A stretch of DNA of 62,110 bases, the filler included, from Sphacelaria rigidula (taxonomy: Eukaryota): the NCBI GenBank assembly GCA_964200075.2. It is 8 parts of 8 records of this genome, joined end to end, with 100 filler letters (N's around TTAATTAATTAA, not from the genome) between each part and the next. Parts side by side here need not be neighbours in the genome. Positions count along the whole stretch, not along the records: positions 38,886 to 46,560 come from CAXNAA020013828.1; 7 more parts are not named here. The stretch is one strand, 5' to 3'. Numbering within the stretch: the first letter of the stretch is position 1; the number at the start of each line of letters is the position of its first letter. The position numbers and the translations under genes were made by a program. The notes beneath the pieces were generated by a model, which was not told the DNA's origin, searched no databases, and worked only from the letters and a program-made list of their open reading frames with translations. Below, one piece after another: positions 1 to 62,110 of this stretch.

Positions 1-4
1 AAAG

Positions 5-35
<31 letters not shown>

Positions 36-71
36 GGAAAAGAAAGGAGAGACAAGGCAACAATGTAAGGG

Positions 72-105
<34 letters not shown>

Positions 106-760
106 GTCTATACTATCAATATGCAAGATTCCTGGGGTCCCAATAAAAGTGCGATTGATTGAGTGACTTTTTCTAAACATGGCTTGTGTTGGTAAACACT
201 GGACGACGGGGTTTTCATGAACTATGTGAATTCATATGGGAGGTATACGCCGTCCAACCAGCATATCCCGCCTGGTTCGCACAATACACAGGCGTGTCGA
301 TATTCACACGTTACTAATGTATGGGATCTCTATATTCAGCGAAAGCTGTTAAGAGTTATTCATCCTTTGGCCCATGTATACATGGATTGGGGGGCAAAAG
401 GATGAATTACTTTCAACAACTTTTTTGCGTGTCGGATCCCATACGCTGGTAACGGTGCCGTATGCGGGGTATGCACAGCTGACGCTGTTTGCAATAAATA
501 TTTTTTCCCCCAATTTCAGGATGAATTGGAGGGCGAAGTGAAGATTTATTTCGAGCTTCTTCTGCTGTTCAAATTCCAAATCTGCCAGTGTGCATGGGAT
601 TTGCGCAGCAGGAAAAGCTGTTCGATTGAGATCCGTTTTTCGCCCATTTTGAAAATGCGCGAAAAAAGGATCTATTTTGAATAGGTTCTTCTGCTGCTCG
701 AAACATACATATATACTTTTTTGCCCAAATAAATTGGGCGAGAAAAGGATCTGTTTTGGA

Positions 761-846
761 TAGCGTGTCCTGCTGTCCGATAAATTCCTTTTTGCCCGAT
801 TCAAATCGGGTAAAGATGAATTTACCTCGGACAGCAGGACACGCTA
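761..846. repeat. Inverted repeat/hairpin with perfect 20-bp arms
   Basis: TAGCGTGTCCTGCTGTCCGA (761-780) is the exact reverse complement of TCGGACAGCAGGACACGCTA (827-846). The inner sequence is also partly palindromic, and a related motif lies at about 5205-5272. Confidence 0.85.
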
Positions 847-1099
847 TTTAATATATATAAATTTACAGACTTTGTGCCGAAATATTGGGAATTAAAAAAA
901 AAAAAACGTCAGGGTTTTCTACCAAAACACTACCACATGACTGTGCAGGGTTTTGCCGACGTGCCTACACAGGGCTGCAAATTCAAACCTGGGGAACACC
1001 CTATCGCAACACTATGAGAGGTGCAGATTTGCATTTTCACTGTCAGGTTTTTTTCACAAAGACGGCGGAGGATCCTGTACGGACCCTGCCACAGGGTGC

Positions 1100-2501
1100 T
1101 ATCTGCCCACGGGTGTTGGGTACATGGGGGTGATGAAAACCGTCAGCTACAGTAGTCATCACGACGCCCTTTCGTGCAGCATGCGCACAAGTGCAGTCAA
1201 TAGGACGTGAGAGGGAAGCGAGCAAAGTGCAGTACAGACAGTGCAGGATTATATATGTTATTTCTGCTCACAGTGCGGTGTAAAACGGTCTTGAACAGTG
1301 TGCGCAGCTTGGTCTGCCTGCGCTGTTGTTCACGACTTTGTGTGCAATTAGTCGTCGGTTATTGCCCGCACCATACCACGCGCAAATCCGTCGCTGTGAT
1401 CCCTACCATGACAGAAGATACTCAAGTTTTACCAACAAAATATACATCATGCCCAACTACGGTAGTGTGTATCTATATCCCTGTGCTCAATTCGTGCTCT
1501 TTGTTGCAGGGTTTTGGTGGTAGCTGCGGGAATAAGTGTTATGGGGTTTGCATGGTTCAATCTGTGAACAGCGGGTGATACATACATCTGGCGTGACGGT
1601 CAATACCACGAGAGTATTTCTGGGGTCCCAAAGGTGCCCTGGAAGCAGTAAGATTACTTCTTATGTAAAAAAATGCAACTTGTTGAAAAGTGCGTTTTTG
1701 GCCCTTCTTCGTCATTTTCCCCCAGAAGAGGGGGCTAGGCGGATGTTGACACTTTGGAATCACTTTCTCTATTCGCTGAGGCCGTTCGAGAGCACCTTTG
1801 CGTTTTCCGTAGGTCACGGTTTCGGTTTTGGCCAAACTTGAATTTTCAACAACGGTCAATCAACGAAAATAATGTCGTCAATTTCCCCCCTGACTTTGAT
1901 AACTTGACCATTTTGTTATTGGAGATGCAAGTTAGGCCCATACCGAAACTGTGACCTACGAGAAACGCAAAGGTGCTATGATGGAACGGTCTCAGGGAGT
2001 ATAGCAAGTAATTTCAAGGTGTCGACATCCGCCTAGCCCTCTTTTCGGGGGAAAAACGACGGAGAAAGTCCCAAAATGCACTTTTCAGCATTTTGTACTT
2101 ACATTAGTAGCCTTAGGACACAGGTGCACAACAAGTGTAAATTTACACGCTGGAGGATGCTGCACGGTTATGCTCTCCGGAGTCGCAACAAATGCCCCCA
2201 GAGGCCATAGTCGGTCCCTCCTGCAGAGGAGAGATGCTCATGTTTCCCTCCGAAGTTCCCTCTAACGACGTTTATGAAAACCACGTGCTCCAGAGCACCA
2301 TATTTTCGGTACCCTGGAAGGATTCAGAACTCAGAAGTCACTGGAGCATCAGATGCCCTTCAGGAGATTCGTTTTATGGCCGGAACTGAGTATGAGATAC
2401 CCTCTGAAGGGTATTCTTATCCTCCGGCGGGGCACTTTACCCTCGAGAGGATGAAAATCGCGATGGGGGGTTTCCAAACACGAACCGAATGGCCGCGTGT
2501 G
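1100..2501 (+). mobile_element. Right part of a non-autonomous TIR DNA transposon, same family as 4991-7258, interrupted by a MITE
   Basis: About 1100-1650 plus 2114-2501 align with about 6370-7258. It ends CCGAATGGCCGCGTGTG, the reverse complement of the CACATGCGGCCATTCGG start at 4991. A third partial copy lies at about 2975-3320, and an inverted copy of the left part at about 170-660. Confidence 0.7.
1651..2113. mobile_element. Foldback MITE (~460 bp, near-palindromic)
   Basis: Arms of about 200 bp are reverse complements, e.g. GGGCTAGGCGGATGTTGACAC vs GTGTCGACATCCGCCTAGCCC. It is flanked by TA/TA. The paralogous host copy has an empty site AAGCAG-TTA-GGACAC at 6861-6875. Confidence 0.85.
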
Positions 2502-3619
2502 CCCCTTGATGAGAGGATTAATCAACACGTTGTGCGGATCACGGCCCAGCTCAGACAGATAAGAATATAAGCCGCGTCATGTTGGAGCGAAGGAATCATG
2601 AGAGTCAGGCCCACTTTACCGTCCGTGAATTGCTGTCATGTATGTATCGGGAACATTGAGTTTGAGATATCTATACTAAATAAAGTATGTCTTGCACCGC
2701 AAACTTTCTTTCATGGATCGTGCAGTGTTGCTTCCCGCTGTCAGGGCGTGTCTTGGCACTTTTCGTTTCGATCGAAAAAAAGGGACGGTGGAATCGATTC
2801 GAGCGAAAATTTCTCGTTCTGATGCAGTTGGGTCCAGATTGATTTTAAAGTTTATGATCGAAAATTCGTGAAACGGTACGTGGTCACTCGTGTACATTAC
2901 AGACAGTTTGTACTGTCTGCGCTGCTTGCAAGCAGGGTGTCTTGAGTGCGTGTGTGCGTGTTTCGTGTAGGAGGATATAGAGGAGAAGCGGGCAAAGTGC
3001 AGTTCAGACAGCCCAGGACGATCAGTTCCCTCTGCTTACAATACAACGTGGAAAGGGCTTCAGCAACGCGCACTTTTTTTGTGCCTGCACTGTCCATGAG
3101 CGTGCACGCAACTCGGTTGCCCACGGTACCACGCAGTTGCGTCGCTGATGCCCTCCATTAGAGGAGATGCGCAAGTTTTCGCCGACAAGAAATAAAAGAA
3201 GCACACCCGACTTCTGCAGTGTATCTATCCCTGTACTCAACTCGTGCTCTATGCTGCAGGGTTGCGGTGGTAGCTCAGAATGAATTGGATGGAGTTCGCA
3301 TGATCCTGTGAACAGGTGTTATTTGGCGTGGTGGCCTCTAAGATAGGAGTCAAGTGCCGCTTCTCGCCTTTCGACCACATGCTTTCGATTGAAAACGATT
3401 GTTTCTTGCCTCGTTGCATTCTTCTCCGCGCGCCGCTAATTATAATTTTGAGTTGAACCCTTCAAAGGACGTAAATGCGGCGGACCTATCAGATCGACAA
3501 AAACAAACGACCGCACTTTTTCGATCGAAAAAAAAGGTGCGAAGACACGCCCTCACCCTACAATATATCCTACAGGCTGGTTCACGTTCATCACCCAAAA
3601 AACACTCATCGTCAAAACC

Positions 3620-4310
3620 TCACGCGGTTTTAAGGAGTCAGACCCTGAAATTTCGCGCAGATGTTCTATGCGGCATTACGCAACTTTCGAAGGTCGAGGT
3701 TCTTTTTCCAACGTTTTGATGTTCTTCGCCGTTTTTCGGGGGTCCCAGTTTTTTCGGGGAAACATCAATCCAATCGGACCCCCGTGAAACGGTAAAAAAA
3801 GCAAAACTCAAACAACCTCGTTCATCTAAAGTTGCGTTATGACCCATAGCACAGTTGTGCAAAATTTCAGGGTTCAACTCCTTGAAACGGCGAGAGAGTT
3901 TTTGCTTTTGTGCGATGAAGTTTGCCAAGCCGCGGTGAAACCACAAAGTATTTGATTTTCGTGCGAAAGCGGCGTTTTAGGACCTTCTTTGACGTGAACA
4001 TGAATTTAAGCATTACTTGATCGAGGTTTTCGACGAAATTTTGTGGGGCCCTCCCTTGGGCTATGCGGCGACAGCTCGTTTGCGAATATATATACATATA
4101 TGTCGTAGTTCCGGTTTTCCGGAGTCCCAGAATGGAGACTATACTGCGAAAAACGACTCGGATCTAGCCGGATCCCCTCGAAAGGTGAAAAACTCAAGAC
4201 GTGAAAAACCCTCGTCCATGGAAAGTTGCGTAAAGACAAGTATTTGTACAAAATTTCAGGGTCTAACTCCTGATAACGGCGTGAAGGTTTGCGCGTTTGT
4301 CGAGGACGTG
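3620..4310. repeat. Three ~100-140 bp related modules (one inverted, two direct), probably transposon subterminal repeats
   Basis: The module AAAGTTGCG...AAAATTTCAGGGT..AACTCCT occurs at about 3780-3900 and 4170-4295, with an inverted copy at about 3620-3715. A separate inverted pair lies at about 2741-2790 and 3505-3556. Confidence 0.6.
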
Positions 4311-4566
4311 GGCTTGAAACGTACAACTCCTAACCACTTGGTTTTCGTATAGAAACCTTTTTATCGGTGAATTTCATGTCAAGGGAAGGAACACTGTATG
4401 ACATTTTCGAGTTAGTTTCTCCACCAAACTTTGTACGTGTGTTGCTTGGACTGCCTCCGTGACGAATCATACTATAATTCGGGGGGGGGGCATCCTGTAC
4501 CGTCTTTCTAGTGTCTTCGTACTGAGACCTCCGGAAGCCGGTAGAGAACGGAGAAACTATTAATAG

Positions 4567-4990
4567 CAGTGGATTCTCGAAAATGGGGTTGAAGAACAAA
4601 ATGAGATTCAACTCAAAAGCCGTGCTTTCCGTGACCTAAATGCGTGACAAATGGCTTTCATACGGACGATCTTATCCATCCCGACCTCTCTGAACCTTTT
4701 TCGGGAGGTTTTTAGCCTTCCGTTCCCTCAAAGAGTATGTGCGAAAGCACATTTTTGCCTCGATTTCGCGATCAGAAAAGGACGTTTTTTGGCCCAAAAA
4801 TTGTGCTTTCCTTTCGCACGTACCCTTTGGGGAAACGGGAGGCTAGAAATCCCCCGAAACAGGTTTAGGCAGATCGGGAGGAATGGGGTCGTCCATATGA
4901 AAGTCATTTGTCATGAATTTAGGTAAGGGGAAGCACGGCTTTTGAGTTGAACCTCATTTGTTTTTCAACCCGATCTCCGAGGATCCACTG
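4567..4990. mobile_element. Foldback MITE (~424 bp palindrome with CAGTGGAT...ATCCACTG ends)
   Basis: The left arm CAGTGGATTCTCGAAAATGGGGTTGAAGAACAAAATGAGATTCAACTCAAAAGCCGTGCTT matches the reverse complement of the right end. Pairing continues for about 195 bp. No clear TSD. Confidence 0.85.
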
Positions 4991-7258
4991 CACATGCGGC
5001 CATTCGGCTACCTCGTGGAAGAATTTCTAAACGTCATCCTCGGTTCCGTCCATTTTGAAATCCCCCCTAGAGGATCTTGGGTATTCGTAATCCTCTAGAG
5101 GATTTACAATGTAGGGGCCCTCGAAGGTCCGTGTCGATATTAAAATCCCCTGGATTGTTTTTTGAGGCATAAGTGCTATGGAAATCCGGATTTTTTACAG
5201 CCGCTGCTGTCCGAAATAAATCCTAATTCCAAATAATTGGAATCGGGCAAAAATGATTTACTTCGAACAGCAGATGCTGTGCAAATCCTATATACACTCG
5301 CAGATGAGATTTGTACACCAGAAGCTTAAATCCTCATTTTACCCGCCAATACCTGAAATTGGGTAAAAAAAAAACTTTCTTGCAAGCAGCTTCTTCTGCT
5401 GTTCAAGTCCCACATACTGTACCGCGTATCAGTGGATGAGAATCGAGAGACAGAAGAAATTGTTGAAGACTTATCCCCTTGCCTACCATTTCATATATCA
5501 ATTGGGGAAGGGGATCGAAGTCTTCAACAGCCTAGGCTGGTTTCAAATCCTATACACTAATTGCGAGCGTATGTACACACAGTCATGCTAAAGAGCTTTA
5601 GCTTGTGGTTATGCTGAATCCTCTGTATGAACCCCACATATTTATACACACAGGTTTTGTAAACCCCGTAGTCCCGTGTTCACAATTAACACCCAAGTAC
5701 CGCATTTTTTTTAGTAACACGCGAAAAATTATGATCGCGGTCTATTCCGTACGTTGATGACGATATGACGACCACAACAATAAGCAACACTATATTCGTG
5801 AGATTCAGAACGTAGTTTCTGATTCAGAGTGAGACCCGAAACAATCGACTTTCCCGTCGATTTTGACATCGCCACAGTTCGAGGAGTAATGCGCCCAGCT
5901 GGTGAAGCGGTGGCTTCAATTAAAGCTGTCACCTACAACCTACACGATCAATTTGACGCATCACTTGATCGCAACGACGTTGTCAGTCCATTGCAATAAA
6001 AGATCCCCTCTTTCAGGAAAAACCGATTAGTGCCTGAAACAGTTTCAGTTCCGAAATACCCCCCAGGGGTGAAAAAACTTTGTGCGGTATCTCACCAACC
6101 AGACCGCCGAAATCCTCGAATGGGGTACTGTACGGTAGCTGCATGCACACCACGTGTGCTCAAGCAAAAAAAAAAAAAGTTGCCTGTTGGGAAAGCTAGA
6201 GCATCCACGCTGAATCTGAAACTACCCTCTGAATCTCGCGAATATAGTGTTGAGCATGATTTGGTGCTGTAGTCTACTGAACTGTACAATGCCTACCATA
6301 TTGTGCTTATATACGTGCAGAGCAATATACTGCAGAGTAAGCGCGCCATATGCGCCACGTGTGGCTAAACAAAGTGGATGCCTGTACCATTGGGTGCATG
6401 GGGGTGTTATATACCGCCATCTACTGAGTATAGTTCACGACAACCGCTCTTGTAGCATGCTCACATGCTCATCGCTGCAGTCAGTTGAACGTGAAGGGGA
6501 AGCGGGAAAAGTACGGTACAGACAGCGCAGGACGATATGTATGTTTTCTGCTTACAGTGCGACGTGAAAAGGACATGAACAGTGTGCGCAACTTTGCCTG
6601 CCTGCGCACTGTCCATGGGTATATGTATGCAGTAAACCGCCGGTTATTGCCTGCACCCCACCCCGCGCATGGTTCCGGCACCGCGCGACTCCGCGACCAT
6701 AGAAGAAGATGCTCAAGTTTAAACTTCCACCAACAAGACATACACCATACGCAACTACTGCAGTGTGTATATCTATATCCCTGCACCCAACTCGTGCTCT
6801 TTGCTGCAGGGTTATTGTCGTGGTAATCTATCTAGCGTGATGGTCCTAAAGGTGCCCTGCAAGCAGTTAGGACACAAGTGCACCAGTGTAAATGTACACG
6901 CTGGAGGACGCTGCACAGCTCTGTCCTCCGGAGTCGCAACAAATGCTTTAGAGGCCATAGGCGGTCCCTCCTCTAGAGGAATGATGCTCATATTTCCCTC
7001 TGCTGTTCATATTTCCTTCTAAGGGACGTTCACGAAACCCACGTGCTCCAGAGCACCATATGTTTGGTACTCTAGAGGGATTCAGACCTCAGAAGTCAAT
7101 GGAGTATCAGATGCCCTCTGGAGGAGTGGTTTTATGACCGGAACCGAGTATGCAATACCCTCTAGGGGGTATTTTTATCCTCGGGAGGGTCACTTTACCC
7201 TCGAGAGGATGAAAGTCGCGATGGAGGATTTCCAAACACGAGCCGAATGACCGCTTGT
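4991..7258 (+). mobile_element. Non-autonomous TIR DNA transposon (CACA-type ends), ~2.27 kb
   Basis: Termini CACATGCGGCCATTCGGCT and AGCCGAATGACCGCTTGT form an imperfect TIR. Internal sequence is repeated elsewhere in the contig. No convincing ORF. Confidence 0.65.
5785..6252. mobile_element. Nested MITE with ~47-bp TIRs containing CACTA...TAGTG
   Basis: CAACACTATATTCGTGAGATTCAGAACGTAGTTTCTGATTCAG vs CTGAATCTGAAACTACCCTCTGAATCTCGCGAATATAGTGTTG. AG is present on both flanks. Confidence 0.7.
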
Positions 7259-7301
7259 ATGATCCAGATGGACTATACCCGTACCGGGATCACAGGGTTA
7301 A

Positions 7302-7396
7302 CCCTTAGACCGTGAGGGTAGTCCACCTGAGTCATGCATACCTTCAAGTAAAGGTAATGCCGATTCAACCGATGACCTACTCTCGTCGTTTAAGTG
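7302..7396 (+). mobile_element. ~100-bp piggyBac-like MITE (family A). Other copies at 18771-18872, ~22043-22140, 37353-37450 and 37622-37733; inverted partial copy at 7259-7297
   Basis: Structure is TTAA|CCCTTAGACCG...TAGTCCATCTG..TCATGCATAC...CAAAGGG|TTAA. CCC/GGG ends with TTAA or degenerate TTAA flanks match the piggyBac signature. Confidence 0.7.
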
Positions 7397-7548
7397 TCAA
7401 GTTCTGACTCGAATGTTTCCTTGGTCTGACCACCATCGTACACCTGCACCGGCTATCTGCCAACAATATTCCACAGGCAGGCACCGTAGGTAAGGTAGGT
7501 ACCCGGTACCGGTATTTGGGACATCTGATACCCTACTGATACCGACCC

Positions 7549-7675
7549 AATCCGGTATTTTGGAATCCCATACCTACGATACCTGCGATACCACGGTGTT
7601 TCGAGATTTCAATACCTACCCTACCCGCTCAATCCGGTATTTTGATATGCCATACCTACGATACCTGCGATACCA
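7549..7675. repeat. Direct repeat (~45 bp x2) at contig end, probably a transposon subterminal region
   Basis: AATCCGGTATTTTG....CCATACCTACGATACCTGCGATACCA at about 7549 and 7631. Confidence 0.6.
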
Positions 7676-7677
7676 GG

Positions 7678-7777
7678 NNNNNNNNNNNNNNNNNNNNNNN
7701 NNNNNNNNNNNNNNNNNNNNNTTAATTAATTAANNNNNNNNNNNNNNNNNNNNNNNNNNNNNNNNNNNNNNNNNNNN
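7678..7777. other. Artificial contig linker (N44-TTAATTAATTAA-N44). Identical linkers at 15455-15554, 23232-23331, 31009-31108, 38786-38885, 46561-46660 and 54336-54435
   Basis: The same 100-bp spacer with six-frame stops recurs seven times. The segments between them are 7677,7677,7677,7677,7677,7675,7675,7675 bp, i.e. length-sorted contigs. Confidence 0.98.
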
Positions 7778-7900
7778 CATTTTTCGATTTTCCTAATTCT
7801 CGACCACCCCTGAGGGGGGGGGTATAAACCGTTTTCCAGTCTGTAAGGCCCCTTGCGCAAGCACATGTTTTGCCGATGTCCTCAAAATAGTTCATCACAT

Positions 7901-8150
7901 GGTCGGAAACAATGATTGCTCCTTGATTACAGCATTAAGATCGATATTTGGATATTTAGAGGGGCTGACAGTCTCAAATACTATTATAGCTCGTCCCGAA
8001 CGTGCTTTTGTTCAAATCGGCGCCGATTCGAGGTCTGCCGACGAACACTTTTGCATAGGGCACCCTCTGCACCCCCCGTGCCCCGAGGGTTCTCTCATGC
8101 CTTGGTCGGGGTGACGGTCAGGGTAAGCGTTAGGGTTGGCGGCACCTCGT
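7901..8150 (+). repeat. Dispersed repeat family (GGTCGGAAACAATG...GGGGCTGACAG...GAGGGTTCTC...GGGTTAGGG-like). Copies at ~36790-37010 (+) and ~37103-37966 (-)
   Basis: Clear nucleotide similarity between contig 2 and contig 5 copies. The contig 5 minus copy has short TIRs GGTCGGAAACAATGG/CCATTGCTTCCGACC. Confidence 0.7.
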
Positions 8151-9357
8151 TTATACTCTTCGTTTCTGGTGTGGTCAACAGCCCTCGATCTCCTTGGGGG
8201 GCTGGTATCGCACCGACCAATGATTACAACAGTGGTCAACGACAGATCTTTTGTGACAGCCGTCTTTCTGTCTCGGGGCGTGTCTAATATCATTTTTTAT
8301 GGGAACCAATCAGAACAAATGTGAGGATAAATCCACAAGTATGAGGATTTCAGCCCGTCTCCCGTCGATTGATTTTTCGGACCCCAGTCCGTTGGGCAAA
8401 GTTTTTTCGCCTACAGTAGCTGTGAGGGAACCATGTCAATCCCCCGATTCCCCTGATGTTGGCTTTTGGTTTATCACCCTTGTGCTCAGATCGTGATACT
8501 GTACTCCCGCAACCCCCCCCCGATTCGGGGACCCAAGCAACTCATTTTTCATTTTTCGACAAAAAAAGTGCGGTGGTAAACAAAACTTTCGTTCTGATCG
8601 GTGACAGATACTGATCTGTCCGACCCGTGGAAACACACGCGGTTGGGCGTACGGTTACACGGCAGCTCGCGCAAGTTCATCAGCCTGTTGCGCGTGGTGA
8701 GCCGTCATAAGGATGGCGTCTATACATTGTGTACGATACTGTACTGTACTGCATGATTTTGGAACGGCCGTTCCACATCGGCAGTTTAAATGCAACATGC
8801 GGTGATCGGTGGACGGTTGCTCTGGTCTTCGTCTGTCTTTGACTCATCACCTTGGTTGCTGGCAGAAACATAGACAATGCCCACAGCCACAAGCATCCAG
8901 CCATCTTTCTTTCCAGGGTAGGCCACATCTCTTGCGATTAAATCATATAAGGTACCAGCAGCTACTCCAGTACAGCACAATACACAGTGCAATGTCTTGC
9001 CCCAGCTCGCAGCAGATCTGATACGTACCCAATTCTACAATCGTAGCATATCGGAACAGTTTTGGAAGAAAACGAATTGTACGCGTAGTAATTATCGTAT
9101 TCTCCGTTCTGTGTTATCTACATCTCGTCTACGTGTCTATTCCGTACGGTACTGTGAATATATTTCAAGGTAAATTTGTAGCTGTGAGCCATGTATCCGC
9201 ACCCCATAAGATAATAACGCCTCTGTAGCAAACTTGCTATTATCTGATTCATCATGTTGATCAGCCACAACCTGCACATGCTTTCCGCGTAGAAATGTCA
9301 TTGACTGAAAATACCCCATGTCTTTTGTTATACTCTACACGAACCGAGCACCGACGC

Positions 9358-12300
9358 ATGTGGTTCATTTGGCCTGTTCCGGTCGGGATGGCCACTTTTT
9401 GCGGAGCGTTTTTGTATCAGCACTTCTTCTACAGCCTCGGGCTTTTTTTGGCAACCACTCATCCCGTTCGGAGCTTCACTGTTCAGCCTAAATTCACAGG
9501 AACCGTATCATCCACGACGCTTGCCAGAACGAGCACAGCACAACAAATGATGATGGGTGTAACGGAGCGTAACGCCAGCAAGGATCTTATCGAGATCTTA
9601 CCCCCGAGAGAGCAGCTGCCGCATATGGGCGATGAGGGCCTTACGGTTGTGTCGTTCAACGTGCTTCTTCCTAATGGGAAGGATGGGTGGTGGATATATA
9701 AGGTCGGCTGGCGGTATGTGGTCGGCTGACGTTCAATCGGCCAAGGGCTTTCGCGACTTGGTAGAATGACAGCGCACCCTTCCATGAAATGAAGCATGTA
9801 GGTTGCACCCTAGACTGATGCGGAATGATGCCTGTACACTATTCGCGGATTTTGCGAGGAAGATAAGGATGCTTGGCTCGATGATGCTTGACAGGGAAAT
9901 GAGCATGTTTGCTGCGATTTGCTTGCCTGCTGGCCCGTCGTTGCCAGAGTTACCAACCGCACGTACCAGAGGAGCATAGGACGTGGCCGTATCGACAGGC
10001 TCTCATGAAAGACTATCTTCTCAAGATGGATGCCGACATCGTCTGCATCCAGGAAGCGTCGGCCGAAACGTTCGATGCAGACTTCGGATTCATGAAGGAG
10101 GCCGGGTCAGTGCGTCTGGTTGGTTGTGATATATATGGTAGGGTCAGGTTTTCTTCTTACTGTTGACATGCTAGGCGACGTCTAAAGATATTTGTTCGGG
10201 ACTCGAGGATTGTACTCCGACTAGATTCTCAGGCGTCCGCAGGACCAGCGGGAGCTGCCTACGCATACTCGTTGTGCAGATGACAAGCTGCTCTTGTTTC
10301 ACTTATGCGAACATGGCAATCGTGATGGATGATACGGTATTGGTGATATCTTTGGGGTCGGTGATGATGACGATAATCAACGACGACGGTGGTACAGTAC
10401 AACACAGCACAGCACATTAAAAATACATTTTGCAGCGACGCTTTTTTGGATGCCGAAACCCACAGTGCGCCCGTCCCTCTCTTGGTTACCCAAATAAATC
10501 AAGGGTTGACATGTGAATTACCGCACCGGTGCGATAAACAAACCACAAACACAACAGGTATGATTCCGTCCTTCATTCCAAGTTCCGCTTCCGATCTGCA
10601 ACGTTCTTCAAGACCTCAAAACTTGAGCTAGCCTGCGAGAAACACAAGGACCGCGTCCTCATAACAGGCTTTCGTACGACTGCCCGACTCTCACAACGAC
10701 CGGTACCGATATCGTCACCGCCGGCGGACAACAACTCACCCGTGCCTCCAACGCCATCAACGATGTCGCCGCCAGCGGACAAGCAGTCGGAAGTTGAGAA
10801 CTGTGACCCCACAAAGAAAGGTTCGCCCGTCGTAGAAGAACCGGCAGGATTATCAGCGTGTGCCACAGAGAAAAAGGACGAAGAAGTACTATGCCATCCA
10901 GGTGTACAGCAAGATAGACCAGTTGTGATGATGGTCAATTGCCACCTAACCGGCGGACCCGTCCCCGAGCGGCGGATGCGGCAGGTGTTCGATGCATTGG
11001 AGACCGTGCGGAAGGAAGCGGCCAGGGTTATCACCCCGCTGGGGGTAGGGGGTGGCGGTGGTGGAGGGACAGGTGGCGTGCGGGACAGTAAGAGTAAGAG
11101 CAGTGCAAATAACACCGGGAGAAAGGGGGGGAAGCAGAAATCAGGCGAGGACGGGGTGGGCAGCAACGCTGGGAAAGCGGCGAAAACATCCGTTCCAGTT
11201 ATCGTGTGCGGAGATTTCAACAGCAATGGACAGTCGGCAGTGTGGGAGTTGCTGACGAAGGGGCTGTTAAGCGCATCCTTTCGTGAAGAAGGGTACCCTG
11301 AGGTGTGTTGTCTGTCGCTCACGTGTGTTCGAAAAAGTGTCGGTTGGTGCAAGCATTACTCGGCGTCCTTTCCGGACAACTTGAAAGGGCATTCGTGCTG
11401 CAAAGTCATTTCGAGAGGATGTGTCATCAAGCGTAAAAATAGTCGGGGCGTCGCCGGGAGTTACCTGTTTCAGCGCAATGTAGATGCCACAAGTGCACCA
11501 TTGGTGGACCGGTGGAAATATGTATAAAACTGCCGGGTTGGTTGAACAATGTGCATTGGTCAGGAGGCGGAGACTACGCAACACGCGACATGTTGTGCGT
11601 GTCTTCCGAGATTGTGTTCGCAAGTAGAGCGAGGCCAGTCAGCTAGGGGACGGAGTTTATACAGACGGTGCCAGTTGGCGATAGTGTTCCGAAGTGAGGT
11701 CTGCCGCCGAAAGGGTTTAAGAGTGTTGTCGGTTGGGGTCGTTCAGAGCCGCTTGTCCGCAATAAGGATGTGTGGTTGTTTGCTAGGCTTGGTATACCTG
11801 GGATTCCGTTACACCGTGCGTTACCGTTCTTCAATGTAGATAAGCTATATCCAGTAATCGCCGATGCTGGCAGCCTCCGTACTGTGGCGCCCTGAGATCT
11901 ACGCGGCAGGATAGCTGCCTGTGATGGCTCAAAATAGCCGTTTCTATCGCGTTTAGTTTGGTCTTTTCTTGCGCAGATGAAGTCGGCGCGTCCCTCACGA
12001 ACAAGCCTATTTTTTTGGCGAGAAGGACATCCATGTTCGTGTTTCATTCCGGTTTGTGTGTCTCTTTGCCGTAACCGAACACTTGAAACATTCGCGTATA
12101 CCCCTCCCCCCCTCCCCCTCCACACCAGGTAACGATAACCTCTAAAGACAAAAAACATGGTTTCGGGCCCTTCGCTGATATGTACGAAGAGGCGTACGGC
12201 CCTGCTCCAGCTTGGGTAGGACAGCAGGGACTGAGTACAGTAGGGGGCAAATGTCCACCACCTACGTTCATGGTGCCCCTTCTGGAGCCGCACTTCTGGG

Positions 12301-13469
12301 ATGATGACGGGGAGAGCATGTCACCTCGGTAGGCCAAAAATGAGCCTCAGTTATTTTCATGGTCCGTTGTTGCTGTTTGTTGTTGTTGTGGTTGTTGTTG
12401 TGGTTGTGGTTGTCGTTGTCGCTGGTGTTGTTGTCGTTGTCGTTGTTGTTATCGCTGGTGTTGTTGTTGTTGTCGCTGGTGTTGCTGCTGCTGGTCCCGT
12501 GATCACGAGATTGATCTCGCTGTGTTGTAATGTGGTAATTTCTTGTTTCCGATTAATCAGTTTAGGGTATCGGTTCGGGAAAACGTACCCTCGGTTTGTC
12601 CATTTTTTGCGTTCGGTCTTCGTAACGAAACAATCCGCGAGTCTCCTCCCAGAATAAAAAGTACGGCAGCACACCAGCCACTCGTGAAGGCGAATAACTA
12701 TCGTCCCGATCTTGAGGGTGCGCAGCGGAAAGATGTGTGCAGTAGATTGACCTGGTGAAATGAATCCCGGGCCGAAATCTTCCACGAAAGAGAGAAGCGA
12801 CTCAAACGCCCTTGCCCCGTTGTGCGGTTACATACATACCTATATATCCCCTCCCCGAATCACCCCACACGTGAACTTACACCTGAGACACATATAGGCT
12901 GAAGGTGGCTCTGTCAGAAGTTTTCCACCAATTCTTACCCAACTCGACGCTACCGCCGGCGCTAGGAGCGTCAGAGCGTTCCACAGATTCCGCGGAATCC
13001 AAGCCGACAGCATCAGCAGCAACAACGATGAAACTGTCAAGTTCGGCGACTCTGCTACCGCGAGAGGGTGTGCAAGCGTGGCTCCTCAAGATCAACAGGT
13101 CGCTCGGCAGGGGAAGTGAGTTCCGAGCCGCGGAGGCGTGTATGGAGCAGGGATCACGTGAGGGCTTGAGCCTTGAAGGTGAAAAATAGGATGCACATGC
13201 CGTAAAATTCGTTTTTTTTCCGGCTATCTTTCATGTGTGCATGGCAATTTTTCTACTGGCACTCCCGACACCGTGGCGAATATGGGCGTCGGAATTGAAC
13301 GTGGGGTTCTCCTGCTCTCGTATCATTGTCTGATTTTGTGATGCGCCGATAAGACTGCGCGAGTCTCCTTCGACGTAAGTTAGTGCTATTTGATCATGAG
13401 CCTGAGCTATTTTGCGCCTGCCGTACCGTTACTATATTTGTTCTTGATATTTTTCGCTGCTGCTGCTGC

Positions 13470-13514
<45 letters not shown>

Positions 13515-13601
13515 AATATTTATCATTGCTACCATTACTAATTATTACTCTCGTCCATCATTGTCATCATTGAACTTATCATCACCACCACCACCACCAT
13601 T

Positions 13602-13633
<32 letters not shown>

Positions 13634-13855
13634 TATCATCGAACGGACACATGTTTGCCTTGCCCTGGATCGATTGATATCACACAAAATGAACAATCGC
13701 TCACAGATTTTTTCTCCATCTACCTTGCTGAGCTGCGCCACGGAAAGTTCTGGGGCGTAGCGCACGATCTCCACGTGTGCGGGGTACAACTCCCCGAAGG
13801 CATGCCGTGGGTAGGAGCCCACGAAACCTGCCTCGATCATATTTTTTACTCGAAG
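9358..13855 (+). CDS. Endonuclease/exonuclease/phosphatase (EEP; CCR4/nocturnin/PDE12-like) family protein, 3' end not found in contig
   Basis: Phase-consistent GT-AG exons 9358-9702, 9948-10105, 10558-11302, 12129-12328, 12898-13178, 13707-13855. EEP motifs VVSFNVL, DADIVCIQE, VNCHL, VCGDFNS and LDHIFYS occur in the correct order. The final PSDH motif exon was not located. Confidence 0.88.
12366..12492. repeat. (GTT)n-type intronic microsatellite. Similar tracts at ~13456-13513 (GCT/GTT), ~13580-13640 (CAC/CAT) and 46487-46560 (GTT)
   Basis: Seen directly in the sequence. Confidence 0.9.
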
Positions 13856-15959
13856 GTGAGTGAGCGCATACATGTTCTTTATCGGTGCATACTTTTCAAG
13901 CCGGTTGCTTTTTCGGCAGTGACCATCCCGGCGGTATATATAGATAGTATCAGATGTTTTTCTGGCTCCATCTTCCGAGAAAAACCTGATATGAGCGTAG
14001 GTTTGGCAAGGACTGAAAGCGGAAATGAAAGTGGAATTCGACGGGCTGACGAGGGAAAGTGTGTTAATTGCCTTTCCTTTCGGAGGGGTAAGAAACGAAA
14101 CAGTCGCTATTTTACTCTTAAAGCTGCTGTCGAACACTCCCGCCGGTCCTTTCGTTAACAGAATCGACGGTTGTGGTGCACCCGAGTGCTGCGGGACGGC
14201 TACCCTAGTGGGCATTCGTGACTCGCTTTGAAAAAAAACGGGTTGCGTTAAAGAGCGCAAATTCAAAACGCACGTGCTTGTTATACCACGTCGGGAGCAC
14301 CACATCCCGTTCCCTCTGTGCAGTTAAGCGGCGTCGAGTCAGGCTAGTACTACGGTGGGGGACAACGTGGGAAGCCCTGGTGCTGTTCCTCTTTAGGTAC
14401 CATGTGACTACCGCAAGATCCCTGGAGGAATAGTTGAAGTGCGACAATCAACCAAGCAACCAAGCAATCAATCTAAATCAGTTGTTTCCACTTTGGGTGG
14501 GGATCTCCCGCCACTTCCTCACTCCGTAGTGTAATATGCCCGCAGTATGTATAATGACCCGTCTTATGTACTTCATGGGCACAGTTCAATCGACATATTC
14601 GGCCATGTACTGAGTAGATTGCACCCGACGGCATCAAGCTTCTGAAGGAAGGACAAACTACACTTTCAGTTATTGAAGCTGCTACAAAAAAATTGTAAGG
14701 TGTTGCCTGGTACTCACGTACAGGAGTAACAAAAAATACCAATAAATCATTTCCGTCTGAGACGGCAGAAACACAGTACAGAAGTGTCGTGGTTGGCCTG
14801 CGAATAATTTTGTCTGTCCGATTTTAATGAGAATCTGTCCCACCCACTCAGCCGTTTGATGACTCTGGCCTTTCTCCAGATCCAGGGCTTTGTATTGCAT
14901 GGAATTATGAGTATTGACGCTAAAACGTGTGATGGCCCTCATGTGCTCCCGCGACGTGATACGTGTGATTACACGGACACAGAGACGGTCCCGCCCACTG
15001 TAGTGTCGTGAGTTGTCGGTGCGGCATGAACGTTTTTATTGGGACCCCGTAGTATAGTGGAATCTGGACCTATGACATGGTACATGCGCGCCCTTAAAGC
15101 CTGTTGTTGACCGTGGCGATGATTTGGAAACTTTTCATCGGCTCTGATATTCTTCACCAGAAATATGATAAAACGGCATATTGATTACATCACGTGATGT
15201 GAGACGATCAACCGAGTGATCAACTCAATAACCGGAGCCCACGTCCTACATTCCATATCCCATCACACTGTGTCATGGTAGCAGCGCAACGCCCAATATT
15301 ATCGTGATCACCCCCAAGAACAGAAAAACCAAGCATGCAGTGCAGTGCAGACGTGGTGTCCGCGGTATTGGACCTGTGCCTTGTGGCGAAATCACGCCGT
15401 AACGGTTGAGTATTTATTGGATCCTGGATGATGACCAGGGGACAAGGGCATCCTNNNNNNNNNNNNNNNNNNNNNNNNNNNNNNNNNNNNNNNNNNNNTT
15501 AATTAATTAANNNNNNNNNNNNNNNNNNNNNNNNNNNNNNNNNNNNNNNNNNNNATGAGCTGCATCCTGCTAAGATTAATCAGCCCGAAGCCTACTGATT
15601 ATCTTGCATTTGGATGACAGCCTCCAATGAGTTGCTTCATTTTCTGGTATCGCAACTTCCAGAGACAGCCACGGCTAGAACACCGCCTCATTGGTGTCTA
15701 ACCACAGGGGGGGGGGGGTAGTGGGTTCAACTCCCACAGTGCCTTCCGAACGCTCGAGCCGCCTACCCCACATGACCGTTACGAGGCGATCTAGCCGAGC
15801 TTCCGGGTAATCGGCAAACAAGCCCGCTCACCGGGTAAGTGTTGGGTCAGGTTTCCTCTTTCCTTCAGGGAAGAAAAAATAAAATAAGGGGCAAATGAAA
15901 AAGAATACCACGGACATTGCTTGAGCAAAAACCGACACACAACCGTTGTCACATTTTAC

Positions 15960-18900
15960 CTTCGACAGGCCGAAATCGATGAGCTTCACCACCAGCGGCT
16001 CATCCGGCGACTCCAGCATGATATTCTCCATCTACAGTACAGCAGATAAAACGGTTCATGGCCGAACAATGACAAGAGGCGTGAGCTGCAGCACATGGTA
16101 ACAACAAATAACACTCAACCCACAACGCGTCTTCTATTGCACCATCCACGGAAGATTGACCATGGATTGATACGGGGCGGGGAGGGAGATATACGCCAAT
16201 TACTGCAGTACGCGCTAAACACGCCAGAAGCGAGACTTTTAATACGTCAAGAAGATGAATCGTGGACAAGTCGATCTGCCCAGATAAATACCTTCAAGTC
16301 ACGGTGGCAGATCTTAGCGGTCTCGTGCATGTACACCAAGGCCCGTATCACCTGACTCATCACGGAGCATATCTGCATGGCGAACACATTCCACAAAACA
16401 TCAGAACGTAGGACGAACAACTCGAGGGCTTACGGGTGTCAACACCAGGGCCCATGAATTACTTGCAGAGATCGGGCGTGCTTGGGCGTGCGTGCGGAGG
16501 TGGGCTCCGGCGAGTGCGGTAGTGTCGTCCGTGTCTATCGAAATCGCGTGGTGACAGTAAATATTCTCCGCAGTGGGAATACTGGAGTTGCAACACAGTG
16601 GCCGTTATCGGTTGGCAACAGCTGCGGCACGCCTGCAGTCTTTTCCGGCCTTGTATTGCAAGTTGATGAGCAAGATTTGGCCGCACGAATATAAATTTCC
16701 CAAGCTATCAGCTGTTGATAGTATGTCGATTCTTTCTCGTTACCTGAGTCTCGTTGAAGTCGCGGCGATTCAGCTGTCCGCCTGCCCAAGAGCGCAGACA
16801 GGAGAAGAATCACGGGAAAAGCGAAGGATGGCATCGCGCGCAAAGAAAACAGAGGTGTACGGCATTGCGATCGCGTGAAGCTGCTAGTCGTGTACGTGAT
16901 GACTGCGTGGTTTGAGTCGTTTGAAACCTCAGCGAATCACCCCGCTTATTTTTTTTCCGGCAATGTTCCTGCCCCCGCCCATATTTACAATCAGCGCAGA
17001 TCGGTACGAGACAACGGGATCCTCACGTAGTCCGATAGGTCTATGCAACATGACAGTTGATCGTTTATTTTCATTTTGTCATACCCCCCCCCTCCACCTT
17101 CCCCCCCTTTAGCCTGGTCGGGCGAAAACCCGGCGTGCTCCGTCCCGGTTTTGTAGGGGCGGACCCCTTTGGGATTGGCGTCGGTTGGCGCTGACGCTGT
17201 AAAACACGCCACTCGCTGCGTAAGCTAGGCAACCAGGTTACCGATTTTTTTGCGCGCTTGCGTCTTTTTTGCGGTAACCGTGACGATGGCCGAGCTAGAT
17301 CATATTGTGCGGGGTGGGACAACCTCAACTTCGCGCGAAGGGGATGATCGTAATACTTTCTTTTATTCGCACTTTGAACCCCCCCCCGTTCCTCGGGGCG
17401 AGTCCGTGGTCTCAACTGATCAACCCATCTCTCCCCGGTACAGCACGCGCCTTGCATTTTGGTGTCGCGGATAGGATCATGACCATCAGCACTCCCGGAC
17501 CGCGTCAACTCATGTCAAACGAAATCAGTGAATCATTTTTGTTCGCGCTCATCCTCACGTTTTCCACGGTGGAAAGAAGCTATTACGAAGATAGAAACCA
17601 AACGCATCGGGAATCGAAAACTCGTTCTCTCTACCCTATTGGCGACAGTCGAACCATTTCACCACCGGGGCGCGTCAGCGCAGTTCTAGTATGCAGAAAA
17701 GCATGACCCGAGCCTGATCCAATGCTCCCCACCTGTGCACAAGGTCATCAGCATATATATCATCTTCTTGTGGTAGAAAACCTCGCGCAGCTGTATGATG
17801 TTGGGGTGGTGCAACTGCTGGAGGATTTGCACCTGCTCCACCAGCGAGCGATATGAGAAGAGAGATGGGAAAGAGGCACAGATACATCCTGTGGCCCATG
17901 AGTCAGTCTTGTCGATCATGGGTATTTGGTCGTTTGGACGTAACGGTTTCTATGACAATGTTATAATAGTGCAAAGAAAACGAACAAGCAGATTTTCGTC
18001 ACGAAAAAATGAAATTAAGCACAATTTTGGCCTGTGTTGATGATCGTTTAGAGATCTTTCTTGCATTTTCCCCCTGACTTTCCAGCATCAACTTTCACTG
18101 ACGGCGAGGGCGGGGGCGAGGGCAACAATTATATATACGACTATTTATATATATATTTATAGTAGCAGTATTCTTGACGTGCTCTTGTCCCTGGAAAAGG
18201 GGCAAAATACCGCCACTTTCAGACCCACTGATTTCTATCTTCGCGGCCGTTCGCCGCTTGGGGGCAAGCGGCAACTGTTGAAAGAACATGGGTTCTGAAT
18301 TTATAAACCGCGAAAAAGTGCGTTACGAAAAAAAAAATGATGAAAAAATGGAACACCGTTAAGGGCTCGTACAGATTCAACCAAGTAGACATATGGGACA
18401 GAGCAAGTACATCTGTAGAGCAATGGGCCATAGAGTTCCATGTGCAGCCTAACACACAGCAGGTCATCCCAGTAAAAACAACGAGAACGCAGGTGACTGT
18501 GGAAAGAGCGTTTTGTCTTCCATATCGTGAAAATTGCTCCCCTTCTGTGGGCACACGACACCTTCACAAGTTTCACGCTCCTATTTTCTGTTTCCGCCTG
18601 AGGGCTTCCAGGCGTAGCCTTTCTTGCCGGCTGTCGGTGAAGATTTCCCTATCCTTTTTCGCGCACCATTTCGACCCCGTCTCGCGTGTGAACTTCCACC
18701 ATCATGCTGCACTTTCGGACGAGGCGGCCCGCCTCACGATTTTCGAGTGCATTTACTTTACCGCGATCAACCCCGTGGCCGCGAGGGTATTGTAGTCCAT
18801 CTGTATCATGCATACTTTTTCAAGTGAAATTGAAGTCGATTCAACTCATGACCTATGCCCGACGTCAAAGGGTTAAGGCCGGGTTCGAACTGACGACCGT

Positions 18901-21900
18901 CGAATCCCGTGGCGGGCGGTGCTACTGTACCATAGACGCCACTGTCCCGTCTTTTACAGACGAGGGTTATGCGGTGCTCTACGTACGATACTCTCAATAC
19001 AGCCAAATTCGGTATTGTGAACGGTCGAGTGCCCGCACTAGCCAATATACACGAACGCAACTTGCAGTTCCGTAGGAGTGAGACGTCAACTTCACGTTCG
19101 ACGGTGCGCGTCTACGTTTCACTTTTTTTTTTACACTAAAACAAATTCGTCAATGAAAACGCTCAAGATGATACCTGGAAGTAACACACTATCCTTTTAT
19201 TAAACTCTGCCTCTCCACACTTCACCATACGCAACAACCGCACATCCTTTCTTATTCCTTCTTCAAATGACCTTGCCTCGTTCTCGAACTCCTTCACTCT
19301 GCTCTTGGACAGGCGGTTGACGTGAATAGATTTCATGGCGTACAATCGATCCGGCTGTTTATCACGCCGGTAGTGAAGCGAAGCGAAGCGACAAGAAAAG
19401 AAAAAAATGAAACGAAAACGACAATAGCAGGGGGGTAGCGTAATTTCAGAAATTACTTCCTTCAGCAAATTGCACGAGTCAGAGTTTGTTCAACAATTAC
19501 GGGATGTTCCAACAATTACGGGATGCAGCGTATGCTTTCATCGGGAAAGTACTCGAAAACAGAGAGTAGCTCCTGAGCTACCACCAACGTCGGAGGTCGG
19601 CCGACGATATCGATCCGAAAGGGCATCTGGCCGGCTCCCGAGGGATTCAAAAATGTCGGGGGAAAACTGTCACTAGCTGGCATTGACGCAACATCGCCCA
19701 CCGCGCACCGGTGGTCCCATGGATAGGGCTGACAAAGATTGGGTCGGAGCAATGCACACCCTGGACAATATATGGTCAATAGTTGCGACAGGCAAAAAAG
19801 GTACTGCGTAAAGTATAGGGCTCTTGCAACTATTGTCATATATATATGGTCAATAGATGCGATAGACAAAAAATGTACTGCGAACTACTACAACTACAGT
19901 CGACAATAGATGCAATAGGCCTATAATTTACGCAGTACATTTTTTTTGTGTGTTGCAACTATTGATCATATATTGTCATTGTCCAGGCAGGGTGTGGAAT
20001 AATACGAGTTCGATTCCCAGCAGATACATTTGGGACTCTTTTTCCGAACAGGTATCTGATTTCTGCCATTGAAAACGCGAGAACATGAGAAGCGAAGAAA
20101 GTTCATCGGACCAGAGTTGAAGTGGTGCGGGAGTGTTGGTCATGATCCAACCCGCGGTACCAACATACAACGTACAGTACATGCCTCTTACTAGCTTTCT
20201 CGAGTTTCCCTTCAGCAAGTGTTCCGTTATTTTGTCCACCTTAGGTGCGTCTATGCCGTGACCGCGGCTGGATCCCTCAGGGATCAGCTAATGTGCGATA
20301 ATCACCCGATCAAGCCAACGTTAACATGTGAGGCAGGCAAAAACAAAGCGGTTCCCTCGCTATACGTAATGGCCTCCTGTCTAAGTAGGTCGTGGTGCGC
20401 AGGGCGTGTACCGGGGGAGAGATGGGTTAAACCCTCGAGTCTACGGACTCATCCCAAATAAGGGGGAGGGTTGCGTGTGTACGTGTGTGTATGTTGTCAT
20501 CCCATGTATTCTGGACGCCAGTCTACACCTTTCGGTATGTGTGGGCGCATCAGCCGGGGTCACACAGAAGGAAGGCCAACACAGGAGATTTTGCTTTTAT
20601 TTTGTTTCAGTACCCCACATTCCTTCTGCGGTGCTTGCATTATTTTTTAACGCGAGAGGGATTCAGCAGTTCCTTTCCCTCGTCCATTGTAAAATAATTT
20701 TTTGTGTAACCACGACACAGTCGCTCTCCACCGTCGGGCGTTGAGGGAGAAAAACAAATTCCAGGTACTATCAATGCACCGAGATTCGAACCCACGTCAC
20801 AGCCGTCAGACGGTTTCGAGGTAACCAACTGAGCCAGAGTGTCATGACGAAGCAAACGAACAGATGTACTTTTCCGTAGGGGTTGGTCGACTGGTATACC
20901 TGCATAGTGTCTCCACCCGTGGCGCTCCCATCATTTGTCTCCACCGTTACCTCGTCCAGGTGTTCCAGGTTATTGTTGCTGGCATTGTCGAGGTTGCCAT
21001 GTTGAGAACCGCCGAGGGCCCACTTCCTCCTCACGATAGAAACCTCCCCTATGCTACCATGCCTGACGGACCATCCGCCCACGCCAGCCAAGCAATTGCC
21101 ATCAATCCATCCAAGCCACGTCAGATATGGAAGCGGAGGTGTTTTGTGAGGGCGATAATACCAGCAGAAACGCAAAAAGGGGGAGGAAAAACACGCAGGT
21201 GCGTGCGTATTTTGCAAGGGCTGGCTATGGAATGGCTTGAGCAGCATTAATAAAACTTACATCAGAAGGCGGGAACGTGAACGTCGAAATCCGTAGCTTT
21301 CCGTGAATGGCACAAGGTACGGTACAAAAACCAAGAAAAGTGGATACGAAGCTCCAAGAACGGGATGGTGGGACAACGATCCATCCGCTGATGTCCCCAG
21401 CACGGTTTGGACGACCAAATTTTCCCCACTTTTCTTGTGGGTGGGTACATTGTAAGTTCCGCAGGTGCCCCTAGTTGACTTTGGTCAAGTTGGTGTGGTG
21501 GCGATTCCATTCTTGACACACTGACAACACTACGGCATGCAAGATCGTGAGTGCATCCCTGGAAAACGCTTCACAGCTCCGACAAAGGTACATCCGGTAG
21601 TCCTGTGATACCCAATACGAACCACAGTTGCAACAGTGAGATCTTCATTTGTGAGCGCCGAAGCGCAACCGTTATGAGATGAGAATAACAGTTAGGTTGA
21701 TGTTTGAAAGAACTACTGCTGCTATGACGTCGGGTCTACAGGCATAGGTAGAGATTGACCACACATCAAATCTACACCAGCCAACAGGGATGAGCTCTGG
21801 TTTCGAAGACGGTCGAGGGAGTAGGTGCGAAATACCCCACACTAGATGTGGGGTTAGATTGAAGGTCGCTTATCCATGCTGAAGCGGCTGGGAAAAGTTC

Positions 21901-22615
21901 CGTCGTTTGATCACTAGCTTCGTGCAAGAATACCGACACATATGCTCGTACGCGTGGCCTGCTCAACCTCCCCCGGTCTATTTTCAATATAGGTGCTACT
22001 GCCAGCAAGAGTCCAGTCCAAAATTTGAAGAGTTGAGGTTGGCCATTCGACAGCGAGGGTAGTCCATCTGGACCATGCATGCTCATTTCCAGTGAAATTT
22101 ATGCCGATTGAACAGATGAGATACTGTCGCCGTCAAAGGGTCTAGTATGTCACGAGAAGGTTGTTGGGTGATGTCACGTTGGACTTCTAAGAATATACGC
22201 TCAGGAAACATAATATTCTACTGCCTGCAGACCCCCCCCCCCACCTGTCTATGTGTCCAGACGTCGCTGGATGTTACCTTTCAAAGCACTTGAAACCCGC
22301 GATAAAACACCCGACAACCGACAAGTACAACACCTACACCCAAACGTATAAATCACACCACTACCAGCACCTAAAAGAGGGGCGAAAGAAGCCCCCCAAA
22401 CGGCGTACACGCGGAAAACAACGTACCCGATTACCCGCACCACGTCGAACTTGTCCTCGAAGTTTTTCTCTTGGATCCACGCCAGGCTGCGGCTCAAGTC
22501 GGATTGCCCTCGCAAGAACGTTCTGCCCCGCTTGTTGCTGTTACTACCCGTCAATGTCAGGGTTATCTCTCCACCGTTCGGCTGCTCATCACCTCTCGCT
22601 ACCGCTCCTTTGCTG
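15960..22615 (-). CDS. Ser/Thr protein kinase, CAMK/CDPK-like, partial at both ends
   Basis: Minus-strand exons ~22615-22427, 21062-20900, 20239-20192 (acceptor uncertain), 19354-19277, 17832-17733, 16781-16744, 16372-16292, 16031-15960. They join in phase to give VIGHGSIGEV, YAMKSI, FENEVQILQQLHHPNII, LCTGGQL, CHRDLKMENIML and KLIDFGLSK. Confidence 0.92.
18877..18949 (-). repeat. tRNA-derived (SINE-head-like) sequence, not a functional tRNA
   Basis: Minus strand reads GGGACAGTGGCGTCTATGG...GTCAGTTCGAACCCGGCC, with A-box-like and B-box motifs at tRNA spacing. The acceptor stem does not pair. Confidence 0.4.
19754..19997. mobile_element. MITE with GCACACCCTGGACAA TIRs and AAT TSD, same TIR family as 42910-44648
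   Basis: AAT|GCACACCCTGGACAATATATGGTCAATAG...CTATTGATCATATATTGTCATTGTCCAGGCAGGGTGTGG|AAT. The interior is largely palindromic. Confidence 0.8.
20471..20836 (-). mobile_element. tRNA-derived SINE (~370 bp, CA-rich tail)
   Basis: Minus strand has the A box TGGCTCAGTTGG and B box GGTTCGAATC. The full length is homologous to the plus-strand copy at 31509-31890 in another contig. Confidence 0.75.
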
Positions 22616-22650
22616 CTGATACGCACGCGGCACGGGGGGGAGGGGAGGGG

Positions 22651-23075
22651 TAGTCTTGATATTGCATGCTGTGGTCAAATGCCCATTGACCTCGCATCCC
22701 TACAAAGCCGGGACGGAGTACGCCGAGTTTTTGCCGGACCAGGCTTTCAGTCAACCACCAAGCGCGAAGCGCCGTGTTGTGTTCGGCGAGTCGCATGAAG
22801 GGTGAGCTGCATCCTGCCGGGATTGTTCTGTTCGGCCCGAAGCGTACTGATTGTCTTGGATATGGATGGGAGCCTCGAATGGGTTGCTTCATTCTCTGGT
22901 ATCGCCACCTCCATGGACAACGACGGGTTACATTGCCTCATGGGTGTCTCACCATGTAATTACAACGTAGTGCGATTGTCTCCCGTGCGCGAAGTTGAGG
23001 TTCTCCACTTCATACAATATGCTCTAACTCTACTACTATCATGATTACCGCAAAGGAAACGCAAGCGAGAAAATA
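22651..23075 (+). repeat. High-copy interspersed repeat associated with G-runs (see 45210-45805)
   Basis: Shares CATTGACCTCGCATCCCTACAAAGCCGGGACGGAG..CGCCG...GAGCTGCATCCTGC with copies at 15555-15705, 17109-17355(-), 23140-23231, 33732-33805, 45210-45805, 46661-46725(-) and 54232-54335. Confidence 0.85.
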
Positions 23076-23801
23076 CCTGTAACCCACTTGCCTAGTTTAT
23101 GCAGGGAGTGGTGTGTTCTACAGCGTCGTTGTCAAACGCCAAACCTCAACCCTTGAAGGGCACCGAGCGGGGGGGGGGCGTACTCATTTGTTGCTTGCCT
23201 TAGTCATTTGACCATTGACCACGCATCCCTTNNNNNNNNNNNNNNNNNNNNNNNNNNNNNNNNNNNNNNNNNNNNTTAATTAATTAANNNNNNNNNNNNN
23301 NNNNNNNNNNNNNNNNNNNNNNNNNNNNNNNCCTCTTTCTCCGTGCAACCAAATCCCCCCCCCCCTATCGTAGGATGACTCACCACACCTCTCTTGCGAA
23401 AACTATTGGCTTTTTCTGTAAGTTTGTTCCTTGACAACTATTAATATATGTGGTACACCTTCAGTGCGCCTTCCTGCGGTTCCCCATACACGGTTTCCTC
23501 TACAGGTGTCGTATTTCTGCCGCAGTTCCTCTCTTTTCGGCGTTTAGCTTCAGTTCTTCATATTTTGCTCTGCTGTGTGCCCTTTCGGTACATGTAACAA
23601 TTGTCGCGATAACGCTGATTGTTATTATCACCGCAGTTTACTCTACTTCGGGTACCTCCATTTATAAATGTTGTAGTCTTCACTGCTTAATTTGCTTTTC
23701 GGTACTTACAATCCCCTGCCGAGCCCACACTACCTGCTATTACTACATCAGAACTATTGTACTCTGGTGTCTGGCGTCCATTTCTACCTCTTCAATTTAA
23801 T

Positions 23802-26655
23802 ATGGCGCAACCACAGAAAATAATTCTCCCCTCGGCTCTCCTTTCTTACAAATCTTTACGCCGTCAGCGTTTCCTTTCATCATTTCCTTCAAAACCATTC
23901 ATTCTTACTTCCCCTGTACACGAAGAAGTAAAATCCGACAGAGCTTCGGCCCTCCACTCTGGCGTCTACACGTCCCGAGACTTGGCTGCCACTGGTGACC
24001 ACGACCGCCATTTGTCCAAGACTTCCGACATGAACGATGAGTCGCTACGCGCTCGCTCTGTTGCGAAACGCACACCGTCCAAGACTCCCGATATGATCGA
24101 CGAGTCGCTACGCGCTCGCTCTGTCGCGGACCGTCCACAGTCCAAGACTTCCAACATGATCACCGAGTCGCTACGCGCTCGCTCTGTTGTGAAACGTACA
24201 CCGTCTCGGAGTTCCAACATATCTGCCGAGTCGCCACGCGTTTCCACTGCTGTGCAACACGAACCGCTCCAGGCTTCCGCCGCGGTTATCGACTCACTCC
24301 GCGCTCGCGGTGTTGACGAACGGCATCCGTCCATGCCTTCCAACGTTTTCAGTACGTCGTACAAGGGTTCCGATGCCTTACAGCGCCCGCGACGACACAT
24401 GTATCGTGAGGACACTTCTGTTCACCAGCCCTCACGCCGAACATTTTCCTCGCGTCTTGGCCGCTCAGAAGAGCCTTCCACAGGGCACCTGCCTTTAGTC
24501 ACGGCTCTTGAGCACTTGCTCCGTTCATCACCGGCTGTCATTTCTGACGGTCCGGCAACAACTGCCCTTTCACAAGCGCTTGCGGCCACGTTTCACACAG
24601 CCGTTCAACATTGAACGTCCTCAGATCATGTTCACTTTAACAGTAGTGTGAACCATCAGGCCTCTGTACCAGCGACTGCAGACCATGATGACGAACGTTC
24701 GACCTCAGATGTGCCCTTTGATTCGGATATGGGTGGTGACGACACTGTCCACCATGGTGATCGTACCACTCATGTTCATGACGTACGTGCATTGCTGTCA
24801 GGATTATCATCAACCACGGGATCCTCACGACCCAAATCTGTCGATCAGACCCGCGTGAGTTCACGGCTGCCCACGAATGCTTCGTTGACTGACATCCACG
24901 CACCCTTACGCGACAGACACAGCACTCACCGTGCGCTTCCGCCCCATCCTGATGTTGCCACTGTGCGTGCGGTGGAACGACAAATCGCAGATCTCCGTCG
25001 ATACCTGCGATCTGCTTCCATCATGGCTGACGCCCCGGCACCTTCGACTACCGCTCCCATCGCAGTCCCTACACCTACTGCGGCTGCAGACATCGATACG
25101 GATGCAGAAAGCACCCGTGTCACGCTCTCCGCCCCCCGCGCGGCGACAACTACGGCTTCTGCCACGGCGGATCAGGGTGACACCCCTGTCACGGCCGCTC
25201 CCGCGGGATCGGACCCTTCGCCGCAAGATACTCCGGCCACGAGTTCGGCTCCGGCGCCTGCACCCGATGCTTTCACGGACGACCGCCCCCTGTTGGGCGT
25301 CGAGCATTGCCCGCCGGACCTTCTTCCCCGATTCTGGTTGCGTGGACCCCACTCCGATCAGGAGCAGATTCTCAAGGAATACCGTACCCTACACCCGGCC
25401 ACGCACCCTACGCCACCCTCACCCCGCCAAACGGCAGATGACGCTGGCCATCGTCTTCTCCATGACGACCTCTCGGTACGTCTGACGCGCCAACGGCAGG
25501 CGGTCGATTCGGCGACCAGCCGCCAGTGGGCGGCTCAATGGACTCTAACTGAACGCCTCGCTGCGTTCGACCAGATGTGCGACTTCATTCGACGCGATGC
25601 ACATCGTTTGCGTAATGCACCACGGCCACGGAGACTGCCACCACGGCTCTACGCTCTTTAGAACAGGAGCAATACCTTCCTCTTCTGAGGACCACGCCGC
25701 GCGAGCCAGCGCCTGCATCTTCTGCCGCCATATCCAGCTCGGCGGAAGCACGCCAGCCCTCGCGCCCACACGCTGCTACTGCGGCTCCTACCGCCTCGCC
25801 TGCGCGCACCCCGCCATCGCCACCGCAGGACCTTCGAGCCTCGGCGCCCCCTGCCCTCACACCTTGGCTCCGCCTTCAGGGCAGCGAGCGGTCTTGGCTT
25901 TCTCGGACGCTACGCCAACTTTCGGGAAAGTACACCCGCAAGCACGTTCTCCGCGCCTCCGAGGAGGCTTGGCGCTCGCTTACTCTGCCGATCAACAGCG
26001 TGATCTTCCCTTTCCTGCAGCAAGGTGGACAACTGCCTGACAACGACCCGGGCGCTCTCACTATCGAACGACTTGTACCCTACCCAACGATCGGTACCGG
26101 GGACAGTCGCCCCGCTTATGAGACCGCCGCCGCCGCCCTCTTCGCTGCTATGCGTGCAGCTCATAACACGCTGTCGCCCGATGATGATGGGGCCTGGATC
26201 ACACCCCCCCTCGCCACCGTCGTGATGATGACGACTCTGACGACGACCCTCCCGGGGCCGCACCACGCCGTGGTCAACGGGCCCACCGCAACAACAACAA
26301 CGGTCGACGCACAACCCGGGGCAGCCACAAACGGTCTGGTAATCAGTCTTCAAGTTCATCGACTGCCAGGCACCAACAACACGCCTCAAGGCGATCCGTA
26401 CGGCCCTCACCGGCCGTCAGGCAAGTAACGCCCCCTTTGGCGGCTGCGTCTGCTCGCCCCCTAGGTCTTAGTGATAGTGATAGTGACAATTCGGCTCGTC
26501 CATTGTCTTCTACCTCGGCTCGGTCACTAGCTGCCGCCGTCGCAGCCAAACAACAAGCTGCCGCTGATAAATCTGCTTCCGATACTCGTAGAGAATCGCC
26601 TCGTGTCGCTGCAATCAAGCGTGAGTACTTACAGATGGATGTCAAGAAACTTTAG
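23802..26655 (+). pseudogene. Disrupted upstream ORF / N-terminal extension of gag
   Basis: ATG at 23802. ORFs 23757-24614 and 24648-25661 share a frame and are separated by one TGA. Open reading continues after apparent frameshifts at about 25655 and 26185 into the gag frame, with one TAG at 26653-26655. Confidence 0.55.
24015..24330 (+). repeat. 63-bp (21-aa) coding tandem repeat, ~5 copies
   Basis: SKTSDMNDESLRARSVAKRTP / SKTPDMIDESLRARSVADRPQ / SKTSNMITESLRARSVVKRTP / SRSSNISAESPRVSTAVQHEP / LQASAAVIDSLRARGVDERHP. Confidence 0.85.
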
Positions 26656-26667
26656 CATATCAAAACC

Positions 26668-27987
26668 ATGCCTGCTGCAGACAATGAGGACTCTGGTCAG
26701 TTTACATCTGCTCTCATTTCGTCAATGCGTCGAACGATGCGCAACATCCTTCAGTTGGCCGATGCAACTGGGCAACAATGTTCCGAAGACTCCGACTGGA
26801 TTGATGGATGGCAAACCCCGTTACACAAGGCTTTGCGTCGCTCAATCAACTGTCGCTCCCCTGACGTCGCTGCTTCTTTGACGCAGATTCTCGACTCCTT
26901 CTTGGACGCAATGGATCAAGATTGTGCCGGCGGGCAAACAGTGCCGCTACTATTCGGCAATTTGGAAAGGCGCATCATAAGTTGTTTTGATAAGTCTGAT
27001 CAGGCAGGCACCATCAAGCGCCTCAGTTCCTCCGCCGTGGCAATAGACGTGCCCTTTGCTGACTACCTACGCGACTTCAAGCTTTTGGTGTCTAGTGTAA
27101 CTGGTACTGGCCGACAGAATGGCCCTAGTGATACTATGTGTCAGACACATGTTCGCACTAGTATCGCTCAGCAATTTCCGACGCTGATGCCGTCTTTGTT
27201 TCCTGGCGCTTTGGCGCACAAAGAGGTGCCTTACGCCTCCGTAGACGCGATGTGGACTGCGTTTGTAGATCAAGAACATAATGTAACGCCTGCCATTCGT
27301 GGCACACAGTTTTCTTCTGGGTCTTCGCAGACCTTGCGTGCCGCATCCACGAGCACCTCCGGGTCTCGTGGACGCACTCACACTTTGTCCAGTAATACTT
27401 GGACACCCAATTCTGTCGGCGAATCGGTCATGTCTGTTCATAGCAAAAAAGACCCCGTCCGAGCAAGCTTCAACGCTTGGCCTTATTCGGCAGATACTTT
27501 TGATGACGTTTATGTCGTTCCCACAACTACTTTTGTCACGCATGACCCACATTTGTGGACCCCCTTGATTTCGCCTTCGGCTCGCAAGGATGCTTTTCGT
27601 CGCCATGCTAACACATGCATCAACTGCAATGGTACTGGCCACAGTATGCGTGACTGCCCTGAACCTTGCATCAATATTTTTTCGCTCATGAACTCTGAAC
27701 TTCAGAGCAACGGGCCGGCGTGGCGCCGATGGCAAAACCGCATGCGCAAATATCGTACACCGTCTCGCCACCATCGCCAGCCTTACCGCAATCATAGCGA
27801 CTCTCGCTCAAATCGCGACCGCCGCCACACCACCAACACCGTCTCAGGTACTCGCCATAGAGACAGTTCTTTCCGCCCTTCTCAGTCTTCGCATGGTCAT
27901 CACCAGCGAACGGGGCCGACTCACGACAACTCAAACCCCAATGCCAGAAACCCTGGTTCTTTCATGACGGATCGCAACGACCCATGA
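26668..27987 (+). CDS. gag: Retrotransposon Gag-like protein with CCHC zinc knuckle
   Basis: 439-aa ORF with C-X2-C-X4-H-X4-C (CINCNGTGHSMRDC) at 27616-27657, immediately upstream of pol. Confidence 0.8.
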   Translation: MPAADNEDSGQFTSALISSMRRTMRNILQLADATGQQCSEDSDWIDGWQTPLHKALRRSINCRSPDVAASLTQILDSFLDAMDQDCAGGQTVPLLFGNLERRIISCFDKSDQAGTIKRLSSSAVAIDVPFADYLRDFKLLVSSVTGTGRQNGPSDTMCQTHVRTSIAQQFPTLMPSLFPGALAHKEVPYASVDAMWTAFVDQEHNVTPAIRGTQFSSGSSQTLRAASTSTSGSRGRTHTLSSNTWTPNSVGESVMSVHSKKDPVRASFNAWPYSADTFDDVYVVPTTTFVTHDPHLWTPLISPSARKDAFRRHANTCINCNGTGHSMRDCPEPCINIFSLMNSELQSNGPAWRRWQNRMRKYRTPSRHHRQPYRNHSDSRSNRDRRHTTNTVSGTRHRDSSFRPSQSSHGHHQRTGPTHDNSNPNARNPGSFMTDRNDP

Positions 27988-28002
27988 CACGCCGACGACG
28001 GC

Positions 28003-31000
28003 GTGAAGTCTTCGGCGCCGCCGATAGCAGAATCGAAGACTCATCCAACACCCACCGCCGCTTGGGTGACAAAACGTTCTCACCCGAACTTTTCCACACT
28101 ATGTAGGAGATCTAATGACGGCCGTTCTTCTCGACCCCCGTCTTTATCTTCATACACACAGCGTAACCGTTGTGTTGACCCACCATCCAGCTCTATGCTT
28201 GGCTCCAGACTCGGTCCTCCGGAACTAAGTATAAATCTGAGGTGTGGGAAGACCGACCGCGGACCCTTGAGGCACAGGCTTTCTTCAACGACCGCACGCA
28301 CTGGTTGGAGCAGACTTCCTTCGACTGGTTCTGGTGTTGATGGTTCGAAACTGACCACTTCAAACCCTTCGACTCCTACCCAGCCTGATCGCAGTCGATC
28401 TTCGCGTCACCCTTCTGCCGCGAAACTACCCCGACATACAGCGTACAACACTCGTCCCCTTTCACATTTAGCAGTGCCCTTTGTACCGAGCTTGCCAGCG
28501 GACAGTCCACAAGTTTCGGCCAAGCATGCCCTGATGCTGACAACATCACCCCAACTGGACGCAGTTGCAGTTTCCCAAGAAGTTTTAGAAGTTCCCAGCC
28601 ATTTGTCACGGCACGAGAGGAAGCCTCGTAGTCATGCCCCCAAGGTCGCGCGAGCATTGACACGCCCCCCTCCCGTCAGCGGAAAATTCCGACCTCATTC
28701 TCCCCCCAAAGCGGCGACTTTGAGCTCGATGACATTGCCAGGCATCCAAGAGGAATCCCAATCGTACCTTTCAGACGGTACCGCTTCCTCCCCTGATGGC
28801 CCCAGTGGCACTTCGCAGCAATCTATTTTTAATGACGACCCTTGTACTTCCAAGCCAGTCATCTACGAGATTGATCAAAACCCTGATTCACGCTGCCCTT
28901 CACGATCGGATCAGATCCCCGCGCTGTCTACCGATACCTTTGAACCCCCCGCGGATCACCCGCCATCCGTTTTCACGGTCAGTCCGACTAATCCTCCGGA
29001 CCAATTCACGTTATCTGAACATGGCCCTGACCTCGTCGGTGGTAAGGTGTCCGTTGATCCTGCCACCTTCACTACCCGCGTAGCATTACACTGCGGCCCT
29101 TACGCCACCGCGCGCGCCGCGTGCATCTCGCTATTAGACAGCGGTAGTCCACAGACATTCATCAAAGAATCAATGTGGAATCATATAAAGCAGACCAGCG
29201 CTACCAGCGCTGCTTCCGATGTTTGCGAAATCACCACCCACCCTCGCGTTTGGGGCGGTTTCGGCGACTCGAAATCACCCTTGACGACACGAAAATCTGT
29301 TCGTCTTAGTGTGCAATTTTTCCACCATGATATACGTTCGGCTAGTCTCGCAGTCTGGGCTTACATCGTCCCTGACAGCACCATGCATCATGCTCTCCTC
29401 CTTGGCAGAGATAGTTACATGCGGTTCGACCAACGCACATACCGCACCCTTCCACCATTATCGCCTAAGTCGGCGCCTCGTCGAGAACTCCAACTAGAAC
29501 ACTTTGGTACCCTCAATGGTGCCTTAGCCTACCAGAAGATTGAGCAGGCTACCGGAGCGGCTTACCGCCTTCGGTACAATGGCAGTTCTGGTGTCACCCT
29601 TTCCGATGAGCCTCAACTCTTAAATTTTTCGCTTGTTCGCCGCAACGACATGCCTGCCCTCACCGGCCACTACCTTGCGGAATTTCTGGCTAAAGTTGGT
29701 GCGCCCGCTGGCACTGAGCATTTTGTCTCGGACGGCGAACAACTCCTGCCTCTCACAGGCCACGCTAATCTGGAACCTGGCGATGTCTTAGGCATTGCCG
29801 CGGCTCCTCTTAAGCACTTCCCTCTGGATACCTGTGTAGCCGACCCTCCGGCGCCTGATCCCACACCGCCGACTGATGGTTATGTTCACTGCGTTGATGA
29901 GCCATACTTTGATATTTTCCCCTCACCCCCGACTCGGATTTCTGCGGTGGAATCCGATCGACCCCCTGTTGAACCTCCTGATGAAGTGCTTCAACGCTTA
30001 TCGGTCGAGTCTCGGGAACATTTCCTGCAAATGTGGCACCAACTTCCACCTCATTTGCGTGATATCTATTTTGACCTACATGGTCCGGGCTGGGAGCCCG
30101 CCGTCATCCAAGAGCTACAAGATGTTCTCCTGGAATATCAGGGCAGATTTTCACGATCCAAGACGGATCTCGGGCATTGTAAAACATTGCCATTCGAGAT
30201 CACTCTGCAACCTGGCGTTTCGTCAATCTCATCTCGACCATATCGAACGAATCCCCTCCTCACCAAAAAAGTCAATCCTATTTTGGATGCATACTTAGGA
30301 GCTGGTCTGATTCAACACTCGTCTTCGCCATGGGCCTCACCCCTTGTGGTCGTCCCCAAAAATGATTGCAACACACGCATTACCGTAAATTACAAATGGC
30401 TGAATCGCGTCACTGTCATGGAAAAACTCCCCATACCTCGCATGGACGAAGTCTTCGACCCTCTCGGCGAAGGAAAAGTATTCAGCACCTTCGATCTGGC
30501 CTCTGGATTTTTCCAAAATGTAATTCACCCCGATACAGTTCCCTTGACGGCGTTCTGTACGTCTTCAGGGCTTTATGAATGGCTTCGTATGCCACAAGGC
30601 GCTGCTACCGCACCTGGCTGCTTTCAACGCCTCATGCAACGCGTTACTGACGGTCTCGAGCATGTTATCATGTATCTCGACGATGCTATCGCTTTTGACG
30701 CCTCCCCCAAGGCGCATGTTCGCACTCTACGGGAGTTCCTCTCCCGCTTGCGTACACACGACTTGAAATTGTCTCCATCCAAAGCTCGACTCGGAGCCAC
30801 TGAATTGGATTTTTTGGGACACTCTATCTCTCCTGCTGGATTGCACCCAGACACGAACAAAGTCAAGGCTATGACTCCCGAACGAGGCAAACTGGAGTCC
30901 ACTGGAACTAGAAGGCGGAGTCATAACTTGGGTTATTAAAAGGCTTCGACAGTACTTGTTCCACGTGCCTTTCCACATCTATACAGATCACGGAGCTCTT

Positions 31001-31008
31001 GAACAACT
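28003..31008 (+). CDS. pol: Ty3/gypsy Pol (aspartic protease, reverse transcriptase, partial RNase H after a deletion/frameshift)
   Basis: 978-aa ORF with protease DSG at about 29137 and RT YLDD at 30673. A shifted frame at 30875-31008 reads LPNEANWSPLELEGGVITWVIKRLRQYLFHVPFHIYTDHGALEQ, which is gypsy RNase H. Confidence 0.92.
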
Positions 31009-31269
31009 NNNNNNNNNNNNNNNNNNNNNNNNNNNNNNNNNNNNNNNNNNNNTTAATTAATTAANNNNNNNNNNNNNNNNNNNNNNNNNNNNNNNNNNNN
31101 NNNNNNNNGCTTGCCCCCCCCGCTGATCGTTTTGTACCTCACCACTCCGTTCGTTACTTTTCACGAGTATTTGTCGTCACCTGTCATCGTCCACTGCTGC
31201 TGCTGCTGCTGCTGCTGCTGATTTTGTTATTGTCGCTTGTGCTGGACGCAAAAAAAAACACACACACAG

Positions 31270-34200
31270 CGCGAAGCATCGGAGGGTCAGAGCAAGAACG
31301 AATCTGAGGCGAAAAAGCGGGTTGCGGAAAACGAGAGCTCCGCCACCATGGCGGAGGCGGCCTACAAAGCCGAAGCCCACGTACAGGTGTGATCTTGTGG
31401 CTTGTATACCCCCTGTTTGTTTTTCTTTTTTCTCGAGCGTAAATAACCAATTCGTGATTTGGATTTCTCGATAGTGACATTATTTTTTGTCTAAATTATA
31501 TAGAAGCCGGTCGCCCCGGTGGCTCGGTCGGTACCCTCGAAACCCTCTGACGGTTGGGTCGTGGGTCTGAATCTCGGAGCTATGTGGGGCTTTTTCTCAC
31601 ACCATACCCAATAGTGGAGAGCGACTATGTCGTGGGTACACAATATTCGACTTGATGGTCGATGACGGAAAGGGACTGCTGAACTCTTCTTGCGACAATA
31701 ACAATAGTTACAAAGGCAAGCACCGCCGCAGGAGGGAGGTGGAGAACTAAAACAAACAAAAAGGAAAACACTCATTTGTTGGCCTTCCTCCTGTGTGACC
31801 TCCGCCGGTGCGCCCATATATTTAATACCGAAAGGTGTAGACCGGCGTCCAGAATAGATGGGACGACAAAACACACACATCCACACACATGATATGCACT
31901 GTTTCATCGTGACATCACGCACAAGCACGAAGGGTTTGAATCAAGGTTGCCCGCCAAGGGTACATTATAAATGGGTCTGTCCCCCCCCCCCCCCCCCCCC
32001 AAACCCCCCTCACGGGTGGACCTCAAACGCAGACAACCGGCCGAAAAAAAAAAAAGAGGNNNNNNNNNNGGGTTTGAACCCAGGTGTCCCCCCAAGGGTA
32101 AATTATAAATGGGTCCGGCCCCCCCCCCCCCCGAAATCTGCATTTCAGGTGGCGGCAGAAAACGAAAAGAAGGCGGCAGCGGATCGTGACTTGGCTATCA
32201 AGCGCGCCGAGTACAAAAAAGAGGTCAACGCAACCGAAGCCACAGCGGCGGTGGCCTACGATATCGAGAAAGCCAGGCAGGGTCAACAGGTGCGCGCATT
32301 TGGTTCTAGGTTTGGTTCGGTTTAACCCTTAGACAGCGACCCCCCCGTCCCGCCCCCCCCCCCCCCCCCGCGGGCGGGGGGAAGGGAGCGCATGCGGGTG
32401 GGGGGTGAGGGGAGGGGGGGGNNNNNNNNNNATCAAGAAAGCCAGGCAGGGTCAACAGGTGGGCGCATTTGGTTCTAGGTTTGGTTCGGTTTAACCCTTA
32501 GACAGCCCCCCCCCCCCCCCCCCCCCCCCCCGGGAGATGGACTGAGTTGAACTCTGCCGCATTTAGGGTGCAGAACAACTCCTTTTTTTTCGCAACATGA
32601 AACGCCTTTTTCATAAACACGTGGGTTTTTGGCATCTACATAGATTTTTTTTTTATAGAACCCCTCATCGGTTTTGACTGTGCAGTCGATATAGCGTGCA
32701 GAGTCAGTATGTGTGCGGCATGTCTCCGCCGAATACCACGGCAGAAAGCAGTCGGTGTGCATGCCATCGCTCCCCTCTGAAAACAATTTTACTCCTCCCT
32801 GTTAACGCCTCTGCTTAGTGTTCCACAGCAACGCTACGGACGGTGTAAAGTTGTGCTGGCGACACACATGAGGCGTCAGACAGGCGGCACAGACCACGAA
32901 CAAAGTACAAAACACGTTATTTGTGCTCATGTGGTCTAAGGGTAAAATGCCATGATGAAAAATGAGTAATACCGCTAGATAGCGAAGTACAGTAGTCCAC
33001 CTGTAGTCTACCTGTAGGGGAACTACGTGCTCATTTTGACGGCCGTGATTGGTCAGACTGGTCATTCCGCGCCTCTCGAGCCTGGTTCCTGGCTCAGAAT
33101 CTTCCGCAAGAAACTTCCGAACACACATGGGTGACTTGGTGAGCTTCCCGCCTGCTCTGCGGACAGCCCCCCCCCCCTCCCCCCACCCGCTTCAGAAAAC
33201 ATCCACTCAGGCCACTGGAAATCCCCAGATGTGTCCGGACTGTCAGCCTGTGAAACTATTCCAAGGCGATGCTCGCCGTCTGAGGGTTAACATCTCTCTA
33301 ATATATATATTTTTTCTTGGCACTTTTTTTGGCCAGAACTCGTTTCGGAATAATATATCCAGTCGATTTTCAAACAGCGATACAATGTAGTGTAACCCAC
33401 GACAACAAAATGGCTCGTGGTCTCAACTATAGTAATATGAAGCTAAATATATTTATATACATATATTTCCTCCCGAATGTTTCCCGAATCATGCATGATG
33501 ATGAAGGTGGTGAAGGAACAGACAAAACAAGAAGCGGAGAAGGCGTTGGTTCTGCTGGAGGTGCAGGGTACGGAGGCGTTGAGGCAGCAGAAGCAGAAAG
33601 AGGGTGTGTCTCTCGCCATGCTTATCGAGGAGAAGAATAGGGCGGAAGCCGTCAAAGCGGCCGCAGATGTGAGTCTTGACGGAGAACCAATTTCACGCAC
33701 TGATGCTATATATTTTTCTGTGTGTGGGGGGGGTACTTAATAATTGTTGCTTACCTCAGTCGTTTGATCACTGACCTCGCATCCCTTTCGAGACGGAGCA
33801 CCGTTCCTTCTCCTAATAGAGATACGCCTCCAACATTCCGGCGCTCATTGCGTTTTTTCTATATACTACCTGAGAACTTTTCCGCCGTCTGTGGCCATGA
33901 TCTATCTCCTAGTGTAGCGATCGCTTCCCCGATACTGGTGCTAATATACCAAGGGTTCTCATGTTTGGGAGATGGGGGAGGAGGGGGGGGGGGAGGGGGG
34001 AGGTTTTTGTTGTTGAAGTGCGTTATTCAAGCGAAATGGTGAAAAAAAAGGAGGGCTAACCCTACGGCAAAGAGCCAGGACGTCGAACCCATTAACGGCG
34101 CAGCAGTCATTTGGGGTCACATCCATATGTGTTCTCATGCGAACGTGCGGCAAAAAAAGTTGGGACAAGAAAAGGCAAGAACGAAAAACAGAAGAAACAA

Positions 34201-36578
34201 GAAAAAACCAGCATACAAACAAAACACCAAAGATATACGTATACAGGAGTCTTTAATAGAAAACGAGTAAGGGCAGGCCAAGTGGTGTATACTCAATTGC
34301 AGGGTACTTTGAAAGTCGGACTTGAAGTAGACAAATTGGGGTAGGGTGTCAGGGGTCGCTTTCCAGTTATTTTTGGGGTACGACTCTTAACACCCTACCC
34401 CAATTTGAGTACTTGAAGTACGAGTTTTAAAATACCCCGCAATTGAGTATACTCTACTCGACCTGCCCTTAAAAACGAGAGCAGGACAATGTCGTCTGGA
34501 AAAAAAAATAGAAGAGAAAAAATGCGAGAAAAAAAACGTATGAACAAAAAGACAAAAAAAAACTGAAAAAAAAATGTGAAAGAAAAATTAGACCGCCAAA
34601 GATATGTCTGCCTGGTTCTTCGTCGATGTTGGTGTGATTTGTATGTGCACACATGTGGGAGTACTTAGATACCATACCCAATGTTTTTGGGGCGAAAATT
34701 GTTCCGAAATGACAATCACACAACAGCGCGATGCATCACCGGATATTTGATCATGTTTCACACAGGCCAAGGCGCACGAGATCGGGGAGATCGGGAAAGC
34801 TGAGGCCGCAGCGATCTTAGCGAAGGGTGAAGCCGAAGCTAAGGTGGGGCACTGGTGGCAGGTTGTTTCTTGCTACATACAGTAGGATATTTTCCAGGGC
34901 TCTTCATGGTATACGTCACGCGTACGTTACACGTCACAAACATGACGCCACAACGGTATGACGTGACGTAACGCAACATTTTCAAGACGTCATATTTGTG
35001 ACGTAACGTGTAACGTGTAACGTGTAACGTGTAACGTGTAGCGTACAGAGCCCTGGTATGTCACGCCTCCGCCTTCATCGTTGTAGTCGTCATCATCGTC
35101 ATCCTGCTTGATTTATTGACTTGTTCACGTACGCATGCACGCACGCATGCATATGTTGTTTATTTAATTCGCGTTCCAACAAGCCCATCAATGGATTGTC
35201 GTCACCATATTTCCTTTTGTTTCGTTCTTGTATACCGTAAAGTAATATTATCGCAGCAAGAGCAGTACAAGAGTAGTACGTACCACAAAACAGTTATATT
35301 TTTTTCTTTTTCCTTATTATATCTCAAAAATGCGATTTAACTATCGAACGGGAGAAAGGGACGGCCGGACCGTTCCCGCGATGACGAATTGTTGAGGCGA
35401 GCATTGCAGAAGGTGTACAATTTTTCATTCCGCATGTGCTCTTCTTTATCTCTGATCACTGTCGTGTGCTTACAGCTACACGTCGATCTCCTACTCAGGG
35501 ATATCAAGGGCCTCGGTGGCAAGCTACTGCTGAAAGAATATCGGGCCTCGGTAGAGATGCATTTCGGAACTGAAACGATTCATTCACTTATTGAACGCTT
35601 TTCACTCTCAATCGTATCCTCTTACTCTTAATTTTACGAAAACATTTCTGTGTGTGTTTGATGCTGACATTTTCGTTTTGCACCATTCCCTGGAAAAAAT
35701 ACGACACAGGTTTTGGAGCTCCGAGGTGACTCGTTCCAGCACTTCGGCAACGCCGCCGTAGTACAGAGCATCGTGGACAGGCTGCCGGAAATCGCCAGAG
35801 AAGTTGCCGCGCCACTGAGCAAGACAGAAAAGGTAAGGATACAAGGGGGGAAACGAGTGCTCAATAATAATAATAATAATAATAATAATGATAAAGTGAG
35901 AGAAACGAGAAGAAAGCACGACGAAATTACTCCATTTGATTTGTCGCACTTGCAACTGACTCTCCAGGGATCCAGCTGCGGTCACATAATGATACCCCCC
36001 GACAACAAAAAAACAAATGAACCCGAAAAAGTGTTGGTGTTTCGTGAATGCTGCCGTGCACTTGTGAATAAGATTTGGTGGAAGTGAACAACGACTCACG
36101 GCACGATAACGATGGCAGCCTCCGTCGATACAGGACGGCTCAAGCGTTGCCAGTCACAACGACGTCGCAGTTCAAGTGTTGGGGGGCCGACTCCGCATAT
36201 TGCACTGCGGAAATTACTCGCCAGCCGCCACCCCGACCACCCCCCCCACCCCCGTCCCAACCGCCCTTCCCCTGCTTGAGGCATATACTTCCCCCCCCCC
36301 CCCCCCTTCCACTCTCTCTCTCTTCCACGCCCTTCCCAATTGACCCGCATTATTATTAACCTATATATTGTACATGAATCGCACCGCAATACTCGACGTG
36401 CTAACAGATGGTGTTCATATCTGGTGGAGAAAATGGGGGCGCCGGCAGCAAGCTCACGCAGGATGTCGGGAACATTCTGTCGCAGCTTCCCGTCACCGTC
36501 GAAGCATTGACAGGCGTCGACATCACCAAGGGGTTGGACAGGTACGAGACGGCTACAGCAACGGAATTAGCGCTATAG
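31270..36578 (+). CDS. FLOT: Flotillin (SPFH/band-7 family), C-terminal half
   Basis: Phase-0 exons 31270-31386, 32149-32289, 33507-33668, 34766-34843, 35710-35832 and 36408-36578 (or donor at 36541). EA-rich coiled coil, IGKAEAAAILAKGEAEAK, and the flotillin tail FGNAAVVQSIVDRLPEIAREVAAPLSKTEKMVFISG...SQLPVTVEALTGVDITK. Confidence 0.92.
31509..31890 (+). mobile_element. tRNA-derived SINE copy (intronic)
   Basis: Homologous to 20471-20836(-). Degenerate A/B boxes GTGGCTCGGTCGG and GGTCTGAATC, with a CA-rich tail. Confidence 0.72.
34268..34471. mobile_element. 204-bp palindromic MITE with 8-bp TSD (hAT-like)
   Basis: AAAACGAG|TAAGGGCAGG...CCTGCCCTTA|AAAACGAG. The arms pair for about 90 bp. 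Confidence 0.88.
34895..35055. mobile_element. Small hAT-like MITE (CAGGGCTCT...AGAGCCCTG) with GTAACGT subterminal repeats
   Basis: 9-10 bp TIRs and tandem GTGTAAC heptamers. TSD not recognisable. Confidence 0.55.
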
Positions 36579-37352
36579 GCAGCCGGTGTTAGCTTTTTTG
36601 GGACCGGTTTTCCACAAACTGTAGGAGTGATGTGATTGAGGACCTCGTTGGGCTGCACGCAGGTTCCATCTCTTATCCGGCATCGTTTTTTCAGTCGTTT
36701 TTCAGGTGCAAATGATGCCGATTCACAATCAGCCCTCACCGCAGTAGTATCTTCCACTTGGTCGGTTAGAACCTTCCCGGAATTTTACTACTTGATTTGA
36801 GTGTAAACACCGATATTCGGATCTTTAGCGGGGCTGACAGCCCCAACTGTCCCTCGCGTGCGCCGAACGCTTTTTCGTCGAAATCGGCGCCTGCGGCGTC
36901 GTTTCGAGACCTGCCCACGCCACACTTTGCCTGGGGCACGCTTTACACCCCCCTCTCGCCCGAGGGTTCTCGGTATGCCTTGGGTTGGGATTGGGGTCAG
37001 CGTTATTGAGCGTTATTTGAAAAAAAAAACATGTTTCCGAGAAATTTCGTCATCGACCAAGTGGAATAACACACCTTCCTCGCCAAAAGCCGATTATCAA
37101 ACGGTCGGAAACAATGGTTGGTTACAATTAATGAGGTGTGTCGACAACTCTAACGCCAACGCCTACGCCAACCCTAACCTTAACCCCGACCAAGGGCATG
37201 AGAGGACCCTCGGGCACGGGGAGTGCAGAGGGTATCCTAAGCAATGTGTGCATTGGCAGGCCTTCAATCGGCGCCCGCAACGCCGATTTTTGACAAAACA
37301 CACGTCCTCGGCGAGCTGCAATAGGAGCACTTGGAGACTGTCAGCCCCTTAA

Positions 37353-37907
37353 CCCTTAGACCGCGAGATTAGTCTTTCTGGCTCATGCATACTTGCTTTC
37401 ACTTGAAATTGATGCCATTTCAACAGAAGACTAACCTCGCGATCTAAGGGTAAACCCTGTGGGCACCGAACTCCGAGAAACATGGTGTTTGCGCGGAGCG
37501 GCCTTTTTGTGAATCGGCATCATTTTCTTACTTGAAAACGACTGAAAATGATCCCGACTCACCAAATGGCCCCTGCGTGCGAGCATCAATTTTTTGGCTT
37601 CCGATCCCGAAAGGGTTTAAACCCTTGGACCGCGATGCGGGGGGTACGTAGCCCATCTGGATCACGCATACTTTTTTCAAGAGCAAATTGATGCTGATAC
37701 AACAGATGATGACCTACTGTCGTGGTCAAAGGGTTTATATGACCCAACCCTTTGGGGAGCGGACATGCAGAAACATGGTGTTTGCACGCACGTGCCATTT
37801 TGTGAATCTTCATCATCTTTACTTGAAAGCGACTGAAAATAATGTCGGTTCACAAAAAGGCCTCTGCGTGTGAAAACCATTCTTCTGGGAGTCCGATCCC
37901 AGAAGGG
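37353..37907. mobile_element. Stack of four piggyBac-like MITEs (A-B-A-B) at one TTAA site
   Basis: Units 37353-37450, 37455-37615, 37622-37733 and 37748-37907 each run CCC...GGG. Outer TTAA at 37349-37352 and 37908-37911. The host repeat resumes seamlessly across the block. Confidence 0.82.
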
Positions 37908-38438
37908 TTAAAGGTCCGAATTTCGTTGTTCACACTACAACCGAGTTACAGCCATTGCTTCCGACCGGTTGGTGATCTCTGTTGCGCTTTCAAGTGAAGG
38001 TGATGTCGATTCACATTGGGTTCTCACCCCCGGATAGTTGGGCCACGCCGGTCTCAAAAGGGTACAGTAAGTAAGTACCCTGCTGAAAGCACCTTTGTCT
38101 ATTCAGTATTGCCTATACGACAGTATTACGGACAGTGGTGACCAACTTTTTTTGTAACAGCGCGTGTTTTGTTGTGAAACCGCATCCGAGGAACACAAAA
38201 AACAGGTGACGGCATTTTTTAGGGTGATGTATGGGTATACTGACGGACGTCACTTTCTAGAGTGATATATGTGTATACTGACTGACTGCTATATACCAAA
38301 TCTGTCAGCATACCGAGGTAGCGCTACCGGTTAAGGACCCGGTGCCAGTCGAACATTCGGTCCTCTCGCCCAGCATATTCAGTGCATTCGCGGTCATGAC
38401 AAGGCAGTACGGTGCAAGTCATTCTCCACCGCTCTTTG

Positions 38439-38785
38439 ATTGTTGCAAGGGTCGGACGAGAATCAGTGATTCGTCTAGAAATGGCTTGATTTTAGTGTGA
38501 TTGATTCGCACCGTACGAATCAATCAATCCCTACGGTTTGTTTCCAACGCTGCAACCCAGGTACGCGCGGCCCAGGCACGTGGAATGGCGCAAAAATTGC
38601 GTGAAAGTCTTCCCAGCGGTCAACCTTTTTCTCCCTTTCAAGCAACCACGCCTGAAAAAAAATCGTAGAGTCAGTGATTTGAACCGGCGATGAGTTGTCC
38701 GAACCGTGGATTGTTGCAAGGATCGGACAAAGATTGATTCGTCTGAAAATCACTTGGTTTTAGTATGATGAGTCGACTCGTGACG
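38439..38785. repeat. ~75-bp direct repeat pair
   Basis: GATTGTTGCAAGG.TCGGAC...GATTCGTCT..AAAT..CTTG.TTTTAGT.TGAT at about 38439 and 38709. Confidence 0.65.
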
Positions 38786-39361
38786 NNNNNNNNNNNNNNN
38801 NNNNNNNNNNNNNNNNNNNNNNNNNNNNNTTAATTAATTAANNNNNNNNNNNNNNNNNNNNNNNNNNNNNNNNNNNNNNNNNNNNAGGCTAGATGATGGC
38901 CTCAGGTGTACAAATCCCCAGGATTTTTTCGTAGACTATAAGGTGGGGTTCTGAAAACTGAGTTCTCTGGAGAAAGTCTCTGAGAAAAGTCGTCCAAAAT
39001 GACAATTCTCATGAACTTTTTTCAGTCTATAAGAAGCGGCCTAAGTACAAATTTTGCAGTTTATATTCTACCGCTTTTCGAGGTTTCATGCGTGTGCTAT
39101 TGATACTTGCTTCATCAATACAATATACGGAGTGTATTTGTGCTCTATTTACTGTATCCATCAAGCAGATCGCTGCCTTTCTCACCCCTTGTTTTTCAAA
39201 TACATCTTTCTCGTCGGGTTCTCAGGCTTGAAGATTAGCATTGAAGATTAGCATTGAAGATTAGCATTGTTTTTCCCGTTTTTGTCTTCCTATTTTCTGT
39301 TATTTCTGTTTCCGTTATTTCTATTTTTTTTTTGCTTTTTTTCTCTTGGTTTTCTCAGAGC

Positions 39362-39725
39362 TTTGTATTCGCATTCGTATTCGCATTCTTATTTGCATTC
39401 TTATTTGCATTCACATTCGTGTTCGTATTCGCATTCGTATTCGTGATCGTATTTGTAATCGCAATCATAATCGTAATCGTAGTCGTACTCGTAATCGTAA
39501 TCGTATTCGTAATTGTCATCGTTTTCATATTCATATTCATATTCGTATTCGTATCCGTATTTGCATTCTTATTCGTACTCGTATCCGTATTCGTATTCGT
39601 ATTCGTGTTCTTGTTCGTAATCGAACTCGTACTCGTATTCATATTCCTATTCTTATTCCTATTCGCGATCATATTCCTACTCGTATTCGTACTCGCACTT
39701 GTATTCGTATTAGCATCCGTATTCG
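39362..39725. repeat. Degenerate hexamer microsatellite (ATTCGT)n
   Basis: Seen directly. It explains the stop-free RIRIRI, FVFV and NTNT ORFs. Confidence 0.9.
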
Positions 39726-39832
39726 CCTTCGTGCTTGTCTTACTATTCTTGTTTCTTACAAACCCATCACTCAATCCATTGATCTCTCCCACCGTCCTCC
39801 CGACTCTATCAAAATTTTCTGTAGGCACACAG

Positions 39833-42800
39833 GTACGACAGCAAAGATAATCAAACCGCCGCTCTTGGGCGATGCTGCTAGCAAACGCGATGCCCAGGAC
39901 GCGACCGATCACGCGCCTGTAACGGAAGAGCAGAAGGAAGCGCCCAAGCCCTTGAAGCCGGGAAGGTTACGAAGGGATAAGGGTGGCGTCGATGCAGAGG
40001 TGAGTGCGTGAGATCGTGCCGGGGTTGGGTTCGTGTTCTGTGTCCCTTTTTCGTTGGTGACTGCTTTCCCTTGATTATTGGGTACGTGACGGCGCTCACT
40101 GATTGAATATGTTTCTCCGCTCCTGCCGAATGATCTCTCTACATGCCTACAAATACATGCGAAGTAGACACAACGACGACCTCGAAATCAATCAAGTGTG
40201 TGTGTGTGTGGATATATTTACATGTCACCCTTATTTTGCGCTGTACGTGTGCAACGCGCGGGAAGCGCCTTGTGCACTATTGTATAGTAGTCAGTATCAG
40301 AAGTTTCCAGAATCTGTAGTTGTTGTAGTTTTTGAGTTTTTGTCGAGTATTATTCTTCAATACTACTTGAAAGTGCTAGCACCGGTAGATATAGGGGGAA
40401 AGCGTAGGCCGCGCTAAAAAACTGCAGTGCCCAAGTTGGTGTTTTTGGGGACATACGGACTAGATACCCCGTTTATCAGCAGGGTGATATTGACCGTTTT
40501 TGGTCCATTAAAATCAGTTTTCCGGCTCTTCCGCAACGAAATGGTAAATGTTCAGATGAATGAATACGTGTAAAATTTTTCAAAATAAATATCGAGATCG
40601 TGTTTCCCTTCTACACTGCACAGACCTCAGTCCAGCATTTTCTGCGGATGGCCTCTTTTCGGGTTTTCTTCGCATGATATTTTCCATGAGCACTCGAAAG
40701 TGCTAGCGTCGATATTTTTGACAAAATGAGCAGACCGTGCTCAAATCACAATGCCCAAGTTGGTGTTGTGGGGGCGATACGGGCTAGATATCCTGTTTAT
40801 CAGGAGGGTGTTATTGACCGTGAATGGTCCGAAAAACATAGTTTTCCGGCTTTAGCGCAGTAGATAGGTGAAATGAAAAAAAAATCATTTTCAAGTCTCC
40901 ACTTGTATGATCGGGATCGAGTGGGTTCACCGAAAATAACGAACAGCTAGAACCTGGGGTTGCACTTTCGCAGGACCCCCGAAGATCGGTCAAGCCCGTG
41001 AGTGCAGATATTTTTTCTTTCAATATTTGTCAAGAGGATCAAAATATCTCCAGATGCCCATTTTGTGGCATCCAACAGTGACTGTGATGAGCAGTGGCAA
41101 GCGAAACAAAATTTGAAAGCTTTGGGGAAACTAAGAAATTACGAATTCTGCCTACTTCTGACGCTGACTACTGTAGCCGTCGCATTCCTTCATCTGTATT
41201 TTGTCTGACTATCTGGCTCCTTGCTTCTGTCTGTCTGTCTTTCTGTCTGTCTAGCTCTCTCTTTGTCTTCGTCTCCTCATGTCCCTGTCTCTGACCCTGT
41301 CGCCGTTTTCTGCTTGTCTCTGTTTCTGACTTTGTTTCAGTCTGACTTAGTCCTTGTCTCCGTCGCTCTGTTGACAATACCGACGTCCTCCCTTCCCGAC
41401 AAAACACAAACGCATCCGGAACCAAACAGGGGCCGTTGGTTATATCCGTCAAGGGCCCAACCAACTGCGTCGAGGTCGCCGCGGAAGCCCTCCGCCGGCT
41501 CGGGCGCGGGGCCTCCGTCCGCGATGCCATGGGCTACGTCAAGAAAGTTTCGCCGCACCGCCGACTAACTCAACAACGCAGGCTAGACCAGCAGAATGGT
41601 CCGAAAAGCCACAACCACACCACCACTACCAACAACAACAACAGCAACAACCAACAAACGGCTGGTAGTACAAGCGCTAACGATCAGCACTCAGGCCCCA
41701 AAGATGACAACTCCACATCACGGTCGGCACCGCCGCTACCTCCGGCGCCAAATCAGGCGGCCGCAGCAGCTAGGAGTGTTACTGGTTCTCCCGGGGTATA
41801 CGAAGAGGGGGGTGCAACGCAACGGCGCGGGGCGCCGCCCGCCAAGCGAGCCACGCGGCCGGCGGCATCGGCGCCGGCGGCGGTGGCCGCTCCTGCAGCA
41901 GCAGAGGAAGACAGGAAGAACAAGGCCGAGGCGTCGAAGCAGCAGGGGCGGGGAGGTGGGCAGGGAATGGGGGCGGATAGCGATAAGAGCGAAACAACGA
42001 GCAAAGCTCAAGGTAGGCTTGAAAGATCGATCTCGTCCTCATCCTCGTCCTATTCCTCTGGGAAATTGGCGGCATCGGCGTCGTCGTCGTCGAAGGAGGG
42101 TCCTCGCTCATCGTCCGGTCCGGGGAGGAATGGCGGCGGCCGCGGTGGCGGTGGCGTAGGAGTGCAGGGAGGAAGGCCGTCGAGGAAGGTTGGTCTCGGT
42201 GGTTCACGGGGGGGAACGGAGCGGAAACAGCCGCGGGAGCGGGCGGCGGCTCCAGTGGCCTCGGCCACAGCAGCAAGGGCTGCGGGAGGGGCAGCGCAGG
42301 GTCAACAACATCAGCAACGGTCTCACAACCAGGGAGAGGGGCAGCAGCAAGAACGACGGCCGCTGACACAGCCGAGCGAGGAAGGCAGACGGGCGCCGGC
42401 ACAATCAAACGAGCAAGGAAGACGGCCGCCGACACAGCCGAACGAGCAAGGCGGATGGCCGGCGGCACAGTCGAACGAGCAGGGCACAGCGACGACGGGG
42501 GCAGACACAGGAGGAGGGTGGGGGGGTGAAGGAGGGGGAGGGGGTGAAGGGGGGTGGGGTGGTGAAGGAGGGTGGAGTGGTGAAGGAGGATGGGGAGGTA
42601 AAGGAGAAGGGGGTGCAGGTGGAGGAGACACGTCGCGTCCTGCACCGCAAGAGTCGAAGAGAGGGGGTGTCGATGGCGGCAGCCGTGGTGGTGGTGATGC
42701 TAGTGAGGCCACTCCTAGGACTCACGTGACCCCGACCAGAGAGGTTTACAATCCCAGAAAGCGCCATCAGCAGGGCGGCGACCGCGGTGGTGGTGGTGGT

Positions 42801-42902
42801 AGGGTGGGACGCTCTGGCAGGGGAAGGGGGGGCAGGCAAGGCCGGAGTTCGGGCAGGGGAGGTGAGAAGTGCAAGGGAGTCGTCGATGGATATTTTCATT
42901 GA
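39833..42902 (+). CDS. 3' end of a gene: possible KH-domain RNA-binding protein with a long G/Q/R-rich disordered tail
   Basis: Exon ~39833-39999 (donor GAG|GTGAGT) splices in phase to the terminal exon 41430-42902. LVISVKGPTNCVEVAAEALRRL resembles the last strand and helix of a KH fold. The tail has RGG and GGEGGW repeats. The domain call is tentative. Confidence 0.6.
40370..40852. repeat. ~160-bp diverged direct repeat pair (intronic)
   Basis: AAAGTGCTAGC...TGCCCAAGTTGGTGTT...GTTTATCAG.AGGGTG.TATTGACCGT...AGTTTTCCGGCT at about 40370 and 40697. Confidence 0.7.
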
Positions 42903-42909
42903 AATTATT

Positions 42910-44198
42910 TCACACCCTGGATAATACATGTTTGTAATATATATATATATAGTAGTCGATCATATTGGAATTTTGCGATATATTGCCGGCGTAACATATA
43001 TCGGTACCCTTGGACTGCACACGTGTTGCGGGCCCAATATATATATATATATATATTATATTGATGTCGTTGGACTGCATACATATTGCCCGCCCAATAT
43101 ATATTGGTGCCGTAGGGTTGAACACATATTGCCCCATCAATATATATTGGGGCAGTGTGGGCGACGACATATTGCACGACCAATATAATATTAGGGTCGC
43201 ATTGGTGGGAACATATTGACCGGTCAATATATATATTGGGTCTGCGTGGGTGCCAATGTATTGGCCGTTCAATATATGTCGGATATGACAAGTATGCTGT
43301 ACACTTGAAGTTAGACCCAGACGCGGTGGATGCCGGAGCCCGTGCAGATTGGGAAAAGCTTCGAAGGGAGCCGCAGAAGTTCCCGTGCATTGCTACGAAG
43401 AGTTGTCGAATTCGTTTATATATCTCTATACTGGCCAGAAAATATGACAGCAGAAGAGGCGACCCGGTATATATCCATTCTGATACCTTTCTGGCGACCG
43501 GTACGGGGCCGCCCATCCCCTTCACAGCATGCAATATACCTTCGGTAAACATCACGATGACAGAAAGTCCGGTCCGATATTCGTCTTTTGATACCCCTGT
43601 GGTCACCGGTGCTGTGTTGCTTATACCCTGGGCAATACAAAATGTTCCAATATGATACCAATACTTAGTATTGGAGATAGCGCAAATATTGTCCTTTCAA
43701 TATATGTTGTGTCGAGATGTCCTCGGAAACATTGAAGCAACAACATGAATGTCTCGTGTCATGATCGTGAAGTGATGCATGACAATATATATATGTTGGA
43801 CATGCATTTACTCCGGGAACTAAACATTCAATATATATTGTGATTCAATATATGTTGTGCATGTCGGGCGTGTATGTATTGAAGTGTCAATATATATATA
43901 TATATATATATATATATTGAGTCGAAGCGATGCGCAACATATGGCTGCCATAATATATATATATATATATATTATATTGAGCACAGATCATGCGAAAGTG
44001 TCGTTTTCCCAGTATATTGTATATTGCACACGCCCATCGCATACCTATTGTGCAGTCAATATATATCGAACACGCTCGCGGAGAATACATTGAGCATTTT
44101 CGGCATGTGGTGATACCTCTTTCAATGGCACCCCCAAACATAAAACTGCCCACCATGATAATTCCAATACACTTTCCGATCTACATGTTGAATTATCA

Positions 44199-44230
<32 letters not shown>

Positions 44231-44648
44231 TGGAACACCAATATGTATTGTGACTGTCGGTTCCCTCGTGTATTGGCCGCCCAATGTATATTGGACGCTT
44301 CGACGCACGACATATTGAGGCGGCAATCTATGTTGGCGCTTCGGGTGTCGAGTATATTGAATTGTCAATATATATTGATCTCGTGTGGCAGCCAGTATAT
44401 TGCTAGATATTGGCGCCTTACCGCACCAACATATTACTCGCCCAATATATACTGGGATAACGCGTGCCGTGATATATTGTTCGGTCGATATGTATGCCAT
44501 GTCGCGAGCCTTGGCATCTTGATGCCACAATCTATGTTGACCTGTCTCTCGTGCGACCATATTACTCGCCCAAAATATATTGACGACCCGACGCGTCAGC
44601 ATATGGAGCGGGCAGTATATATTACATATTGTGTTGTCCAGGGTGTGC
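42910..44648. mobile_element. Non-autonomous TIR element (ATT TSD) filled with a 43-bp repeat-spacer array
   Basis: ATT|TCACACCCTGGATAATACA...TGTGTTGTCCAGGGTGTGC|ATT. Internal units are CATATTG-N6-CAATATATATTG-N17/18, e.g. starting at 43082, 43125, 43168, 43212 and through 44270-44625. Confidence 0.85.
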
Positions 44649-45209
44649 ATTCCTATCAGCATTGTGATTATTTGCATTTTAGCATCAATACGTCAATGCT
44701 TGGCATTAGCATGAGCGTTAACATCAGCGATGATACTAGCAGTAGCACTAGCTCGCACTATCACTACCGAGCACCCTGCCAAGTCTCGTTTAATTTATTT
44801 TCTGTTTTCACTCGTATATTCACTTTTCCTCCCAAGACTCCAGCCAAATGCGTCCCGGAAACAGAAGACATGTGCCGGGGGAATAGAAATCTTAACGTTC
44901 CGTCGTGACCGGCTATAGACGTACCACTTGGACCACCAGGGCGCAGCCGCGCAGTACATGAAGAGTCACGTTTTATGGGTTCTGTCGTTCCAAACGTTAG
45001 AGGGAAGGTCTTGGGAGCAAGACATTATTCGACAGGAAACTAACACGATGAAGTCCAACAGAGTGTGTGCTCATCGAGATCTCGATAGTGACGATATATT
45101 TCAGGCAGGTATTGATTGTTCTGACACAGAGATGGGTTGATCCTTGTGGGGTATGTGTAACATAGTCTTGTCTCGACTGGGGGGGCTAGGATGTGTGTGT
45201 TCGTGTGTG

Positions 45210-45805
45210 TGTGCTCACGATCATGCATGCCATAGTCATATAACCATTGATCTTGCATCCCTACAAAGCCGGGACGGAGCACGCAATTAATCCCCAGGAC
45301 CAGGCTCGCAATCAATCACCATATGCGAAGCGCCGTGATGTGTTCGGTGAGTCGCATGAAGGGTGAGCTGCATCCTGCTAAGATTGTTCGGCCCGAAGCG
45401 TACTAATTATCTTGAATATGGATGACATCCTCCAATGAGCTCTCTCATTTTCTGTTATTGCTCCTTCCAGAGACAGCCACGGCTTACACTCTGCACCATC
45501 GGTTTCTCACCATCTAAACACTGCGTAGTATGATTATTCCCTTTCCGCGGAGTTGAGGTTCTCCCACCCCCCACAAAATGATCTAGCTCGACCACCATCA
45601 TGGTTACCGCAAAAAAAAACGCACGCGCGCAAAAACAATCGGTAACCTCTTTGCCTTGCTTACGCAGAGAGTGGCGTGTTTTAGGGTGCTCTTGCCAACC
45701 GACGCCAATGGTATCCGTTCCTACACAGCCGAGACGGAGCACGCCGAGTCTGGGGTGTACTCATGATCATGCATGCCATAGTCATAAGACCATTGACCTC
45801 GCAGT
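45210..45805 (+). mobile_element. Most complete copy of the G-run-associated repeat, with internal direct repeats (A-B-core-B-A)
   Basis: CCTACA.AGCCG.GACGGAGCACGC at 45260 and 45720. GATCATGCATGCCATAGTCATA..ACCATTGA at about 45219 and 45765. G-runs lie on both flanks. Confidence 0.75.
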
Positions 45806-46485
45806 CTGGGGGGGGGAGGGAATGAAAATGTCGTCCCTTTGTCGATAATTTGGTCAATGACGAGTACAACATCAGGGTTACCGTTCAAGGTGTTGTGCGA
45901 TATTTACCTCGGTACTGTAGTATGTGTCTTGATATTGTAGGATATTATATTTGGATAGTATGTTTTCGATAGATGATTTCTAGATGTATCCTGTTGCTGT
46001 ATTCTGTTCTGAATATCTCTGATCCGAGAGTTGAAACGTCTCAGATACGGATAGATTTCTAATGAACAAACATCGGATAGGCCGGGTGGTGCTGTCTACC
46101 TAGGTTGACTTCCTTTCGTTTCCCAGCATCATCTTCTTGTTCCTTCACCGAGCACGCGCTGTCAATCAAGGGCAGACACCTATCATTGAATACCCCCCCC
46201 CTCCCCCCCCCCCAAAAAAGAAAAAAAAAATATGTGTTTGAATAAAATCATAATGAGAATAAAACAAGAATAAAAGAAAAATGAAAAGAAAATGAAGAGA
46301 AAATAAAACGAAGAAACTAAAAGTGGATGAAATAAAATGGAATGATATTTTAAAAAATATAACAAAGGCCGGAGGAATCTGTTTGCTGCTCCCAGCTCTG
46401 GGAGCGAGTGCCCAAGATACGGTCGTTGGTATTGAACGCCCTCTCCTTTTCTTTCGTTCTTTTCAGTTTGGTCTGCTCGTGGTTT

Positions 46486-46559
<74 letters not shown>

Positions 46560-47038
46560 GNNNNNNNNNNNNNNNNNNNNNNNNNNNNNNNNNNNNNNNN
46601 NNNNTTAATTAATTAANNNNNNNNNNNNNNNNNNNNNNNNNNNNNNNNNNNNNNNNNNNNCCCGGCTTTGTGGGGATGCGAGGTCAATGGTCCTATGACT
46701 ATGGCATGCATGATCATGAGTACACCCACACACGGGTTTATGGCGTCATGACTAGCTTGTGCTTCGCCCGCGTCAGAGAATATGATGCTTTCGAAAAGCA
46801 AAACCGTATGCATCGTCCGTCGGCACTTTCACCCACATTACCCCAGCAGCGTGACATCGGCTTCATGCAGCTCGTGTAGGGTGTAGCCCAGCGCGCTACT
46901 CGGATGCTTTTTTTGAGTCGACGCTGTGGTGTACTAGGCATGGTTGAACACGTTGCACAGGAAGCGTAGCGCCAAGCCCGATGTGTACCTTATTGCTGGC
47001 GAACCATTTCGCCGGAAACGTTTTGCGTACGTCATCAG

Positions 47039-50000
47039 GTCAGTGGCATCGAGGGCAACTTCCGCACGACATGCGAGTTGGTGATGTCCGTCCTCCGCGA
47101 GTCTCGAGACAGCCTGATCGCCATGCTAGAAGCCTTCGTACACGACCCCCTCGTGTCCTGGAAACTCCTGGGCACCAACAACCGTCAACCGTCACAACAG
47201 ACGACCTCCGGCGAAAACAACATGGGCACCACCAGTAGCGCCTTGAGAGGGAAGACCGAGCCCCCTACTGCGCCGTTCCACTCCACCAGTAACATGGAGC
47301 GCATACCGGTGCCTCCGGCCGTGGCTTCTCCCCCACGGAGTGAAACACGTCTAGGCCAGGCCGGCGGAGGCACCGTAGCGCCCGTAGGATCCACGGCCCA
47401 GATTGAAGAGCAACAAGCCCCCCCACCGCCAACGCCGCGTCTTGGTCCCGTAAACGGCAAGCCGCAGTGGCAGAATGTTCCCACGAGAATCGGTCCTGGG
47501 AACGGCCGGACGGGAAACTGGGGTGCTCCGCCGCAGCCGGCAGCGGGGGCTGCGGCGGGGGTGGCTGGCGTTGGAGCCCCCCCTGGGGTAGTACCTAACG
47601 GGGGCACTGGGTACGCGAATCTTGGCGCGCCTGTTGCGGGAATGGGTGAAGTTGGCTGGAAAGCGGGGGAGTCGACCTCGGAGGTTGGAGGGGCGGTGGC
47701 GGCAACGGGTATGCCAGGAGCAGCGCAGGGAGACGTTGGCGGGGCGGCGGGGGCAGCGACCACGGCAGCGACGGCGAGGTACCCCGACGATCGCAGTCAC
47801 GCCTATACATCACGGGGAGGTGGGGGTGGGGCTAGCCACGCTCCACCGGTTGTCCGGGGTCCGAGGGGAGGGACATCAATTCAAAGAGCATCTTTGCTGC
47901 AGGGTATGACCCCACTACAGCCGGTGCCTGAGTTTGTCCGCGGGATGGGATGGAGGGAATCGGATGGGGAGGAAGGGGAGGGGGGAGGGGAAGGGGAGGG
48001 GGAAGGGGAGGGGGAGGAGTCAATGACCCCTCCAGGAGCTATGGCGCTACAGGCGCCACCACCACATGCGGCGCCCACGGGGACCACGACGTCAACCCAT
48101 CTCGTGCCTCGGTTCGATCCGCAGCCGGGGCAGGAACAACATCGAACAGTGTTCGAGCCTCAGCTCAGTGCACCGCCGGTAGAAGAAGGTGAAACGCTCC
48201 TCGCGCCGCCGCTAGTGGATCCGGAGGATTCCCGGCAGTCGCACTTCAACCCGCACCTGGCGCAGCAAGGTCAGCCGATGCTCGAGCCCCAGTTCAACGC
48301 AACGTCGGTACAGCAAGATCATGTTCAAGTCCTGCTTGAGCCACAGTTCGATGCGCCTCCGGCACAGCAGCAGGGAGATACACTGCTCGCACCGCAGTAC
48401 AATGCCCCGCCACTACTTGAACCCCAACTCAATCACCAGCCTGTTGGACACCACGGTCAACAACCGCTTGAACCTGAGTTTAATGGACCACACTTCCAGC
48501 AGCAACAGCAACAACATCAACAAGGTCAGTACAACCCGCGCATGGTGATGAGTATGGACCTCTCATATCAGCCGATGGTATCGCACCACGACCTGGCGGC
48601 GCAGCAGCAGCAGCAACTTCAACAACAGCAACTGCTTGAAGCTCGCTTTACCAACGGGCAGCCGGGAGAGCATCCCCAAGAGTACCAGCCGCTTGAGCCA
48701 CAGTTCGGACCCACACCAGTGCGAGGCGAAGAGCAAAAGCAGCGCATCCTTGCCCAACATCAAAATGGGAGAGGTGCAGGCATGGGTGGACATCGACGTG
48801 GAGGTGGTGGCGGCGGCGGCCGTGGTAGTATGACGCGCGGTGGAAATGGAGAGCAGAGGTGAGAACGAGAAGGATACAGAGTGGGCAAATCATGATTTGT
48901 TGAAATCACCACCACTGTTGAGTTACGGTGAATTTGTAAACTTTGACTTCCCCTCAACGAAAAGCATGAGCGAAGAAAAACCCATGTGACGCGAACTGTG
49001 AAGCGTCACCATGAAGAAGTGAGCAAGAGGAAGGTTGGCATAGCATTGCCTTCTGTTACGCTAGAAAACTGTGGGCGTGTCCATGCAGCGTAAGCGGTAG
49101 GACGTGGACGCTATGCGCTCATGCACCATCAGGCGTAATGCTTTGTCGTATCGTCCGGCCCAGGACGCATAATTTACTTGATGTCTGAAACAAATGTCAA
49201 GGGAGAATTTACCCGAGGATGTGTCGCTCACCTGTTTCTTTTTTGTTTGTGTCCTTTGTTTGTGTCCTTTGTTTGTGTCCTTTGTTTGTGTCCTTTGTTT
49301 GTGTCCTTTGTTTGTCGATGCACGCCACGAACGTCGCACTCCGCAGGAGCAGCCGGCCGAGAAAGGCTAAGGTTCCGCCTAGCGCATCGGTGACCATCCA
49401 AAGAAACAGAACACCATCCATATCTATCGGTGAGGGGCCAAACAACGCAGAGGATGAACATGATCCCATCGATGATTTTGAGGAGGAGGAGATTGTGGCA
49501 GCGGCGGCAGCAGCGGCGGCAGCGGCGGCGGCGACCGGAGGCGGGGTCCGCCCCAGCAAGCCAAACAGCTATATCCAGCAGAGCTCAAGCTTCAAGCCGA
49601 ACATGCATCTTCAGATGCAGGCTCTTTCGGCCAGGCACAACGGGAGCGCTGCCATGTGCGTTGCTACAAAAAATGAATACATTCTTGGAAGTGTAGGGAG
49701 GCCTGTCGGGTTTTTTTTTTGAAGCCGTACTACGAGTATGTCTTGATGTCTTGATGTGTTGAACTGCCGTTCGTTTCTCGATTGCAGCTTACTATGTCCT
49801 TTTCATTTCCCTCCCTTATGGAGTCTCCTTCAGCAAGTTTTGTCGGTTATACACCTTGGGTGTGTCTATCTTGTGATGACTACGCTTGGTACACCATGTG
49901 CTGCTGTTACAATATGTGGCAGTCGTAGCGGCTACGAAGTATGTCATGATACCCCATGTGTGTACGATACAGGGTTGACTCAATCTTTACTCGCACCCTG

Positions 50001-52020
50001 CAGTCGCTCGTTATTGTATATCATGTACTATTGATGCGTTGTAGACTGTGTGGTCGATTGAAGGGTTGGTCACGGCGACGCAGCACGAGAGTATATTCTA
50101 GGCAGGGGTCCTACTTCATGGCCAACGGAATGCGCTCAGGATGAGATCTGATGTGAAGATATGTGGAAAATTCAAGGCCCTCCCTTTCCTTGCCTTCTCT
50201 GTTTTTTTTTTTCCGGGTACAACCTTTAGTGCCTTTAGACTCTGCTTGGCGTTTACTTGTGTTGAGCTAGAGCTTAACGTGCAAGCGTGCTTGGTTTGTA
50301 TTAAAAAATACTGCCCGCGCGCCAAGCGCCTTTCCCCGATCTACAACGAGGCAGCGGATTCTTTAGTGGAGTTGGTTGGTTATTATTGGATGGTTTTGTC
50401 ACACTATTTTCACAGACACGAACCCAGCCGTGATAGCCACGCGCGAGCACAATAGTGTTTCAGAGATGACAGCACACCTTACAATAGCTCACGGCTAGCT
50501 CATTTTCCGTTCCCTTTCCCTGCTCGCGTAACAATCTACGTCTCGTCCTTGCTTATCCACCCAACAGGACCGGGATGGATGGTCGCGCGGACGGTGGCCC
50601 GGGTGTAACCGTGACCTCCATCGCCAACGCTCGATTTTCCCGCAGTACTCGCGAGCGCGACCTGATCCTAGCTCACGGCGCAGAGGGGTCGTCTGCTCCC
50701 CAGGAGGCTTTGAATGCGAAGGCCGTACAGGTGATTCGCAGGGTGCAGGACAAACTGGCTGGTCTGGACTTCGGCAACAAGGACCCGTATGATGTTGACG
50801 AGCAGGTGGACCGCCTCATCCAGCAGGTGACCGAGCACAATTGACGCCGAGATTGAAATACTGTCGGGAAAATTGCCGATGCAACGGTTCAGTTGTTACA
50901 TTTTCTTGGTTCTTGTAGTTGTGGTGAACAACTGAACAGTTGAACGTCGCGTTCCGTCTTTTCTGTACGCGAAAGTTCGACCGCTCCGCAAGGAGCGAGC
51001 AGACGGAACTCCTTATCAAGCAGGCGAAGCAGGCCTGTCACTGTAGGTGATTAAATGATTACTGTTATATCGTACCGTGATGATATTTATATTTTTCTCA
51101 ATTTACCATGTTCCAAGTCGCAGCCGTTCAGATGAAATGTTCCGTCGGTATGTGTCGTGAGCCAGCCTGTAACTTTATTTGCCCTTATCAAGTGATATGG
51201 TCATGGCGCACTGTACTGCATACGCGAACTTGTTGGAGTAAAGACGGTCGACGATACGTTCATACTGCTTTCAGCTCTACCAGCATCCGTAGGAACTATT
51301 TATGGACTGCCCAGTGCAACGCACATGAGTCCAGCGAACGAGTCTGGCGGTGGGGCACGACTATCATGATACATAGCGCCCGTTAGGGGCATCATGAATG
51401 TCTTCTACTCCGCATTATCTCTCTTGGTGCCCAGTAACTGGAATTACTGCTCTGAACGCAACCAGTCATTCATCCAAGAATCTTACGTCTCGCCCCCAAC
51501 ACGCGAACTGCGTATAGTGATGGCATCCCGATCAACTCCTTCGCCCACTGTGCCCCTAGCTTCAGAATGTGTTCCCCTTTGCGCCAGGCTCAATTGAGCG
51601 AGGATCTGTCACGGTGTCATTGGCTTGTGACCTCTTTGAAAAAGCAGCGTTATTGAGTGAGAAATAGCACTATTAGTAGCTAATAAAACACTGACCCGGC
51701 TCTTTTTTGGGTTGTGTCCAATGAAACGCAAGGCATTAGAGAAAATAATGGGTACCATGGGAACATGCAATTCGTATGTTAGGGGGAAGATACATATATC
51801 CAGTTTCGAAATTTTCGCCGTTGATTGCCAGTTACTCGAACCTCTACGGCAAGTGCCACTGGCAATGTATGAGCAACAAGCAAAGTGCGTATCGTGATCA
51901 CCCCTCACCATCCCTTCCGTCTACTTTGTTTCATGTTTTCCGATGTGGTTCGCGTTACACCAGGCCCAATCTAACGAGAAGTTGTGCCAGTGCTTCATTG
52001 GCTGGTGCCCGTTTTGGTGA
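47039..52020 (+). CDS. TOR: Target of rapamycin (TOR) kinase, C-terminal part (end of PIKK kinase domain plus FATC)
   Basis: Phase-consistent exons 47039-48858, 49347-49655, 50568-50826, 51964-52020. [44 protein letters not shown], then [21 protein letters not shown]...[33 protein letters not shown], the diagnostic TOR FATC. Confidence 0.96.
49243..49316. repeat. 13-bp minisatellite (TTTGTGTCCTTTG) x ~5, intronic
   Basis: Seen directly in the sequence. Confidence 0.9.
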
Positions 52021-52149
52021 CGCGGCATCCTTGGCACTTGCGTCGATATTTCAAGAGGTCTCGTTCCTTCGTTTCCTGGAAGGTAACATGTCGTGGGTAT
52101 GGACAATAGTAGACGCAGGTAGTGAAAAAACGTGTAAACCTGGGGGAGA

Positions 52150-54150
52150 AGCATCAGTGGATTGGCGGGCATGAACCTCGAAGAAAAATTGGCACGGTCT
52201 GCTGGAGTGTTACGGGAGTTTTCGCAGTTGATTTCGGGCCGGTGAGGAACAAGGGAGCGAGGGAAACCGTCCGGCCTGAGCAATTTCTGGTTCCAAATAG
52301 GACCACCCGTTCCATCGAGAAATGTACATCTGTGTTCACTTTCGGAAGGTTCACCTTCGGTGGCGTGAACCGTTTGAGCGCGAGGCCGTCTTTTGGAACC
52401 AAATGTTGTAATTGGGGACGCGGGGGAAGTTGGGGAGAAGGGGATCATTTGTGGTGTCAAGAAGCGTGTCCGACGGACATACGGCAGGAAAAATACTGGG
52501 ATCAATATTTCTCAATTTGTAGTGAGCGTGGTGAGCTCTGTGCAGAACGACATTTTAATGGTGAGTTTTGTACAGTCTCGCACCTACGAGTTGAAAAATC
52601 AGCACATGGGGAAAACGATGGGAAAAGGGGGTTCGTAATGTTTCGGGTTGACTTTATACAGGTCGGAACAGATGTAGACATGTGCCGACCTTCCTTGTTA
52701 TTTCTACAGAGCAGGGTGGGGCCATGTGTTGATGATTTTGTGCGATAGAGATGTACAGTAGTGTGGTTGATGTGGCGATTTGAAGAGCATGTAGACGTAC
52801 GGTGAGCCAGTGGATATACGAGATTGTAGGTGGGAATTTCCTAGCTGTAGCTGACGCGAGAAAGCTTTGTAGTTGCCCGCATTCAGGTTCCAAGGGTTTG
52901 GCCCCATTTGTGAAGTTTTGTCAATGCTACCACATCTTCGCCAATCCGATGGTGGGCGCGATGTTGAAAGCAGGAGCTTGTAAGTCAGAAGTATGTGAAG
53001 CGGGTGATGGCCATCCCCAGAGCGTATCTTCGTTTGTTTGTCACTTTCATGTTGGATGCACAAAACACAGGTTTTTGCCTGCACTGGAGTTGCTGTGCTT
53101 CCTTGTCCAAACTGGTATATTAAGCAACGGCCAGTCGGGACGGATTTCGTAGGCGAAAAAGAGTTTGTTGAAGAATCAGGTTCGAACTCGAGGTATTGAC
53201 GACTCTGTATGCCCACATCACTGAGCGGAATCCTTATCTCGAATTTTGGGTGATGAATTCAGCGACAGAAGTCGCTCTGGCTTAGCGCTCTAGACGCTCA
53301 GAGTCGTGAAAGCCGGTGAGGAAGTATTGGCGTAGGGGCATGGAGTTGACAAACCCATCGAAGACGTGATGATTGATGCAAGTAGGTTGAGGAAAACGCG
53401 GGTTGAAGCTCATTTTCGGGAAGATGAAACTCTCTTGGTTGGTACGGATCTCTACAGTGTATTCCCTTGTCGAAAACCTTTAAGACGTCTTTAAGACGTG
53501 GGAAAGCGAGAAAAGTAGTTTCAATTGTCGACGAAAACCTCCTTTAAGACGTCTTTAAGATGTGGGGACAATGTCTGGAGGAGCTGTGGATGTGTTACCT
53601 GGGAGAACGAACTCGTCTTGTGGAAGGCAGGCGGAGCGGGATTGATCAGATAAAAATACATTTTTTTCGCTCTTTGGTTCGCCCGAAAAGATACCCGGTC
53701 AACCAACGCATGATGCCGTGTTGTGCCGACCCGCTGACGAGAACCCGCGTTGACAATCACGGAGCAATTATGCTGCTCGGGTTCCTGGATGGATTTTTGT
53801 GACGGGGTGCTTTTGATTCTCACACGGCGACCAGCCAGCATGCAGTTCGAACCCTGTTCCGTATAATCGCTCATGTAGACACTGGGGCGAGCTCGTTGAT
53901 GGATCTCCGCCTGCCGGGGCTATTCGAAACGATCATTTTATAAGAGGTGTGGGTGATTTACCTATCGTTGGATCCTGCGTATTGTAGTGCAAAATTCTCT
54001 TGTATTCGATGAAAGCAGGGGGAATTTCGGCAAAAAAGTGTACTTCATAGATTTTCTGTAGAGTGTCGTGTTCGCCACTTGATTGTCCTGGCTTGTCATC
54101 AGTAGATTGAGGTGAACCATTCTTGTCTTGATGTGACAAAATGCGTCTCT
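52150..54150 (-). pseudogene. Possible heavily degraded retroelement (Penelope-like?)
   Basis: Intron-free stretch with broken minus-strand frames. Fragments such as FVNSMPLRQYF, KIINTWPH, EPPFSHRFPHVLIFQLVGARL and GTRNCSG..LFLTGPK loosely recall Penelope ORF segments. No intact RT motif was seen. Confidence 0.25.
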
Positions 54151-54669
54151 CCGTTCGTGGGGTGTCGTGATTCAGGGTTGGGCAGGTGCTCACTTCATGA
54201 TGATGGGGATTCGGGCGGGGGGGGGGAGGGGTGTACTCGTGATCGTAGTCATTAGGCCATTGACCGCGCATCCCTACAAAGCTGGGACGGAGCACGCCGG
54301 GTTTTCGCCGGACCAGGCTCGTACTCATGACCTTGNNNNNNNNNNNNNNNNNNNNNNNNNNNNNNNNNNNNNNNNNNNNTTAATTAATTAANNNNNNNNN
54401 NNNNNNNNNNNNNNNNNNNNNNNNNNNNNNNNNNNGTTTCCACCGGTGCTTCCCCCGCTTTTGTTTTTAAGATAACCCCCCACCAAAAAAAAACCCTCCC
54501 CCCACCAAAAGGATCCCCCCCCCCCCCCCCCCCCCCCCCCCCCTTGTGATGAGTCGAACTCCGTTTCTCGAGCGCGACAAACTAAGAACTGTACTCGGTT
54601 GTGTAAACGTGCGTGGCAGGCGATGTCGGGGCCGGCTGTTCCGGGCCGGTTCAGCTTCCGTTTCTCCAG

Positions 54670-57600
54670 GCAGCCGTACCACGTAACAGTTGACTACACC
54701 GTGCAAGGCAGGGCAGTGGAGGGAAGGCCTCAGGTATATTCGAGCGGGCTAACGTAGTCACCGAATGCTTCACAGTGCGGTGCACACATTCGTTTCACTC
54801 ATGAGAGGAACCAACGTGGCGTCCCGGCGTGTTGTCTATTGCAGTGTATCGCACGTCGTGGAGGAGACGAATGATGGCAGTGTCATTTAACTCGGCCTTG
54901 TAGAAGGTGTAGGACGCATAGGCTGACAACGTCGTATCCAGGACATCGTCGGAGCCCCTCTGGCTACAAAATCTCTAATCAATTTTGCGTTCATCAGTGG
55001 GTTTGAAAAAGCTCGAGTGAGTGTCAACCTCTACGAGTGTAGAGCTGCTGATGCTTTTCCCCCCCCATGTTTGGATGTACCGGTGCTCCTGTTGTAAGGA
55101 AACCTAAACCCCCCGGCGGTGGAAAATTCGGCTCCTTCGCTAATTCATTTGTAAGGCTCTCTTATGTTTTTGCACTTGTTCACTGTTGCGAGGAAGACAT
55201 GCTGCCAACTCAGCTCCACCGGGCCGCCCCTATGCTTCCGAAACACACGCCACACCACAATGAAAGAAACAAGGGCACAACGTAGCTCATGGATTCCATG
55301 TGTATCACCTCTTGCTGTAATATTTGACTTGGATAATTAATTTCTTCCTTGCCCTTGTCCTTTTACGTCCGGGTGTCTCTTCGGCACGTTCTTTTGGTTC
55401 CTCATGCAGGCGACGGTCATGAGCTACCGTATCAGGATTAGCTTCATCGACATACGGGTGAGTCTCGACCCCTTCGCTCCCAGGTTGACAAAAGAAGAAC
55501 AAGGAGGACGGGGAGGGGGGAGGGGGGAGGGGGGTGGGCAGACGGAAGGGAAGAAGTAAGCGGGATGCTACTCCTGTATCAGACAAGTAGCAGTGAGCGT
55601 CCCGAGGAAGTTACGAAGGGTATCGAGGTCCGCGCCTTGCGGTTAGATGGAGTCCGAACCACTGCGGACATGTAGCAGCGTCCAACAAGGGATGTACGCA
55701 GAATGCATGTGGGCACGCCCGCATTTTGTTGTTGTTTTATTCGTCGCACACAGGTAACGTAGAATACCAACTAGACCAATAGTAGTGGTGTCCAAGAAAA
55801 AACACTGGGCGCTGTTGTTTCCCCCGCTGTGGCTATGACGCGGGTTCAATAGTTACATACAGCAATGATAGCGTTCAGTTGAGGTCTTACGCGCACAATT
55901 TTGTGTATGCATGTATTGGTCGGCGTGGATCTCAAGAGTGGAAAAATAATGAAAGATATACCAGTTTTTGCCTGTTCCCCGCGGATACGGGGTCGAAGTG
56001 ACGTGAGCAAGTGGAGTAGATCAAGGATGTGTTTTATTGGACGTGAAGATTGTCCATCGTTGTCAACTTCAAATCTGGTTCACCATTTCACGGGATTAAG
56101 TGCGACAATAGTGAGGAGATCTGGGGTTGAAGTCATGATCCACCGGCTAACCGTCGACGCCGGGAATTCCGACGATACGGCCGAAGGAATCTCTCCGTTT
56201 GCGCATCCCCTGGTCCCCAACCGAACCGAAGCATACCCTTTTCACAAGTTGAGAGAAACCCACCTGAGATCTGTCCGAGGAGGCTAGGCGTCGAGGGTGA
56301 AAAAAAAGTAATTGTTCACGCGATATTCTTGGTACAGCGGTATATCAACTCCTTCCCTCCCCACGGAAAATAAAACATTTCCCAGGTAATGATGCTTCGA
56401 ATCGAGAATCTTCTTCTTCGCGGCGACGGTCAAGTAACCCAAGGCCGACTGCTTGAGGAGAGTTCCCTCATGCAAGGCATTGGGGGCGGGGAGAGCGGCG
56501 CGGCTGCTTCGGCCAGCGGTCAGCCGGTTGGCGCGGCCGGTGGGCATGGCGGCGCGGGGCATCACGAGAGCGGTCTCGGTAAGTACGCACGAGTTGTTCA
56601 TCTCTGGACGACTGTGGTTTGCTGGTGTGTGTGTCTGTGCTGTCATTTGTTTTGTCGTTTTTTTGAGTTTTGTTTGTTGCTGCAGCCGTGTTTCGTGTTG
56701 TACGTCTCCCCTTGTCCCATGCTGATGACATGTACATGACGTATGAGTTCATCGTCTGGATAACGCGTTGTACTGTAGCCCTCTTCATCTGCTCACTTTT
56801 GCCTCATCGTCCACGCCCAAAATTATACATTCCAGGGAGCTTGGAGCGGGTTATCGCGCAAGTAGACATGGAGGAGGGCGTGCCAAATAACGGGAGGTCG
56901 GACCTTCGTGTCACAGTACCCGATCCCAACGATAGCTATGGCCAGGGGCATCGAGCGGGGACCGGGGGCGGAACAAGGGACGGAAATGGCGCTGCAGGGG
57001 GGGCAGGCTGGACCGATATGTTCCAGGGGATGACCGTAGAGGTATGTGTGATCTGTGCTCGTACTCACCATACGAACTCGTGTGATGAGTATTGCAACGG
57101 CGTCTGCTTATTGCGGCTTTATTTTCGGATGTCTTCGATGCTCTATAGAGGGAGCACGTCTTGAGCCGAAACTGACACGATGCAGCAAGCACGCTGATCA
57201 TCCTCCGGCTTCTCGTGCAAGCCACACGATGACGCCATCAGCTCTACCCCACCACGAGACGGTGGGTTGGGCTTGACCTGGTTCGTTTCGCTACAGCTGT
57301 CCCCACTTCTCGTCCTGTTGGTGAGGTCATGCCAAGTTTCTTTGCCACTGCTTCCTCCCGGCACCCCAGCCAGCGTTTGCCTAATATACCGTTGTGTGCC
57401 CCCTCCCTCACCCGCATTCGCGATACCAGCTTGCTCAAGAGCAAGCGGCGCAGCTCCCAGGGGATGGGTCCCTTAACCACCTCCATCTTCCCGGTGGGTC
57501 GTCATCTCTCTCACAACTGCAGCAGCAACAACACGCGGCGCTGTCGCGTCACCCCTCACAACAGCAACATCCTCATGCGGCCGCCGGCCGCGGCGGGCGT

Positions 57601-59329
57601 CACGACGGGCGACTTGGACGGGGCTCTCCGCGGAGCGCCGGCGGGGGGCGTGGTGGGAGGGAGGGCGGTGACAGGCGGGGTGGGGGCGGCGGGCAGCAGC
57701 AACAGCGGTACAACGCTCAGGGTAAGCGAGGGGTGTAGAGAGGACTGACGGAACGCCCTTGCTTTTTTGGTTCGTTTGTTTTTCGTGGAGTCGTTATCCT
57801 GGGGACGCGTGGAATCAACTGGCCGAGGTTGGGGTTGGGAAGGGCGGACGGGGAGGCAAAATGGACAAAATGCATGCTGCGAATACGTAATGCACGTTGT
57901 AGAATGAGTCGACTTCTGAGCACGTGGTGGGATATTTTTCGTATTTGGAGACTCAAACAGGCACCCTCTTGGAGTGTCGAGTTGCTGCTTTCTTTTTTTA
58001 TTTCAAAGTGAATGCTGTTGAATGAGAGGTCGTCCTTGCTGGTAACAACAACGACCATCATACGGCCGTAACGATCATAGCGCGCACTTGAATCATGCCC
58101 CCCTCACCCTCCTGCGGCCTCGTCGCCTTCGCTGCTTTTCCTTCCCAACCCTTGGTGTTCCATCTGATGTAGGTCACCCTTCTTACGCGCATCAGCAAGG
58201 TGGAGGCCGGATGGTAGCTCAAGGGGTAAGTTTCAGCCGGTGTTTTAGGGTACATCATCGGTATGGCGTGACCAGAGCTGGAAACAGTTTGCCACCGGCT
58301 CGCAGTTCAGCGAATCCTGGTCTGATGAAGGTTCCGTTCATGTGCTTTCACCAGTCGTGCTAGAATACAGGTGCCGCTTGTCCTATCTAGGTCTGCTACG
58401 TTGTTTCTTTGCAAAGGAGACGTTGACAGCATCGCAGGCTGCGGTGCAGGATGGCGATGCCGCTGAACTCACGTCAGCTCATCTCGTTACGTCATTGTTT
58501 CCGCGACCGCGCTCTCCCTTGCCACTGCAAAGCCCACGCAATGAGGGTGCTTATTCCCTAACCCGCGCTTGTTTGACCTTTGTTGGCCGTGCCCTTCACT
58601 CCAAATGTGGTGCGCGGCCGTCGTGCTGTTTTTCCACCATGTTCAGGGAAATTCTCTTGGGTTTTTCGACGAGCCGCCACCTGGCCAGCATCAACAGCCG
58701 CAGCACGGGGGTGTGGTAGGGGGGCACTCGTGGACCCCCTCGAATGGAGGCATCATGAACTTGGAGTACGTTGAATTCACGTCTTTCCAGGTGAGGAGAG
58801 GAATTAACGAGCTGTGCAAGCGTGGGTCTTGTGTTGAACTCGCCTTTTTGTGAGTGGTCAAATCCCTCCGTCATGTCTAGGTGTCAACACTGGGTGAGTG
58901 GTTGACCTCCTTGTATAGGTTGAGGGGCATCACGAGCAGCTTGACAAGGAAGTGAAGACGATCGAGTTTGTTTCAATTGCAGGTGGAACTAAGAATGCCC
59001 ACTTCTGCACAAACTCAAAAGTGAGTCAAGTTATCCTTGTTATCGCGACACTTGTTGATGTTTGTTTATTTCGCTTTGGCACGATTCTACGGATTTGTTG
59101 AAACCCGCAACGTGTGCCATCCCGTCGGTGAAGCAGGATGCAGTTCATCACCCCTTCCCTGCCCCCCGTCCCTCCCGTGTTCCCCACGTCGGTTGTTTGC
59201 CCCGTGCTGTTGCCCTTCTGTGTAGGAACTTTTGGTGTTCTTTGGCCGTACCCTTACCGAACGATACGATACCTCCAGGGAGGAGCAAGAGACCATCCCG
59301 TCCCCCATGTACATGCACAACATGGATGA
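54670..59329 (+). CDS. Hypothetical protein, 3' part (9 exons, G/Q/H-rich C-terminus)
   Basis: Exons 54670-54733, 55410-55457, 56386-56578, 56836-57041, 57297-57320, 57430-57721, 58173-58225, 58647-58790 and 59279-59329 all have AG/GT borders and join in phase without stops. No family recognised. Confidence 0.7.
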
Positions 59330-60819
59330 CTGACTCGAAGGCGTTGAACAAGCTTTGAGTACGTGACGTGTGTGTGAGAGTGAGTGTTGTTGAGTGACCT
59401 TTGAGAAGGTGATTTGAACAGTGATTCGAGGGGCCTCTTCGACGAGGGAGCAGAAGAAAATAAACTCTTACCTGAGTTTGCTATTCTGCTTCTATTCGTT
59501 CCCCGCTAGTTATATTTTGCATAGCGCAAACCAGAAAAAAATAGGACCCTATTTTTCGTTGTATACAAGGATGAGCTAAGGGTCGGCTGCCGGCCCCACG
59601 CTCGGTCGTCGGAATATAGACGTGGATTTTCTGTTTTACGGGGGCGGTCTGAGCTGTGTTTGTTCTTTTGACTTCGCAAGTGTCGAAGGGCTCAGCCCGC
59701 CAATGGGTATGACTGTGGCCGCTAGAAAAACCAGGGGGTGCGGGCGGGAGGATTCGTGGTAGCCCCCTCCTATACTTGCCCGTACCCCCTTTATGGGATC
59801 AAAGAATCGATGCTGGTGGCAAATTGGACCAGCGCCCGAATCACCCCTTGAAGGGTGGGTGAATTTGGGGTCCCCCTGTCCCCTTCCAGGCTACGGGTTA
59901 GGTACGTGAGATGGGCCGAGGTTCGAATCGCAGTTTCATGAGGGAGGGTGTTGGTGGAGTTATAGTTCAGGTATTCCCCCCCCCCCTCCCCCCCGCCTTG
60001 GGCGAGCGCGTGCGCTGAGTCGTTGTGATTCGAGGGGCGCCAATTATTGTGTATTGGAGGGTGTGTTTTGTTTCGGTTGGGAATGTGGTGAAAAAGCTCC
60101 ACTGTTTCGTAACCACAGGAGTCGAGACGAAACAGTACAGAGTCGCCGTCTGGCGTGCATGCACACGGAGCGGGTTTTATTGTTTGAATCGTTTTGCTGG
60201 TTGTGGTTCTTGACCGACCGGTGGGCGGAGGGGGTGGGTACGTCTTCCACTGGTGTTTTTGAAGGGAGAGAAGTGATTGATGCTGCATTTACGGGTTGAT
60301 TTTGATATTTGAGTTGTACATGTGGTGCGTGTGCCTGCGTGTTGATCGTGTGTGCGTGTGTGTATGTTGTGCGGGTGTCCGTTGCCCTTGTAGTTTGTAT
60401 CTTGCGTTTTCCCCTCCGGTAGGGTTCTCGCTCGCGTATCCAAAAATAAAATTAGTATTTTTTTTCTGACAAAATACGGCCTGGTGTTACGCTGTAGAAG
60501 TCCCGTTGACACTCGCTGTGCTGTGCTTAGTCAACGGGGGAACGCTCGGCGCATATGTCGAGAACGCGGTGCCCCGAGAGATTTGGCCCGGGCAAGGAAC
60601 CACAGGACCTGCACGTTTTAAAGAGTCGGTAAAGAGAGGTGGGAGGGAGGGGAGGGGAGGGGAGGGGAGGGGAGGGGAATTAGAGATATGTACGTTGTTA
60701 TCTCGTACCTTTGGAGTGGAAAGAGCTTCCGGGGGGGGACCTGCGGTCGGTTGATGTTTATTACCGTTATGATGTTGGTTGTTTGATTTTTGGTGCTGTC
60801 GTCCTTCCTCCACTCGCGG

Positions 60820-61144
60820 GGCGCCCCGCGGCTCCCTGTATTTTGATCATGAGCTGCCTGTACCTCGCTCGCGGGGTCCTGATAGCGTTGACATCCGCTC
60901 CGTCCCACGTGATGGACAAGAGATGGAATCGTGTTTTTTCCATCGTATAACGAGACATGTAGTTGATGTCTCAATTACCCCTTGCACGGCGCCCCGCGTC
61001 TCCCTGTATTCCGATAATGAGCTGCCTGTGCCTCGCTTGCGGGGTCCTGATGGCGTGAAGGCCCGATCCGTTCCAGGTGATGGTCAAGAGATCGAATTGT
61101 GTGTGTTGTCGATCTTTTAAAGAGACATGTACCTCAGGTCTCAA
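60820..61144. repeat. 168-bp tandem duplication (2 diverged copies)
   Basis: GGCGCCCCGCG.CTCCCTGTATT..GAT.ATGAGCTGCCTGT.CCTCGCT.GCGGGGTCCTGAT at 60820 and 60988. Confidence 0.85.
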
Positions 61145-62110
61145 CTTGACATGCAGCTGAGGTATCAACTGTGGTGCTTGCAGAAAAAGGAGGGTGCGCG
61201 CGAGCGAAAGATGGAGGAGGGAGAGACTGACGTACCTTGACTGAGTATACTCTAACGCAACCTATTTCATGCGTACGTGTGTGTGTGTGTGTTCGTGTGT
61301 TCCACCCTTCCCCACCCCCGCCGCCACTCCCCTTCGTCGATTGTCGGAGGTCTGTGTTGCACTCAACCCTGTACTGTATTGAACACTAGATCACATGGTA
61401 AATTTGTACACGGTCAAACCAAATGAATGAAATGGTGTGTGCAGGTGTCCTGAATTTTCGGGTGGTGTCGTGTGGTGTCTCCTGGATGGGCTAAGAGCTG
61501 GTCATGTAGGGGGAAAATGTGGTGATTGAGGAGCAAGAGTTCAGGAGTCGAGCGTAGCGGGATATACGGTATATGCATCGGGGTCGACCGTGCGAATTTC
61601 TCTTCATGTGATTCGATGGTATTTTCAAAGGTTCTTTCACTACTATTATTCCCTCGATGAGATCACTCGTATGTTCTTCCCCACAAGAGGTTTTATGTGC
61701 GCCTCTTATTTTTTTTTCTTTCCTACTTTTTTATTCAAATTCTTACGTGCACTTTTTTATTTTTATTTTTACGTGTTTCGGCGTGCGGTCTTTTACTAAT
61801 CGACTCCTTATTTATTTTTGATTCTGCTTTTTCGTGGATATTGCACAAATACCAAGCGGCAATATGAACATGTGAGATTTTGTTAGCCCCCCGCCCCCCG
61901 TCTCCCAGATAGATGTGTTATTGGTGGGACCAAAACGAAACGACTCATGCACCTGGCTGCAGTTTTCCTTCCTGGTGCTATTGAAAAACGTGGTGGGCGC
62001 CGCGGTACTGCTGGCAGGTGCGGGTATGGGTGTGCTTTTTGCAAGTTCGTTCCTTGGCGCCTTTATTTACGTGTTTCGTTTGGCGGTTTGGCGCCATGTT
62101 TGTAGAAAAG

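Follow-up and report, generated by a model that had tools for sequence, protein, structure and literature searches.

Results

The element and its setting

The stretch of DNA analysed here as a whole, which we call the window, is 62,110 bases long. Positions 42911–44647 are a non-coding interval of 1,737 bases (~1.7 kb) bounded by 32/33-nt inverted termini. The left terminal inverted repeat (TIR; 42911–42943, + strand) consists of an 11-nt terminal motif, CACACCCTGGA, a half-site-like hexamer, and an AT-rich palindrome-like end. The right one (44616–44647, − strand) overlaps the last unit of the right array described below. Aligned with the reverse complement of the right end, the left end agrees in 28 of 33 columns, including all of the first 11 nt. 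Both termini read CACAC, of which CAC alone is common with CACTA. The window also carries a retrotransposon (RVT_1, zf-CCHC), a Piezo-like exon, and a 5S rRNA gene.

A second MITE, belonging to another family, lies at 19755–19996 (unstranded). It is 242 bp long and foldback-like, with 73% self-complementarity over 219 nt, and its family is without the 43-bp array. The identity to the ends of the main element is 14/14 and 18/20, the 14-nt terminus being common to both and followed by a CAATAT half-site. In the main element and in this unrelated MITE alike, the half-site directly adjoins the terminal motif.

A candidate target-site duplication, ATT, is found at 42907–42909 and again at 44649–44651 (both unstranded). 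Base 42910 is left unpaired before the CAC terminus, and base 44648 lies between the right copy and its terminus. The MITE is flanked by AAT on both sides at the same one-base offset, so that a perfect 3-bp repeat stands one base outside CAC in two insertions (n = 2). Among 27 combinations of offset and length, offset 1 with length 3 was the sole one to give a perfect duplication, and it did so for both elements. If the extra base is counted as part of the element, ATT and AAT fit 5′-ANT-3′, in a sample of two insertions and with an odd one-base offset. Counted in this way, the four ends start with T, G, G, and C, and the second letter is C; with both elements oriented alike, one side has a terminal T or C and the other a terminal C. 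For an 8-bp duplication, only 4/8 and 5/8 letters match, which is low given that most family contigs are 80–95% alike to the 42911–44647 copy.

The original prediction put a host stop codon 8 bp from the element's start, and a TGA at 42900–42902 indeed ends a 518-codon frame at that distance. The predicted placement of the element in a 3′ UTR is more doubtful. One contig of run X6, which is RNA by guess, tracks the window to 42862 and then continues with 121 letters foreign to the window. At this point the window reads AG/GTGAGA, resembling the start of an intron. Since the contig leaves the window there, we have a weak hint that the element lies in an intron rather than in a 3′ UTR and that the TGA is doubtfully used. 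The X6 contigs that fall on the element itself differ from the 42911–44647 copy by 11–99 letters; they come from other copies and are uninformative on this locus or on small RNAs. Among runs recorded as RNA, none contains the stretch.

The unit array

The unit can be written as ATATTG-N6-CAATATATATTG-N16/17, and about 20 such units, all in the same orientation and mostly 42–45 bp apart, were recognized. Its consensus is ACATATTG..CAATATATATTG, with boxes of 8 and 12 nt and spacers of 6 and 16–17 nt. Each unit holds three copies of a 6-bp half-site: ATATTG, CAATAT six bases on, and ATATTG directly after. The second and third copies form a 12-bp palindrome, after which the fixed-length GC-rich filler follows. 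Together, the 43-bp units make up about three-quarters of the element.

The left array (42962–43283, + strand) has seven units, starting at 42980, 43023, 43083, 43126, 43169, 43213, and 43258. The intervals between them are 43, 60, 43, 43, 44, and 45 bp, and the 60-bp interval holds a palindrome box expanded by (AT)n. A unit-free core (43284–43685, unstranded) follows, with no ORF that has a family match. An irregular zone (43686–44184, + strand) carries degenerate units at 43686, 43876, 43939, and 44045, lone palindrome boxes at 43829 and 43846, and three (AT)n-expanded boxes. The right array (44185–44624, + strand) has units at 44185, 44227, 44270, 44312, 44354, 44397 (truncated), 44431, 44474, 44516, 44559, and 44601, with a period of 42–43 bp and an orientation identical to that of the left array. 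The subterminal repeat regions extend over ~320 bp on the left and 440–960 bp on the right. The palindrome box is expanded to (AT)13–16 tracts at five places. A period of 43 bp corresponds to 4.1 helical turns, which is not an exact multiple, and the phase drifts along the array.

The array is real, as evidenced by pattern counts over the whole window. The dual-box pattern ATATTG-N6-CAATAT (≤2 mismatches) has 23 matches in the 62,110 bases, all of them between 42980 and 44618, where 1.81 are expected; this number was reached by none of 100 shuffles. The longer box CAATATATATTG (≤1 mismatch) has 11 matches, all at 43095–44582, against an expectation of 0.10. Exact half-sites number 71 in the window (37 ATATTG and 34 CAATAT), and 44 of them lie inside the 1,737-base element. 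A repeat search found a 27-nt unit in 17 copies, with 9 of the 16 start-to-start intervals at 42–45 bp. In the left arm, Tandem Repeats Finder detects a 43-bp period in just 2.7 copies and a 45-bp period in 2.5, because the spacers have diverged. The three example units of the original prediction, at 43082, 43125, and 44311, read exactly as they had been quoted.

The units keep one orientation while the termini are inverted, again as predicted. The forward form, ATATTG-N6-CAATATATATTG, fits 17 units (≤3 mismatches in 18 positions). The reverse form fits three, all overlapping forward ones, which leaves no independent reverse unit, and neither form occurs elsewhere in the 62-kb window. Both box arrangements are themselves palindromic, and the polarity of the array therefore depends only on the difference between the 6-nt and the 16–17-nt spacers.

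Conservation of boxes and spacers

Across 17 aligned units, the majority letter is present in 300 of 339 box cells (88.5%). The corresponding values in the same units are 48 of 102 (47%) for the short spacer and 126 of 286 (44%) for the long spacer. Decay at CpG was considered as the cause of this contrast and ruled out, with CpG observed/expected ratios of 1.01 over the window and 1.15 for the long spacers. A plain satellite or minisatellite with even divergence along the unit likewise fails to account for these values, tandem though the units are.

The spacers are diverged tandem duplicates of each other. The long spacers share 6.94 letters, compared with 6.23 (sd 0.13) after shuffling, and none of 2000 shuffles reached 6.94; neighbouring long spacers share up to 12 of 17 letters. 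The earlier observation that nearly all spacers differ is to be corrected to this extent. The related remark that ordinary satellites do not decay in this manner holds for the boxes, which are kept, and not for the spacers, which have diverged as tandem duplicates do. The unusual aspect is the retention of the boxes rather than the divergence of the spacers.

Abundance and variation of the family

The depth of the family was evaluated in public contigs of three DNA runs (X1, X3, and X4) from two studies, at ≥80% identity. The contigs aligned to the element number 13,336 in X1, 14,461 in X3, and 12,082 in X4. Summed contig depth, which is not a copy number, is 24–36 in the flanks for X1 and X3 and 7–14 for X4. 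Within the element it rises to 3,392–57,506 (X1), 3,259–59,049 (X3), and 1,689–23,776 (X4), the unit-free core included; the one exception is the bin 43916–44016, which was passed over as simple repeat. Depth changes abruptly in the bins containing 42911 and 44647, so that the family has sharp ends at the TIRs. These observations, together with the inverted termini, bear out the original prediction of a eukaryotic TIR element. The interval 42911–44647 is a single member of a family of non-autonomous cut-and-paste (TIR) DNA transposons that is very abundant in an alga.

Identity to this copy varies among the contigs: in X1, 672 contigs are at ≥99%, 2,073 at 95–99%, 4,907 at 90–95%, and 5,684 below 90%. 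The spacers are fixed, each of the spacer positions listed having a single family majority letter; at 44467, for example, it accounts for 38,788 of 39,144 depth in X1. Several boxes have decayed in the 42911–44647 copy. Among the best-supported 40 of 354 differences, 32 within-element positions separate this copy from the family majority. Six of the 32 are on boxes, and the majority restores the canonical box at all six and breaks none. Some members are without 43843–44354, a skip of 512 that is bridged by 17 other letters and occurs in 2 contigs each of X1 and X3 and in 1 of X4. Unit-sized differences among members also occur, namely skips of 83, 83, and 78/82 bp and a 45-bp repeat-back.

Coding capacity and searches for relatives

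The element has no coding capacity. Four ORFs across it give no Pfam match at E ≤0.01, and for a 177-aa ORF across the left arm no protein relatives were found. The neighbouring 630-aa frame has no usable match in the protein atlas. Scanning covered 102 of the 122 window ORFs of at least 110 aa; the other 20 are overlaps in other frames with the retrotransposon (12), 42023–43392 (5), and 47188–48545 (3). Neither a transposase nor a Nop-domain ORF was found among the 102 scanned in the 62-kb window, and no partner of DDE_Tnp_4, hAT, or Transposase_21 type was seen in the window, in agreement with the original statement that no partner protein is visible.

Compared with the rest of the window by blastn, the element gives only matches in AT runs and the terminus shared with the MITE at 19755–19996. 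A blastn search against phage records gave no match. Viral contigs contain neither the dual-box pattern nor the TIR pattern (0 and 0), and contigs of prokaryote genomes contain neither the TIR pattern nor the 21-nt core word (0 and 0). In metagenome contigs, the dual-box pattern occurs at 25 loci with one match each, at most 3 loose box pairs, and no alignment longer than 27 nt; as copies of the element, these loci were rejected as chance matches. In the literature, the letters of the terminal motif and of the box turn up, among the matches listed, only by coincidence in primers, and both are absent from the text supplements of the Ectocarpus TE paper (PMC12477816). The family may already be catalogued in Repbase or Dfam.

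Discussion

A phased lattice of putative binding sites

We propose that the array is probably a phased lattice of putative binding sites for the transposase, or an accessory protein, of a partner that is unseen here. The original prediction had also held a protein-binding lattice, or subterminal repeat, to be the more parsimonious option, and we favor it as well. On this view, the DNA-binding protein of an unseen autonomous partner would dock at the half-sites. This protein could be the transposase or an accessory factor comparable to the Myb-like protein of PIF/Harbinger. Many copies of the protein would coat both arms at a spacing of about four helical turns, which might enrich the protein locally near the termini and, as a role in synapsis, help to pair the two ends for excision. 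Such a lattice could allow a derivative with no ORF to compete for the protein. Because neither a binding protein nor an autonomous partner of the element was found among the scanned window ORFs, protein binding of the boxes is purely what we infer.

Comparable arrangements have been described in other DNA transposons. At CACTA ends, subterminal repeats in direct and inverted orientation are closely packed over several hundred nucleotides (PMC8978399). A 9-bp subterminal motif is recognized by the Myb-like protein of Harbinger3_DR (PMC9710019), and the Hermes octamer uses several BED domains to contact its left end (PMC10368747). In the Emigrant MITE, the TIRs and subterminal motifs are bound by Lemi1 proteins (PMC1636448).

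Some features speak against the lattice. The units point in the same direction in both arms (17 forward and no independent reverse), whereas the repeat zones of CACTA are mirrored at the two ends (PMC8978399). The drift of phase along the array, at 4.1 turns per period, is a further point against it. The right-hand repeat zone, at ~960 bp, extends far beyond known end-recognition needs, and there are members without 512 bp of it. Much of the right zone may therefore be dispensable minisatellite.

Alternative explanations

The arrays might instead be a passenger minisatellite with no role in transposition, grown by slippage or unequal exchange. Its boxes would seem conserved because slippage renews the (AT)n runs, or because hairpin-driven replication errors favor AT-rich palindromes. 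We consider this unlikely. In its favor are the unit-sized steps among members noted above, the five (AT)13–16 expansions of the palindrome box, the origin of the spacers as diverged duplicates of one another, and the very long, partly dispensable right zone. Satellite or tandem arrays are known inside CACTA elements (PMC8978399), and the Ectocarpus TE table includes DNA families with tandem-repeat termini (PMC12477816). Nevertheless, slippage renews an AT run and not the flanking CAAT/ATTG, nor the separate ACATATTG box, and it is the letters of CAAT/ATTG and ACATATTG that are 88% conserved against 44–47% in the filler. The restoration of canonical boxes by the family majority at 6/6 listed box positions, and the half-site beside the terminal motif in a second family without the 43-bp array, are also difficult to reconcile with a passenger.

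A quite different suggestion, the second option of the original prediction, is that the array is a precursor of guide-like small RNAs, a eukaryotic analogue of TIGR arrays. Transcripts cut at the boxes would yield RNAs of ~43 nt, each with two variable segments for pairing to targets. TIGR is superficially similar in the two alternating boxes, the two fixed-length variable segments, and the ~20 units, and the arms fold better as RNA than shuffles do (z −2.3 and −4.2). In the predicted folds, however, boxes of different units pair over long range, and individual units form no hairpins of their own. The variable segments measure 6 and 16–17 nt, compared with two of ~9 nt (up to 12) in TIGR, the unit is 43 rather than 36 nt, the host is a eukaryote, and no Nop-domain ORF is present in the 102 of 122 scanned. 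The same spacers recur in thousands of contigs (12,082–14,461 per run, with single majority letters at the listed spacer positions) and are mutually diverged duplicates. No Rfam family reaches its threshold; the best match scores 30 bits against a gathering score of 81 and lies in an (AT)n tract. At E ≤1 there are 13 weak matches to miRNA models, all far under gathering scores, with ten in the (AT)n-expanded zone 43844–43990, two at 44177–44250, and one in the left array at 43082–43159. We regard a guide precursor as extremely improbable. Equally improbable is the variant in which arrays in transcribed introns are cut at the box palindromes to give ~43-nt guides for a partner protein or a silencing factor, since the spacers are fixed and mutually related, their lengths are unequal, there is no hairpin per unit, and the partner is unseen. 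If it were true, the family would be a eukaryotic, transposon-borne counterpart of tandem guide arrays. Finally, the family could be a dispersed cis-regulatory or chromatin module, host-adopted or incidental, whose boxes are kept by a dimeric host factor on AT-rich palindromes. The dense, phased lattice of palindromic sites and the position of the 42911–44647 copy within or beside a transcribed gene region fit such a module, and the outer letters of the palindrome resemble homeodomain-type dimer sites. We find it very improbable: the regularity of the boxes belongs to the family majority, that is, to the source elements, and not to this locus with its decayed boxes, which points to selection during transposition and not after insertion. 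Moreover, no evidence of any host factor was obtained.

Comparison with known systems

The binding-lattice reading can be set against the subterminal organization of known elements. With CACTA/En-Spm (CMC) elements, the family shares the CAC start and hundreds of base pairs of close-set short repeats by the termini (PMC8978399). In that group, non-autonomous derivatives stay mobile through such cis sites (PMC8978399), and a 3-bp duplication is possible for the present element as well. Conversely, the element ends in CACAC and not in CACTA/CACTG, and its candidate 3-bp duplication is one base off the CAC. Every unit here is a direct repeat in strict 43-bp phase, while those of CACTA are mixed direct and inverted in mirrored zones (PMC8978399).

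Pangu-group PHIS elements have 5′-ANT-3′ duplications (PMC4482050), and AWT is given for Harbinger2-1, Harbinger2-2, and Harbinger2-N1_Ec32 of Ectocarpus (PMC12477816). The ATT and AAT flanks of our two insertions (n = 2) fit ANT/AWT, and Harbinger mobilization involves a second DNA-binding protein that recognizes a subterminal motif (PMC9710019). An ANT 3-bp duplication would point to Pangu/Harbinger2-type PHIS elements. The termini differ: those of Pangu usually start with AG or GG (PMC4482050) and those of Ectocarpus Harbinger2 read AGAGA...TCCCC (PMC12477816), compared with T/G/G/C followed by CACAC here.

The 8-bp duplication of hAT elements is poorly supported here (4/8 and 5/8). A strict 43-bp lattice is not known for the subterminal motifs of hAT. 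The likeness lies in the many short motifs, in both orientations, in the arms of Ac/Ds and Hermes, which an oligomeric transposase binds multivalently (PMC10368747 and PMC3260210). One Ectocarpus hAT, hAT-2_Ec32, also has CACAC...GTGTG termini (PMC12477816).

TIGR arrays have two alternating repeats of 8–12 nt, two spacers of ~9 nt (up to 12), and a unit of ~36 nt (PMC12045711). Tandem units with two alternating conserved boxes and two fixed-length variable segments are common to both systems, and the boxes of 8 and 12 nt are of similar size. The spacers of 6 and 16–17 nt and the unit of 42–45 nt are not, and the architecture is in this respect other than the TIGR-like one first suggested. Both TIGR repeats end in box C and box D letters (CCA and UG); UG is present in the unit consensus, but there is no CCA anchor. 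TIGR arrays are single-locus and encoded by prokaryotes or their viruses, with a Nop-domain Tas gene adjacent; here, the family is dispersed and eukaryotic, the runs that contain it are labelled as algal, and there is no Nop match in the 102 of 122 ORFs scanned. Membership in TIGR was rejected on spacer geometry, partner gene, and host.

Satellite arrays inside DNA transposons are alike in having head-to-tail units within a TIR element and copy-number variation among members (PMC8978399; KDZ and DNA9-N3 in PMC12477816). The present family differs in its uneven conservation within the unit (88% vs 44–47%) and in the recurrence of the conserved part at the termini.

Conclusions

The importance of the finding is modest: it documents a very abundant algal non-autonomous family with an unusually regular 43-bp lattice of a 6-bp half-site. 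The family bears a clear selection footprint, in which boxes persist, filler drifts, and the majority sequence is more canonical than the decayed copy; this yields a testable prediction of which domain of the partner binds which letters. It also carries a warning that dual-box, fixed-spacer arrays arise in the arms of eukaryotic transposons and should not be taken for guide arrays unless a partner gene and evidence from RNA back that reading. Should the ANT duplication be borne out, the family would add to the Pangu/Harbinger2-type elements described in brown algae.

Structure of the Element and Its Repeat Units

A reading of positions 42700–44900 delimits the main element at 42911–44647, a length of 1,737 bases. 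Its termini are inverted, with 28 of 33 aligned columns in agreement, and both begin with the same 11 nt, CACACCCTGGA. The element lacks coding capacity; no Pfam match was obtained for the four ORFs spanning it, and no protein relative for the one ORF searched.

The repeat unit claimed in the original prediction is real. With at most two mismatches allowed, the 62,110-base window contains 23 matches to ATATTG-N6-CAATAT, against 1.81 expected (0 of 100 shuffles reach 23), and every match lies within 42980–44618. The 12-nt palindrome CAATATATATTG, at no more than one mismatch, is found 11 times (0.10 expected), always inside the element, which also holds 44 of the window's 71 exact half-sites. 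The most apt description of the unit is a single half-site in three copies: one forward, one reverse 6 bases on, and one forward directly after. A repeat search collected a 27-nt unit in 17 copies; of the 16 distances between successive copies, 9 measure 42–45 bp. Longer distances arise where the palindrome has expanded to an (AT)13–16 run, at one truncated unit, or across a 400-bp core devoid of units (43284–43685). The common orientation of the units was also borne out: at three or fewer mismatches over 18 positions, 17 forward-form units run in the same direction throughout the element, the three reverse-form matches all overlap forward units, and no unit of either orientation occurs elsewhere in the window. 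Since the 12-mer is palindromic, and so is the N6 pair, orientation rests only on the unequal fillers (6 versus 16–17 nt).

When the 17 regular units were aligned, the majority letter filled 88.5% of the cells in the boxes (300/339), compared with 47% in the short spacer (48/102) and 44% in the long spacer (126/286). This uneven conservation is not explained by CpG decay, as the observed/expected ratio for CpG is 1.01 across the window and reaches 1.15 in the long spacers. The spacers are varied, as had been claimed, but they are also related to one another: they share 6.94 letters versus 6.23 in shuffles (sd 0.13; 0 of 2000 as high), and adjoining spacers have up to 12 of 17 letters in common. 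The array is thus a tandem duplication that has decayed, with nothing preserved but the boxes and the distances separating them.

Abundance of the Family

Contigs from public DNA sequencing runs that contain the flanks at 0–9 differences (X1, X3, and X4) were aligned to 42300–45300 at 80% identity or more. Summed contig depth rises from 24–26 in the flanks to 3,392–57,506 in the element in X1 (13,336 contigs), from 28–36 to 3,259–59,049 in X3 (14,461 contigs), and from 7–14 to 1,689–23,776 in X4 (12,082 contigs); these in-element ranges omit one bin passed over as simple repeat, and summed contig depth does not equal copy number. The jump falls in the bins containing 42911 and 44647. By identity, the X1 contigs divide into 672 at 99% or above, 2,073 at 95–99%, 4,907 at 90–95%, and 5,684 below 90%. 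Contigs cross both junctions of the insertion in all three runs. The main element is one copy of a mobile family with very many copies, possibly already present in TE libraries. Length variants within the family are unit-sized (skips of 83, 83, and 78/82 bp and a 45-bp repeat-back), and some members lack 512 bp of the irregular zone. Each spacer position has one fixed majority letter across the family (at 44467, for example, 38,788 of 39,144 depth in X1).

Genomic Neighborhood

A low-complexity frame of 518 codons, for which no family match was found, ends 8 bp before the element. A contig of X6, a run whose RNA status is guessed, matches 42563–42862 with 0 differences and then continues for 121 letters off 42300–45300. 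The window at 42861–42863 reads AG/GTGAGA, like an intron start, and is a possible splice donor; together these give a weak hint that the element may lie in an intron rather than in a 3′ UTR, as originally proposed for it. The upstream frame contains coding-frame tandem repeats (33/66 bp and 18/54 bp) at 42346–42625. In the DNA runs the bin 42502–42602 is 6–20 times as deep as the flanks, which means that this G-rich repeat has other occurrences as well.

Downstream, from 45128 to 45300 and beyond, an extremely abundant repeat adjoins a (TG)n run. Its depth is 0.1–2.8 million in the three DNA runs (about 12–36 in the bins just before it) and 23,000–246,000 in X6, with poly-G-rich loose ends. 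This repeat is presumably a further high-copy element or a satellite. Positions 46186–46608 (−) hold a Piezo-like exon (Piezo_TM1-24, E 2.6e-7, just above cutoff), and about 400 bp from it the frame 46970–48862 (+) carries, in residues 24–65, a C-terminal piece of a PI3/PI4-kinase domain just below cutoff. Elsewhere in the window, a full-length 5S rRNA gene (Rfam RF00001, 59.5 bits) occupies 14273–14391 (+). At 23691–30939 (+), in a GC-rich stretch with negative GC skew, lies a degenerate retrotransposon of long frames broken by in-frame stops (zf-CCHC zinc knuckle, E 5e-4; reverse transcriptase RVT_1, E 6.6e-23).

A Second Element and Classification

The MITE at 19755–19996 (242 bp) is foldback-like, being 73% self-complementary over 219 nt, with 41-nt direct repeats inside. 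Its sequence is otherwise unrelated to the main element, but its terminus opens with the same 14 nt (14/14 against one end of the main element, 18/20 against the other), and it is probably mobilized by a transposase identical or related to the one that moves the main element. A CAATAT half-site directly follows this terminus in the MITE; in the main element the terminal motif is followed by half-site-like hexamers, and each TIR ends in a palindrome-like AT box. The arm-repeat letters are accordingly also among those that define the ends in two families.

Flanks of both elements were compared at lengths of 2–10 and offsets of 0–2. Among these 27 combinations, the sole perfect one is 3 bp at offset 1, and it is so in both elements, giving the candidate duplications ATT...ATT (main element) and AAT...AAT (MITE); the chance of a random 3-mer match in the window is 0.016. 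An 8-bp duplication fits at just 4/8 and 5/8 letters. Both triplets conform to the 5′-ANT-3′ duplication given for the Pangu group of PHIS transposons (PMC4482050), and to the AWT of Ectocarpus Harbinger2 families (PMC12477816), but the termini described there differ from those of the main element. A PHIS-like superfamily is a tentative possibility. A hAT-like one is rather unlikely; one Ectocarpus hAT, hAT-2_Ec32, is listed with CACAC-GTGTG termini (PMC12477816). CACTA elements likewise begin with CAC, have extended zones of subterminal repeats, and are flanked by a 3-bp duplication (PMC8978399), but theirs is flush with the terminus, whereas the candidate duplication here is offset by one base; CMC is doubtful. 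Some other superfamily is about as improbable as hAT.

Possible Function of the Array

The array had also been suggested to be a precursor of guide RNAs, as in TIGR arrays, which according to PMC12045711 combine two alternating 8–12-nt repeats with two spacers of ~9 nt, yield processed RNAs of 36 nt, carry box C and box D letters, and lie adjacent to a Nop-domain gene in prokaryotic or viral hosts. The dual-box design is similar, but the geometry differs (spacers of 6 and 16–17 nt, unit of 43 nt), the unit has no CCA anchor, and the host is eukaryotic, judging from the retrotransposon, Piezo-like exon, and 5S rRNA gene. As predicted, no partner protein is visible: neither a transposase nor a Nop-domain ORF occurs among 102 of the 122 window ORFs of at least 110 aa, the other 20 being other-frame overlaps. 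The same spacers are seen again and again across thousands of contigs. In the predicted folds, boxes from different units pair with each other instead of each unit forming its own hairpin, and no Rfam family matches the element at threshold. A guide array is therefore extremely improbable.

We propose instead that the half-sites act as docking sites for the transposase of an autonomous partner or for an accessory DNA-binding protein, and that this binding could contribute to end pairing. With a period of 42–45 bp, close to four helical turns, bound proteins would project from about the same side of the double helix. Three precedents point that way: in Harbinger3_DR a Myb-like protein recognizes a subterminal motif of 9 bp (PMC9710019), the Hermes octamer engages the left end via several BED domains (PMC10368747), and the Emigrant MITE has TIRs and subterminal motifs to which Lemi1 proteins bind (PMC1636448). 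By analogy, they favor the protein-binding lattice, which the original prediction had considered more parsimonious. Among the best-supported 40 of 354 positions where the family majority departs from the window copy, 32 lie in the element and 6 of these in boxes; the majority restores the canonical box at all 6 and breaks it at none. Such a pattern would be expected if selection favored intact boxes in the source elements and the inserted copies then decayed.
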